Positions 1-38,555 of a stretch of 38,555 nt of DNA are shown here, in pieces. Source of the stretch: a virus. The position numbers were made by a program, and so were the translations under genes. The DNA is taken from positions 1-38,555 of the IMG/VR virus record IMGVR_UViG_3300020122_000242, one strand, 5' to 3'. Below the pieces are notes generated by a model. It was not told the origin of the DNA. It was given only the letters and a program-made list of their open reading frames with translations, and ran no database searches. Numbering within the stretch: the stretch's first letter is position 1; each line of letters begins with the position of its first letter.

Positions 1-149
1 ATGGCTCTGGCTCTGGCTATGGCTATGGCTCTGGCGATGGCTATGGCTCTGGCTCTGGCGATGGCTATGGCTATGGCTATGGCGATGGCTATGGCTCTGG
101 CGATGGCTCTGGCTATGGCTATGGCTCTGGCTCTGGCTATGGCTCTGGC
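1..149. repeat. Hexanucleotide GGC-T[A/C]T / GGC-GAT array (junction-proximal part)
   Basis: Uninterrupted 6-nt periodicity ggctat/ggctct/ggcgat. It is the same array as 38104..38555. Confidence 0.95.
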
Positions 150-152
150 TAG
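1..152 (+). CDS. 3' end of the (Gly-Tyr/Ser/Asp)n alternating-repeat protein. It continues from 38080..38555 across the circular junction (nt 1-127 duplicate 38429-38555).
   Basis: The GGC-frame (codons at 3-5, 6-8 ...) is in phase with the GGC codons at 38107 onward once the 127-nt overlap is removed. It reads ...GSGYGSG and stops at TAG 150-152 right after the array. Confidence 0.5.
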   Translation, partial: GSGSGYGYGSGDGYGSGSGDGYGYGYGDGYGSGDGSGYGYGSGSGYGSG

Positions 153-229
153 CCGTCTTGCGGTTCCTCTTTCGCGGCGCTGCGGTCTCGGGCGTCGCCT
201 TCTTTCACAGCCATTCTCGGAGGATGGTC

Positions 230-631
230 ATGCACAAGCTCATTTGTACACTGGTTTTGGTGGGGATGGTGGGGGGATGTTCTCGGATTTCGGCCCCAGA
301 GGCTTTGGTCAAAGCGAAATTTGAATGGCGGATTCAAACCCTTTGCGCGCTGCCTATGCTTGATCAGCTTTCCCTCAAAGAGTCCGTTCTGGAAGATGGT
401 CGCGCCGTGCTCATATTGGATCGAAAAACCGGAACGGTCGAAATCGGTGGCCGCTTCTATATCCTCTCATCCAAGGATCGGATCCAGGCCATGGAACATG
501 AGATCGGGCATTGGCTGGGGCTTGCACATCATGAACGCCCCTCAATCATGTACCCCGAGATTGAATCGGGACTAATCTTTACTTCAGAGGATATAAGAAG
601 CGTTCAAGAAACGCAGGTTTGTTCCCGTTAA
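230..631 (+). CDS. Small secreted/lipoprotein zinc metalloprotease, metzincin (matrixin-like)
   Basis: ORF 158..631 trimmed to ATG 230 (GGAGG at 219-223, 6-nt spacer). MHKLICTLVLVGMVGGC is a signal peptide with a lipobox-like VGGC. HEIGHWLGLAHH...SIMYP is HExxHxxGxxH plus a Met-turn, the matrixin pattern HExGHxLGLxH....MYP. Confidence 0.85.
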   Translation: MHKLICTLVLVGMVGGCSRISAPEALVKAKFEWRIQTLCALPMLDQLSLKESVLEDGRAVLILDRKTGTVEIGGRFYILSSKDRIQAMEHEIGHWLGLAHHERPSIMYPEIESGLIFTSEDIRSVQETQVCSR

Positions 632-634
632 CAA

Positions 635-2590
635 TTACCACCATACGTCGATTTCGCCCGCAAATCCCGATCCTCCTGGCAATAGAAGGCCCGAATTGGT
701 ATTTGCTGCTGGGGTGCCCCCACCGCCCAATGCTGATGCAGAAATTCCTATAACTTGATTAGATGCACTTGTTTGTTGGACAAGTTGAGATCCATTCGCC
801 CCTTCGCCCATCATTGAACTTCCGCCTTTGCCTGCGATTGCTATACTACCGCCCGCAAATGCCCAACTTACTCCCCCTGGAGTTCCAGACACATTCCGAG
901 TGGCCCCATTGGCTGTACCTCCAGCCGCGCCCGGCACTATATTAATAGAATTGGCGCTGCCGCCGCTGCCGCCATTGGCGGTAAATCCGTTAAAGGTGGA
1001 TGCGCCTCCAGCGATGCCCGCATTACTGCCTTGTGCTCCACCCAAACCGCCATTACCTACGACAGCGGGGAGAAAAGTACCTGGTACGCAAATTTGCCAC
1101 CCTTCGCACCCTCCTCCTCCCCCGCCGCTTCCCGCTATAATAGCGGTCGGCGCTCCCGCCCCCGTTGGACATCCGCCGCCACCACCACCGCCGCCGACCA
1201 TTCGACAAAAGTTCCGGGTGACATTTGGTGGGACAACCCATCCCGGCGTAATCGTCTGCGTCCCCACACCTACATTTAAGAATGCGATTGGGTTGCCCCA
1301 TGTCAACCCTGCGGGATTAGCAGCAGGATCCAGCAAGGGAATAGCATAAATCCAGCCCGTGGGAACGGCATAGAGTCCGAAGTTGTTCGCGTCTACTCGG
1401 AAAACAATGAAGGTCGTAGCCGCAATAACATTCCCGGGCAATGTGGTTGATGTGGCAATGCGAACAGCCTCGCCTGTTCGTAGACCGTGTGCCGGTTGAT
1501 AAAACGTTAGCGAGCCCGCAATTCCATTTACAGTTCCTGTCGCCACTTGTGCCGGAGTTGCGGCTGTTTGGTTACCAACTCCGGCATTTACAAAAGCGAG
1601 TGGCGTCCCATCTAAGGTAAGCGAAATGCCGAAATTGTTGGCATCGAGCAAAATAACGAAATAGCCAGTTAATGCGACAACGCCGCCCGGTAACGTGCCG
1701 GATGTTGAAATTTGAATAAGCTGCCCATTTGCAAAACCATGGGCGGTTTTATTAAAAGTCAATGATCCGACTATGTTTTTAACCGTTCCCGTTACGATCT
1801 GATTCCCTGCCCCGCCCGCACTCGCCACGACCACGCCAGCGCCCGCGACGCTCGCCGCCACGACCGGTGGGGCGCTAAAGACCTGCAGGTTGCTCCCGAT
1901 CGGCCCAAACCAATCCGCACCTGTCCGCGCCGATCCATCGGTCGCATACTTGGGATTCCCCAGCGGAATCACCGCCCACGGAATGCTCGTGTTCAGCGAG
2001 TCCAGAAAGCCGTAGGAGACGTTTCCGATCGGATTGGTCGGGGCCGTCCCGTCGTTGACGATCGTCACGACCGTGGGGCTCACGCCGGGGAGGGTCGTGC
2101 GCTGCACTGTCGCATAAGTCGTTCCCGCGCCAGAAACGAGCTTTAGGCGCCGATTGGCATGGAAAATCGAGGTCTGGTCGCCCGTGAGGGAAAAGCTGGT
2201 CGCACTCAGCCATGTCGCCGCGGGGCCGAGGATCCATTCCGTCAGGGATCCCGCGAAGCTCGGGTCATTGTCTCCCTGAATGTTGAACAGGGTGGCGATG
2301 ACGTTCCCGATCGCATCGGTGATCTGCACGTCATAGGCGATGCCGCCCGAGAGCCAGACATCCACCGCCGAGGGGATTTTCCCGGTCGAATCCAGGACGA
2401 TCGGGTTCGCATTCGGGACGGTCCCGGCATTGGTCGTGAACGTCCCCTGAAGCGTCCCCAGTGCCGTCCCCGCCAGGTAGAACGTGACCTTTCCGCCGAC
2501 CAGGGGCAGTCCCGGGCCGCTCGGCGCCGGCGTGCCCGCCACGCCCAGCCACGCCAGCCCCAGTCCAATCGGTGCGCGAAAGACAGTCAT
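635..2590 (-). CDS. Tail fibre / receptor-binding protein with tandem modules and a Gly-rich C-terminal domain
   Basis: 651 aa, ATG 2590 with GGAAAGGA upstream. The N-terminus (GGKVTFYLAGT..NANPIVLDSTGKIP..VWL..YDVQITDAIGN) resembles the conserved anchor of podovirus fibres/spikes. Two tandem modules lie at aa 266-343 and 349-445. The last ~190 aa are Gly-rich with G8 and G6 runs. It is the last gene of the virion block. Confidence 0.75.
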   Translation of the reverse strand: MTVFRAPIGLGLAWLGVAGTPAPSGPGLPLVGGKVTFYLAGTALGTLQGTFTTNAGTVPNANPIVLDSTGKIPSAVDVWLSGGIAYDVQITDAIGNVIATLFNIQGDNDPSFAGSLTEWILGPAATWLSATSFSLTGDQTSIFHANRRLKLVSGAGTTYATVQRTTLPGVSPTVVTIVNDGTAPTNPIGNVSYGFLDSLNTSIPWAVIPLGNPKYATDGSARTGADWFGPIGSNLQVFSAPPVVAASVAGAGVVVASAGGAGNQIVTGTVKNIVGSLTFNKTAHGFANGQLIQISTSGTLPGGVVALTGYFVILLDANNFGISLTLDGTPLAFVNAGVGNQTAATPAQVATGTVNGIAGSLTFYQPAHGLRTGEAVRIATSTTLPGNVIAATTFIVFRVDANNFGLYAVPTGWIYAIPLLDPAANPAGLTWGNPIAFLNVGVGTQTITPGWVVPPNVTRNFCRMVGGGGGGGGCPTGAGAPTAIIAGSGGGGGGCEGWQICVPGTFLPAVVGNGGLGGAQGSNAGIAGGASTFNGFTANGGSGGSANSINIVPGAAGGTANGATRNVSGTPGGVSWAFAGGSIAIAGKGGSSMMGEGANGSQLVQQTSASNQVIGISASALGGGGTPAANTNSGLLLPGGSGFAGEIDVWW

Positions 2591-2608
2591 TTCCGTTCCT
2601 TTCCGTGA

Positions 2609-2629
2609 GCTTTCCCAATGACTTACCGC
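2609..2629 (-). promoter_or_regulatory. Conserved 21-nt intergenic motif, copy 1 (minus strand GCGGTAAGTCATTGGGAAAGC)
   Basis: It matches 11001..11021 at 20/21 positions. Both copies sit 20-40 nt upstream of a virion-gene ATG, in a gap that follows a long gene. Confidence 0.4.
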
Positions 2630-2673
2630 TTTTGCTGTTGCCGGTAATCTGCGTCAATGCCTTGCCGTTTGCC

Positions 2674-2700
2674 TTTCCGCATCTGCGAAATCTGCGGAAA
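2674..2700 (-). terminator. Hairpin just downstream of the 728-aa gene (8-bp stem TTTCCGCA/TGCGGAAA)
   Basis: Inverted repeat read directly. The loop is 11 nt and there is no U-tract, so terminator function is doubtful. Confidence 0.25.
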
Positions 2701-2703
2701 GTC

Positions 2704-4890
2704 CTAGCTGTTCTTCTTCCGCCCGAACCCGATCTTCTCCCCCAGCTCGTCCAGGCTCGCCCGAATCCCCGTCTTTTTCGGCGCTGCTTCCTGGGGTTGC
2801 TCATACTGCTGCTGTAGCTCCGCCTTCAGGTTTTGCGCGTACTTCAGGATCTGTTCGCGGATCAGCGGGCGGGTATACATCAGGGTCGAGAGTCCCGTGA
2901 CGTGCTTCGCGACCGCCTCGGTCTTGCCGGGATCGATCTTGCCCCCCTCGATCAGCCACTTCTGGAACGCGGGGTCGGTCAGCAGCTTGGCCGAATCGTC
3001 CGCTTTCCAAGCCGCGCGCAGGTCGCCGACGGCGGTCGCCACTTTTCCCATGCTCTTGAGGGGCGCCGCGACGCTTTCCAGCCCCTTGGCGATCGTTCCC
3101 ACGACCTTGCCCGGGCCGCCCTCGATCGCCCCAAAGAATGCGTTCTGGGAGGCCGCACCCTGATACGCCCGGGAGGCCGACGCATCGGCGTAGGCGTTCG
3201 AGATCCGGGCCAGGGCGTCCAAGTTCTTCCGCTGCTCGGTACCGGGGGCATAGAGCAGGTCGCGCGCCTCGGGATCGAGCCCCTTCCAGCGCTTGGCGAA
3301 GTCGATCATCGAGAACGCGCCGGATTCCGCCTCGCCGCCGGCGCGGGTGACCTCGCCGAGCTTCACGAGCGTCCCGCGGGCCGTATTGTCCCACAGCTCG
3401 TCGCTGGCGATGCTCCGGAGCGCCCGCAGGGTGGGCTTGTCCATCGTGCCGTTGGCGATGCTCGTCGCGATCGAGCGCCCGGGGTCTTTCCCCTGCATAA
3501 TCGGGCCGAGCAGCTTCTGCGTATCCTTGTGCTGCGCCCAATGGGACATCGCCTGATCCCAGCTTTCTCCTGCCTCGGCGCCCTCGGACTTCATCTTGTT
3601 CTTGAGGTCGACCCGGATCGCATCCGCCACGTCGCGATAGGCCTGCTCCATCCCCTCGGCATCGCCCCCGTGCCCCGCCTTCAGGTCATAGGTCTGCCGG
3701 AGCGTCCGCGCATCCTCGAAGGGCAGCGTATCGCCGTTGGCCTTCATGTCCTGGTCGAGGCGCTTCAGGAACGCCGGAACCGTATCCCGCGCTGTCGCTG
3801 CATCCTTTCCGCCGATCTGGCCTTTGGCGAGCGCCTTGTCGAGAGCATTCCGGGTCGCCGCCATCGCCGTGTCTTCGGACTTGCGGAGCTGCGCCGCGCC
3901 AGTCTCGAGTTGCTCCTGGGTCTGCGAGGCCGCCGTGCCGTACTCTTTGTACCGCGCCGCCAGGCCCTCGCTGACGTCGGAGGGCCGTTCGACCGTCCCG
4001 CGCATCCCGGTCGTGCGGTGCCAAGCGTTCTGGATATCGCCCCAGGTCTCGTTCCAGGCTTGCCGAATCCGATCCGCCGCGCGGGGGCTTTTGCTGGCCG
4101 CGTTCCAAGCGCCCTGAATCGTGGCGCTGTCGGTCAACATGGGCGTCGCGCCCTTCGCGGAGACATCCAGGGTCCCCAGGTCTTCGGCAATCTGCGGACG
4201 GCCTTTCCCTGCGACGTCGAACTTTTCGACTTTCTTCAGGTTGCTGAGGGATCGCAGGCCGAACATCCCCTCCTTTGCCGCCATGCCCGCAACCTCGCCG
4301 CCGGCGATTCCCAGCGTATCGGTCGCCAGGCCCTCCGCCGCGTCCAGCGCCCGCTCTTTGGTCGTGCTGGTATCCGCCCGGAGCCCCGCGCGCTTCATCG
4401 CCTCATTGCCGAGGACGTCGGCCGACATGGACATCTTGGTGAGGCTGTTGATCAGCTCGCCCGCGTCGTACCAATGCGGGTCATAGCGCATTTGCTTGCC
4501 CTTCAGGTCGGGACGGTCGCCGCTGCCCGGATGCGTGAACACGATCTCCTGCTGCGGCTCGCGATAGACGGGCTTGCCGTCCACCAGGCTCTCGCCGCCA
4601 GTGACATGCAACTTCGCGTTCCCCGCGCCTGTCCATTTTTGCAGGGTCGCGAGCTTGTCTTCCGGCCGCGCGCCCGCCACCGCGACCCGCACACTCAGGG
4701 GCACATCATCCATCGGCCCGATTTGCTTCGGGTCGACGGCCGTCGTCATCACCGCCGCCCGCCGCGCCTGCGCCGCCATGACCTCCCGCAGCATGGCGGC
4801 ATGTTGCGGATCGCCGCCTGCGCTGCCGGTCTCGGGATTGGGGGACGCTTGAGGTTGTCCGCCCGCGCCGCCGGTTATTTGCTCAGTCAT
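2704..4890 (-). CDS. Large internal virion / DNA-ejection protein candidate
   Basis: 728 aa, ATG 4890 directly after the upstream stop. I saw no catalytic motif. The call rests on position, the P22 gp16/gp20 slot between hub and fibre. Confidence 0.45.
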   Translation of the reverse strand: MTEQITGGAGGQPQASPNPETGSAGGDPQHAAMLREVMAAQARRAAVMTTAVDPKQIGPMDDVPLSVRVAVAGARPEDKLATLQKWTGAGNAKLHVTGGESLVDGKPVYREPQQEIVFTHPGSGDRPDLKGKQMRYDPHWYDAGELINSLTKMSMSADVLGNEAMKRAGLRADTSTTKERALDAAEGLATDTLGIAGGEVAGMAAKEGMFGLRSLSNLKKVEKFDVAGKGRPQIAEDLGTLDVSAKGATPMLTDSATIQGAWNAASKSPRAADRIRQAWNETWGDIQNAWHRTTGMRGTVERPSDVSEGLAARYKEYGTAASQTQEQLETGAAQLRKSEDTAMAATRNALDKALAKGQIGGKDAATARDTVPAFLKRLDQDMKANGDTLPFEDARTLRQTYDLKAGHGGDAEGMEQAYRDVADAIRVDLKNKMKSEGAEAGESWDQAMSHWAQHKDTQKLLGPIMQGKDPGRSIATSIANGTMDKPTLRALRSIASDELWDNTARGTLVKLGEVTRAGGEAESGAFSMIDFAKRWKGLDPEARDLLYAPGTEQRKNLDALARISNAYADASASRAYQGAASQNAFFGAIEGGPGKVVGTIAKGLESVAAPLKSMGKVATAVGDLRAAWKADDSAKLLTDPAFQKWLIEGGKIDPGKTEAVAKHVTGLSTLMYTRPLIREQILKYAQNLKAELQQQYEQPQEAAPKKTGIRASLDELGEKIGFGRKKNS

Positions 4891-6846
4891 CTACCACCCC
4901 CTGCGTTTCTGTTCGGCGAGCAGCAATTGCAGTTGCTGGGTCGTCATGCGCGTCACATCGATCTTCTGCAGCTCGGCATCGGGTACCGCCTTCAGCGCCG
5001 TCGCGACCGCCGCCGGAGGCTGGTTCGGGTCGAGGATCGTCGCAAGCCGCCCCTGCGCTTCCTGCCGGTTCTGCGCGCTCACGGCGGGCGGCGGGGCAGG
5101 GCGCGTGTCGGTCGGCGGTTTCAAGCGCAATTCGTCAAATTCCTTATCCGACATGAAGGGATGTCCATCGGTGATGACACCTGGTTTCCATCCCTTGTCT
5201 TCCTCAATGACCGTTTGGCTGGTTCGATAGGCGCCATGCGATTTGCGATATTGCGCCATGGTCTCGCCCAAGCTTTCGTCGATTTTCCGGAGCGTCGAAT
5301 CACTCAATTTCCCGTCTTTGCCTTGAAGGAATTCATTAAATCCAGTCTGGACTACCCCAGGGAGCAAGCCTTGCTGTCCGAGAGTTTCCACATTGCCTGG
5401 GCCAATTGTCAGCGTTGGATTCGCATTCTCTAGTTGCGACTGGAACATGAACAATTTCATATTGCTGACACGGTCGTTCTTGTATCCGCCTTTGCCATCA
5501 CGGAGAGAATCCAGAGCGTTGCGGAATGCGTTCTCCCGGATCGTATAGGCGTTCGCGCCATTACCCTGCGCGTCCTCAAATTCTTTCCGCTGGGCCCGCT
5601 GGGCGTCGCTGACCACGGTGGGCCCGGTGACGTTCTCGAACTTCCCGGACATGACGTCGATCTGGCCTGTGCCGCCCTCGGAGCCCTGCGCGCCCGCCGC
5701 TTCTTCCTTGGTGGCCGCGCGGTACTTGCCGGGGATGTCCGAGCCGCCCGTCTGCTCGCGGATGAAGCCGCCCGGGTTCTTCTGTGTCCAGTCGCTTGTC
5801 CCATAGCCCGGCAGCAGGGATTTGACCGCGACCTGCCCATCGGCGGTGCGCGTGTAGTACAGCTTTTCGTGCGCTGCGCTGACATTCTTGAGCGATTGCC
5901 CGATGCGCGCGCTGTCGTCAATGTTCCAGACCTGGGGCAGCGAATCCGCGAAGGTCTTGCCGTACTGCTGCCGCATCAATTGCAGGTGCTGCGACCACGC
6001 TTTTTGCCCGGCCTCCGCCCCCTTCTGATGGCTGCCATCGGGGCCGATGTTCTCCAGGTAGGCGCGCTGGGCCGCATTGTTGCCGTTCTGCCATCCGATA
6101 ATTTGATCGATGCCCCGCTGCTGGCGCATCTGCGTGATGGCCGGAATGCTCAGGCCCGCCTGCGCCGCCAGCTCGGGCGAGGCGAGCATGAGGTCGCGCT
6201 GCACCTGGGGGTCGTTGATATCCCCCGCGGCCATCAGATCCTTGAATTCCTGCCGCTCCCGCCGCTTCCGGATCCCCGGCGCAATGTAGTCGTACCAGTG
6301 CCCCTCTCCCGCGCGAGGCCGCGTCTTTGGAGGATTCGTGCCGGGAGGAACCGCCGAAACTCCGGGAGTTGGGGTCATCAGTTCCGCGCCGCCAGGGCGG
6401 CCGGCCGGAACCAGATCCGTGCTGCCAATCCCGGGCATCAGCGAGGGTCGCTCGATCAGCGCCGGAGGCAGTGCGCCCATTGCGGGTTGATAGATCGTAT
6501 GCAGGGCATACAGATCCAGCGGATCGGGCTGCGCGCCGCTGCGTTCGAGAAGATTCCGCGCGGGTTCCGCGATCGGGCCGACTTGCAGGTGGGGCGTATT
6601 CGACCAGATATGATAGCCTGCCGCCCGCGTCTCGGCCGAGACGGCATTCGGCTCGGGTTCGAAGATCTGCGCGGGGGCATTGTCGGGCGCGCCCTGGGGT
6701 TTCGGGATAGCGTCGCCCTCGGCCTTGGGCAGCGCCGTCGGCGAATCCGCAGCGGGTGCGGGCGCTTCGCCGCGCATACTCTCCGGCGTATCGGCCTTGG
6801 AGCCGCCCCCTTCGCCGCCTGTGGACATCAATTGGGCCAGATCCAT
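4891..6846 (-). CDS. Large internal virion / DNA-ejection protein candidate
   Basis: 651 aa with a Pro/Ala-rich N-terminal third. The call rests on synteny only. Confidence 0.45.
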   Translation of the reverse strand: MDLAQLMSTGGEGGGSKADTPESMRGEAPAPAADSPTALPKAEGDAIPKPQGAPDNAPAQIFEPEPNAVSAETRAAGYHIWSNTPHLQVGPIAEPARNLLERSGAQPDPLDLYALHTIYQPAMGALPPALIERPSLMPGIGSTDLVPAGRPGGAELMTPTPGVSAVPPGTNPPKTRPRAGEGHWYDYIAPGIRKRRERQEFKDLMAAGDINDPQVQRDLMLASPELAAQAGLSIPAITQMRQQRGIDQIIGWQNGNNAAQRAYLENIGPDGSHQKGAEAGQKAWSQHLQLMRQQYGKTFADSLPQVWNIDDSARIGQSLKNVSAAHEKLYYTRTADGQVAVKSLLPGYGTSDWTQKNPGGFIREQTGGSDIPGKYRAATKEEAAGAQGSEGGTGQIDVMSGKFENVTGPTVVSDAQRAQRKEFEDAQGNGANAYTIRENAFRNALDSLRDGKGGYKNDRVSNMKLFMFQSQLENANPTLTIGPGNVETLGQQGLLPGVVQTGFNEFLQGKDGKLSDSTLRKIDESLGETMAQYRKSHGAYRTSQTVIEEDKGWKPGVITDGHPFMSDKEFDELRLKPPTDTRPAPPPAVSAQNRQEAQGRLATILDPNQPPAAVATALKAVPDAELQKIDVTRMTTQQLQLLLAEQKRRGW

Positions 6847-6852
6847 GACGTG

Positions 6853-7410
6853 CTACCCATCCGCTAGGATTTTTGCGCCGCCGCCGATGATGCTCTCGTT
6901 GACTCCGGCATTCGCCCCTGTCTGTGCATTGGCCGCGCTTGTGTAAGCCCCGGTCGCCGCCGACATGACGCCCGTGAGATTGCTCCCGACGCCCGCGCCC
7001 GCGTTCGCACCCAAGCCCGCAATGTTCTGCAGGTTCCCGAGCTGGGTCTGCCAGCGGTTGAACGAGTTCTGATAGGTCTGGTTCGCGAGGCCCTGGGTAT
7101 ATTGATCGATCGCCGCCAGCGCTTGGCCGCCGAAGGGAGAACCCCGCACACCCGCCGCATTCTGGGTGGCTCGCTGTCCCTGTTCCAGTGCGAATTGGTA
7201 CCCCGGGTCGGCCTTGAAGTCGTCCGCGCTAAAGCCCTTGCTCGCCATGCCCGTCAATTGCGGCAGGACGCCCGCCCCCGCGCTCACGAAGGGCTTGAGC
7301 AGCTCCATGATCTGCCGGCGCGTCTCGTCCGCCTGCCCCGAGGTATAGTCCTGCGCACCCGAGGTTTGCCGGGAGCTTCCGCCCGTGACGGCGTCGACCA
7401 CGCTGCTCAT
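6853..7410 (-). CDS. Virion-module protein (Gly/Ala/Gln/Asn-rich), possible ejection protein
   Basis: Start moved to ATG 7410 (MSSVVDAV..). AGGAAAGG lies 7 nt upstream and there is an ATGA overlap with the stop of 7407..7847. Confidence 0.55.
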   Translation of the reverse strand: MSSVVDAVTGGSSRQTSGAQDYTSGQADETRRQIMELLKPFVSAGAGVLPQLTGMASKGFSADDFKADPGYQFALEQGQRATQNAAGVRGSPFGGQALAAIDQYTQGLANQTYQNSFNRWQTQLGNLQNIAGLGANAGAGVGSNLTGVMSAATGAYTSAANAQTGANAGVNESIIGGGAKILADG

Positions 7411-7847
7411 GTCAGCACCTTTCCTAGGATCCAATCCCGTCCGGAAACGCGCCAGCCGAGTCGCCGTCCCCGCGAGACGATGGCCGGATGTTTCGTCCAG
7501 GCCGCCAAGTGGTCAATGCCATCGAACCGCGCTTGCCGCTCCAGCTCGAGAATCAGCGCATCCAGCGCGGGACTCGTCAGCTTGCCGGGCGCTTCCGGGT
7601 TGCTCACAAACTCATGCAGCAGTGCGATCCGCGTCCCCGTGTAATACATGAACCCCGCCGCCACGTTCGGAATGACCAGTCCGATTCCCGGCCGGCCGTC
7701 TCCCGGGAGCGCCCATTCCGGTTCGGGTTCCTGGCCATGGCCGATCCACCATCCGCACAGAGATTCATAATGTCGCGAACGTCCATAGCGCTCGATCCCT
7801 TCCGGCGGAGCAGTCGAGGGCCAAGGGCCGGATTGGGTCGCTTCCAT
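7407..7847 (-). CDS. Hypothetical protein; weak GNAT acetyltransferase-like C-terminal pattern
   Basis: 146 aa. TAATG one-nt overlap with the upstream gene. The ...LHEFVSNPEAPGKLTSPALDALILELERQARFDGIDHL... layout loosely resembles GNAT motif A, but this is not decisive. Confidence 0.5.
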   Translation of the reverse strand: MEATQSGPWPSTAPPEGIERYGRSRHYESLCGWWIGHGQEPEPEWALPGDGRPGIGLVIPNVAAGFMYYTGTRIALLHEFVSNPEAPGKLTSPALDALILELERQARFDGIDHLAAWTKHPAIVSRGRRLGWRVSGRDWILGKVLT

Positions 7848-8386
7848 TAGGCCTCGGGATAGTATTCAATCCAACCTATAACTCCGTCCGCTTGTCCGGC
7901 AGTCGGGATTACCTGCCCGTTAGCTTTTACGACGACCGCAATATTGCCGTTGGTCGTGTTGTCTACAAGCATTGTCCATTGATCGAAAGCGGGCCTTCGT
8001 CCGATGGGCATCGTCCACGCCGCAAGCCCATTGGTTCCACCTATAAGTGAAAGCTCGATTCGTTCTTTACCTTCAGGCAACGTCCGATAACGCGGAGGGA
8101 CTTGGCCCCCAATAGCCCCCCAGCCATTAGTAAACCCGACGCCTCCAGAGACATTGATCCATCCCGCATCCCCCGCCCCGATCTGCCCATTCGCGGGCGT
8201 CGGCACGGCCGCGCCCATTGTGAACACACCGGTCACATTCAGCGCCCCCCGCACCACCCAACTCGCAACCGTCCCCAATCCCGTGAACCAGGCATTCCAG
8301 GCTTGCGAGAGCAGTCCGTTTTTGGGATCCAACACTTTCTGGTTCAGTGGTGGCTTCTGCAGATCGCTGGGATTCGCGGCAGCCAT
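7847..8386 (-). CDS. Tail needle / short fibre-like protein
   Basis: 179 aa immediately after the hub gene. It has N-terminal LSQAWNAWFTGL and C-terminal FTNGW....PPRYRTLPEGKERIELSLIGG...MPIGRRP, patterns typical of phage fibre tips. Confidence 0.5.
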   Translation of the reverse strand: MAAANPSDLQKPPLNQKVLDPKNGLLSQAWNAWFTGLGTVASWVVRGALNVTGVFTMGAAVPTPANGQIGAGDAGWINVSGGVGFTNGWGAIGGQVPPRYRTLPEGKERIELSLIGGTNGLAAWTMPIGRRPAFDQWTMLVDNTTNGNIAVVVKANGQVIPTAGQADGVIGWIEYYPEA

Positions 8387-9946
8387 CTAGGCCCCCTTCC
8401 GCAGCACGACCTTTTCGCCGGTCAGACAGAATGGTGCGGCATCGGCCATCGTCAGCGCCACCACATTGTCCCGCGCGATCCCCAAGCGCAGGAAGCGCGT
8501 GCGCGCCAAATAGCCGCCCGCCTTCCCGAGCTTTGCCTTGAGCGCCGTTCCGAAGGTCGCGCCCTTGTCCCGGCTGATTTCCAGCATTATGGTCGGGTCA
8601 TCGCCGGGCGGAAGCGTGCGGCCCACCCCCTGCTGAAAGTCGAACTGCAATTCGCTCGCGACCATCGTGGCATCGCTGTCGAAGAGATGCGCGCTTACAA
8701 CCTTACGAATCAGAGGATAATTCGTGACGGTCGTCCCATTCACGATGCGCTGATCCTGGTAGAGATTGTTCGCCATCACCGATGGATCCAGCAAGTTCCC
8801 GGTCTGGCCTAGCTTGTAGAGATTGCCGTCGAGAATGTCGGTCATGAGCGTGTCGCTGCCGAATTTTACGGCGAACAGGCCTCGGTCATAGGCATAGCCA
8901 TAGCTGAAACGCTCCGACCAGCGCCCCGTCTTGCTGTCCCATTCCCAGGTTTTGCCCGCGGTCGGAAAACTCAGGCGGTAGATGCGGTGCCCATCGACTT
9001 CGTACTGCGTGCCGACAGCGTCCGAGACCGTGGGATAAGCGAACTTATTGTTGATCGTCGCCACAAAGTCCGGTGGCGCGACGGTGTCATCGATCGCGAA
9101 GCCTTGTCCCGTGAGAATCGCGGGCTTCACTTGCCCGCCCTCGCTCTGCGCCAGGCAGAGAATCCCGCGCTCGCCGAAGACCACCGCCGAGGCGACCGCC
9201 GCCAAGCCATAGGGCAGCGCCGCGCCGGCAAGGTACGTGAAGGGGAAGGGTGCCGCGCCGGTGTCGCTCCAGAGTTCCGTGGTCAGCGTCCCCATCAGCG
9301 CCAGCCAGCCGCCCGCCTTGAAGGCGATCACGCGCACCAGGGGATCGCTCGCGAGGGACTTCAGGTTGAACTGAATCCCCGACCATCCGGTGAAGTCTCC
9401 CACATTGCTGATCTGCCAGACCTGCGCCGCCAGCGGATTGGTGCCGGGGACGCTTACAATCCCGAAGTTGTTGAGCGTGCAGCAGGTGCTCGCGCCCAGG
9501 AAGCCTGCGGCCGTGATCTGGGCGAGGGTGCCCTGTGCCTGTCCAGTGGCCGCGCTCGTTCCAAATATCTGGTAGTTGTAGGTCGCAAGGCTGTCGACGA
9601 TCAGCAATTGGTTGCCGTTGTCGTCCAGGTAGACGATTCCGTTGGTCGTCAGCAGCGCGCCCAGATCGGTGACCGCCCCGCCCAGGTCAATGCGCTTCAG
9701 GCGCTGCCCTACGACAGCATAGGCGTAGGGGAAGACCACCCGGACGCCGCGGCAGGGATTCGAGCCCAGATAGCCATAGCTCTGCTTTTCGGGGCATCCC
9801 CACAGGGTCAGCTTCGGCCGGTCGGGTGAATCTCCGGCGCGGTCGGTCTCCTGCTGAATGTCCCCATAGACATTGATCCAGCGCTGGGCCGTCACGGCCT
9901 GCGACCGCCCGAGGATCCCGACCCCGAAAATCTGCGGATTCCGCAT
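8387..9946 (-). CDS. Tail hub / gp10-like (P22 packaged-DNA stabilisation protein-like)
   Basis: 519 aa, in the position after the gp4-like adaptor. The C-terminal ..YLARTRFLRLGIARDNV.. resembles the R..W.R.G..R ending of P22 gp10-type proteins. Confidence 0.5.
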   Translation of the reverse strand: MRNPQIFGVGILGRSQAVTAQRWINVYGDIQQETDRAGDSPDRPKLTLWGCPEKQSYGYLGSNPCRGVRVVFPYAYAVVGQRLKRIDLGGAVTDLGALLTTNGIVYLDDNGNQLLIVDSLATYNYQIFGTSAATGQAQGTLAQITAAGFLGASTCCTLNNFGIVSVPGTNPLAAQVWQISNVGDFTGWSGIQFNLKSLASDPLVRVIAFKAGGWLALMGTLTTELWSDTGAAPFPFTYLAGAALPYGLAAVASAVVFGERGILCLAQSEGGQVKPAILTGQGFAIDDTVAPPDFVATINNKFAYPTVSDAVGTQYEVDGHRIYRLSFPTAGKTWEWDSKTGRWSERFSYGYAYDRGLFAVKFGSDTLMTDILDGNLYKLGQTGNLLDPSVMANNLYQDQRIVNGTTVTNYPLIRKVVSAHLFDSDATMVASELQFDFQQGVGRTLPPGDDPTIMLEISRDKGATFGTALKAKLGKAGGYLARTRFLRLGIARDNVVALTMADAAPFCLTGEKVVLRKGA

Positions 9947-9950
9947 CGGC

Positions 9951-10208
9951 CTACCAGCTCCCCTTGGGCTTCATCTGCATGTCGAGGGCGTCGTCCATGC
10001 GCGTGATCAGCGGCAGCCCGGGAATACTCAGGGTGCTTTCCGAGCCGTCGAGCGGGACTTCCAGCTCGTTCGCCAGCTCAACAAAGGCGAGCCGCGGCAG
10101 GCGCAGCTCCAAATGTTCCTCGGACAAGCGCGCCGGGCCGCCCCAGGTATGCCGGTGCAGGTTAAACTCCCGCACAAAAAGCTGATGAACTTCGTCTAGG
10201 CGGCTCAC
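9951..10208 (-). CDS. Hypothetical small protein (GTG start)
   Basis: 85-aa ORF filling the gap between the adaptor and hub genes. It has a GTG start and a weak SD. Confidence 0.4.
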   Translation of the reverse strand: MSRLDEVHQLFVREFNLHRHTWGGPARLSEEHLELRLPRLAFVELANELEVPLDGSESTLSIPGLPLITRMDDALDMQMKPKGSW

Positions 10209-10219
10209 GGTCTTACTCG

Positions 10220-10960
10220 CTAGGGCGCACTATTGGGGCGGTTGGTAAGAATGTTCAGGCCCACCGATCCCTGCGTGCCGCGCGGAAAATCGGTGCTGAG
10301 GGGCTTCATCTTGTTTGCCAGGTTGATGTTCTTGATCTTGCGCTTGGTCGTCTGCGCGGTCGCGATCATCTTGTCGGTGATCACCGCCGACGCGCCGAAC
10401 AGATCCGCCAGCAAGATCGCCAGGTTGTACCGGATCGCCAAGGCGAACCCGTTGGGCAACGTGAACTGGGTCAGCAAGGTCGGAAATTGCTGCATCACCT
10501 GATCGGTACGCACGAACTGTGTGTACGTGCTGACGTTCGGATTCGGCCAGACATTGAGCTGCCCGAGCGGTTGCTGCGGATCGTAGAACACCTGCGTCGG
10601 GTAGGTTCCAGGGGTATTCTTGACCGGAATCCGATCCCATTCGACTTCTTGCAGAATGTCCTGATAGATGTCGAAACCGTTGGGATCGCGCGTCCAGGCG
10701 GTGATGATCTGCGGAGGCCGGGTAGCATTGATGTCGCCGCCGGGCCCCCACGTGTAAAGTTGCTTGTTCGCCTGGTACGCAAAGCTCGTCACCAGGTGCG
10801 CCCAGATTAGCAGCGTCTCGAGCTGCCATGCGTCGGTCATCTCGTTCAGCAGATCCAGGACATCATTCGCATCGTCCTGCTGGGGCTGCTCTCCCTTCTG
10901 CAGGACTTGCGCGGACATCATGGCGTTGCGGATCAGGTCGCTGGCCGTATAGACGCGCAT
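10220..10960 (-). CDS. Head-to-tail adaptor, P22 gp4-like
   Basis: MRVYTASDLIRNAMMSAQVL..QQDDANDVLDLLNEMTDAWQ parallels the P22 gp4 N-terminus (..KGDLVRAALRKLGV..SMQDAVDDLEAMMAEWY). GGAAAGGGG lies upstream of ATG 10960. Confidence 0.6.
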   Translation of the reverse strand: MRVYTASDLIRNAMMSAQVLQKGEQPQQDDANDVLDLLNEMTDAWQLETLLIWAHLVTSFAYQANKQLYTWGPGGDINATRPPQIITAWTRDPNGFDIYQDILQEVEWDRIPVKNTPGTYPTQVFYDPQQPLGQLNVWPNPNVSTYTQFVRTDQVMQQFPTLLTQFTLPNGFALAIRYNLAILLADLFGASAVITDKMIATAQTTKRKIKNINLANKMKPLSTDFPRGTQGSVGLNILTNRPNSAP

Positions 10961-11000
10961 CGTTGCCGCCCCTTTCCGGGCCAGTCGACCGTTTCCGCCT

Positions 11001-11021
11001 GCTTTCCCAAGGACTTACCGC
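11001..11021 (-). promoter_or_regulatory. Conserved 21-nt intergenic motif, copy 2 (minus strand GCGGTAAGTCCTTGGGAAAGC)
   Basis: See 2609..2629. This copy lies 40 nt upstream of ATG 10960. Confidence 0.4.
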
Positions 11022-11052
11022 CTGCCGTGCCGCTGTGTTTCCGACGCGCTGC

Positions 11053-11619
11053 TTAGGCCGCCTCCACCATCTTCTGGGGCTTCGCGGCCCGCTCCCAGAT
11101 CGCGCGGCGCTTGATCGCGTCGCCGCCGGCCGCCTGGTCCATGGTCGGGAAGTAGCCCTTCGCCGTCCACATCTGCAGTTCCTCGGGCGTGCGGGCGATC
11201 TCATGTTTGAATTCCGGGTGATACATTGCCACATCGCCCACAGGCATCCCCGGGCGCGGGCCGTGCATCAGTGATTCTTTCTTGAGCATGGCGTCATGCC
11301 GCTGTTTCTGTTCGGCGCCATTCAGGGGGCGCATCTGGGCATTGCTCTGCAGCTCGGTCAATTGCTGCTGGATCGATCCCAGCGCGAGCCGCACGCTCTC
11401 GTCGATCGTGCCGGGAAGGGCTCCGGAGCCTGCCGCCGGTCCGGCGTTGACCGCCTCTTTCAATCCCTCCATATCCGCGCTCAGTCCGTTGACCAGCTCG
11501 GTCGTGCCATCCACGAAGCCCTGCAATTGCTTCATGGGCGCCTTGAGCGCTTCCGCGACCGCCGCCTTGATTGCTTCGGCCAATTCGGGGGAAAGCGCCG
11601 CCTTGTCTTTGTCAGCCAT
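11053..11619 (-). CDS. Hypothetical virion-module protein (coiled-coil N-terminus)
   Basis: ORF 11053..11706 trimmed to ATG 11619 (MADKDKAAL..), with AGGA 6 nt upstream. The longer version would run through the terminator. Confidence 0.6.
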   Translation of the reverse strand: MADKDKAALSPELAEAIKAAVAEALKAPMKQLQGFVDGTTELVNGLSADMEGLKEAVNAGPAAGSGALPGTIDESVRLALGSIQQQLTELQSNAQMRPLNGAEQKQRHDAMLKKESLMHGPRPGMPVGDVAMYHPEFKHEIARTPEELQMWTAKGYFPTMDQAAGGDAIKRRAIWERAAKPQKMVEAA

Positions 11620-11637
11620 GGGAAGTCCTCGATTCGG

Positions 11638-11671
11638 TGAAAGAAAAGCCCTCAGATTGAGCGCTGAGGGC
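11638..11671 (-). terminator. Intrinsic terminator after the coat/repeat-protein pair
   Basis: Minus strand reads GCCCTCAG-cgctcaat-CTGAGGGC followed by TTTTCTTTC. That is an 8-bp GC-rich stem, an 8-nt loop and a U-tract. Confidence 0.75.
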
Positions 11672-11725
11672 GCCGCTTGCGCGCCGCAGCCACCTGCGGT
11701 TACCACTCCCGCCGCAGGACGGGTC

Positions 11726-13492
11726 TTAGCTACCCTTGATCGCTGCCATCAGCACCAGGGCGTCGTACATCGCGACCAGCATGTTTTGCTGCTGGTAGGC
11801 TTGCTGATCCACTGGATAGAGCGTGCAGGATCCCGCCGAGCCCAGCGTCGAGCCCGACTGATCCGGACGTCCCATCAGGAGTGTGCACATCATCTGCGCC
11901 GGCACGACCCCTGCGCTCGCCGTCGGGTTGATGAAGACCACGGCCAGCGTGTTGGTAGCGCTCACCCGCACGCCGCCCACGCCGATCGAGGTCTGCAACG
12001 CCGAGCCCAGCCCCGCGGCGAAGCCCGTGGCCGCGCCCAGCTGCCCCGTGATCCCCACCGCCGCCGGCGCACTGTAGAAGTTCGCCAAGAGCGGGGAGGT
12101 CGCCACTAGCCCCGTGAGCGCGAATGTCTGCTCGGCGCTGGTGATGGTCGCCGTCGCGATCGGCGTAAAGAGCAGGGAGAACTGCGTGAAGATCTGCCCT
12201 ACCCCGCGCGCCGTCGGATCGACGTTGAACACCCAGACCTCGGAAGCCGTCGGGGTTGCGCCCGCTGCGTTCGGGTCGATTACCCCCAAAATCAGCGTAT
12301 TGGCCGCAGACACCCGGGCCGTCCATCCGCCCAAGTGCGCCTGCTCCGTGGGCTTGAAGATCCCCGTCACGCGATCCCCCACGGCTACCCCGTTTACCGT
12401 CAACGAGTAGGTCGTGGTGTCCGTGGCGGTCGCCGCGCCCAAGGTGCCGACGTTCACGAAGTACTGAATGTTCGGTGTGCGCAGGCTGATGCCGTTGCAA
12501 GCGAACCAGGTATACGTCTCATTCGTGGGCGTAATGCCCGCGACCGACGTGTTCATGAAGGCCAGGGAGATCGAGTTATTCCCCGAAACCCGCACGTTCA
12601 TCAGCGCCAAGCCCGCTTGGTCGGTGGGTTTGGTGGCGACGACCGTCTGTGGCAAGCGACCCACCGCAAAGGCCGGGATGTTGATGCCCGTCAGTCCCGG
12701 CATGGACGTTCCGGCCGGCACGGACGTCCCCGCCAGGATCGGCTGCGGCACGGCCGCCGTCGCTCCCGTCATGCTCAGAATCCCCGAGCTAAGGGCATGC
12801 TGGGCCGAGGCGAGTCCTTGACCCAGAACTCCGCCGAGCGTGCCAGCGGTCAGGGTGAAGGTGTATTCCGCCGTGGTCAGCGTGGGGGTTGCGCCCAGTC
12901 CCGTGAAGACCAGAGCCGCCGTCTGGAGCAAGGGCCCGCGGATCTCGGTCACGATGTAGACCTCAGAACCCGTCGGGGTGATGTTGCCCCCCGAGACGTT
13001 GCTGAACTTCACCTGCAACGTGTTGGCCGCCGAGACCCGCGCTGTGTGCGTGCCGAGGCCCGCCTGCGCTGTCGGCTTGTTAATGAACGCCAACGAACCC
13101 GCCGCCAGACCCGTCACCGTCAGAGCCTGCTCGACGGATGTGTTGGCGTTGACCGCCGCCGGGGATTGGCTGGTGAAGTAGACCACGACCGCCGACTGCC
13201 CGAGCGCATAGCTCGCCTGGGCCTGCAACGGATTGGTAGGCTGCGTGACCGGCCCTTGCGGGCCCGGGCCGTACACGCTGAACGCACAGTTCGCGTTGTT
13301 CATCGCGACTGTGCCGTCGGCCTGCGGCCCTTCCTCGCTCAATTGCTCGATTGTGCCGATTCCGCACCATCCCACCATGGACAATGGCGCGAAGGTCCAC
13401 CCGATGAGGCGGCCCCAGGCATCCGTGAATTTCATGGCCGTAAGCAGTAGCGCGACCAGCAGCCACTGCAGGGCCTTGAATGCGCGTTTCAT
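11726..13492 (-). CDS. Four-fold repeat-domain (beta-sandwich-like) virion protein with an N-terminal hydrophobic helix; possible decoration/fibre protein
   Basis: ORF 11726..13723 trimmed to ATG 13492 (AGGGAG 8 nt upstream). The N-terminus is MKRAFKALQWLLVALLLTAM. The core KPT.QAGL....ARVSA.NTL.V.F.N.S...(I/A)TPT..E occurs 4 times (12953-13078, 12503-12631, 12224-12355, 11873-12010). Confidence 0.65.
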   Translation of the reverse strand: MKRAFKALQWLLVALLLTAMKFTDAWGRLIGWTFAPLSMVGWCGIGTIEQLSEEGPQADGTVAMNNANCAFSVYGPGPQGPVTQPTNPLQAQASYALGQSAVVVYFTSQSPAAVNANTSVEQALTVTGLAAGSLAFINKPTAQAGLGTHTARVSAANTLQVKFSNVSGGNITPTGSEVYIVTEIRGPLLQTAALVFTGLGATPTLTTAEYTFTLTAGTLGGVLGQGLASAQHALSSGILSMTGATAAVPQPILAGTSVPAGTSMPGLTGINIPAFAVGRLPQTVVATKPTDQAGLALMNVRVSGNNSISLAFMNTSVAGITPTNETYTWFACNGISLRTPNIQYFVNVGTLGAATATDTTTYSLTVNGVAVGDRVTGIFKPTEQAHLGGWTARVSAANTLILGVIDPNAAGATPTASEVWVFNVDPTARGVGQIFTQFSLLFTPIATATITSAEQTFALTGLVATSPLLANFYSAPAAVGITGQLGAATGFAAGLGSALQTSIGVGGVRVSATNTLAVVFINPTASAGVVPAQMMCTLLMGRPDQSGSTLGSAGSCTLYPVDQQAYQQQNMLVAMYDALVLMAAIKGS

Positions 13493-13578
13493 GTGACGTG
13501 CTCCCTGTAGAGATTCCTTAACCGGCGTTAAGCCTGCGGCCCGCCGCACGCTGCGACGGGCTCCGGCGAAGGGGCTGC

Positions 13579-14988
13579 TTAGTTCGTCCAGCGGACGATC
13601 ATTTCCATGTACGCCAGGGCAATCGCGAAGCTGATGTCTGCCCGCAGGATTTCCTGGTTGTTCCGGATATCCGGCCCGAGCCAGACGCGCATCCCGATGC
13701 CTTTGTAATCCATCATCTGGCAATATTCGGACGCGATGGAGAGCACCTGCCGCAAGGTCGCGATGACGATCGCATCCTTGTAGGCGACCACATTCTCCGT
13801 GAAGCTCGTCCCCGAAGGTCCGGAATCCACGGTGATGGCCGCGCCATTGGCCGGGAAGCTGTCCACGGTCTGGAACTGTTGCTGCACGCCCGCGATGGGC
13901 GGGACGAGCGGGTTGCCCAACGGAATAAGCATGTTCCCGCCGGCATCCGCCGTGCAGGCCACCGTTCCCGGTTGTGCCGTCGGATTACTCGAAGGCGCGC
14001 CCACCACAAACTGGCGCGTGACCCCGCGACTGATCCGATTCTGAGGGTTGACGGCGTTGACGTTCGCGATGTGGAACACATCGCCCACATTAAGCGATGC
14101 GGCCGCAATCCAGCCGCTGGTCTGGAGCAACGATCCCGATTGACCGGGGCCGCTGACCTGCGGCGTGCTCGCATTGTTCCAGGCGCCGACCTGCCGCGTC
14201 GGGGTCGACTGGGACATATGCGCGGACTTCCACGACAGAATCGGCGGCATGGTTGCCATCTTCTGACCGGGCTCCGCCACGCTCGTGACGAAGTTGTTGC
14301 CCGCCATACTCGGGAGCCAAACGGCTTCGCCTGCTTCCGAGAGAATCGCGAACCGGCCCTTGCGCGGGCAGGCTTCCTCGTTCAGCCGCCGCTGGGGCAG
14401 CATCCCCGCCGCGACGCCCTGAATGGCCGTCGTGGCGCCTGTGCCGGGAGGGGAGCCGGGCGTCCCGACCAGATTGTAGGCCCCGAGCTGCGCCAGACCG
14501 ACGCGCCGGTCGAACTCGGACGCTAGGTTCGAAGCCGCCCGATCGCCCGCGCGGTCCCACCACTCGCTGAGCTTATCGCCCAGGATCAATTGCAGCTCGT
14601 CCATCGTCGGCGCCATGCCGATGTTGATCGGCGGCTGTACCGTCGCGAGGACGCTAGGCTCGGTCATCCCCTGCACTTGAATCGCATCCCCCTGCCCCGG
14701 CACGAAGCGCATGGGCTTGGGAATCTGGATCTGGGGGCCGTGCCGATCGTTCCAATCGTCCTTGTACTCGGTGTTGAAGTTGTTGGCGTACTCCAGCTCG
14801 TTGTAGAGGCCCGCGAGCATGAGCTTCGAGGCCTTCTGGAACTGGATCAGGTTGTCGGCGCCGCCCGCGATCGCGAAGCCCTGGGACATCCAGAGTCCTT
14901 CGGCGAAACGCGTGAACCAGGCGGGCGCGGACAAGAGCAGCATCCATCCGAGGATGCCGCGCATTGCGCTGCGCAGAAATGCTTTCAT
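13579..14988 (-). CDS. Major capsid protein, P22 coat-like
   Basis: It follows portal and scaffold. Size and ..VGDVFHIANVNAVNPQNRISRGVTRQFVV.. resemble the P22-type coat pattern (GD.I.F.GV........F.V). The start is uncertain. ATG 14988 (GAGGG 8 nt upstream) adds a hydrophobic leader. ATG 14889 (AAGGA 6 nt upstream) gives MSQGFAIAGG... Confidence 0.7.
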   Translation of the reverse strand: MKAFLRSAMRGILGWMLLLSAPAWFTRFAEGLWMSQGFAIAGGADNLIQFQKASKLMLAGLYNELEYANNFNTEYKDDWNDRHGPQIQIPKPMRFVPGQGDAIQVQGMTEPSVLATVQPPINIGMAPTMDELQLILGDKLSEWWDRAGDRAASNLASEFDRRVGLAQLGAYNLVGTPGSPPGTGATTAIQGVAAGMLPQRRLNEEACPRKGRFAILSEAGEAVWLPSMAGNNFVTSVAEPGQKMATMPPILSWKSAHMSQSTPTRQVGAWNNASTPQVSGPGQSGSLLQTSGWIAAASLNVGDVFHIANVNAVNPQNRISRGVTRQFVVGAPSSNPTAQPGTVACTADAGGNMLIPLGNPLVPPIAGVQQQFQTVDSFPANGAAITVDSGPSGTSFTENVVAYKDAIVIATLRQVLSIASEYCQMMDYKGIGMRVWLGPDIRNNQEILRADISFAIALAYMEMIVRWTN

Positions 14989-15268
14989 CGGGTAAGCCCT
15001 CAGAATCGCTCGCACCCGATTCGCCCAGAGGCGAACCACGGCGCGAAACCGTTAGCTACAAAGGTTTGGGATTCTGCAACGCTCCGCGAAACGCCGAAAA
15101 GCGAAGATCGGGCGGGTGCTCGACTTTTCCCGGTCGACAAGCGGGGACTGCGGACGCATGCCCTGGCGTCGTGGGCGGCACTTGATTCGAGGCGAGTGGG
15201 GAACCCGCCTCCCGGTCAACGAGCCGGTCTCCGGCGCTGCCCTGCGCCGCCGTACGGAATCGGAGGGG

Positions 15269-16363
15269 CTAAGTAATCTTCTGCCCCTTCTTCATGCCTT
15301 GGACAATGTCATCAATCGATCCTTCGGTCAACGATTTTCCGCCGCCGTTCTGCGTCCCCGGGAGACTTTCGCCAGGCGCGGGCGCGTTCGACTCGCGCCT
15401 GCCATTGCGAGAGACGGTTGCTTTGGGCTGGGCACGCGGCTTGCCGTCCGCCCCGAGACCTGCCGCTATACGCCCTTCAACCCGTCCCAACTCGGCGGCA
15501 ATCCGCCCGCGGGCCGCTTCCTGTGCGGCAGGCGTACTCGCGGACGGGGTGGCCAGCTTCACCAGCTTCGCAACATAGTCGTCGGGCGCGACGGCGAGGG
15601 CATGGGAGAGTGCCGCCGGTTGTTCAGCGACTTTAAGCATCCATCCCCAGGCAAACGCCTGCATGTCTCCGGCTAGTTTGTAGCGCTCAATTCCTGCAAT
15701 GTCTTTGTTGTATTGTTCCGGCGTTAGTTTTGAGGCGGCCAGGAATTCGGGAATACTCTTGTTCCTGTAATCCGAAAACCGCTGATCTTCCTCGGCCTGG
15801 AGTGCCGCCGCTGTCTTGGTGCTCTCGGCCTTGGCGTTGTCCGCCGCCGACTTCAGTCCGGTTTCGAATTGCTCTTTCTGCAAGTCCCACTTTGCCTGCG
15901 CCCGGATCAGCGCCGCGGCATCGTTATACTTGGGCTTGCCCTGGGCATCGACGTCGCTTTCCTTCGGCTCCGGGTTTGCCGCCGTCCATTCGGCCACGCT
16001 CCGTGCGCCCGGAACATCCGCCGCGGGAGCATCCTTCTTCGCCCCGCCATCAGTGAGGGCCTTGACCTGGCGCTCTAGTTCCTTGAAGTTCCCATAGAGC
16101 GAGTCATAGGCCGACTGCGGCACGAAGTTTTGTCCCGGCTCTGACTTAGCCGCGGGCTTGGGTTCATCCGCCTTCGCGACATCGGCCAAGGGCTCGATCG
16201 CGCCCTCGAGGATCTCGCCGCCTGCGCCACCCATCCCGACATGCACATCGTCCCCGAGTTGCGGAGCCGCCGGGGCTGAATCCCCGCCGCCACCCGCGCC
16301 GTCCGCAGCACTTTCGGCCATGTGGAACGTGGGGAACAGGAAGGGCTTGAACGCGTCGAACAT
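15269..16363 (-). CDS. Scaffolding protein
   Basis: 364 aa, Ala/Glu/Lys/Asp-rich and predicted helical. It lies between portal and coat. GAGG is 5 nt upstream of ATG 16363. Confidence 0.6.
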   Translation of the reverse strand: MFDAFKPFLFPTFHMAESAADGAGGGGDSAPAAPQLGDDVHVGMGGAGGEILEGAIEPLADVAKADEPKPAAKSEPGQNFVPQSAYDSLYGNFKELERQVKALTDGGAKKDAPAADVPGARSVAEWTAANPEPKESDVDAQGKPKYNDAAALIRAQAKWDLQKEQFETGLKSAADNAKAESTKTAAALQAEEDQRFSDYRNKSIPEFLAASKLTPEQYNKDIAGIERYKLAGDMQAFAWGWMLKVAEQPAALSHALAVAPDDYVAKLVKLATPSASTPAAQEAARGRIAAELGRVEGRIAAGLGADGKPRAQPKATVSRNGRRESNAPAPGESLPGTQNGGGKSLTEGSIDDIVQGMKKGQKIT

Positions 16364-16375
16364 GCTGACCTCGGA

Positions 16376-18658
16376 TTAGGCTGCGGGGAGTTGAGATTGC
16401 GCGCTGGGCCCAGCGCCGTCGGCCGGTTGGGGTTGAGCCGGTTGTGACTGGGCCGCGCGCGCACTGCTGCCCTCGGTGGCTTGGATCTGGTCGGATTTCT
16501 GATCCGCGCCCTCGGAGAGCATATCCAGGTGCTTCGCGTAGGCCATGCCCATCAAGTTCTGATGGTGCTTGAGGGATTCCGTCAGTAGATGCCCCTCGGT
16601 CGTGATGTGCTGGCCCTGGAGCTTGCTGAGGGTGTCGAGGCGTTTGGTCATTTCCTGCGCGGCAATCTGCATTGCCTTGAGCGCCTGATCCCGCTGCTTG
16701 TCGTCGAGCTTGCCCTTCATGGCCTGGATCAATTGCCCCATCTGCTGGGCCGCCTGGGTCAATTGCTGCACCTGCGCGCGAAGCTGGGCCGCTTCGGCTT
16801 GTGGATCCATCGATTCTTTGTCGGTCAATGCCTGCGCCACCTGCGGCATCGTCATATTCAGCATGGCGAGCACGGCGGTCTGGAGCTTCTCCGCCCCGCG
16901 CCACTTCTGATTCCCCGCCATGAAGTAGGAGACCACGGGCGCCAGCGCCGGATTGACTTTCATCAGCTCGAGCTGGTTCGCCGCTTCCTGATCGCGCCGC
17001 GTGGCGAAGTCCGGGCCGCTCTCGACTTCCACGCCATAGGTGCCGATACGCAGATCGTAGTTCTTGACGATCTTGCCTTCGACATCGCGACTCGACCAGA
17101 CCGCCTCGGGCATCGCGTCCGGATGCTGCTCCGTGTTGACGTTCACCGTGTCGTGCGTCGATCCATCCTCGCCCAGGATGCGCAGCACGCGCTCGGTGTC
17201 ATAGACCGCCGGCGTCAGATCCAGCACGATCGAATCGCTAAGTTTCTTCGCGCGGCGCAAGTTGTCCGCATATTGGAATGTGCCCAGATCGCTGTCGTTC
17301 CGCCGCGCGGTCTCTTGGCCCAGGGTGATGCGGTTGCTGGGGCCGTTGGGCATCGGCTGAAACTTGCCCGAGACATTCTCGATGTTCTGTGCCGCCGATT
17401 CCCGACCGGCCAGCAGCGCGGCGGGCGGAGGATCGGGGACGATCCGCTCGGGCTTGAGGACGGTATTGCCGACAACTGTCGGCTCATAGGGCAGCATCGG
17501 GGTGGGCTTGCGGTTCTGCTCGGCGTAGATATTCTCAAAGGCCTCCATGGATTCGGACGGCCCCGTCCAACCCGACATGGTGGCGTTGCCGATCGCCCGC
17601 GCGATCCCCGATTCCATGTAGTTGTACGCGCGCTGCGGATCCCGCTGCGGCCGCACCTGGCCCTGCGTGTGCCACCGCCCGTCGATCGGCACCAGATCCC
17701 CAAAGGTCAGAATCAGCGGCACGCGCTTGATCGGCAGCGTCCCGCGTTCTAGGATGCGCTTGCCGTTGGTCTTGATCCACTTCACGGTTTGCACGGTCGC
17801 CGTGCGCGAGCGCTTGCCTTTGGTGATCGTGCGCGTCTCGCTGTCGAGATAACACCACTTCGCGACCGGCACCATTTCCTCATTCCAGAGTTGCGAGAAT
17901 GCCGCGCTGACCGTATCGCCCGTGGGCCGTTCGCCGGGCTCGCCATACTTCGCCTCGAACCGCTTCTTCGCCAGGCGTGAGACGAGGCAGTAGTCCTCCA
18001 GATCCGATGCGTCGGGCATGATGAAGTGCGGGTCGAAATATAACAGCGACATATGCGGGATGGGCTTCAGGCGGATTTCCTGATCGAAGGCATCGGGCTC
18101 CGCCTCATCGGGATCGTCCTGTTCATACTTGGTGACGATCTCCCACGCGCCATAGCCGCCGTGTTCGGCATTCGCCGCGGCCAGCACCATCGCCAAGTCC
18201 GCGTTGCTGCTGTGGTTCACATTGCGCAGGTGCCCCTCGAGGATACGCGCCACGTCCTTGTGGGCGTCGTCATCCTTGGGGCTCACGATGCTGCCGGGGA
18301 TGTTCTGGCGGATGGAATTGACGAGGCTGTGGGAATGCCGAAGCAGCAGGTTAATCGTCAGCGTGGGGACATGGTTCTTGGTGCGTTCGTCGCGGTCCTG
18401 ACTGTCCCATTGCTCGATGTAGAGGAACCGCACATCGTCCGCATGGTTCTTGCGGTTCTGCGCCCAAGCATTGTCCATGATCCCGAAGCGCTCATGGAAC
18501 CGGAGCAAGAGCTGCTGGTCGGCATCCAGCGCCGCCTCGCTCGGGTCTTTCTTCGGATTGGGCGGGGACTCCTCCAGGGCGGGGCCCTTGACGCGCTCGG
18601 CGTCCTTGCCAGGGGTGCCCTGCGCGCGCACGCCGCTCGTATCGATCTGGCCTTCCAT
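16376..18658 (-). CDS. Portal protein
   Basis: 760 aa, the first large gene of the head module. It has a long C-terminal coiled-coil (QAEAAQLRAQVQQLTQAAQQMGQLIQAMKGKLDDKQ..) as in P22-type portal barrels. GAAGG is 6 nt upstream. Confidence 0.7.
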   Translation of the reverse strand: MEGQIDTSGVRAQGTPGKDAERVKGPALEESPPNPKKDPSEAALDADQQLLLRFHERFGIMDNAWAQNRKNHADDVRFLYIEQWDSQDRDERTKNHVPTLTINLLLRHSHSLVNSIRQNIPGSIVSPKDDDAHKDVARILEGHLRNVNHSSNADLAMVLAAANAEHGGYGAWEIVTKYEQDDPDEAEPDAFDQEIRLKPIPHMSLLYFDPHFIMPDASDLEDYCLVSRLAKKRFEAKYGEPGERPTGDTVSAAFSQLWNEEMVPVAKWCYLDSETRTITKGKRSRTATVQTVKWIKTNGKRILERGTLPIKRVPLILTFGDLVPIDGRWHTQGQVRPQRDPQRAYNYMESGIARAIGNATMSGWTGPSESMEAFENIYAEQNRKPTPMLPYEPTVVGNTVLKPERIVPDPPPAALLAGRESAAQNIENVSGKFQPMPNGPSNRITLGQETARRNDSDLGTFQYADNLRRAKKLSDSIVLDLTPAVYDTERVLRILGEDGSTHDTVNVNTEQHPDAMPEAVWSSRDVEGKIVKNYDLRIGTYGVEVESGPDFATRRDQEAANQLELMKVNPALAPVVSYFMAGNQKWRGAEKLQTAVLAMLNMTMPQVAQALTDKESMDPQAEAAQLRAQVQQLTQAAQQMGQLIQAMKGKLDDKQRDQALKAMQIAAQEMTKRLDTLSKLQGQHITTEGHLLTESLKHHQNLMGMAYAKHLDMLSEGADQKSDQIQATEGSSARAAQSQPAQPQPADGAGPSAQSQLPAA

Positions 18659-18670
18659 GGCAGGCCTTCG

Positions 18671-19048
18671 CTAGTGAAACAGCGCCGTCTTGAACTTCTT
18701 CGGGAGCGGGAACCCGCGCAGCAGCGACCGCGCGCGCCGACTCGTTGGGCCTTCCACCGAGAATTGCACGGGCTGCTTAACGTCGATCTCGCCCGTGTTC
18801 AGGTTCACGATCACATCGGCGAAGACCAAGCGCACTAGGCCATGCCCGGGCTCGGTAGGGGCGAGATTCTCAGGCGAAGCACAGATGGAACCCGACGGTA
18901 GCCCTTCGCCAATCGCGCGATTCTTCACGTCCTGGGTCATAACGATCCGCCGCACCATTGGTAAGCCGTCGAACCGTAGAGGGATCAGTAATTCCTCGAT
19001 CTGCTGCTGAACCGTCATACCCGCCGTCCGAAAAGCCCATTCTTTCAA
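18671..19048 (-). CDS. Hypothetical protein
   Basis: 125-aa ORF. Its TTG start forms a TTGA overlap with the upstream stop. An alternative ATG is at 19018. Confidence 0.45.
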   Translation of the reverse strand: MKEWAFRTAGMTVQQQIEELLIPLRFDGLPMVRRIVMTQDVKNRAIGEGLPSGSICASPENLAPTEPGHGLVRLVFADVIVNLNTGEIDVKQPVQFSVEGPTSRRARSLLRGFPLPKKFKTALFH

Positions 19049-19377
19049 GCATCCCTCCCTTGCGTGAACCGCGCCGCCGCTTGGGCGTCCCGCAGGTTAG
19101 ATTCCGCTTGCGCGAGCGCCATCTTGCAGAGATCGATACGCCGCTCGTGAATCCCGGGTGACAGCGCGATCAGGCTCGCCATCTGTTCCCCGCTCTGCAG
19201 CGATGGACATTCCACCGCGACCACCACATGCCCGCCCGTCAGCGCCGCGAGTTCGCCCACGGCATAGTCAATCGCGCCCTTGATCCGCGCGACGAACAAT
19301 TGCTTCTCCAGTTCGGGAAGCTGCGCGGGCGTTTCGGGCTTGTCGTAGGGAAGGCCGAGGCCGGTCGGGGTTTTCAT
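19045..19377 (-). CDS. Hypothetical protein
   Basis: ORF 19045..19662 trimmed to ATG 19377 (MKTPTGLGL..). The upstream 95 codons are a read-through of three tRNA genes. Confidence 0.55.
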   Translation of the reverse strand: MKTPTGLGLPYDKPETPAQLPELEKQLFVARIKGAIDYAVGELAALTGGHVVVAVECPSLQSGEQMASLIALSPGIHERRIDLCKMALAQAESNLRDAQAAARFTQGRDA

Positions 19378-19392
19378 GCAGATCCTGAGTGA

Positions 19393-19463
19393 AGCGAGAG
19401 CCGGGGGTCGAACCCGGGTCGCCTGCTTGGAAGGCAGGTGCTCAACCGTTAAGCCACCCTCGC
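19393..19463 (-). tRNA. tRNA-Gly (anticodon UCC)
   Basis: Hand-folded cloverleaf. Acceptor GCGAGGG/CTCTCGC, anticodon stem CCTGC/GCAGG with loop CTTCCAA, T arm CCGGG-TTCGACC-CCCGG, discriminator U. No CCA is encoded. Confidence 0.85.
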
Positions 19464-19466
19464 GTA

Positions 19467-19538
19467 AGTGCGAAGCGGGATTTGAACCCGCGGCCTCCGC
19501 CTTGGCAAGGCGGCGTTCTACCGCTGAACTATCCGCAC
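19467..19538 (-). tRNA. tRNA-Gly (anticodon GCC)
   Basis: Acceptor GTGCGGA/TTCGCAC, D arm GTTC-AGCGGTA-GAAC, anticodon stem CCGCC/GGCGG with loop TTGCCAA, T arm GCGGG-TTCAAAT-CCCGC, discriminator U. Confidence 0.85.
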
Positions 19539-19541
19539 ACG

Positions 19542-19614
19542 AGCTTCCGCCCGGAATCGAACCGGGGACTTCCTGCTTACGAGGCAGGTGCTCTGCCGTC
19601 TGAGCTACAGAAGC
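19542..19614 (-). tRNA. tRNA-Thr (anticodon CGU)
   Basis: Acceptor GCTTCTG/CGGAAGC, D arm GCTC-AGACGGCA-GAGC, anticodon stem CCTGC/GCAGG with loop CTCGTAA, T arm CCCGG-TTCGATT-CCGGG. Confidence 0.85.
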
Positions 19615-19680
19615 GTGAGGCAGGGGCGGATCGCATCGTCTGCTAAACCGGCGCTTCGCCAATCCGCAACCCCACCACTG

Positions 19681-20088
19681 CTAATTGCTGCGCGCCTTCC
19701 CCGCTTTGCGGAAGGCGACTTCCATCCCTTCGGCCATCACCGCCAGGACTTCCCAATTGAAGCCTTTGGCCGCGGCCTTAAACTCGTCCGACATCAGGTG
19801 ATCGCCCGTCTTCGGATCGGTTTCGAAACATGGCACCGGATGCGCGGGCTTGTCCTCGCCGTGCTCGTCCGTGCTGGTCGGAAACTCGACGAACAAGCGC
19901 AAATGCTTGTCGTCTGCGCCACCGCTCGCCAAGGCGTCGAAGCTCTTGAGCGCCGAGGCGAGGCCCGCACGGCCCTTGGCCGTCATGAGGGTGACATGAT
20001 TGTCGAAGGTCTGGCGCGTGACATCCGCTTCCGGCGCAGCGCTCGGAACGGTGCCGAGACTCATGCCGGCGTCAGTGGAGGGTGACAT
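19681..20088 (-). CDS. Hypothetical protein
   Basis: 135 aa. ATG 20088 has GGAG 6 nt upstream. Confidence 0.55.
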   Translation of the reverse strand: MSPSTDAGMSLGTVPSAAPEADVTRQTFDNHVTLMTAKGRAGLASALKSFDALASGGADDKHLRLFVEFPTSTDEHGEDKPAHPVPCFETDPKTGDHLMSDEFKAAAKGFNWEVLAVMAEGMEVAFRKAGKARSN

Positions 20089-20410
20089 GTTGGGCTCCGG
20101 GCTGGGGTGCTTCTTTCGAGGATGCGAGATAGACCCGCAAGGTGCGGCCGAGGCGTTTGTCTTTGGTGTCGCTCATCTGGTACCGCAATGCATATTCTTC
20201 GCACAAGGCATCGATTCCCGCAACCGCTTTCATGCCGAAGACCTCGGTCAGCGCCCGCTCGTTGGTCTCGAACCAGGTGCCCTCCCGTTGCTCGGCGATC
20301 GCATCGGCCAGGTCGACCGCCGTTGCGCCGCCTCCGCCCTTGCGGCAGATGAAGCGCAGCACCCGGGCGCCGGACATGGTGAAGGGGTCGGTATTGGGTT
20401 TGAGTTTCAT
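20072..20410 (-). CDS. Hypothetical protein
   Basis: 112 aa. ATGA overlap with the upstream gene at 20407-20410. Confidence 0.55.
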   Translation of the reverse strand: MKLKPNTDPFTMSGARVLRFICRKGGGGATAVDLADAIAEQREGTWFETNERALTEVFGMKAVAGIDALCEEYALRYQMSDTKDKRLGRTLRVYLASSKEAPQPGAQHVTLH

Positions 20411-20634
20411 CGCGTTCGCAACCTCTGCTGTTCCTGCTGCTCGTCGCGTTCTTTCCGTTTGGCGCTCCGCACGTCTTGCACGCCGGTGCCATGCATGATC
20501 CGGTGGAGCGCCTCGTCAAAATGCCGATCCGTCAAAAAGGCGCGCAACTTCCGCGCGGATTTGGCTTTTCCGCGACCGCGTTCGCTCCGATAGACCATGT
20601 GTCGCCGCACCTTGCGGATCTTGCTACGGGCCAT
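20407..20634 (-). CDS. Small highly basic protein
   Basis: 75 aa, Arg/Lys-rich. GGAGG is 6 nt upstream of ATG 20634. Confidence 0.5.
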   Translation of the reverse strand: MARSKIRKVRRHMVYRSERGRGKAKSARKLRAFLTDRHFDEALHRIMHGTGVQDVRSAKRKERDEQQEQQRLRTR

Positions 20635-20646
20635 GAAACGCCTCCG

Positions 20647-22038
20647 CTAGCTCCCCATCCAGGTTCCCCGACCCAGGCCGCGGCCCAGCCGGATATTCTC
20701 GCCGTCGGGCGGCTTCTGCCGCTCGTCGCGCTCGGAGACCGCCATGTAGCGCACCGCATCGCAATCGTGGGCGGCAAGCTGGCGGTCTTTGGGTTCGGTG
20801 AGCGTGCCGAACTGCTTATCCTTGGCCCATTCGTACTCGCCCATGGAATTCAGGACGGCGTCGCATTTCTCGGCATCCCACCAGCTCCGGGGCAGCATGG
20901 CCTTGACGGCGTTGATCCCCGTGATCACCGACAGATACGGCGCGGGCTTCAGAGGCGCGTTGAAGTGCCCACCCTTCCGGAAGCCGACCTCGGCGAGCAT
21001 GGCCTGATAGCTGTGCGGCACGCCCGGCACCGGATCTAGGATATCCCGCCCACCCCAATGAGCCACATAGTTGTACTTCGCGCGTTCGCCCTCCCGCATC
21101 AGGTCCGCAATCGCCCGCGGGTCGCTGTTGTCCGTCGACAGGTGATCGATGAAGTAACGCGCGGGGCCCTTCTGCTGCCACATCATGACCCGGTTGTGCA
21201 CGCCGCGATCCCAGGAGGTGTGCACGCCCAGGTACGGATCGTGGGGGACGTTCGTGATGCGCCCATTGCGCCGCAGCCACGACATCTCCTTGCCGTAGAC
21301 CTTGCCCGCGTTGATGCCCAGCGGAGAGTTGTAATATTCTTGCTGGATCGCATCCTCAGACATGCCGAATCGCCCGTTAGTGGCTTTGTAGTCCGCCCGA
21401 TCCCGCTCGACCTGATCCGGCCCCACGACGGGCAATCCATAGCCTTCTTCGCCCGGAGCATCGCGATAGGTCTGATCGATGTTCAACTCGCTGAAGAACG
21501 CGTCTTTCGGGCAACGGCTGCGGGCGAGTTCGGCGAGTCGCGCCCCGTGGTTGTCCCCCCGCATGGTATACATGAATACTTCGGCGCCGCGGTTGGCCGC
21601 GACCATAGGGCGGAAGATCGTGCGGGCCATAGGATCTCCGATCGAGAACTCAGAGTACCCAATGACCTTGGGGCCGCCACCGACTTGGCTGTCGTAGCGA
21701 TCGTATCCGATGACTTCATAGACCCCGCCGCTAGGGAACCACATCGTCATGGTCTGATCGTTCATCCGCGACGTGAAGGGGGCCATGTCGTCGATGATGC
21801 GCTTTCCGTCCGGCGTCGTGGCGTTCCAGAAGCGCCGGCGTGCCTGGATTGCGTCGGGAAAGCCGTGCCAAATTGGCCATCCCTTGTCCCGCGCCTTCGC
21901 CCCTGCCGCATTGAGGAACGTGCGGTCCTTGCCGTACCGCCGATGCCAGAGCAGCACGTACAATTGGTACATTTCCTGATCGAAGCAATACAGAAAGGGC
22001 CGTTGCTTCGACCGCGGGACGAACGGAGGACGCTCCAT
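20647..22038 (-). CDS. terL: Terminase large subunit
   Basis: 463 aa. It has a Walker-A-like WHRRYGKD, VIGYSEF (Walker B/catalytic Glu), TMRG coupling motif, nuclease Asp in HTSWDRG, and a C-terminal AHDCDAVRY typical of TerL nuclease domains. Confidence 0.85.
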   Translation of the reverse strand: MERPPFVPRSKQRPFLYCFDQEMYQLYVLLWHRRYGKDRTFLNAAGAKARDKGWPIWHGFPDAIQARRRFWNATTPDGKRIIDDMAPFTSRMNDQTMTMWFPSGGVYEVIGYDRYDSQVGGGPKVIGYSEFSIGDPMARTIFRPMVAANRGAEVFMYTMRGDNHGARLAELARSRCPKDAFFSELNIDQTYRDAPGEEGYGLPVVGPDQVERDRADYKATNGRFGMSEDAIQQEYYNSPLGINAGKVYGKEMSWLRRNGRITNVPHDPYLGVHTSWDRGVHNRVMMWQQKGPARYFIDHLSTDNSDPRAIADLMREGERAKYNYVAHWGGRDILDPVPGVPHSYQAMLAEVGFRKGGHFNAPLKPAPYLSVITGINAVKAMLPRSWWDAEKCDAVLNSMGEYEWAKDKQFGTLTEPKDRQLAAHDCDAVRYMAVSERDERQKPPDGENIRLGRGLGRGTWMGS

Positions 22039-22224
22039 TCATAATCTTTGTGCGCAGCAAGGGCATGCAATCGCCTCAATTGCCCATTGCAGGTGGCCAT
22101 TGGTGACAAAGCATAGAAACCATGCCTGTCCGTGCTTTTCAATCGTCAGGGGCGATTTCCCGGCCTCTATGTTGAATTTTTCTAGCTTTTCGCATTGATG
22201 CGCGCCAGTAGCAGGCGGAATCAT
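22039..22224 (-). CDS. Small Cys-rich protein between TerS and TerL
   Basis: This 61-aa ORF fills the gap exactly. Its ATG follows the TerS TAG directly, and its TGA abuts the TerL ATG. It contains C11, C38 and CPCC, and lies in a locally lower-GC stretch. Confidence 0.5.
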   Translation of the reverse strand: MIPPATGAHQCEKLEKFNIEAGKSPLTIEKHGQAWFLCFVTNGHLQWAIEAIACPCCAQRL

Positions 22225-22740
22225 CTAATCCCCTCCCAGTTTGGGCGCCTGAAGTCGTCGCGCCTTCGGTTTTGGATGCGCGGGCGCATGGGGCTTCGCC
22301 GCTATGGGCTTAGTGGGTGCGGCCAGCGCTTTCTTCCGCTCGGCCATGAAGGCCTTGACCTCCTTGTCCACGGCCAGCGATTCCCACGGCACGATGTTGA
22401 ACACGCTCTTGCCCTCGTCATCCACGACCTTGATCGCCGAGAGCTTGGGCGCATGGTACTGGGCCGCTTCCTTCAGGCAGGTGATGCGCAGTTCGGGGAT
22501 CGCCGGAACCTCGACCAGCTCGGCGGGCTCGCCACGGGTGACCACGACCTGAATCTGCCAGGTCGTCAGCCCATAGCCCACCTTCAGCAGCTCGATCACG
22601 GGCGGGTCGAATCCATGCTTGCCCAGGAACCGGTCGATCTCTTCCCGGATCTCGAGCGTGCGCTTGTTGGGCGTGCCCTTCTTCCGGCCCGCGCCGGGCG
22701 GCCGTGTCGTCGTTCCGGGTTTCGGGCCTCGCGCGCCCAT
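22225..22740 (-). CDS. terS: Terminase small subunit
   Basis: The track ORF starts at TTG 22800. ATG 22740 (AAGGAAG upstream) gives MGARGPKPG..GRKKGTPNKRT (HTH-like N-terminus). CLKEAAQYHAPKLSAIKVV resembles the ..A...LLPY.HPKL.A.. motif of small terminases. Confidence 0.65.
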   Translation of the reverse strand: MGARGPKPGTTTRPPGAGRKKGTPNKRTLEIREEIDRFLGKHGFDPPVIELLKVGYGLTTWQIQVVVTRGEPAELVEVPAIPELRITCLKEAAQYHAPKLSAIKVVDDEGKSVFNIVPWESLAVDKEVKAFMAERKKALAAPTKPIAAKPHAPAHPKPKARRLQAPKLGGD

Positions 22741-22804
22741 GGCTTCCTTACTTTTCTTGACTATGAGGTTTCGTGTCAAGGACTTGAACGAATTATCCAA
22801 TAAC

Positions 22805-24034
22805 TTACTGTTCCAGCGGCCCCATCAAGCTCGGCGCAACCATTCGCCGAGGCACGTTCAGCTCTGCATTCCGAAGCCCGAGCGCCGCCTCGATCCGCAT
22901 CAATTGCCCGTCCGTGATGACCCGGGCGCGGTCGATCGCGAGCTTGTCGCCCGAGGCGAGCGCCTTTCGCCGCGCCGCCACCCGCGCGTCATGGTTGCGC
23001 AGAAAGCTGATATCCTTCGCGCCGGCCGGGAGCTTCTCGCCCCGCTGCGCATCCGATAAGCCGGGATAGCGCTCGTCCAGCGTGCGCAGCACCAAATGCA
23101 CACGCACATGGAGTTCGTCGGGTTGGGCTATGATTCGCCCCATTGGTTCGGGTCGTGCGCCCGGGAAATTTCCATTGTCGCCCGCGGAGTCATCGGACAC
23201 CACGGCTCCCGGACTGTCAGCCCATCCTCCTGCGCCATTTTCTGATACTTTTGAAATAATCGATTCATTTCCATTTCCGCTGTTTCCGGCTTGCGCTTCA
23301 AGGCTTTCCGAAGGGCGAAAATCATCCCGGAAAGGCTCAGGCCGAGCAGTTTCCTCATTGATTTCCTCGGCGGAAACCATGGGCTGTACTCGATGTAAGG
23401 CTGCTTGCTCTTGATAGGCATTTTCTTCCTCTTTAGCGTCTTCGCGTCTTCGCGTGAACTCCTGTTGTCCCAAAACCCGCACCGCCGCCACCGTCCCCAC
23501 CGCCAACACGATCAGCAACGCCAGGTGCGCGCCGATCAGCACCTTTTCCATGCCCGGGAGCGCCCGCCGTTTCGACAAATCCGCACCCGCCAACTCCCGG
23601 TCCGCGTCGTTCGCCTCCATTGTGAGCGAGACGATCTGCTGCCCGACCTTCCGATTTTCCTGACGGCTCGCGTCCTTTACGACTTCGAGCGAACCTTCCG
23701 TGCGCTCAATAATGCGACCCAGCGCCTGACTCTGGCGCAGCTCGACCAGCAGCGGCTTGCCCACCTGGTAGAGCGGCCCCGCGACCAGCAGCGCCGTGAT
23801 CAGCCCTGCCGCCACGAACAGCGCGCCCTCGCGCACGGTCGCTGCCTGAGCCCGCGCCTGCTCATGCCACGCCCAGAGCCCGAGCCACTCGAGCGCCGGG
23901 CTCGCCAGCGCGCCCCAGCCTCGCGACCCCGTCAGCTCCTGCCAGAACGGGATCCCATGCCATTGGAGCAGCAGCACGCACAACGGCAGCGCGACGGCCG
24001 GGAAGAGCCAGGAGGGGAAGCGGGGAAGGGTCAT
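22805..24034 (-). CDS. Multi-pass membrane protein with an acidic low-GC linker and a C-terminal soluble domain
   Basis: Start set to ATG 24034 (ATGA overlap). Hydrophobic segments are WLFPAVALPLCVLLLQW, GALFVAAGLITALLVAG and LIGAHLALLIVLAVGTVAAV. No functional motif was seen. Confidence 0.6.
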   Translation of the reverse strand: MTLPRFPSWLFPAVALPLCVLLLQWHGIPFWQELTGSRGWGALASPALEWLGLWAWHEQARAQAATVREGALFVAAGLITALLVAGPLYQVGKPLLVELRQSQALGRIIERTEGSLEVVKDASRQENRKVGQQIVSLTMEANDADRELAGADLSKRRALPGMEKVLIGAHLALLIVLAVGTVAAVRVLGQQEFTRRREDAKEEENAYQEQAALHRVQPMVSAEEINEETARPEPFRDDFRPSESLEAQAGNSGNGNESIISKVSENGAGGWADSPGAVVSDDSAGDNGNFPGARPEPMGRIIAQPDELHVRVHLVLRTLDERYPGLSDAQRGEKLPAGAKDISFLRNHDARVAARRKALASGDKLAIDRARVITDGQLMRIEAALGLRNAELNVPRRMVAPSLMGPLEQ

Positions 24035-24504
24035 GGCTTTTTGTTCCACGGCTTGAATTCTTCAATCTCGTCAAGATCGGGAAAATCCCCCTTGAATTGA
24101 ATGGCTCGATCGTCAAGCGTCACAAGCGCCGGGGGTTTGAACTTGGGAAACTCAATCCGTTTGACGACAACCGCTGCTAGTTCCCGCAGATTCAGATCGT
24201 AGGGTGCTGCATTGTCATATTCGGCGGTCACCAGTTCCCGCAACCAAAGCGGCTTTTGACGAAAGAGCGTGTCTGCCATTTCGCGCATGATGTGGTTTTG
24301 CAACCATCGACGCATTGCCCGCTTGCCGCCCCACTGATGCGAGCGGCTGCTGTAAATGCAGACTGTGAACCGCCCCATTGCTTGCAACAGGAACGCGATC
24401 GCCCCATCTACAGGAAGGTCGGGGATCTCAGCCGCGCCCTTCCAGCCAGATTCGTAACTGTGCAGCACGCCGTCAAAATCAAGACACAAAATTGGTCTAC
24501 CCAT
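24031..24504 (-). CDS. HAD-superfamily phosphatase / nucleotidase-like protein
   Basis: ORF trimmed to ATG 24504 (MGRPILCLDFDGVLHSY). DxDGV is HAD motif I. There is an 8-nt overlap with the upstream stop. Confidence 0.6.
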   Translation of the reverse strand: MGRPILCLDFDGVLHSYESGWKGAAEIPDLPVDGAIAFLLQAMGRFTVCIYSSRSHQWGGKRAMRRWLQNHIMREMADTLFRQKPLWLRELVTAEYDNAAPYDLNLRELAAVVVKRIEFPKFKPPALVTLDDRAIQFKGDFPDLDEIEEFKPWNKKP

Positions 24505-25276
24505 TCCGCACCCCCTTCCCCACCCATTGCGGGGGCAGCGGCTCGCGATCGCCCAGGACTTGCCCAAGGCGCTGCAGGGCCGCTTTCCCCTGAAACCCGC
24601 GCAGCTCGGCGCGGAGTTGAGCATCGCCCGGCGCTGGGCCGATCCAGGCCAGCCATCCGAATTCGAAGGGATAGCCGGTCAGCCACCCATGCAATGCCTC
24701 CAAATCGGCGCGCCAGGGCACGAAGGCCCCCGCCGCCGCCCAGACCCGCCGCCAGAGAGGATTGACCGTCCGGCGCAGCCCCAGGGCCTCGCTGATCGCG
24801 AGAATTTCGGGCAGCGTGCAAAACTTCCGCGCGAACATGTCCGCCGCCGCATCCGGATTGTAGGTGCCAACGCCGGGGACATGAAAAGCCCCCACGCTGA
24901 TCGTCGGTTCGCCCCATCCCGCTCCGCGCAACGTCTCGCGGATCACCCGCTCGCCCTCGCGCCGCAGGGCATGGTTCCAGTTCGCCGGCGTGCGCTTCGG
25001 GAGGATTCCCTGCTTGGCCGCCTCTCCGCCCGTCTGGTCCACGATTTTCTGGGCATTCAGGCGGATCCGCAAGCCGCGATGGCCCTTCTTCGGCACGGCC
25101 TCGACCTCATTCGCCACGAGCGCCACATGCCAGACGGGGAGCTTGTCCAGCTCGAGGCTGGCATCGATGCAGGTCGCCACCCGGAACGGCCCGACGATCC
25201 GGTGGAATCGGCTATCCTGATAATGCTGCTGCGCAGTGCAGGGAATCAGCACAGCGGTGCGCTGGGAAGGGGTCAT
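24497..25276 (-). CDS. Hypothetical protein
   Basis: 259 aa. ATGA overlap at 25273-25276. Confidence 0.6.
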   Translation of the reverse strand: MTPSQRTAVLIPCTAQQHYQDSRFHRIVGPFRVATCIDASLELDKLPVWHVALVANEVEAVPKKGHRGLRIRLNAQKIVDQTGGEAAKQGILPKRTPANWNHALRREGERVIRETLRGAGWGEPTISVGAFHVPGVGTYNPDAAADMFARKFCTLPEILAISEALGLRRTVNPLWRRVWAAAGAFVPWRADLEALHGWLTGYPFEFGWLAWIGPAPGDAQLRAELRGFQGKAALQRLGQVLGDREPLPPQWVGKGVRNG

Positions 25277-25638
25277 TGATGTACCCGCAAGCGTTCAGGC
25301 GTTTCGCCCCGCCTGATTTGATCGATCTCCAGAGCGCTAAAATCCTTCGGATTACGCCCAGTTTTCTGATAGGTCACCACCCCGCTCAGCGGGTGAACGC
25401 TTCGAATCTCCATGCTGTGTGCCCCCAGCAACATTTCCTCCTGAACTAAAGGCGGCGTCTCGGGGCGATGACCCGCTCCGGCGCTGAGGATTTGTAAAGC
25501 CAGTGGTCTCTCGTCCTCCGGAAAGGCCGCGCGCCGGATGCAATCGCCGATCTGGATGCACTCCCCCCGTTGCATCCGCATGAATTGCCGTTCCAAAACC
25601 TCACGGGCCCACAGCAGCCGCCGGGTTCGATCACTCAT
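25273..25638 (-). CDS. Hypothetical protein
   Basis: Trimmed to ATG 25638 (MSDRTRRLL..). ATGA overlap at 25635-25638. Confidence 0.55.
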   Translation of the reverse strand: MSDRTRRLLWAREVLERQFMRMQRGECIQIGDCIRRAAFPEDERPLALQILSAGAGHRPETPPLVQEEMLLGAHSMEIRSVHPLSGVVTYQKTGRNPKDFSALEIDQIRRGETPERLRVHQ

Positions 25639-25829
25639 CGCTTCGCCTCCGGAAGGCACTTGCTTTGTAGCGGGATGCTGAAATCCCGATAGGGGTGCGG
25701 ATTGTCATGCGCCATCCGCGTCAGCTCGACTTGCGCCAACAGGCAGGCTCGTTCGGTGGGGAACCAGGCCGCGCCCACGCTACCGCCATGGCCGATGATC
25801 AGCGTCCAGACGAGAATCCAGCCGGTCAT
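25635..25829 (-). CDS. Small protein with an N-terminal hydrophobic segment
   Basis: Only the last 64 codons of ORF 25635..26318 are used (MTGWILVWTLIIGHGG..). ATGA overlap at 25826-25829. Confidence 0.5.
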   Translation of the reverse strand: MTGWILVWTLIIGHGGSVGAAWFPTERACLLAQVELTRMAHDNPHPYRDFSIPLQSKCLPEAKR

Positions 25830-26083
25830 TTGATTTCTCCCTGCCCGCTCTTCCCGAAGTACGCGCGATCCCAGCCGCCGCGCTTGCGGATCCAGGGCAT
25901 TGGGAACGCCCGCCGCGGCTGCAATCCCAATCGGATCCGAACCCGCCCCGGCGTGAAGACGACCCGGGGCACCTTGACGCGCTCCAGACGCCGCAACAGT
26001 TCCTCGTCCGGCACATGCCGCCCGTTCGGAACCCCGGGTATCGGCAGCCGCGAACCCTTGCGCACGAATCCAAGCGTTTCCAT
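25826..26083 (-). CDS. Hypothetical small protein
   Basis: Only the last 85 codons of ORF 25826..26629 are used (METLGFVRKG..). TGATG one-nt overlap at 26083. Confidence 0.45.
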   Translation of the reverse strand: METLGFVRKGSRLPIPGVPNGRHVPDEELLRRLERVKVPRVVFTPGRVRIRLGLQPRRAFPMPWIRKRGGWDRAYFGKSGQGEIK

Positions 26084-26490
26084 CAGACGTCTTCCTCCAA
26101 AACCTGGCCCCAGCCCTTCCATTGTCCGACCATCGCTCCGCACGCCGGCTGCGCGGGAAGCCGCTCGACCTCGCGCCCTGCCTCGCGGAACCGTTCGAGC
26201 GCCTCGGCGATGTCCTCTTGGGTCGGTACGCGATACCCTGCGCGGCGTTTCCCGTGAATCGTGGTCGCCGCGCGAGCCTGCGAGCAGCCGGTGCAGGCCA
26301 TCGCGCCCCAGGCCCCATTCCCCGCGCCGATCTTGACGACCACCGCCTCGGGCGGAACGGTCTGACTGCACCAGGTCACCCGACCGGCCGCCCCGCGATC
26401 CGCCTTGATCTGATGCGCCAGCGACCATTCGCCGCTGATCTGCAGCCGCCAGCGCCATCCCGTCCGGGCCCCACCCTCGCTTCCGCTCAT
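26083..26490 (-). CDS. Hypothetical protein
   Basis: Only the last 135 codons of ORF 26083..26718 are used (MSGSEGGART..). ATGA overlap at 26487-26490. Confidence 0.5.
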   Translation of the reverse strand: MSGSEGGARTGWRWRLQISGEWSLAHQIKADRGAAGRVTWCSQTVPPEAVVVKIGAGNGAWGAMACTGCSQARAATTIHGKRRAGYRVPTQEDIAEALERFREAGREVERLPAQPACGAMVGQWKGWGQVLEEDV

Positions 26491-27674
26491 GGCGAACTCT
26501 CCACGATGACCGGTGCCGTTGCTGTTCCCGGCATTTCGTTCCACTCCCGCCCATCCAGCAGCCGCCCTGCGCGCTTTTTGCCGACGCGGGCCATTTCCAA
26601 TCCCTCGCATTGGCGGTATTCGCGCGCATGGGTCGCCATCGCCAACGGTTCTTCGAAGTCTGCGACGACCCACTCCCCCCACTGCTTGAAGAAGAACGGA
26701 ACCCCCGCCGCGACGCACTGATCTCGAATCCCCCGCGCCCAGTCCGGGTGCATCGGCCGCGCGCCGGGCCCCGACTCCCCGCCGACGATCACCCAGTCGA
26801 GGCCGACCTCGTCGCCTTTGCCGGTGCCATCACATACGCGGCAGCCATTCGCATTCGTGTCAGGCTCATATTGCGAGCCGTCTTTGCACCGGGGGCAGGC
26901 GAGATTCCAGAGACCGTCCAGGCTAAAATCCACGGACCCCAGCAGCGGCTCGGCGCTCACGAACCGCACCGCCGCGGGCGTCGCCAGCAACTCGGGAATC
27001 CGCGCATCCGCCGTCGGCTGATCCTCCGCACTTACCCCCAGCCATACGTTTGGGAGGGGCCATTTCCATTGCTCCAACGTACCTTCGCGAAACCAGAAGG
27101 ACGTTCCATGCTCCGCTTCCGCCATAACCCGGGCTTCGGTCTTCGGATCGGACAGGTACGCCCGCATCCGTTCCGGCCGCTTGGTGAGTATCTGGAAGGT
27201 GATAATCGGTTGCAGCGGCCCGTCCGGGCATCGGCAGTCCTGGTGGTCGTCATCGGGACATCCCGAGTTGTAGCGCACCCACTCAAAACTCCGGAGCGCC
27301 ATCACCGCGAAAATCCGATCGAGCACCGCGTCCGGCACGCCCTCATGAAACAGATCGCTCATCGAGTTCACGAACACCCGCAATCCCTGCTTGCGCCACC
27401 GGAGCGGCGCCTCGATCAGCTTCTCGACGACCGCGATCTTGCCGGTCCAGTGGGGTTCGCCGGGAAAAAGCGCATTCCGGGGAGCGTCCGTCCCGACGCC
27501 GACGGGCTTGATCTGCCCCATCGCTGCCAACCCCTCATAGGCCATCCCCGGCCCGCTGAATCGCGCCGCCACCCGCTCGGCGTAGCAGTGCCGACAGCCC
27601 TCGCTCACGCGCGAGCACCCCCGGATCGGGTTCCATGTGACGTCCGTCCATTCGATGGCGCTGTTCTGGCTCAT
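26487..27674 (-). CDS. DUF5131 / phage Gp37-Gp68 family protein with a Cys-rich insertion
   Basis: The N-terminus IEWTDVTWNPIRGCSRVSEGCRHCYAE matches the family signature IEWT..TWNP..GC..S.GC..CYA. It also has LDWVIVGGESGPGARP and an extra CPRCKDG...CRVCDG zinc-ribbon-like insertion. Confidence 0.75.
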   Translation of the reverse strand: MSQNSAIEWTDVTWNPIRGCSRVSEGCRHCYAERVAARFSGPGMAYEGLAAMGQIKPVGVGTDAPRNALFPGEPHWTGKIAVVEKLIEAPLRWRKQGLRVFVNSMSDLFHEGVPDAVLDRIFAVMALRSFEWVRYNSGCPDDDHQDCRCPDGPLQPIITFQILTKRPERMRAYLSDPKTEARVMAEAEHGTSFWFREGTLEQWKWPLPNVWLGVSAEDQPTADARIPELLATPAAVRFVSAEPLLGSVDFSLDGLWNLACPRCKDGSQYEPDTNANGCRVCDGTGKGDEVGLDWVIVGGESGPGARPMHPDWARGIRDQCVAAGVPFFFKQWGEWVVADFEEPLAMATHAREYRQCEGLEMARVGKKRAGRLLDGREWNEMPGTATAPVIVESSP

Positions 27675-28345
27675 CCGTGTTTATCCGCTGTGATCTGTGG
27701 CCGCTGTTCGCGGTTTGCGCGTGCCGCTCGCAATTGCCTAGGCACTCGTGCCGAAGAGGAGCCGCGCGAACGCTTCCCGCGCCGCTTGCGGGACGACGGA
27801 ATCGCCCAGGGCGCCAAGACGGTCCACCCGAGCGGGAACCCCATGAGCCACTCGACCCACGTCGGGTTCAGTTGCCCAGTCGCCAAGCCCTCCAGATCCA
27901 CGGCGGTGTCGTTCAGATTGGGCGAATACCCCGCTGCCGTGCCGCGCGCCTTGTTCTTGGCGTCTCCCGTTTTGGCGTCGCGCCGAGTCGGCGTCGGATA
28001 AAGCTCCATCGCCCGATAGAGTTCCGTCCGGTTCATCCCCGAGCTGCGCAGCCCCGCACAGTGCCGAGGCGTCGGAAACCTCGCCGCCAGGTTCGAGAGG
28101 GTCGGTCTGCCGCCCGCATAGACCTGTCCCGCCGAGCCCTTCGCCCCGTCTCCCTTCGTCGGCGTGGGCCAGACACCACCACCGCTCCCGGAGATGCGGC
28201 GCTCCCACGTCGTAAGCGCTGAGCACACCCCACCGCGCGTCATACCCCAGCGCGGCAAGGGCCCCGGCCACGGCGAGGCCTCCCCGTCCAGTGAGAGCTG
28301 GGACGTTCTCCAGGAAGACGTAAGCGGGTCGTAGCTCGCCAACGA
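27671..28345 (-). other. Alternative-frame (+1 relative to the C5-MTase frame) protein-like coding signal
   Basis: This is part of ORF 27671..28645. It has three [W/F/Y]PTP units and LNPTWVEWLMGFPLGWT. Its GC3 is higher than the annotated frame over the centre. It ends in an ATGA overlap with the next gene. Confidence 0.4.
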
Positions 28346-28652
28346 GCCGAGCGACCTCCCACCAAAGCCGACTGTGCTTTCCCGCCAGGCCCGCGCCGCG
28401 GCCCGCAAGGCTGATGTCCGTGCACGGGAATCCGGCGCTAACAAGGTCGACCGGGACGCGGATGTGCTGCGCCGACAGAGTGCGCACATCGTCCCAAATC
28501 GGCGCGCGCTCAAGCTCACCCGCCTGCATCCGCGACAGCAGAACACCGCGCCGGTACCGTGCCAGTTCGCAATAGGCGACGACCCTGACCCAGGGCCGGA
28601 GCGCAAGCGCGATTCCTCCGATTCCCGAAAATAAGTCCAACCCATTCAGCAT
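27738..28652 (-). CDS. DNA (cytosine-5)-methyltransferase (frame A); the central target-recognition part is suspect
   Basis: Motifs present: I DLFSGIGG, IV GFPCTDIS, VI ENV, VIII-like GAPHLRERWW, C-terminal EPDVGRVAHGVPARVDRLGALGDSVVPQ (IX/X-like). The central ~100 aa are Arg/Gly-rich and junk-like, with low GC3. See the finding on the overlapping frame. Confidence 0.7.
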   Translation of the reverse strand: MLNGLDLFSGIGGIALALRPWVRVVAYCELARYRRGVLLSRMQAGELERAPIWDDVRTLSAQHIRVPVDLVSAGFPCTDISLAGRGAGLAGKHSRLWWEVARLVGELRPAYVFLENVPALTGRGGLAVAGALAALGYDARWGVLSAYDVGAPHLRERWWCLAHADEGRRGEGLGGTGLCGRQTDPLEPGGEVSDASALCGAAQLGDEPDGTLSGDGALSDADSARRQNGRRQEQGARHGSGVFAQSERHRRGSGGLGDWATEPDVGRVAHGVPARVDRLGALGDSVVPQAAREAFARLLFGTSA

Positions 28653-29923
28653 CCCTCCCCCAGCAATTCGCCCTGCCCCGACGCCTGGTGCGCGGCATGT
28701 TCTTTCCAGTTCCGCCCGAGCTTCCCCGCCTTCAGGCGGTCATGAGCCGTGTGGCCGCCCAGGTCTTTGTCGCCGCCCGCCAGGTCAATCCCCACGAACT
28801 CCCGCCCCTCGCGATACGCAACTAGCCCGACCGTCCCGCTTCCCGCGAACGGGTCGAGTACGACGCAGGGGATGGGCGTCGGGGCCATCACTGCAAAGCC
28901 GGGAGCCATGCATTCGCAGGACGGGCGCCAGCCTGTAGTTTCATCGGCGCGGATAAATCCGGCCTTATGGCCGTCGCGGGCTCTATTCGAGCCCTGATCT
29001 CCGGCCTCGTGCCCATTACCATCGCGACCGTCATAGACGAATCGCTGTCCCGCTTTGACCGTCGGCACCAGATGCTTCTCGACCACCCTGACCCACGGCG
29101 CCCCGCACGCCGGACAGGCGCCCTTTTCGCTCGTCCCGGCCCGAATGCACCGCTCCACCAGCGCCTCGGGAAACGTCGCGAAATGCGCGCCGGGATAGGG
29201 CTGCGTGGCGATCTCCCACACCGTGCGAAGGTTGCGGCCGCCCTCCGGTCCACCCAGATTCGTGCCGTCGTTGCTTGGCGCGCCCGGATAATCGCGATCG
29301 CGCCGATGGCCATGGCCGTTGGTGCGCGGATCCCCGACCGTCGCGGGGGCCTTGTCCTCCCGCACCGCCTCGGCGTCGTAGAAGTACTTCGCGCGCTTGG
29401 TCAGCAGGAACACGTACTCGTGGGACTTGGTGGGCCGGTCGGTGACGCTCTCGGGCATCGGATTCGGCTTCGCCCAGATGCAATCCGCGCGGAGCCACCA
29501 CCCGTCCGCCTGCAGCGCAAACGCCACCCGCCATGGCATGCCGACCAGGTCTTTCGGCTTGAGGCCAGGCGGGGCTTTGCGGGGCTTGTCGGCATGATCG
29601 CCATGCCCCGAGCCCCAATTGGTCTGTTGCTTATCGCCACCGGCGCCGAGGCCGCCTGCCGCATAGCAATCCCCGTAGTTCACCCAACACACCCCATCGT
29701 CCCGCAGGACGCGCCGCACTTCGCGGAAGACTTCGACCATCACGGCGACATGCGCTTCCGGCGTCGCCTCGAGGCCGTACTGGCCGATCTCGCTATAATC
29801 CCGCAGGCCCCAGTAGGGCGGGCTCGTCACGACGCACTGCACGCTCCCGCTCGGGAACGTCCGCAGCACAGCGAGCGCATCGCCCTTCACGATTTGGCCG
29901 AGAGGCAAGGTCGCGCTAATCAC
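28646..29923 (-). CDS. Beta-class N4-cytosine/N6-adenine DNA methyltransferase
   Basis: Motif IV TSPPYW lies upstream of motif I VLDPFAGSGTVG (order IV then I is the beta class). SPPY favours m4C but does not prove it. The start is uncertain: GTG 29923 (GAAGGAGG just upstream, 8-nt overlap with the upstream stop) versus the track start 30088. Confidence 0.75.
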   Translation of the reverse strand: MISATLPLGQIVKGDALAVLRTFPSGSVQCVVTSPPYWGLRDYSEIGQYGLEATPEAHVAVMVEVFREVRRVLRDDGVCWVNYGDCYAAGGLGAGGDKQQTNWGSGHGDHADKPRKAPPGLKPKDLVGMPWRVAFALQADGWWLRADCIWAKPNPMPESVTDRPTKSHEYVFLLTKRAKYFYDAEAVREDKAPATVGDPRTNGHGHRRDRDYPGAPSNDGTNLGGPEGGRNLRTVWEIATQPYPGAHFATFPEALVERCIRAGTSEKGACPACGAPWVRVVEKHLVPTVKAGQRFVYDGRDGNGHEAGDQGSNRARDGHKAGFIRADETTGWRPSCECMAPGFAVMAPTPIPCVVLDPFAGSGTVGLVAYREGREFVGIDLAGGDKDLGGHTAHDRLKAGKLGRNWKEHAAHQASGQGELLGEGC

Positions 29924-30290
29924 TCGCCTCCTTCGCGCTTTCGTCCATGAACCGCCCCGGATAGCCCTGGACGGGCGAATCCCGCAGCCAGTCCCGGGGG
30001 CGACCCATGGATGGTTTCGGGTTCGGAGTTCCGGGTTCGGAGTTAACGGCCTTGTCCCGTTCCCGCTGTTCCTTGCCGCTCTTCGCACGCTTTGGCGCCA
30101 TCGGCAGATCCAAATGCTTCGGCACCTTCAATCCGTTGCGAGCCGCCAACCGCGCCAGGATCGCCCCAATCGGCTCCATGCCGCCCGGCTGTCCCGGCGG
30201 CCGCAGCTCCGGCGCCAGTCCCGGCTGCGCCTCGTACCGCTCGCGCTCGGCGGGCGTCAGGCCGTTGGGGGTGAGGGAGGGGCGGGTCAT
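29916..30290 (-). CDS. Hypothetical protein
   Basis: Trimmed to ATG 30290 (MTRPSLTPNG..). ATGA overlap at 30287-30290. Confidence 0.5.
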   Translation of the reverse strand: MTRPSLTPNGLTPAERERYEAQPGLAPELRPPGQPGGMEPIGAILARLAARNGLKVPKHLDLPMAPKRAKSGKEQRERDKAVNSEPGTPNPKPSMGRPRDWLRDSPVQGYPGRFMDESAKEASD

Positions 30291-30709
30291 GGCGAACCCC
30301 AAAGCGGCGCACTCCCGCGATAAACCGGCTCTGTGCCGAAGCGCTTCATATGCTCCCAGCGTGCGGTATGGCGCCCGATCTCGAAGAGCGGCCAGCGATG
30401 AATCCATTCAGGACAGAAAACCCGCTCAAACCGCTCGGCGAAATATTCGAACGGCTCGAAGACTGTTACTTTGAACCGCCCCCGACCCGGAGAATCATGG
30501 GGGTAGAAAAGCTGACTTGGCTCCCCATCTTCATTGAGTCCCACGCCCCACCGCGCCCACATATGAACGGGTGGCCCGAATTGTTCTGGCCGGTACCCCT
30601 GATCCATTATGGCGAGACGCGCTGCGTCCGCCGCGACGTGACCCCGGACGTAGAGATTGTCGTCCCCTCCATAGAGTTCGATGAACTCGCCATGCGCGTG
30701 GGTACTCAC
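30287..30709 (-). CDS. Hypothetical protein (GTG start)
   Basis: 140 aa. GTGA overlap with the upstream stop at 30706-30709. Confidence 0.5.
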   Translation of the reverse strand: MSTHAHGEFIELYGGDDNLYVRGHVAADAARLAIMDQGYRPEQFGPPVHMWARWGVGLNEDGEPSQLFYPHDSPGRGRFKVTVFEPFEYFAERFERVFCPEWIHRWPLFEIGRHTARWEHMKRFGTEPVYRGSAPLWGSP

Positions 30710-31197
30710 TCACACCCCCGCCCAATCAGCCGCCCGTCCGTCCCGGGCGCGGTGAACTGCGGCCACGGCACCCAGCCCCGTGGACAATGAAATCCCCACT
30801 CCCGCACGTTCGGCCCGCGAATCCACAGCGACCAAGCGGTGCGGTGGCTACCGATCATCGGTCCATTCACACTCCACGGTTGCCATTCCAACTCAATCCG
30901 ATGCGGCGCCGTGGGGCTCCGGAGCACTACCGACCCCAGTCCGCGCCAGATCCGTTCGCCCAGCACATGCTCGAAGTACCCGCCGCTCAGCACGATGGAG
31001 AAGTTCCACCCCACATGATCGTGCATGGCCCGCTCGTCATCGCTTCGGCAGATCTGGTGCAGGTAGATCCCGCCCCACCGGCTCTTGCGCCCGACTGGCC
31101 AGACGTACCAGCGCCGCATGTACGGCGCGGTCTCTTCGCCGATCACAAAGTCCGGCGGCCGGTGGAAGATCCAGGCGAGGCGTGCGAGCAGATTCAT
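30706..31197 (-). CDS. Conserved hypothetical protein (..YLHQICRSDDERAMHDH.. motif)
   Basis: Trimmed to ATG 31197 (MNLLARLAW..). ATGA overlap at 31194-31197. The (D)DxxxHDH(P/V)W-type motif recurs in phage/plasmid proteins of unknown function, as far as I recall. Confidence 0.55.
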   Translation of the reverse strand: MNLLARLAWIFHRPPDFVIGEETAPYMRRWYVWPVGRKSRWGGIYLHQICRSDDERAMHDHVGWNFSIVLSGGYFEHVLGERIWRGLGSVVLRSPTAPHRIELEWQPWSVNGPMIGSHRTAWSLWIRGPNVREWGFHCPRGWVPWPQFTAPGTDGRLIGRGCE

Positions 31198-31445
31198 CCT
31201 CGAGTCCTCCGCCGTTTCGTTTCCCCGATGATCTCGCCCGAGGCAAATGCCTTGGCTGCGAGAATCCGAGTCGTCCGCGCCGGGCCCCAGACCCAGCAGG
31301 TGATCGTCGTGCAATGCGACTGAAACTTGCCGCGGATCTGTTGCATGTCGAAGTCCCCGCCGCACTTCGGGCAGGTCAGGCGCTTGGGCTTGAACAGCTT
31401 CCCGAGCTCGTCGTTGATCTCACGCAGGTCGGAGGCTTGGGTCAT
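31194..31445 (-). CDS. Small zinc-ribbon protein
   Basis: Trimmed to ATG 31445 (MTQASDLREIN..). It has CPKCGG...C..ITC. ATGA overlaps occur at both ends. Confidence 0.5.
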   Translation of the reverse strand: MTQASDLREINDELGKLFKPKRLTCPKCGGDFDMQQIRGKFQSHCTTITCWVWGPARTTRILAAKAFASGEIIGETKRRRTRG

Positions 31446-32449
31446 GGCTTCACCTGCTGCTCGATTTTCCGATTCGCGACACGGCACTCCGCGCAGCGGT
31501 ACCCGCGCACATTGTCCGCGTCCTTGTCCTCGCCGCAGGCTAGGCATCGCGCGAGCTTCGGTTCCGCCTGCCCCAGCCCTTCGATCGGGTGGTGCCGCTT
31601 TAGGTGCGGAAGCGCCCATTTGAACCCGCCGATGCCCTCGCGCACGCAGTATTCGACGATTTCCTGAGGCGAGTACCCGAGCCGCGCGTACTCCATCAGC
31701 GCCAGGTCGAGCAGGCGCAGGCCCTCCGCAGTGACCTTCAGCCGTTTGCTTTTCCGCACGTCCAGATAGGCCTCGGTCGTTTCGGGCTTCACCCCCTGGA
31801 GGGTCGCGCGCGCGCGCGCTTCTGGTAGTTGCCCTTGACCAGCTACTTCCTGAACGACTGAGGAAGGTCCTGTAGTTGGGCCGACGCCGTTTGCTAGGGT
31901 CTCCCCCCGCGCCTTGCTAGGGTCGTTGTCGCCGTTTGCTAGGGTCTCCGAAGCCCTAGCGGATTTTGCTAGGGTCGCGGGCGCCTCCAGCCCCACACTC
32001 CTGGCCCAGGCGCCGAACCGTTTCAGCGTCTTTTGGGGCAGCAGGGGCCACCAATTCTCCATCAACAGCCGGTACGCGTTGCTCTTGCCATCGGTCGGAA
32101 CGATCTCGATCAGTCGCCGCTCGCGCAGACTGGCGACCATCGCGGTCACCGTCCGGGGGGAGCAGCCTTTCACGTCGGGCCATCCGGCGAATTGCGCCAG
32201 CTTCACGTGGGCCAGCTCACAGCGCAGCTCCTCGTCGCGACACTCGTCCGCGATGATTTGCAGCACCTTCCCCTCCGCCGGAGGCAGGGGCAGGTGCAAC
32301 GCCATGGTCTGGGCAAATCCACTCATCCGTTCCGCGTCCTTGCGGGTGCTGCTGCCCTGCTGCCTTCGTCCCTGAACTGCACCGGCGGTGTCCGGGTAGC
32401 CGACGATCTCCCGGCTCTCTCTGCGGGCGGTCACGCCTCTCCGGGTCAT
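31442..32449 (-). CDS. Replication initiator-like protein (winged-helix N-domain, C-terminal zinc ribbon) carrying internal iterons
   Basis: 335 aa (alternative start ATG 32326). The ..AQFAGW....CSPRTVTAMVASLRERRLIEIVP.. segment looks like a wHTH. CLACGE...CAECR is present. Four direct 11-12-nt DNA repeats lie inside the gene, the lambda O-like arrangement. Confidence 0.55.
   Translation of the reverse strand: MTRRGVTARRESREIVGYPDTAGAVQGRRQQGSSTRKDAERMSGFAQTMALHLPLPPAEGKVLQIIADECRDEELRCELAHVKLAQFAGWPDVKGCSPRTVTAMVASLRERRLIEIVPTDGKSNAYRLLMENWWPLLPQKTLKRFGAWARSVGLEAPATLAKSARASETLANGDNDPSKARGETLANGVGPTTGPSSVVQEVAGQGQLPEARARATLQGVKPETTEAYLDVRKSKRLKVTAEGLRLLDLALMEYARLGYSPQEIVEYCVREGIGGFKWALPHLKRHHPIEGLGQAEPKLARCLACGEDKDADNVRGYRCAECRVANRKIEQQVKP
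31890..31976. repeat. Iteron cluster / candidate origin of replication
   Basis: (T)TTGCTAGGGTC occurs at 31890-31901, 31914-31924, 31935-31946 and 31965-31976, with one inverted partial copy CCCTAGC at 31954-31960. Confidence 0.65.
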
Positions 32450-32514
32450 ATGGCCATCTCGACCCGCGCATGGCTCTTCCCAAGTTCATCGGGATAGCAC
32501 CGCCGGCCGTCCAC

Positions 32515-32538
32515 CCCGCGCCTAGTTAGTGGCGCGGG
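32515..32538 (-). terminator. GC-rich hairpin after the 125-aa gene (CCCGCGCC / GGCGCGGG)
   Basis: 8-bp perfect stem and 8-nt loop. No U-tract follows, so its function is uncertain. Confidence 0.3.
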
Positions 32539-32543
32539 ATTCC

Positions 32544-32921
32544 CTAGACCGCGTGCGTCCCTTCGACGCCGCGCTCCATCCGTGCTTTGGTACGGGCATG
32601 CAGAAACGCCTGCGCGCTGATCAGCTTCCCAAGCGTGTCGGCGTTCTCGACGCACGCATACGGCCCCGCCTGAAAGCCCTTCAGCCGGTCGATCAGGATC
32701 TCGATCAGCGCCTCATGCGTGACGCCGTTCACGCCGATCTCGGCGATCGGGCCGTTTTGGAAGCTGATGTGCAGGCTCCGCGGAGGCAGCTTGGCTCCCT
32801 GAGGATTCGGGTAGCTCAGCAAATACGCATGGCAGGCCCCGCCTTGCCCTGGCTCATCCATCACTTCAATCCGAATCTGATCGTTCGCCGGATTGACCTT
32901 GTGCCCCGTTAGCTCTCGCAT
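32544..32921 (-). CDS. Conserved phage protein ending ..RTKARMERGVEGTHAV; possible Acb2/Tad1-family cyclic-nucleotide sponge
   Basis: ORF trimmed to ATG 32921 (AAGGAG 5 nt upstream). FQNGPIAEIGVNGVTHEALIEILIDRLKGFQAGPYACVENA..L..A...L..RT..R..RGVEGT is a pattern I recall from a widespread phage family now labelled Acb2/Tad1 domain. This is unverified memory. Confidence 0.4.
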   Translation of the reverse strand: MRELTGHKVNPANDQIRIEVMDEPGQGGACHAYLLSYPNPQGAKLPPRSLHISFQNGPIAEIGVNGVTHEALIEILIDRLKGFQAGPYACVENADTLGKLISAQAFLHARTKARMERGVEGTHAV

Positions 32922-32947
32922 CGCCGCTCCTTTCTCGTTGACCTGCG

Positions 32948-33397
32948 TTAACCCGCCCTCCGCTGTTCGTACTTCTTCGTGACGTTCGGCCCCTTGCGCC
33001 GCACGCGCCCGCGCGTGGCCGTTTTGTCGAGGTGGCACACGATGCAGGGCACCTGGGCATTCGCCCGCACGCCCGCGCCGCCATCGGCCACTTCGTGGCG
33101 GTGATCGATCTGAAACACGCCATCGAGCGTGGCCTCGCCGAGCCGATAGCGCGCCAGATCTTTCGCCGCCCGGGGATAACGCCGCGCGGCCTCCTGAAAG
33201 CGCACCTGCATCCGCATCCACCACCCGAGCGTCGTGCGCTCCCGGGGCAGCGTGACGCGGAGCCCGACCGTCGCCATGTCCTCGACGAACTGCCGCCAGG
33301 CCTTAGTCTGGCCGCAGTCGACCGCGCAGCAGCGCCCGCAGGAATCGCGATATACCGCGCGCTTGACGGCCTCGGAGAAGTCGGCGGGGCGGGTCAT
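32948..33397 (-). CDS. HNH endonuclease
   Basis: Trimmed to ATG 33397 (ATGA overlap). QIDHRHEVADGG....NAQVPCIVCHLDKT matches DH...GG...N...C..CH..K. Confidence 0.75.
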   Translation of the reverse strand: MTRPADFSEAVKRAVYRDSCGRCCAVDCGQTKAWRQFVEDMATVGLRVTLPRERTTLGWWMRMQVRFQEAARRYPRAAKDLARYRLGEATLDGVFQIDHRHEVADGGAGVRANAQVPCIVCHLDKTATRGRVRRKGPNVTKKYEQRRAG

Positions 33398-33738
33398 GCT
33401 GCTACTCCTTCGGTCTTCCAATTCGGAAATGGCACTTCGGATGCCCGATCCCACCATGGTTTTCGCCAACCTCTGAATCCGGGGATCGTCTCCGGAATCG
33501 TGATCGCGACCGCGCCGCCCTGCCGGCAAATGCAACCCGGTTGAACCCGCGTGACGGGCGCATACCCTCGCAATCGGCCCCAAGCGACGATATACAGCCG
33601 CTCGCCAGGCAGAATCGGCGCAAGCTTGGTGCCCAGATAGAATCCCCATTCCTCGCCAGTGACGGGCTCGCCGACGCAATCGCCTTCATCGAGCCATTCG
33701 GGCCAGAACCATTTCGGCACCGTCACCACGAGATCCAT
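33394..33738 (-). CDS. Hypothetical protein
   Basis: Trimmed to ATG 33738 (MDLVVTVPKWFWPEWLDEGD..). AAAGGGGAGGGG lies immediately upstream. Confidence 0.5.
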   Translation of the reverse strand: MDLVVTVPKWFWPEWLDEGDCVGEPVTGEEWGFYLGTKLAPILPGERLYIVAWGRLRGYAPVTRVQPGCICRQGGAVAITIPETIPGFRGWRKPWWDRASEVPFPNWKTEGVAA

Positions 33739-33898
33739 CCCCTCCCCTTTCGTTCTGGAAGAACCGGGCCGCCCTTCCTTGGGCGTGCACACCTGCACCC
33801 GGCACTGCACTTCGTTGGTATTCGGCGTGCAGCAAAAGAGGCGTTTTTATTCCCAGCCTTTACGCGAAGGCCGGACTCTCAACTGCACGCCGAAATCC

Positions 33899-34126
33899 TT
33901 ACGCCGCCAACTGCGCGGTCGTGTACTCGACCCACATCCCGAGCGCCATCATTTCCACGAAGGCATCGGAGGCGCCCTCCATCGCCGCCTGCTCGGCCTC
34001 CGACCACTTCTGTAGCTCGCCCGCCGCGAAGTGCGTCCACGCTGCCTGTACATCGCGCTCTTTCTTCTCGTCGATCATCGCGAGATTCCGCAGCTTGTGA
34101 ATCACTTTGTCGCGAAACGTCTTCAT
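33899..34126 (-). CDS. Hypothetical small protein
   Basis: Trimmed to ATG 34126 (MKTFRDKVIHKL..). GGAGG lies 7 nt upstream. Confidence 0.5.
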   Translation of the reverse strand: MKTFRDKVIHKLRNLAMIDEKKERDVQAAWTHFAAGELQKWSEAEQAAMEGASDAFVEMMALGMWVEYTTAQLAA

Positions 34127-34203
34127 GCGGATTCCTCCGTTAGTTCTGCTAATCGAATCGCGACCCCGGCCAACTTCACTCGCCAATATGCCGCCGCCGC
34201 CTC

Positions 34204-34398
34204 TTATGCCGTCGGCCAGGATCGGCGCGATTTCTGCCGATGTGCCTGGTTCGGCATTACGCGCCAGCCGAATTCATTTGAGCCCGTGACGCGCCCAAGC
34301 ACCGCCGAACCACCGAGATCGCCGCCGGACGCCCAGACTCGCCAGCAATGAGGATTGAGCCGTTCGGCTTGATAACTGCGCTTTTTTAAGCCCTTCAT
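34204..34398 (-). CDS. Hypothetical small protein (64 aa)
   Basis: ATG 34398 has AGAGGA 7 nt upstream and an ATGA overlap with the preceding small ORF. GC3 is only about 64% by hand count. Confidence 0.4.
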   Translation of the reverse strand: MKGLKKRSYQAERLNPHCWRVWASGGDLGGSAVLGRVTGSNEFGWRVMPNQAHRQKSRRSWPTA

Positions 34399-34568
34399 GC
34401 CGGGATCCTCTGCTGGTCGGGGTTGTGCATCCGTTCGTGCATGGCGCACAGCCACAGGCCATGCTGCCGCTTTCGCGTCCGCGCGCCGCACTGCCGCGTC
34501 GTGACCCGCACCTTCCCGCGCCGGATGATCCACTGACAGCGGTGGGTTCCTTCGCGCATGGGAATCAT
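34395..34568 (-). CDS. Small Cys/His-rich basic protein (57 aa, not in the ORF track)
   Basis: The sequence is MIPMREGTHRCQWIIRRGKVRVTTRQCGARTRKRQHGLWLCAMHERMHNPDQQRIPA. ATGA overlaps occur at both ends (34565-68, 34395-98). GC3 is about 86% by hand count, versus about 55% for the listed overlapping frame. Confidence 0.5.
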   Translation of the reverse strand: MIPMREGTHRCQWIIRRGKVRVTTRQCGARTRKRQHGLWLCAMHERMHNPDQQRIPA

Positions 34569-34747
34569 GGCGCATTCCCGTTCGCCCGCGCCGCCTGAAG
34601 CTGCTTGCGGTAGGTGCGCTCCAGGAGCCGCTTGAGCAGCATGGAAACGCTCTGGCCGCGCCGGTCTGCCTGCGCCCGAATGACGGACGCGAACAGCGGG
34701 TCAACCTTGGTTCCCAGCACGGGGTATTTGCTTTTCTCGATCTCCAT
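34565..34747 (-). CDS. Ribbon-helix-helix (Arc/CopG-like) DNA-binding regulator
   Basis: 60 aa. ..LGTKVDPLFASVIRAQADRRGQSVSMLLKRLLE.. has a beta-strand plus two-helix RHH layout. It is the first gene after a promoter-like element. Confidence 0.6.
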   Translation of the reverse strand: MEIEKSKYPVLGTKVDPLFASVIRAQADRRGQSVSMLLKRLLERTYRKQLQAARANGNAP

Positions 34748-34753
34748 AGAACC

Positions 34754-34782
34754 CTTATAATCGGGGTTAACTACAGAGTCAA
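34754..34782 (-). promoter_or_regulatory. Sigma70-like promoter TTGACT-N17-TATAAG for the RHH gene; near-leaderless transcript
   Basis: Minus strand: TTGACT (34782-34777), a 17-nt spacer, TATAAG (34759-54), then ggttct, then ATG 34747. There is no room for an SD. Confidence 0.5.
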
Positions 34783-34825
34783 GCGGGAATTTGCGGGATC
34801 GGTTACTACGAGGATACCAACTAGC

Positions 34826-34839
34826 GTTTCACGTGAAAC
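34826..34839. promoter_or_regulatory. Perfect 14-bp palindrome GTTTCACGTGAAAC (operator candidate)
   Basis: Read directly. It lies 44 nt upstream of the -35 box and 1 nt after the holin-like gene stop. Confidence 0.45.
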
Positions 34840-34840
34840 A

Positions 34841-35278
34841 TTAGCTGGTCAGCTTCTTCCAGTCGGGGATGACCGGCTGGGCGGGCGCCTCGGGCTTGTT
34901 GCCGCGGGCGTCCTGGGCCTTCTGCTCGATCTTATCATCGGCCCGCCGCTCGCGCAGGGGCACGCTGCCGGTCAGGTCGAGGATCCCGAAGAGCAGACAG
35001 ATCAGCATGGCCATGGTCAACCCGAGCCGCGGGCCGCTGTTGATCAGGCGTCCGACGAGCTGGTAGCCCGGATGCACGGCGTCCACCTTGTCGGCATCGG
35101 GAGCCGCTTCCGCGATCTTCGGGGCCTTGATCAGTGTCCCGAGGGCAATCCCCACTCCCGCGGCAATCAGCCACACGCCGGGCTGCGAACCCCAGTCCTT
35201 GGTGGTCTTCCAGAGCGCCGCAAGCAGCTCGCCTAGGGCGACGACGTCCACAACGCCGGCGGCCAAATAGATTCCCAT
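34841..35278 (-). CDS. Holin-like three-TM protein
   Basis: ORF trimmed to ATG 35278 (AAGGAG 5 nt upstream). TM candidates are IYLAAGVVDVVALGELLAALW, VWLIAAGVGIALGTLI and LGLTMAMLICLLFGILDL. It has a charged C-terminus and lies adjacent to the endolysin. Confidence 0.6.
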   Translation of the reverse strand: MGIYLAAGVVDVVALGELLAALWKTTKDWGSQPGVWLIAAGVGIALGTLIKAPKIAEAAPDADKVDAVHPGYQLVGRLINSGPRLGLTMAMLICLLFGILDLTGSVPLRERRADDKIEQKAQDARGNKPEAPAQPVIPDWKKLTS

Positions 35279-35292
35279 GACGACTCCTTGGG

Positions 35293-35691
35293 CTAAGCCA
35301 CGTCCTGCACATGATGCAGTTCGAAGTGATCCAGATCGTCCAGCACCCCAGGGCCATTCCGAGTGCCGTTCCAGGCGCCGCCCCAGCGGATGGGGATCCC
35401 CAATTCCTTTGCCTTCGGAAGCACAATCTCTTCGGCAAATCGGATGAACCGCTCCTTGTCGTTCCAATCCAGAGGCGAGGGGGCCGCATCTACCGCTTGG
35501 GACGGCCGGAGCAAGTGCTTGCTATGCTGCGTGCGGCTAACGCCGATCGCGACATTATGGGCTTGTTGCTCTTCGGTGCGCTCGCCTTGTACGATCACGA
35601 CGCCGAAATCCTCCGCAATCGCCCGAAACAACCGAACCAATTCGGGCGCGCACGTGTCAAGTCGTGCTTGACAACTGGAAGACATCGACAT
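35293..35691 (-). CDS. Endolysin, peptidase M15 (VanY / L-Ala-D-Glu peptidase-like)
   Basis: HSKHLLRPSQAVD (His..Asp zinc ligands) and WGGAW....DLDHFEL (third His) follow the M15 pattern S.H....A.D ... D..HFE. Confidence 0.75.
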   Translation of the reverse strand: MSMSSSCQARLDTCAPELVRLFRAIAEDFGVVIVQGERTEEQQAHNVAIGVSRTQHSKHLLRPSQAVDAAPSPLDWNDKERFIRFAEEIVLPKAKELGIPIRWGGAWNGTRNGPGVLDDLDHFELHHVQDVA

Positions 35692-35694
35692 GGC

Positions 35695-36006
35695 CTAGTT
35701 CCCCGGGAAGCGTTTCACGACGTTGACCGCCGATTTCTCCGGAATCCCCAGCGCCGCCTCGATCCGCGCCAGGCTCTGCCGCATGGGTAGCAGCTTCGCA
35801 TCCACCCGGGCATCGATCACCCAGATCCAGAGCGCCACGCCGGCGGTGATCGCGCTTAGGCCGAAGGCCGCGCCGCCGATCAGCACGCTCGCCTTCGTCC
35901 ATCCGGAGATTTTACGATCCATGCGCCTCCGAGGGTTCGCGTGTCGCCAATCGAAGCCGCTCGGCGTTCCCGAGCTGGTGTCCGTCTGCGTTGGAACGGG
36001 AAGCAT
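35695..36006 (-). CDS. Single-TM lysis-cassette protein (holin/antiholin or i-spanin-like)
   Basis: 103 aa with TM ASVLIGGAAFGLSAITAGVALWIWVI followed by a helical tail. It lies directly upstream of the endolysin. Confidence 0.5.
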   Translation of the reverse strand: MLPVPTQTDTSSGTPSGFDWRHANPRRRMDRKISGWTKASVLIGGAAFGLSAITAGVALWIWVIDARVDAKLLPMRQSLARIEAALGIPEKSAVNVVKRFPGN

Positions 36007-36013
36007 CGCGCCC

Positions 36014-36808
36014 TTAAAGATCGGTCTTGATCATCGCGTCGACCTGCTTGCCGAAGCCGCGGCGCCGGAGGAACGGATAATCGTTCTCCGCCAGGTATCG
36101 CCGCTCCGCATCCTCGCCGTAGAATTCTTCAACCTGCCCGATGGTCAAGACGTGTCCCGGTCCCTCCATTTCGTCCATGCAGCGTTGCCGATCGGCGTCG
36201 CTGATGTAGGGCCACCGCTCGTCCACGATCTGCCCCTTGAGCACCAGTTCCACCAGCTCATGCTCCAGCAAGTCGGCGATATCCCGCTGGTCCTGCTCCG
36301 CGCTGGGCTTGACGGGGGGATTCACCATCACGGCGCGCTCGACCAGGATCTCCATGTTGGGCGGAACGCCCTTCGGGCCCGGCGTCGTGTCGCCCTGCCA
36401 GCAGATCCCGTTGACTTCCGGATTTTTCTCGACCAGACGCACGTCCAGCGACTTGTACCGGAGCGGAATCTGCGTACCCGGGTGAAAGCCCGCGGGCTTC
36501 GGGTCGAGCGAGTTCCAGAGATTGCTGAGGCTCGCCTGCTCTTTCACGCCGACATCCGCCGTCCAATCATTGGTCGCCCCGCGGAGCTGGGTACGCGAGA
36601 GCCAACGCCGCGTGCCGCCGTTTGCGCGCAGCACCAGCAGGTGCACCGCCGCAATCCCCCGCACCATATCCCCATCGCGGTAGTAGACCCGCTCGCGCAG
36701 CATGAACTGCTTCCCGATCGGACGCCCCACATCCGTGATGCGCGCGGATTTCCATTCCCCGAGCGGGGCCTGGGGCATCTGCGGAACGGGTTGGGCAATC
36801 GCTTCCAT
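36014..36808 (-). CDS. Hypothetical protein
   Basis: 264 aa with an ATG start, tightly abutted by its neighbours. No motif was recognised. Confidence 0.6.
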   Translation of the reverse strand: MEAIAQPVPQMPQAPLGEWKSARITDVGRPIGKQFMLRERVYYRDGDMVRGIAAVHLLVLRANGGTRRWLSRTQLRGATNDWTADVGVKEQASLSNLWNSLDPKPAGFHPGTQIPLRYKSLDVRLVEKNPEVNGICWQGDTTPGPKGVPPNMEILVERAVMVNPPVKPSAEQDQRDIADLLEHELVELVLKGQIVDERWPYISDADRQRCMDEMEGPGHVLTIGQVEEFYGEDAERRYLAENDYPFLRRRGFGKQVDAMIKTDL

Positions 36809-36809
36809 G

Positions 36810-37325
36810 CTATTCGATCCGGATGGCTTGAATCGCGCCCTTGAACGTATCGAGCAGCGCGCCCAGCAGCCTGCCCTTCAGGTAGACCGTCGCGCCGCCG
36901 ACCCCGATTTGCTGGTTCCAAACGAGGAAGCGCGCGCCTCCCGCAGCAATCGCGATATCCGTGCGCTGGTTGACATCCTCAATATGGTCAGTCGCGACGT
37001 TCCCACTGTTCAGGCTGAGCGCGACCGACACGCCGGTAACGAGCGTCAGCAGCCCGACCGAAACCTCCGCCACAATCAGCCAATTCCCTTGCGTGAGCAA
37101 TAGAGAATTGATGTTCCCCCATGTGTTCAACCCGAAGCCCGAGCCGACGGCCGCCGCACCCGTGGCCGTCGCCTTCCACTCGCCGACGCTTCCGGCCGGC
37201 ACCGCCGCACCGCTCGTATCGCCCGTGTAAGGCGGAGCTGGGGTTGCGCCGGTCGCCCCGATGTTTCCCTGAGCGCCCTGTATCCCTTGGCCTCCGATCG
37301 GCCACCGGCTCCATGGCGTGGTCAT
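36810..37325 (-). CDS. Collagen-like repeat protein with a C-terminal globular domain (fibre-like)
   Basis: Trimmed to ATG 37325 (ATGA overlap). It has six G-X-Y triplets (GGQGIQGAQGNIGATGAT), then ..VPAGSVGEW.. and a beta-rich C-domain, as in BclA/C1q-like phage fibres. Confidence 0.6.
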   Translation of the reverse strand: MTTPWSRWPIGGQGIQGAQGNIGATGATPAPPYTGDTSGAAVPAGSVGEWKATATGAAAVGSGFGLNTWGNINSLLLTQGNWLIVAEVSVGLLTLVTGVSVALSLNSGNVATDHIEDVNQRTDIAIAAGGARFLVWNQQIGVGGATVYLKGRLLGALLDTFKGAIQAIRIE

Positions 37326-37708
37326 ACGCTGGCGCTCCCCACGCACCGCGTGCTGGCCTTGTCGCCGACCCCGCCGCTCGTGGGCGTCCAGACCACGCGC
37401 ACATTCCGCACGCCAGGCTTGTCGATGTCGAAGACCGGGTTCTGGTTCGCCGGCGTCGTGGGGAGCGTGATCGCCGGAATCGACATGTCCGTGCCGTCGG
37501 TCGCGACTGGCTTGACCGCATTCGTCCCCTGCACCTTGAACGTCCCGGCCGGGGCGTTCCCGAAGGTCATGGGGATTTCAATGGTCAGCTTGTCGAAGCT
37601 GTTCTCGTTGACATGACAGGGAATCCAGGCACCTGTCCAAGACGCCGCCATGTCCTTTCCGCTGTCGGCGATATAGGGCGAGTCCGCCCCGCCCATCAGG
37701 ATACGCAT
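37322..37708 (-). CDS. Hypothetical beta-rich protein, first gene of the minus-strand array
   Basis: The track start is TTG 37726. ATG 37708 has GGAG 5 nt upstream (MRILMGGADSPY..). Confidence 0.55.
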   Translation of the reverse strand: MRILMGGADSPYIADSGKDMAASWTGAWIPCHVNENSFDKLTIEIPMTFGNAPAGTFKVQGTNAVKPVATDGTDMSIPAITLPTTPANQNPVFDIDKPGVRNVRVVWTPTSGGVGDKASTRCVGSASV

Positions 37709-37734
37709 GTTCGCTCCGCTGGACAAAACCGGGG

Positions 37735-37763
37735 TTGACTTCGGTTAACCTTTGGGGTAGGCT
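37735..37763 (+). promoter_or_regulatory. Candidate promoter TTGACT-N17-TAGGCT for the plus-strand cassette
   Basis: It lies in the 90-108-nt divergent gap. The -35 is perfect except for the last base. The -10 keeps T1, A2 and T6. GGGAG (37806-10) lies 6 nt before ATG 37817. Confidence 0.4.
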
Positions 37764-37816
37764 GGTCTTGCCTGTCGATTTCGGCGGGATGCTCGAAACC
37801 TTCTTGGGAGATCCGT

Positions 37817-38092
37817 ATGTCACGACCTGTGGTGGTTACCACCGAACATCGAGGCGTCTTCTTCGGCTATGCCGACGATACGACCGGTTCCATCATCGAT
37901 CTGAAGCAAGCCCGGAACTGCATCTACTGGAGCCCCGCCGTCAAGGGCTTCATCGGCCTAGCCGCGACCGGCCCGGATGCCAAAAGCCGCGTGGGCCCGG
38001 CAGCCGACATGCAATTGCGTGCCATCACCGCCGTTCTGGAGTGCACCCCCGAAGCCGTGAAGGCTTGGGAAGGCGAACCATGGGGCAAATAA
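37817..38092 (+). CDS. Conserved small hypothetical protein (91 aa)
   Basis: It has a good SD. VVVTTEHRGVFFGY....G.IIDLKQARNCIYWS..VKGFIGLAATGP resembles a recurrent phage family of unknown function, as far as I recall. Confidence 0.65.
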   Translation: MSRPVVVTTEHRGVFFGYADDTTGSIIDLKQARNCIYWSPAVKGFIGLAATGPDAKSRVGPAADMQLRAITAVLECTPEAVKAWEGEPWGK

Positions 38093-38555
38093 TAACTGAC
38101 AATTCTGGCTATGGCTATGGCTATGGCTCTGGCTCTGGCTCTGGCTATGGCTATGGCTATAGCTCTGGCTATGGCTCTGGCTCTGGCTCTGGCTATGGCT
38201 CTGGCGATGGCTATGGCTCTGGCTCTGGCTCTGGCTATGGCTATGGCTCTGGCTCTGGCGATGGCTATGGCTATGGCTCTGGCTATGGCTCTGGCTCTGG
38301 CTCTGGCTCTGGCTATGGCTCTGGCTCTGGCTCTGGCGATGGCTATGGCTATGGCTATGGCTCTGGCTCTGGCGATGGCTCTGGCTCTGGCTATGGCTAT
38401 GGCTATAGCTCTGGCTATGGCTCTGGCTATGGCTCTGGCTCTGGCTATGGCTATGGCTCTGGCGATGGCTATGGCTCTGGCTCTGGCGATGGCTATGGCT
38501 ATGGCTATGGCGATGGCTATGGCTCTGGCGATGGCTCTGGCTATGGCTATGGCTC
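38080..38555 (+). CDS. (Gly-Tyr/Ser/Asp)n alternating-repeat protein, 5' part (166 aa in total, ending at 152 after the circular junction)
   Basis: ATG 38080 has GGGAAGG 6-7 nt upstream and a 13-nt overlap with the upstream gene. It reads MGQIITDNS then GYGYGYGSGSGS.... All three plus frames are open, so the frame choice rests on start, SD and stop placement. Confidence 0.5.
   Translation, partial: MGQIITDNSGYGYGYGSGSGSGYGYGYSSGYGSGSGSGYGSGDGYGSGSGSGYGYGSGSGDGYGYGSGYGSGSGSGSGYGSGSGSGDGYGYGYGSGSGDGSGSGYGYGYSSGYGSGYGSGSGYGYGSGDGYGSGSGDGYGYGYGDGYGSGDGSGYGYG
38104..38555. repeat. Hexanucleotide GGC-T[A/C]T / GGC-GAT array (main part)
   Basis: About 75 consecutive 6-nt units. The only deviations are two ggc-to-agc changes (38161, 38407). 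Confidence 0.95.
38429..38555. repeat. 127-nt terminal overlap identical to nt 1-127 (circular assembly signature)
   Basis: Compared base by base: all 127 positions are identical, and the Y/S/D order is aperiodic, so this is not a trivial repeat match. Confidence 0.9.

Follow-up and report, generated by a model that had tools for sequence, protein, structure and literature searches.

In a 38,555-nucleotide stretch of viral DNA (IMG/VR record IMGVR_UViG_3300020122_000242; hereafter the window), one gene body on the minus strand carries two long reading frames. Both are conserved and free of stops, and selection acts on them in complementary segments. We consider it probable that this single gene body encodes, in its two frames, the two halves of one DNA (cytosine-5) methyltransferase. 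The first half, alpha, would consist of the AdoMet-binding and catalytic large domain (motifs I–VIII), a disordered spacer of ~100 residues and a motif X helix that folds back onto the domain. The second half, beta, would provide the small domain, with a target-recognition region made of PTP repeats and a motif IX-like segment. A single ribosome-binding site would probably serve both chains, with two start codons separated by 7 nt, the first ~100 residues of beta being a passenger that needs only to stay open, and the chains may associate non-covalently, as experiments have demonstrated for M.EcoHK31I. Among the four explanations offered by the original prediction, which had been made from the letters alone, an "overprinted second gene" comes closest; the other three are taken up below.

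Two reading frames over one gene body

The two same-strand ORFs are present exactly where the original prediction had placed them, with ~0.9 kb of overlap within one 0.98-kb stretch, and all of its motif positions were reproduced to within 3 nt (Table 1). The beta ORF spans the whole alpha gene, starting 7 nt after the alpha ATG and ending 67 nt past the alpha stop. The neighbours of the locus are an N6_N4 methyltransferase gene and a DUF5131 gene, and no restriction gene was identified adjoining it. The proposed ATGA overlap is borne out, as the beta TGA shares bases with the DUF5131 ATG, and the 63-nt gap does lie between the alpha stop and the DUF5131 start. The hand-counted third-position G+C was mostly reproduced: B has 0.83 and A 0.59 in the centre, 0.81 and 0.73 over 28345-28175, and 0.71 and 0.76 over the first 100 codons. 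The exception is the last 25 codons of A, where A has 0.84 but B has 0.79, in place of 0.69. The GC content of the window is 63.5%, and an antisense ORF of 463 aa at 26610..28001 is an example of a long spurious ORF within it.

Table 1. Positions of the features of the two-frame locus in the window
Feature	Position	Strand	Remarks
SD-like element GGGGGAGGG	28653..28661	minus	common to alpha and beta; read from sequence
GGAGG core	28658-28654	minus	1 nt from alpha ATG, 8 nt from beta ATG
Dual start ATGCTGAATG	28643..28652	minus	
Alpha ORF (frame A)	27738..28652	minus	304 aa; C5-methyltransferase large domain (motifs I–VIII), ~100-aa spacer, motif X
Beta ORF (frame B)	27671..28645	minus	324 aa; +1 relative to alpha; unconstrained leader, WPRWGM, three PTP units, motif IX-like segment, basic tail
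Alpha ATG	28652-28650	minus	
TGA	28648-28646	minus	stop of upstream N6_N4 methyltransferase gene, in beta frame
Beta ATG	28645-28643	minus	
Alpha catalytic motif block	28176..28637	minus	from coordinates and codon-position variability
Alpha motif I, DLFSGIGG	28637-28614	minus	aa 6-13; AdoMet binding
Alpha motif IV, GFPC	28433-28422	minus	GFPCTD at aa 74; catalytic Pro-Cys
Alpha motif VI, ENV	28310-28302	minus	aa 115
Beta LPRWGMTRGG	28229..28258	minus	with conserved internal +1 ATG (28243-28241)
Alpha motif VIII, RERWW	28190-28176	minus	aa 155
Beta aromatic-PTP unit VWPTPTKGDGAKG	28174-28136	minus	
Alpha spacer	27837..28133	minus	aa 174-272; junk-like, unconserved, predicted disordered, stop-free
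Beta aromatic-PTP unit RFPTPRHCAG	28081-28052	minus	
Beta aromatic-PTP unit LYPTPTRRDAKTG	28003-27965	minus	
Beta motif IX-like LNPTWVEWLMGFPLGWT	27821..27871	minus	in the alpha frame, these bases give EPDVGRVAHGVPARVD
Alpha C-terminal helices with motif X, RVDRLGALGDSVVPQAAREAFARLL	27741..27830	minus	
Alpha C-terminal motif RVDRLGALGDSVVPQ	27830-27786	minus	
ATGA overlap	27671..27674	minus	beta stop and DUF5131 gene start

Alpha matches Pfam PF00145 (E 1.7e-28) over aa 3-164, where the match ends in a chain of 304 residues, and phrog_363 (E 1.5e-60, aa 3-298), a family labelled DNA methyltransferase. Its residues 4-159 are homologous to the catalytic domain of monomeric C5-methyltransferases (phmmer, 1.6e-13), its motifs IV, VI and VIII align to M.HhaI residues 14-167, and the AlphaFold2 model, with pLDDT >90 over residues 1-170 and values of 82-95 over residues 273-300, resembles M.HhaI and M.HaeIII (Foldseek E 2.7e-14). 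The central ~100 residues, which had been thought to look like junk, are unconserved and predicted to be disordered (pLDDT 33-46, secondary structure absent), yet stop-free. Judged by Pfam, conservation and the model, a target-recognition domain and motif IX between VIII and X are absent from the alpha chain; the motif IX-like segment is found in the +1 frame, not in the alpha frame. At the C terminus, two helices (aa 273-283 and 288-300) within the second confident part of the model hold the near-invariant columns R275, R278, L282, G283, V286, V287 and P288. Motif X reads LGDSVVPQ in the window, with Asp replacing the usual Asn of the family consensus LGN[SA]VVP, a departure that counts against the proposed reading, and is modelled as a confident helix. 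The C-proximal EPDVGRVAHGVPARVD of frame A proved to be the shadow of the beta motif IX-like segment and is not independent.

Beta matches phrog_1008 (E 1e-21), also labelled DNA methyltransferase, and has no match in Pfam or NCBIfam. In the PDB, no structure or sequence meaningfully matches the beta part, and the AlphaFold2 model of beta alone is poor (pLDDT 56.6, pTM 0.25), its confidence being too low for a fold search. Homologues are numerous, with at least 1393 called proteins; among the 120 matches listed, all but 3 are without a Pfam domain. A beta-type profile search returned 36,536 cluster representatives at E<=1e-10 and 49,883 at E<=1e-3, named "hypothetical protein" by their sources, if named at all. 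Frame B is also the only frame of this contig recovered as a called protein (protein database: P0002, source JGI). The original prediction had regarded an end-to-end alignment of frame A, together with a lack of significant homologues of frame B, as counting against it; full-length alpha does align end to end with single-ORF methyltransferase homologues, yet B has many significant homologues.

Over the catalytic block, until about 28258, beta is a stop-free shadow of alpha. The description of its first ~100 codons as junk-like is correct in that they shadow the alpha N domain, but they are stop-free with a conserved ATG. Doubly constrained coding starts at LPRWGMTRGG, only ~5 codons ahead of the internal ATG, and the variability of frame-0 position 3 is depressed there (codons +59..+64); the internal ATG itself arises from alpha G-Y-D written GGG-TAT-GAC. 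The three PTP units downstream (27965..28174) are presumed to form the target-recognition region. The segment LNPxWVEWLMGFPxGWT is termed motif IX-like for its resemblance to ..RE.ARLQGFPD.F and its position, and shows 77-86% nucleotide identity to methyltransferase genes of unrelated phages.

Conservation and selection across related loci

We analysed 160 related phage and bacterial loci from two collections. The phage set (n=84) contains the window itself, 80 IMG/VR contigs, two phage loci from GenBank and one prophage locus from E. coli; the second set contains 80 loci from bacterial genomes. The loci are not a single recent clone, having about 40-60% amino-acid identity and 45-68% GC. Using regular expressions for motifs IX and X to score motif frames, we searched for the design in which the PTP units and motif IX are in +1 and motifs I–VIII and X in frame 0. 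This design was present in 45 of the 84 phage loci and 25 of the 80 bacterial-genome loci, with an additional 13 and 17, respectively, where the motif IX pattern was found in no frame. No locus of either set had all motifs in one frame. The two-frame pattern recurs in most of the 160 loci, far beyond chance. Named genomes of Pseudomonas, Myxococcus and Enterovirga are among the bacterial assemblies, and the same layout also occurs in loci of 45-52% GC. The design is common to related phages and prophages, but only one of the frames appears in annotation. The position of the +1 stop differs, being 5-32 nt before the alpha stop in most relatives and 67 nt after it in the window.

Because the layout is conserved across the family, in phage contigs and bacterial genomes alike, recent compensating frameshifts and assembly indels, two of the explanations first proposed, are excluded. 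A query with an A-B-A chimera retrieved single-ORF homologues at 98% coverage; their alignment showed them to be frame-A-like throughout with a variable junk linker, and not chimeras. Single-ORF fusions of N-alpha with C-beta do occur naturally (L013 group), and covalent linkage is thus tolerated.

Stop codons are depleted in each frame where the other is selected. The +1 frame of the N region has 55 stops against 261 expected and none in 61 of 78 loci, 17 of them carrying +1 stops. In the +2 frame, which served as the control, 559 stops were counted where 485 were expected, and not a single locus was stop-free. The alpha spacer of the relatives, read in frame 0, has 14 stops against 146 expected (none in 43 of 44 loci). 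Stop depletion was replicated on the bacterial-genome loci (59 observed, 186 expected). In the N region, loci share amino-acid identity of 0.56 when compared in frame 0, but of 0.31 when compared in either +1 or +2; the N half of beta, at the level of the non-coding +2 frame, has no amino-acid constraint beyond the alpha shadow. The PTP region was compared by per-frame PTP counts, as global pairwise identity is uninformative there because the number of units varies. Downstream of motif VIII, the 78 loci contain 123 PTP tripeptides in +1, 4 in frame 0 and 3 in +2.

The phase of selection follows the same division. In the N domain, the most variable codon position is frame-0 position 3. Around LNP..GWT, frame-0 position 1, which is the +1 wobble position, varies most and position 3 varies least, and the +1 frame is therefore under selection there. 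At motif X, beginning 10 codons past LMG, the greatest variability returns to frame-0 position 3. The A-B-A reading of the meaningful frame put forward originally agrees with this selection phase of 0, +1, 0.

Start codons and proposed expression of the two frames

Synonymous codon choice keeps the +1 start codons in place, through otherwise unusual codons. The Asn codon underlying the 5' +1 ATG is AAT in 48 of 54 relatives (89%) versus 39% elsewhere in the same ORFs, and the Tyr codon underlying the internal +1 ATG is TAT in 50 of 59 loci (85%) versus 36% elsewhere. In 56 of 75 loci the +1 start lies 4 nt downstream of the alpha start, the spacing being 7 nt in the window and 4 nt in most relatives (NTG-A-ATG). 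As in most relatives, the 5' +1 ATG of the window directly follows a +1 stop. Among the 67 related loci with an in-frame NTGAATG at the 5' end, 57 have an SD-like match upstream, at a median of 4 nt to the alpha start and 8 nt to the beta ATG. Where a lineage lacks the 5' +1 start, it has an internal ATG preceded by a separate SD-like sequence; the internal ATG of the window has no well-spaced SD, the preceding G-run being only 1 nt away.

The stop-free shadows, the kept starts and the complementary selection suggest, indirectly and at the level of sequence, that both polypeptides are made and needed for methylation. Translation of both frames, the start point of beta, assembly of the two chains into a complex and production of m5C by that complex are inferred. 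The chances are about evenly balanced for a more extensive version, in which the whole ~0.9-kb gene would be translated in two frames from one ribosome-binding site, with starts 4-7 nt apart that supply the large and small domains in a fixed ratio, as the normal design of a family of tens of thousands in phages and prophages across bacterial phyla.

Beta might instead be produced only from the internal ATG (28243), as a second polypeptide of ~190 aa, with the upstream +1 frame untranslated. The preference for TAT at this codon, the onset of beta constraint just ahead of it and the 17 loci with +1 stops in the N region all favour this possibility. So do the dispensable first 42 residues of the M.EcoHK31I beta, the similar sizes of that subunit (reportedly 176 aa) and of the Streptomyces phage gp33, and the start annotated for gp33 of Lilbooboo, a phiBT1-like phage, which start appears, by coordinates, to be the equivalent of the internal ATG in the window. 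We still regard it as improbable: it leaves unexplained the stop-free +1 N region of the other 61 loci and the AAT-maintained 5' ATG, placed right after a +1 stop and served by a shared SD-like element, and the spacing of the G-run from the internal ATG is poor.

A single polypeptide could also arise by two programmed ribosomal frameshifts, +1 just past motif VIII and -1 just past GWT. The selection phase, which is exactly A-B-A, fits such a recoded chain equally well; the chimera would have the canonical order of motifs I–VIII, target-recognition region, IX and X, and some relatives have in-frame N-alpha and C-beta fusions. However, this mechanism explains neither the lack of stops in the alpha spacer, nor the ~150 open codons of the +1 frame that lie upstream of the proposed shift, nor the codon-maintained 5' +1 ATG, and the characterised precedents are two-polypeptide enzymes. 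The distance from GWT to the GD of motif X would be only ~7 residues, versus ~17 between the corresponding motifs of the in-frame Streptomyces phage relative. Because the first WPTP is encoded by bases that also encode the motif VIII strand (RERWWCLAHA), a shift would truncate one or the other. In the consensus at the two junctions (78 and 42 loci), no slippery heptamer X_XXY_YYZ or +1 shift-stop motif was conserved; neither junction has a zero-frame stop, and both frames continue open beyond them. The programmed recoding considered in the original prediction is thus quite unlikely, given the frames open in unselected parts, the separate +1 start and the missing slippery site.

It is scarcely credible that only one frame matters, with frame B as an accident of a GC-rich gene, or with the locus as an artefact of assembly or a pseudogene in decay. 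The GC content of the window is one at which long spurious ORFs are common, and one E. coli prophage copy carries a pseudogene flag, but the layout at 45-52% GC, the wobble phase around LNP..GWT, the confinement of nearly all PTP units to +1, the tens of thousands of frame B homologues and the replication in bacterial genome assemblies stand against it, and an accidental GC-rich ORF is ruled out by the low-GC relatives, synonymous-shuffle tests and wobble-phase analysis.

Significance and comparison with known systems

If the reading of one gene body as two methyltransferase halves is true, the nested alpha/beta design would be a mainstream one for cytosine methyltransferases of phages and prophages. 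On the more extensive version, few same-strand overlapping gene pairs known in prokaryotic viruses would be as long or as widespread, and the target-recognition subunit that C5-methyltransferases seemed to lack would be found in the ~36,000 clusters now called "hypothetical protein". Annotation pipelines mostly drop, or name "hypothetical", the very frame in which the specificity-determining region would sit, and one subunit would be lost systematically by any gene caller that disallows long overlaps on the same strand. A contig annotated in one frame would seem to be without a C5-methyltransferase, or to have an enzyme without a recognisable target-recognition domain, and methylome and anti-restriction predictions would be affected. 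The family would also be a large natural data set for evolution under dual-frame constraint and would offer naturally split methyltransferases for engineering, for which M.EcoHK31I has already been used. In the literature searched, we found no published description of the two-frame layout of this phage family, although this does not prove its absence.

M.EcoHK31I from E. coli HK31 (YGGCCR) is a heterodimeric C5-methyltransferase in which beta lies wholly within the alpha gene in another frame; alpha carries motifs I–VIII as well as X, beta carries motif IX, both are needed for activity, and the N-terminal ~42 residues of beta are dispensable, with alternative internal Met starts being usable (PMC2836561, PMC3404938). 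Judged by this described layout, the window is similar, with its beta ORF in an alternative frame of the alpha gene, an alpha that has motifs I–VIII and X without IX, and the motif IX-like segment in beta. The sizes are also similar: M.EcoHK31I alpha and beta reportedly have 309 and 176 aa (Lee et al., in 1995), and those of the window have 304 aa and, from the internal ATG, 190 aa. Unlike in M.EcoHK31I, the +1 ORF of the window covers the entire alpha gene, starting at the shared SD-like element. The target-recognition region is assigned to alpha in the EcoHK31I literature, whereas selection and motif analysis put it in beta, as PTP units, in the window, where the variable region of alpha is an unselected spacer. 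Moreover, M.EcoHK31I, a restriction-modification one-off, has so far been treated as a curiosity, whereas the window gene is a phage gene of a very large phage and prophage family.

M.EcoHK31I and M.AquI are the only two two-polypeptide exceptions that the review text names. M.AquI (Synechococcus PCC 7002, CYCGRG) is a C5-methyltransferase split in the variable region into two polypeptides encoded by overlapping ORFs. The phiBT1-like Streptomyces phage relatives also have two overlapping genes annotated as methyltransferase (Lilbooboo gp32/gp33), and gp33, in the +1 frame, carries LLPTPTVSD and AEWLMGLEPGW. In the layout of M.AquI and Lilbooboo, alpha stops ~10 codons past motif VIII and motif X is in the beta frame. 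The alpha of the window reads on to motif X, and beta therefore lies inside the alpha span, unlike in M.AquI; the M.AquI-type feature, an alpha that ends after VIII and a beta with IX and X, is absent in the window and present in Lilbooboo (locus L081).

M.HhaI and M.HaeIII are made as a single chain from a single frame, with a catalytic domain homologous to that of the window alpha. With respect to the HhaI structure, we take alpha to correspond to the large domain (motifs I–VIII as well as X) and beta to the small one (motif IX and the target-recognition domain). The Rz/Rz1 spanin of phage lambda is another case of a +1-frame gene embedded in another gene, the two products of which form one complex. 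Rz1 is short (about 60 codons) and has its own internal start, whereas the overlap in the window is about 300 codons and the starts are adjacent. To conclude, on the best reading the locus would encode two polypeptides, in a layout of the M.EcoHK31I type that extends here to an overlap of the whole gene.

Two open frames in one gene and their surroundings

The C5-methyltransferase locus of the window holds two open reading frames that have about 0.9 kb of the minus strand in common. ORF A (frame 0, here alpha) carries DLFSGIGG, GFPC, ENV and RERWW and then the C-terminal RVDRLGALGDSVVPQ; ORF B (frame +1, here beta) carries three aromatic-PTP units plus LNPTWVEWLMGFPLGWT. Each of these motifs was found within 3 nt of its place in the original prediction, whose estimates of third-position G+C (GC3) were reproduced in all but one value, which differs; in the centre, GC3 is 0.83 in B versus 0.59 in A. 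The B stop overlaps the DUF5131 start as ATGA, and 63 nt are left after the A stop. In the window, alpha motif X (27801-27786) reads LGDSVVP, with an Asp common to the closest homologue, P0001, replacing the Asn of other relatives and canonical enzymes.

Reading frames at and around the two-frame gene
Feature	Position	Strand	Description
ORF A	27738..28652	minus	304 aa
ORF B	27671..28645	minus	324 aa; +1 relative to A
N6_N4 DNA methylase gene	28646-30088	minus	PF01555, E 1.5e-39; directly upstream, in beta's frame
DUF5131 gene	26487-27674	minus	395 aa; ATG overlaps beta stop
Antisense ORF	26610-28001	plus	463 aa; across DUF5131 gene and part of methyltransferase gene

An exact direct repeat of 127 bp at the termini of the window (1-127 and 38429-38555) makes it probable that this is a complete, circularly assembled phage genome of ~38.4 kb. 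Its GC content is 63.5%, and the long high-GC3 ORFs all lie on the minus strand; the antisense ORF is presumed to be a high-GC artefact. The two-frame gene is flanked by the N6_N4 methyltransferase and DUF5131 genes, and the three appear translationally coupled, since at either end of the two-frame gene start and stop signals share bases or directly adjoin. The N6_N4 TGA (28648-28646) abuts the beta ATG and lies within alpha codons 2 and 3, so that two methyltransferases stand back to back in this phage. The GTG start of the N6_N4 ORF may be too far upstream, and the ATG at 29740 would give 364 aa. The match of the DUF5131 protein to the 243-position Pfam profile falls in two stretches, which points to a large Cys-rich insertion (CPDDDHQDCRCPDGP, CPRCKDG...CRVCDGTG).

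Searched separately, the two translations each matched a phage protein family of their own: phrog_363 for A (aa 3-298, E 1.5e-60) and the distinct phrog_1008 for B (aa 67-277, E 1e-21). The Pfam match in A is limited to aa 3-164, and a Pfam search with ORF B gave no match. At least 1393 called homologues of B exist, mostly of 250-350 aa; only three of the 120 listed have a Pfam domain, and those with a source name are named "hypothetical protein". With E<=1e-3, a B-type profile built from 50 of these homologues matched 49,883 cluster representatives, including 36,536 at E<=1e-10, and its best matches begin at residue 1. Among database proteins from this contig, frame B (P0002, source JGI) is the only one found for the locus, and the contig's C5-methyltransferase therefore appears to be missing from the annotation.

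The joined A-B-A translation proposed originally did retrieve single-ORF relatives by the thousand, with 98% coverage, but in the alignment these are frame-A-like from end to end: RERWWxLAHA is followed by a variable, junk-like linker and W..EPxVGRVxxGxPxRVDRLxxLGNSVVP..AREAF. Three database proteins (P0176, P0204 and P0230) have the alpha motif I (LDLFSGIGG) first and then beta-type SPARTS..SSWRT..WPRSGM..PTP..LMGFPLGWT; their joins may reflect true changes of register or else indels from sequencing, both frames of the gene being open.

Frame usage and selection across related loci

The arrangement recurs across 80 IMG/VR loci. Frame 0 has motif VIII 81 codons past GFPC; next, at +87, the +1 frame has a [WL]PTP unit, its bases overlapping the end of motif VIII, and the later PTP units and LMG[FW]PxGW are likewise in +1. 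Frame 0, open throughout, is regained at RVDRL, which shares its bases with GWT, and at LGNxVVP. PTP tripeptides 3' of motif VIII number 123 in +1, 4 in frame 0 and 3 in +2. Our phage set of 84 loci was made up of these 80 contigs, the window, two loci from GenBank phages and one from an E. coli prophage; PTP and motif IX in +1 with motif X in frame 0 were found in 45, and a further 13 agree in all but motif IX, whose search pattern matched none of their frames. In an independent collection of 80 loci, taken from bacterial genomes of many phyla, 25 have the full layout and 17 have it except for the motif IX pattern. All elements within one frame were found in none of 160 loci.

Variants occur. 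In the annotation of Streptomyces phage Lilbooboo, two methyltransferase genes overlap; alpha there ends behind motif VIII, with motifs IX and X both in +1. In two loci (L029 and L061), +1 holds PTP units only. Four IMG/VR loci (L013, L017, L018 and L020) have N-alpha fused to C-beta in one frame, with motif X left in a third. Once past the first PTP-like unit, they change register close to a Gly/G-rich run; N-alpha, WPTP and LMGWP then form one ORF, and RVDRLKAIGNGQVP (motif X) lies in the -1 frame, open for ~150 codons. In the E. coli PCP07014 prophage (L083), the two-frame gene adjoins ead/Ea22-like, excisionase and integrase genes; the same spot interrupts both frames, and PGAP labels it a pseudogene with an internal stop.

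Nucleotide variability, scored per codon position in 42 loci, revealed which frame is constrained. In the N domain, frame-0 position 3 varies most (0.5-0.7), which is the normal frame-0 coding pattern, and conservation of the translation is 0.56 in frame 0, 0.31 in +1 and 0.31 in the non-coding +2. From 10 codons before LMG to 9 after it, variability peaks at frame-0 position 1 (0.36-0.48) and is lowest at position 3 (0.05-0.38), which is a +1 coding signature. Starting 10 codons past LMG, over motif X, position 3 is top again (0.50-0.65). Selection in homologous loci, which the original prediction had wished to see compared, thus runs from frame 0 to +1 and back to frame 0. At single-codon resolution, double constraint begins at the beta WPRxGMM, ~25 codons 5' of motif VIII, and from WPTP on there is +1 selection alone. 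Since +1 is the selected frame there, EPDVGRVAHGVPARVD of A is a shadow of the B motif (a stretch under no selection of its own, on the same bases as a selected one in the other frame) and no independent motif. Methyltransferase genes from phages of Salmonella, Synechococcus, Acinetobacter and Lacticaseibacillus share 77-86% nucleotide identity with window 27785-27878, the segment encoding LNPTWVEWLMGFPLGWT; such identity is unusually high between distant genomes and is consistent with a two-frame constraint.

Open shadows and maintained starts

A double programmed frameshift, giving one A-B-A chain, would account for this selection pattern. However, it leaves unexplained the lack of slippery sites and the placing of motif VIII and the first WPTP on the same bases. 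Nor does it explain the open shadows. Against synonymous-codon shuffles, 55 stops in +1 were observed over the 149-codon N region where 261 were expected, and 61 of 78 loci were stop-free, as against 559 observed, 485 expected and no stop-free locus in the +2 control. In the alpha spacer, 14 frame-0 stops, all in one aberrant locus, were observed against 146 expected (43 of 44 loci stop-free). The depletion was replicated in the genome loci (59 observed, 186 expected), and high GC is not the cause of the open frames, because the pattern is shared by relatives with a GC content of 45-52%.

The frameshift likewise leaves the maintained +1 start unexplained, and we regard it as improbable. At most loci the 5' end is NTG-A-ATG, where the alpha start is followed by Asn AAT, which in the +1 frame creates first TGA and next ATG, the latter 4 nt past the alpha start. 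This Asn is AAT in 48 of 54 cases (89%), versus 39% among other Asn codons of the same genes; where alpha has Arg instead, CGT-G yields a +1 GTG. A +1 start is present at this site in 56 of 75 loci overall. Of 67 loci whose 5' end has an in-frame NTGAATG, 57 show an SD-like element upstream, at a median of 4 nt before the alpha start and 8 nt before the beta ATG; the window reads GGAGG-G-ATG(28652)-CTGA-ATG(28645). Tyr TAT in G-Y-D (85% versus 36%) maintains a second +1 ATG 17 codons 5' of motif VIII, and low-GC lineages without the 5' start have an internal ATG and an SD-like sequence instead.

A probable two-polypeptide enzyme and its known counterparts

In the AlphaFold2 model of alpha, a catalytic domain (aa 1-170, pLDDT above 90) is followed by a 100-residue stretch without structure (pLDDT 33-46) and two confident C-terminal helices including motif X; the structures of M.HhaI and M.HaeIII match this model. 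Beta alone was modelled poorly (pLDDT 56.6), and a PDB search with its sequence found nothing resembling it. In M.HhaI, the large domain consists of motifs I-VIII together with X, and the small domain of the target-recognition domain and motif IX. We take alpha to correspond to such a large domain and beta to the small domain.

Two polypeptides are the simplest account that explains the layout, selection, open shadows, starts and structure together. Alpha would be translated through its unselected, yet open, spacer; beta would be translated through an unselected but open leader from the start beside that of alpha, or from the internal ATG; and the two would assemble into one enzyme. Our reading that both are translated and join in a complex with m5C activity is inferred, as are the start site of beta and the target sequence.

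Our search of the literature for a two-frame layout in this phage and prophage family found no description, and one may still exist. The same arrangement has been shown experimentally for M.EcoHK31I, the likeness being drawn from its published description. There, beta lies wholly inside the alpha gene in another frame, alpha holds motifs I-VIII together with X, beta holds motif IX, and both are needed, although the beta N-terminus is dispensable (PMC2836561, PMC3404938). By analogy, the present locus may work like M.EcoHK31I, in a design related to that of M.AquI. In contrast to M.EcoHK31I, the overlap here takes in the whole gene and the starts are adjacent, the target-recognition region is assigned on the evidence to beta rather than to alpha, and the locus is part of a very large phage and prophage family.

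Follow-up and report, generated by a model that had tools for sequence, protein, structure and literature searches.

The only plus-strand genes of the window, the whole stretch of 38,555 nucleotides of viral DNA analysed here, form an island that we read, with about even confidence, as two unrelated units: a mobile module of two genes, g1 and g2, and an orphan gene, g3, for a metzincin lipoprotein. g1 encodes a small DUF6948 protein and g2 a Gly-X repeat protein, and each is found with the other almost wherever either occurs. What would be new is this pair, which is among the few phage gene pairs conserved over such distant hosts and for which no name, function or paper was found; g3 alone would be a known kind of protein.

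The plus-strand island and its surroundings

The initial annotation described the island as the sole opposite-strand unit of the genome. This is borne out: g1 (37817-38092, 91 aa), g2 (ATG at 38080) and g3 (230-631, 133 aa) are confirmed as plus-strand ORFs at the positions it gave, no further plus-strand genes were found in the window, and the other plus-strand ORFs are short antisense shadows within long, high-GC3 minus-strand ORFs. Its product calls, a Gly-X repeat protein and a metzincin lipoprotein, are also upheld, the latter by a Peptidase_M10 match and a lipobox signal peptide. The ends of the window coincide within g2. Nucleotides 1-127 are an exact duplicate of 38429-38555, and this 127-nt terminal identity lies inside a hexanucleotide array located by TRF at 38106-38554 and 1-151 (period 6). 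The 5′-part of g2 (38080..38555, plus strand) encodes MGQIITDNS followed by G-[Y/S/D] dipeptides and exits the window end, and the 3′-part (1..152, plus strand) terminates at a TAG codon at 150-152. The span 38080..152 originally given for g2 is right once the 127-nt overlap is removed, but not as a literal end-to-start join, which shifts the frame. After removal, g2 is 38080..38555 plus 128..152 (501 nt, at least 166 aa), and a unit genome of 38,428 bp remains. As the overlap falls in a repeat, the real number of units may exceed the assembled number, and the true array length is uncertain. Single-protein scans with the 728-aa and 264-aa neighbours detected no close relatives of the phage in IMG/VR, a search of 5.8 billion proteins for its relatives returned only one 2.4-kb contig (64% identity), and the portal protein is at most 30% identical to those of cultured phages.

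A divergent intergenic gap of 108 nt (37709..37816) separates g1 from the first minus-strand gene, which is tube/tail-fibre-like. The promoter candidate previously noted in this gap, TTGACT-N17-TAGGCT (37735..37763, plus strand), is present, correctly oriented and upstream of g1, and it is the sole match to the looser pattern TTGAC-N17-19-TANNNT on both strands of the whole window, with 0.46 matches expected window-wide. It scores, however, below the threshold of a sigma-70 scan, as the -10 hexamer matches at only 3 of 6 positions. RNA structure in the gap is not significant relative to shuffled sequences (z = -0.04), and an Rfam scan gave no match in the gap, only three tRNAs elsewhere in the window. 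The gap was considered as an early/late boundary and rejected, the minus-strand genes that start there being the tail-fibre-like gene and an endolysin gene, so that the island breaks into a late tail/lysis cluster. At its other end, the stop codon of g3 (629-631) is, as annotated, 3 nt from the opposite-strand stop codon (635-637) of the convergent tail-fibre gene (635..2590, minus strand), which matches PHROG tail-fibre families and Pfam Gly_rich_2.

Phage morons, as known from lambda and HK97, are accessory genes that have inserted between late genes and are transcribed independently, and the island was initially interpreted as a moron next to the receptor-binding gene. It resembles the lambda/HK97 examples in that it lies on the opposite strand within a tail/lysis cluster and has hairpins, a promoter-like site and a gene, g3, of atypical GC content, and its layout recurs in Pectobacterium phage Ymer, where an inverted g1-g2 pair also sits between tail genes. 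The interpretation holds for a separately oriented, accessory-type island adjoining a tail-fibre gene, and g3 bears features of a moron, as it is atypical in composition (GC 0.505, GC3 0.54, genome 0.635), has its own GGAGGA ribosome-binding site and has essentially no relatives. It fails for g1-g2 as one-off cargo. The GC content of g1 (0.616) is not atypical, and the pair is a deeply conserved, widespread phage module, in most phages co-directional with its neighbours among early, recombination or methylase genes. The flanking signals are the single promoter-like site upstream of g1 and two weak hairpins. One, GC-rich and followed by TTCTTTC, is a weak terminator candidate in the g2-g3 spacer (173..198, plus strand; segment z-score only -1.34) and the other, short and terminator-like on both strands, lies in the 3′-end of g3 (600..614); neither this hairpin nor the g2-g3 spacer folds better than shuffled sequences. 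As a possible insertion scar around the island, only a 10-nt direct repeat (37774 / 647) was found, with a chance probability of ~0.12.

The three genes were also proposed to be one functional cassette, in which the Gly/Tyr polymer and the secreted metzincin act together as substrate and enzyme or in surface remodelling. They are adjacent and co-oriented, constitute the only plus-strand island and probably depend on the same promoter-like site upstream of g1, and the g3 frame is open back through the array. We nevertheless regard a single cassette as extremely improbable. No homologue of g3 is present in any of ~200 loci that carry a related g1-g2 pair, and a g3 relative on a 1.2-kb contig (L083) has no array. 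The trio therefore never co-occurs elsewhere, an outcome that the initial annotation had itself named as counting against the idea. g2 has no signal peptide whereas g3 is predicted to be exported, so that the two products would occupy different compartments, and g3 is set apart by its GC content relative to g1, by its own ribosome-binding site and by the hairpin between g2 and g3. The link that emerges is not between g2 and g3 but between g1 and g2, which co-occur almost invariably in both directions.

Conserved pairing of a DUF6948 gene with a Gly-X repeat gene

By sequence, g1 (37817..38092, plus strand) is a clear member of DUF6948 (Pfam PF22253), residues 3-84 matching positions 2-85 of the 85-position profile with 81.3 bits (cut-off 27), and 473 homologues with 60-86% identity were found. 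The family is phage-associated and has no assigned function, and a literature search for DUF6948 returned no paper. AlphaFold models g1 (pLDDT 94) with five strands; helices follow the third and the fifth, and the N-terminus has none. The best Foldseek matches listed from the PDB are nearly all Sm/LSm proteins, with moderate scores (TM 0.5-0.65, E 6e-3 to 5e-2), and g1 is predicted on this basis to fold as a Sm/SH3-like small β-barrel. LSM and Hfq families are absent from the Pfam matches of g1 at E ≤ 1, there is no Sm sequence motif, and a PDB sequence search gave nothing at E ≤ 10. The protein (~10 kDa) is net-neutral with a pI of 6.6, which is atypical for a nucleic-acid binder. A tblastn search with g1 and g3 against GenBank phages gave no match; g1 homologues in cultured phages emerged only from searches with divergent members of the subfamily.

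An array follows the g1 homologue in 65 of 70 IMG/VR viral loci, the exceptions being three truncated contigs and two in which the array is slightly further off, and also in nearly all of 37 bacterial or MAG loci that represent many phyla. In the reverse direction, a search with the DNA pattern (GGCKMC)x8 identified 80 loci, 60 of which have upstream sequence; in 42 of these 60 a DUF6948 HMM match ends 2-240 nt before the array and, with profile iteration, a DUF6948-superfamily gene is recognized just upstream of 55 of ~62 arrays found by the pattern. No other conserved neighbours were detected in the related loci compared. Across these loci, g1 and g2 are shown to be a conserved pair, near-obligate in both directions. 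The pair is common to hundreds of phages, with hosts in the Alphaproteobacteria, Gammaproteobacteria, Acidobacteriota, Planctomycetota, Myxococcota and Chloroflexota. Cultured phages of Pectobacterium (Ymer group), Rhodobacter (RcapNL), Ralstonia (NK-7) and Rheinheimera (Barba) also carry the pair, so that it can be tested now. PHROG gave no match for g1, g2 or g3 and NCBIfam none that is meaningful, and PADLOC gave no match for g1, g3 or the C-terminal domain of one g2 homologue. No description of a DUF6948 gene paired with a Gly-X repeat gene whose start codon lies in Pro-Trp codons was found in the literature searched.

The two genes overlap by 13 nt, with g2 in the -1 frame, and the hexanucleotide CCATGG (38078..38083, plus strand) contains both the invariant Pro-Trp codons of g1 and the start codon of g2. 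An AAGG sequence, resembling a Shine-Dalgarno element, is positioned 6 nt upstream. In 65 of 69 loci g2 is likewise in the -1 frame and starts at CC[A/G/T]TGG, and, at the proline codon preceding the Trp of g1, CCC is depleted and CCA enriched (p ~1e-4). Where CCCTGG loci were examined, the repeat gene starts elsewhere (L076, L080/L082) or there is a short array with no canonical start (L001). With the g2 start inside the Pro-Trp codons of g1, both products would be made together, and the arrangement conserved across loci shows g1 and g2, as judged from sequence, to be translationally coupled. The same -1 overlap with the end of g1 in 65 of 69 loci, together with one natural fusion of barrel and array in a single ORF (L136), could instead indicate programmed -1 ribosomal frameshifting that fuses g1 and g2 into a barrel-plus-tail protein in the style of the tail-chaperone G/GT. 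This is very improbable given the conservation of a start codon (ATG/GTG) at the Pro-Trp codons, the avoidance of CCC, and the examined CCCTGG loci, in which the repeat gene uses another start or is reduced to a few units. In addition, g2 has its own ATG after the g1 stop codon in Barba, NK-7 and RcapNL, and an X XXY YYZ slippery heptamer was not found in the g1-g2 overlap of the window.

The repeat array and its possible roles

g2 is an extreme low-complexity protein, with 78 Gly, 40 Ser, 33 Tyr and 9 Asp among 166 residues, encoded in the array solely by GGC, TAT, TCT and GAT. It is acidic (pI ~4, net charge ~-9) with zero basic residues. Summed across arrays, the X residues are Tyr (1028), Ser (749) and Asp (595), and codon sets differ among phages, with GGC or GGG for glycine and TAC/TCC/GAC or TAT/TCT/GAT for the X residues. 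Since the identity of Y, S and D is kept despite these different codon sets, the comparison shows, at the level of sequence conservation, that the arrays are under selection as protein. In many homologues, conserved domains run on in frame after the array. As the arrays are codon-monomorphic, a constraint at the DNA or RNA level may also apply.

Array length and type vary fast, unit by unit, between otherwise identical genomes. One long-read MAG has eight copies, six with 100% identical upstream flanks, with arrays of 54, 90 or 102 nt and one D-to-Y switch, and three g2 alleles occur among six cultured Barba isolates whose g1 homologues are identical. Every change in length is by a multiple of 6 nt, and the variation is confined to two hexamer positions. 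A diversity-generating retroelement was considered as the source and rejected, the changes being only T-to-G and A-to-C and no reverse transcriptase having been seen. Contigs often stop in the array, and the pair would thus explain recurrent broken phage assemblies. The overlap of the window ends within the array, the fact that 16 of 70 related contigs break no more than 500 nt past g1, and monomorphic codons that vary at two hexamer positions only would also be expected if the array were an assembly artefact or a non-coding minisatellite that acts as DNA or RNA. Either is barely credible for an array in which the G-[Y/S/D] frame is kept with different codon sets, always with a start codon and then a stop codon or a conserved domain, which changes length only by multiples of 6 nt, and which is present in long-read chromosomes and in finished genomes of cultured phages.

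The array could also be a mere flexible linker, with the activity residing in the terminal domains of relatives, namely the RWWIVAL...REIIGECL C-domain, the 'GAC' N-domain and DUF7666-like domains, and with g2 of the window a decaying remnant that has no function. A C-terminal domain follows the array in 41 loci, and there are further types of end domain; an N-terminal 'LRGxxPxW' motif and a C-terminal domain are found in roughly half of the nearest relatives. Window g2 has neither that motif nor any end domain and could therefore be a reduced form. However, intact forms with no such domains are common, including in cultured phages of four unrelated hosts, the array is the sole constant part of g2 proteins, and window g2 stays open over at least 166 codons and keeps the conserved start in the Pro-Trp codons. 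The codon comparison across arrays already suggests that composition is under purifying selection in such minimal forms too. On balance, we consider a linker improbable.

In the explanation that we propose for the g1-g2 module, the g1 barrel, probably oligomeric, would cooperate with g2, which would provide a low-complexity tail in trans. g2 is expected to be disordered, a multivalent polymer in which Tyr would provide 'stickers', Gly and Ser the spacers, and Asp solubility. It would self-associate in the infected cytoplasm into a condensate or a silk- or amyloid-like assembly, with a valency presumably tuned by repeat slippage, and the g1-g2 assembly might then scaffold or sequester a conserved, nucleic-acid-linked target. 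Gly-rich low-complexity tails are known on Sm-type barrels, as exemplified by the Arg-Gly tails of SmD1, D3 and B, by LSm4 and by the GGFGGQ tail of Acinetobacter Hfq. g1-g2 resembles these in combining a predicted small bent β-barrel with a Gly-dipeptide-type extension, and the natural fusion in L136 places both parts in one protein. It differs in that the tail is usually a separate polypeptide, acidic and aromatic (Y/S/D) rather than basic (R), and in that g1, with no Sm sequence motif, has extra helices in its model but not an N-terminal one. By this analogy, such an assembly would be a bacterial-virus counterpart of the granule scaffolds built from Sm/LSm proteins with low-complexity tails. 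The tail itself is similar to prion-like [G/S]Y[G/S] domains (FUS type), to silk fibroin (GX)n and to GYGYGYG peptides in the dominance of G, Y and S and in strict Gly alternation. Such sequences are known to assemble into fibrils or condensates, and GYGYGYG-type peptides form fibrils by self-assembly (PMC8163036). There is, however, no homology to prion-like domains or fibroin: g2 is a free-standing phage protein predicted to be cytoplasmic, it has regular Asp, and most arrays have no Gln, Asn or Ala. If g2 does form assemblies, it would offer bacterial virology a tractable natural 'sticker-spacer' system. GenBank labels on g2 homologues include 'fibroin heavy chain-like' and 'lamprin'. Literature searches on Gly-Tyr repeats in phages, 'fibroin heavy chain-like' and DUF7666 returned nothing relevant.

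Alternatively, the pair could be a decoy for host takeover or anti-defence, in which the unfolded polymer, acidic and rich in Tyr and Ser, would serve as mimic or sponge, for example towards a kinase, nucleotidyl-transferase, protease or nucleic-acid-binding defence protein, and g1 would be its chaperone or targeting subunit. A decoy would be consistent with the genomic position of the pair, which neighbours early, recombination, methylase or repressor-proximal genes or else stands inverted like a moron, with the net charge of g2 and with fast-evolving arrays beside an invariant partner, the pattern that an arms race would give. We consider it unlikely, as Asp accounts for 5% of residues here and ~12% typically, far below known DNA mimics, PADLOC (g1, g3) gave no match and PHROG (g1-g3) no functional match, and hosts in many phyla argue for a universal target over a specific defence system.

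A lipoprotein mini-metzincin beside the tail fibre

g3 (230..631, plus strand) is predicted from its sequence to be an exported lipoprotein with a complete metzincin zinc site. By inspection, its signal peptide (nt 230-280) reads MHK-LICTLVLVGMV-GG-C17, in which a positively charged n-region and a hydrophobic core precede a lipobox closed by Cys17, and GGAGGA (219..224) is positioned 5 nt before the ATG. The zinc motif HEIGHWLGLAH (residues 90-100, nt 497-529) fits HExxHxxGxxH, and the Met-turn SIMYP, with Met107 encoded at nt 548-550, aligns to 'VMYP' of MMPs. Only two relatives were identified, P0122 (39% identity) and P0124; both retain the Met-turn, and P0124 has the lipobox LAACGG. A search of 1.8 billion representative proteins returned one distant homologue. 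The Peptidase_M10 match (27 bits, cut-off 24) aligns only profile positions 111-156 of 159. Like matrixins (M10) and minimal metzincins such as snapalysin, g3 can be aligned to the catalytic domain of MMPs over the active-site helix, the Met-turn and a C-terminal helix, although this involves only its C-terminal third, with the N-terminal two-thirds unmatched. The residue after the third His is His, where matrixins have Ser. Snapalysin is larger than mature g3, which, at only ~117 aa, is an orphan and by prediction lipidated. The AlphaFold model, derived from a 3-sequence alignment (pLDDT 38), is unusable.

A low-GC island (230..1800) spans g3 and, in the tail-fibre gene, the C-terminal ~390 codons. 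Its GC content is 0.47-0.57, relative to 0.635 for the genome, except that 300 nt at about 900-1200 rise to 0.63. From this shared composition, g3 and the distal, receptor-binding half of the tail fibre were probably acquired together. In phage T5, the llp gene adjoins the gene for the receptor-binding protein. According to two preprints, Llp is an outer-membrane lipoprotein that blocks the phage receptor FhuA (bioRxiv 10.1101/2022.06.28.497910; 10.64898/2026.03.26.714494). g3 is comparable to Llp/Cor-type exclusion lipoproteins as a small lipoprotein gene in opposite orientation that abuts a receptor-binding/tail-fibre gene, with a composition island common to g3 and the receptor-binding part. 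It has no sequence similarity to them and carries a complete metzincin active site, and so would act by catalysis and not, as T5 Llp does, by plugging the receptor. By analogy, we favour g3 as an envelope protease that excludes superinfection: anchored in the envelope, it would cleave a protein of the envelope, the likeliest substrate being the phage receptor or a neighbour, and this cleavage would both block superinfection and protect released progeny, following the logic of T5 Llp but through proteolysis. g3 matters less than the pair; it would be a very small lipid-anchored metzincin, tied by position and composition to receptor specificity. That every element holds, namely a two-component, slippage-tuned condensate or silk-like g1-g2 assembly in many phyla and, in g3, the first superinfection-exclusion lipoprotein that proteolyses a receptor, is distinctly unlikely.

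Outer-membrane lipoproteins, such as o-spanins, also participate in lysis, and g3 could assist lysis or envelope remodelling by making the wall or outer membrane more sensitive to endolysin and by aiding release. The endolysin gene (35293-35691) is located ~2 kb from g3, across the island, and there is a precedent in Listeria, where a phage-derived secreted metzincin of the Mtz/Tim pair acts on the envelope and increases sensitivity to phage-mediated lysis (PMC8235301). g3 is, however, on the opposite strand from the endolysin gene and not adjacent to it, no TIMP-like (inhibitor-like) or i-spanin-like partner gene is beside it, and the low-GC island common to g3 and the distal tail fibre points to receptor specificity. 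A role in lysis is therefore possible but doubtful, and exclusion of superinfection is the reading that we prefer for g3. A fusion of g2 and g3 by frameshifting was considered, as the frame is open, and was rejected in view of the separate ribosome-binding site and signal peptide of g3.

Layout of the plus-strand island

As assembled, the window closes into a circle, and its nt 1-127 are identical to 38429-38555. This terminal overlap lies within a period-6 tandem array (38106-38554 and 1-151) and is, we infer, an assembler k-mer overlap. Counting these 127 nt once gives a genome unit of 38,428 bp in which three plus-strand genes are contiguous, as the initial annotation had described: g1 (37817-38092, 91 aa; DUF6948 protein), g2 (38080..38555 plus 128..152, 166 aa; Gly-X repeat protein) and g3 (230-631, 133 aa; metzincin lipoprotein). 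The location 38080..152 originally given for g2 is valid only with the 127 nt excluded, as a literal end-to-start join breaks the frame, and the g2 unit number is a lower bound because the assembly break falls inside the repeat. All other convincing genes are on the minus strand, and the other plus-strand ORFs are short antisense shadows. An 866-codon plus-strand ORF (2833-5433) was rejected as a gene; it runs opposite two long minus-strand genes, with a GC3 under the 0.72 filter as compared with 0.76-0.85 for those genes, and is a shadow ORF of the kind typically met in high-GC DNA.

Read from the 108-nt divergent gap, the minus strand encodes a tube-like protein (37322-37726), a tail-fibre-like protein (36810-37346), an endolysin (35293-35691), a replication O-like protein, two DNA methyltransferases and a DUF5131 protein in a row (26487-30088), the large terminase subunit, three tRNAs (Gly(TCC), Gly(GCC) and Thr(CGT); 19393-19614), the portal, coat, head-closure and ejection proteins and, last, the tail fibre (635-2590). 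The portal is P22-like, with at most 30% identity to any cultured-phage portal. An ORF-finder call at 19045-19662, which overlaps the three tRNAs, is unlikely to be a real gene. TRF located a 14-nt tandem repeat, GTTCCGGGTTCGGA (2.2 copies, 30014-30044), inside the methylase region, and a related locus, L001, also has DUF5131 and Dam-type methylase genes near its g1-g2 pair.

Given this gene order, the plus-strand island interrupts a late tail/lysis cluster, and the divergent gap was rejected as an early/late boundary since tail and lysis genes surround the island. The inverted, accessory layout proposed earlier is upheld, including the convergent end of g3 3 nt from the tail-fibre stop, and in Pectobacterium phage Ymer and its relatives the pair is likewise inverted between tail-fibre and tail genes. 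The promoter suggested within the gap, TTGACT-N17-TAGGCT (37735-37763, plus strand), is present but is too weak to score in a sigma-70 scan. As it is the only match to TTGAC-N17-19-TANNNT in the window (0.46 expected), the position of this candidate in the 108-nt gap is noteworthy. Two hairpins (173-198 and 600-614) are candidate terminators, both weak. A 10-nt direct repeat, GTCGATTTCG (37774-37783 and 647-656), flanks the island; with ~0.12 expected by chance, it is by itself no evidence of an insertion scar.

A conserved and coupled gene pair

Together, g1 and g2 constitute a conserved gene pair that is widespread, tightly coupled, hypervariable and undescribed; searches of the accessible literature found no mention of DUF6948, DUF7666 or these phage repeat proteins. 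Eighty IMG/VR loci were fetched via g1, which was located by motif in 70, and a G-[Y/S/D] repeat ORF directly follows g1 in 65 of these. Three of the other five are contigs that end <100 nt further on, and in two the array lies slightly further away. The array routinely breaks assemblies, as 16 of the 70 contigs stop no more than 500 nt past g1, in or just before an array. In the reverse direction, IMG/VR was searched with the DNA pattern (GGCKMC)x8 alone; among the 60 loci in which 400 nt or more precede the array, 42 have a DUF6948 HMM match that ends 2-240 nt before it, and profile iteration raised this to 55 of ~62. Nearly all of 37 loci in bacterial genomes or MAGs also show the pairing; these come from Alpha-, Beta- and Gammaproteobacteria, Acidobacteriota, Planctomycetota, Myxococcota, Gemmatimonadota and Chloroflexota, among other groups. 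Apart from g1 and g2 themselves, the pair has no conserved neighbours. Cultured phages with the pair include the Pectobacterium Ymer group, Rheinheimera Barba, Rhodobacter phage RcapNL, where it is downstream of the repressor, and Ralstonia phage NK-7, whose repeat protein carries the annotation 'fibroin heavy chain-like protein'; the repeat protein of an uncultured myovirus is labelled 'lamprin'. The pair is the valuable finding here, and is testable in cultured phages.

The g1 protein belongs to Pfam DUF6948 (81 bits) and has 473 detected homologues (60-86% identity), among which many residues are invariant, including a C-terminal Pro-Trp. Relative to g1, the repeat ORF occupies the -1 frame in 65 of 69 loci, starting at the NTG within the CCN-TGG that encodes this Pro-Trp (CCATGG, 38078-38083, in the window). 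Where the sequence is CCCTGG, the repeat gene begins elsewhere in the loci examined (L076, L080/L082), and in L001 a short array is left without a canonical start. Relative to other prolines in the same genes, CCC is 4.5-fold depleted (p ~1e-4) and CCA 2.7-fold enriched (p ~4e-4) at this position, with both p values inflated by relatedness. The start inside the Pro-Trp codons and the CCC depletion therefore point to coupling by termination-reinitiation rather than by frameshifting. The second gene of the Barba, NK-7 and RcapNL pairs begins at its own start codon shortly past the g1 stop. In one 236-aa ORF (L136:4911-5620; IMGVR_UViG_3300002039_000015), a DUF6948-like domain and a G-X array are continuous, apparently a natural fusion of both partners, although it may reflect a sequencing frameshift.

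The repeat array and its possible function

The g2 protein is MGQIITDNS followed by ~78 Gly-X dipeptides (G78 S40 Y33 D9), with a pI of ~4 and no basic residues. Each array is nearly monomorphic in its codons, with Gly as GGC or GGG and X as TAC/TCC/GAC or TAT/TCT/GAT; the window array uses the latter set. The GCC anticodon of one phage tRNA-Gly reads GGC, the sole Gly codon of g2 (78/78). Codon sets differ between phages while the amino acids remain constant (Y 1028, S 749, D 595, N 35, A 19), and Ala, a double change from Tyr, is, as calculated from those counts, ~10-fold rarer than under independence. By these sequence patterns, the array is selected as protein.

A conserved ~110-aa C-terminal domain (RWWIVAL...REIIGECL) follows the array in frame in 41 loci, about half of the closest relatives, and other relatives have different domains at either end, among them a borderline match to DUF7666. 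In a second architecture (L123, L127, L144, L146, L149, L158, L161, L166, L171, L176 and others), a short N-terminus (…KAFLSVSS) and the array precede a distinct, conserved ~170-aa domain (IKSFNGEPVYRIDG…DWHHRLTGSC…). That the array is only a linker is quite improbable; the repeat is the sole constant part of g2-type proteins, and domain-less forms, like g2 itself, are common.

The array is unstable in length and unit type. A long-read MAG of Ca. Marinacidobacterales (L101-L109, contigs CBDFHB010000001/2) has at least eight near-identical copies of a pair-carrying element, possibly a transposable phage or other multi-copy element; in the eight compared, six with 100% identical upstream flanks, arrays are 54, 90 or 102 nt, with one D-to-Y switch. 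Six cultured Rheinheimera Barba isolates have identical g1 homologues and three g2 alleles that differ by one GY unit gained at two different positions and a Y/N switch.

The AlphaFold model of g1 (pLDDT 94) has five strands and two helices, and Sm/LSm proteins are almost all of the top PDB neighbours listed (E 6e-3 to 5e-2, TM 0.5-0.65), the best of those being 3by7, which comes from a marine metagenome and is labelled 'Sm-like'. A BFVD search returned only uncharacterised DUF6948 phage proteins. As the g1 sequence had no match to Sm and Hfq families or PDB chains, g1 is termed a predicted Sm/SH3-like small barrel and not an Sm family member. Sm, LSm and Hfq proteins repeatedly combine a small barrel with a low-complexity tail rich in Gly. 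In these phages the tail is as a rule a polypeptide of its own, co-translated with the barrel, and is fused to it once. Tyr in a [G/S]Y[G/S] context is a classic 'sticker' in prion-like domains. Alternating Gly-Tyr/Ser sequences self-assemble (PMC8163036). Asp would keep the g2 polymer soluble and acidic. Our best guess, a tentative one, is that g1 organises a multivalent, self-associating assembly with g2 in the infected cytoplasm, with slippage tuning the valency of the polymer. That g2 is instead a decoy or sponge seems unlikely.

A separate unit, g3

The initial annotation had g3 as part of a three-gene cassette in which polymer and protease might act jointly. This was not sustained; g3 was never found alongside the pair in the ~200 related loci examined, and is a separate unit, unrelated to g1-g2. 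It has a lipoprotein signal (Cys17), and its HEIGHWLGLAH, Met-turn and C-terminal helix align with an MMP catalytic domain. Among 1.8 billion representative proteins, there is one clear homologue (P0122, 39% identity) and a weaker lipoprotein match (P0124); a 5.8-billion word-indexed protein set and GenBank phages gave no match, and structure prediction gave an unusable model. A low-GC island (~230-1800, mostly 0.47-0.57 versus 0.635 for the genome) takes in g3 (0.505) and the last ~390 codons of the tail-fibre gene. The N-terminal ~260 fibre codons have normal GC, g1 is near the genome average, and the island edge is a classic mosaic boundary within a receptor-binding protein. This common GC suggests that g3 and the receptor-binding part of the fibre were acquired together.

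From a likeness to T5 Llp, the favoured prediction is that g3 is an envelope-anchored protease that would modify the receptor or a neighbouring protein and so exclude superinfection. It is nearly as likely that g3 acts in lysis or remodels the wall, with a precedent in a Listeria phage-derived metzincin (PMC8235301).
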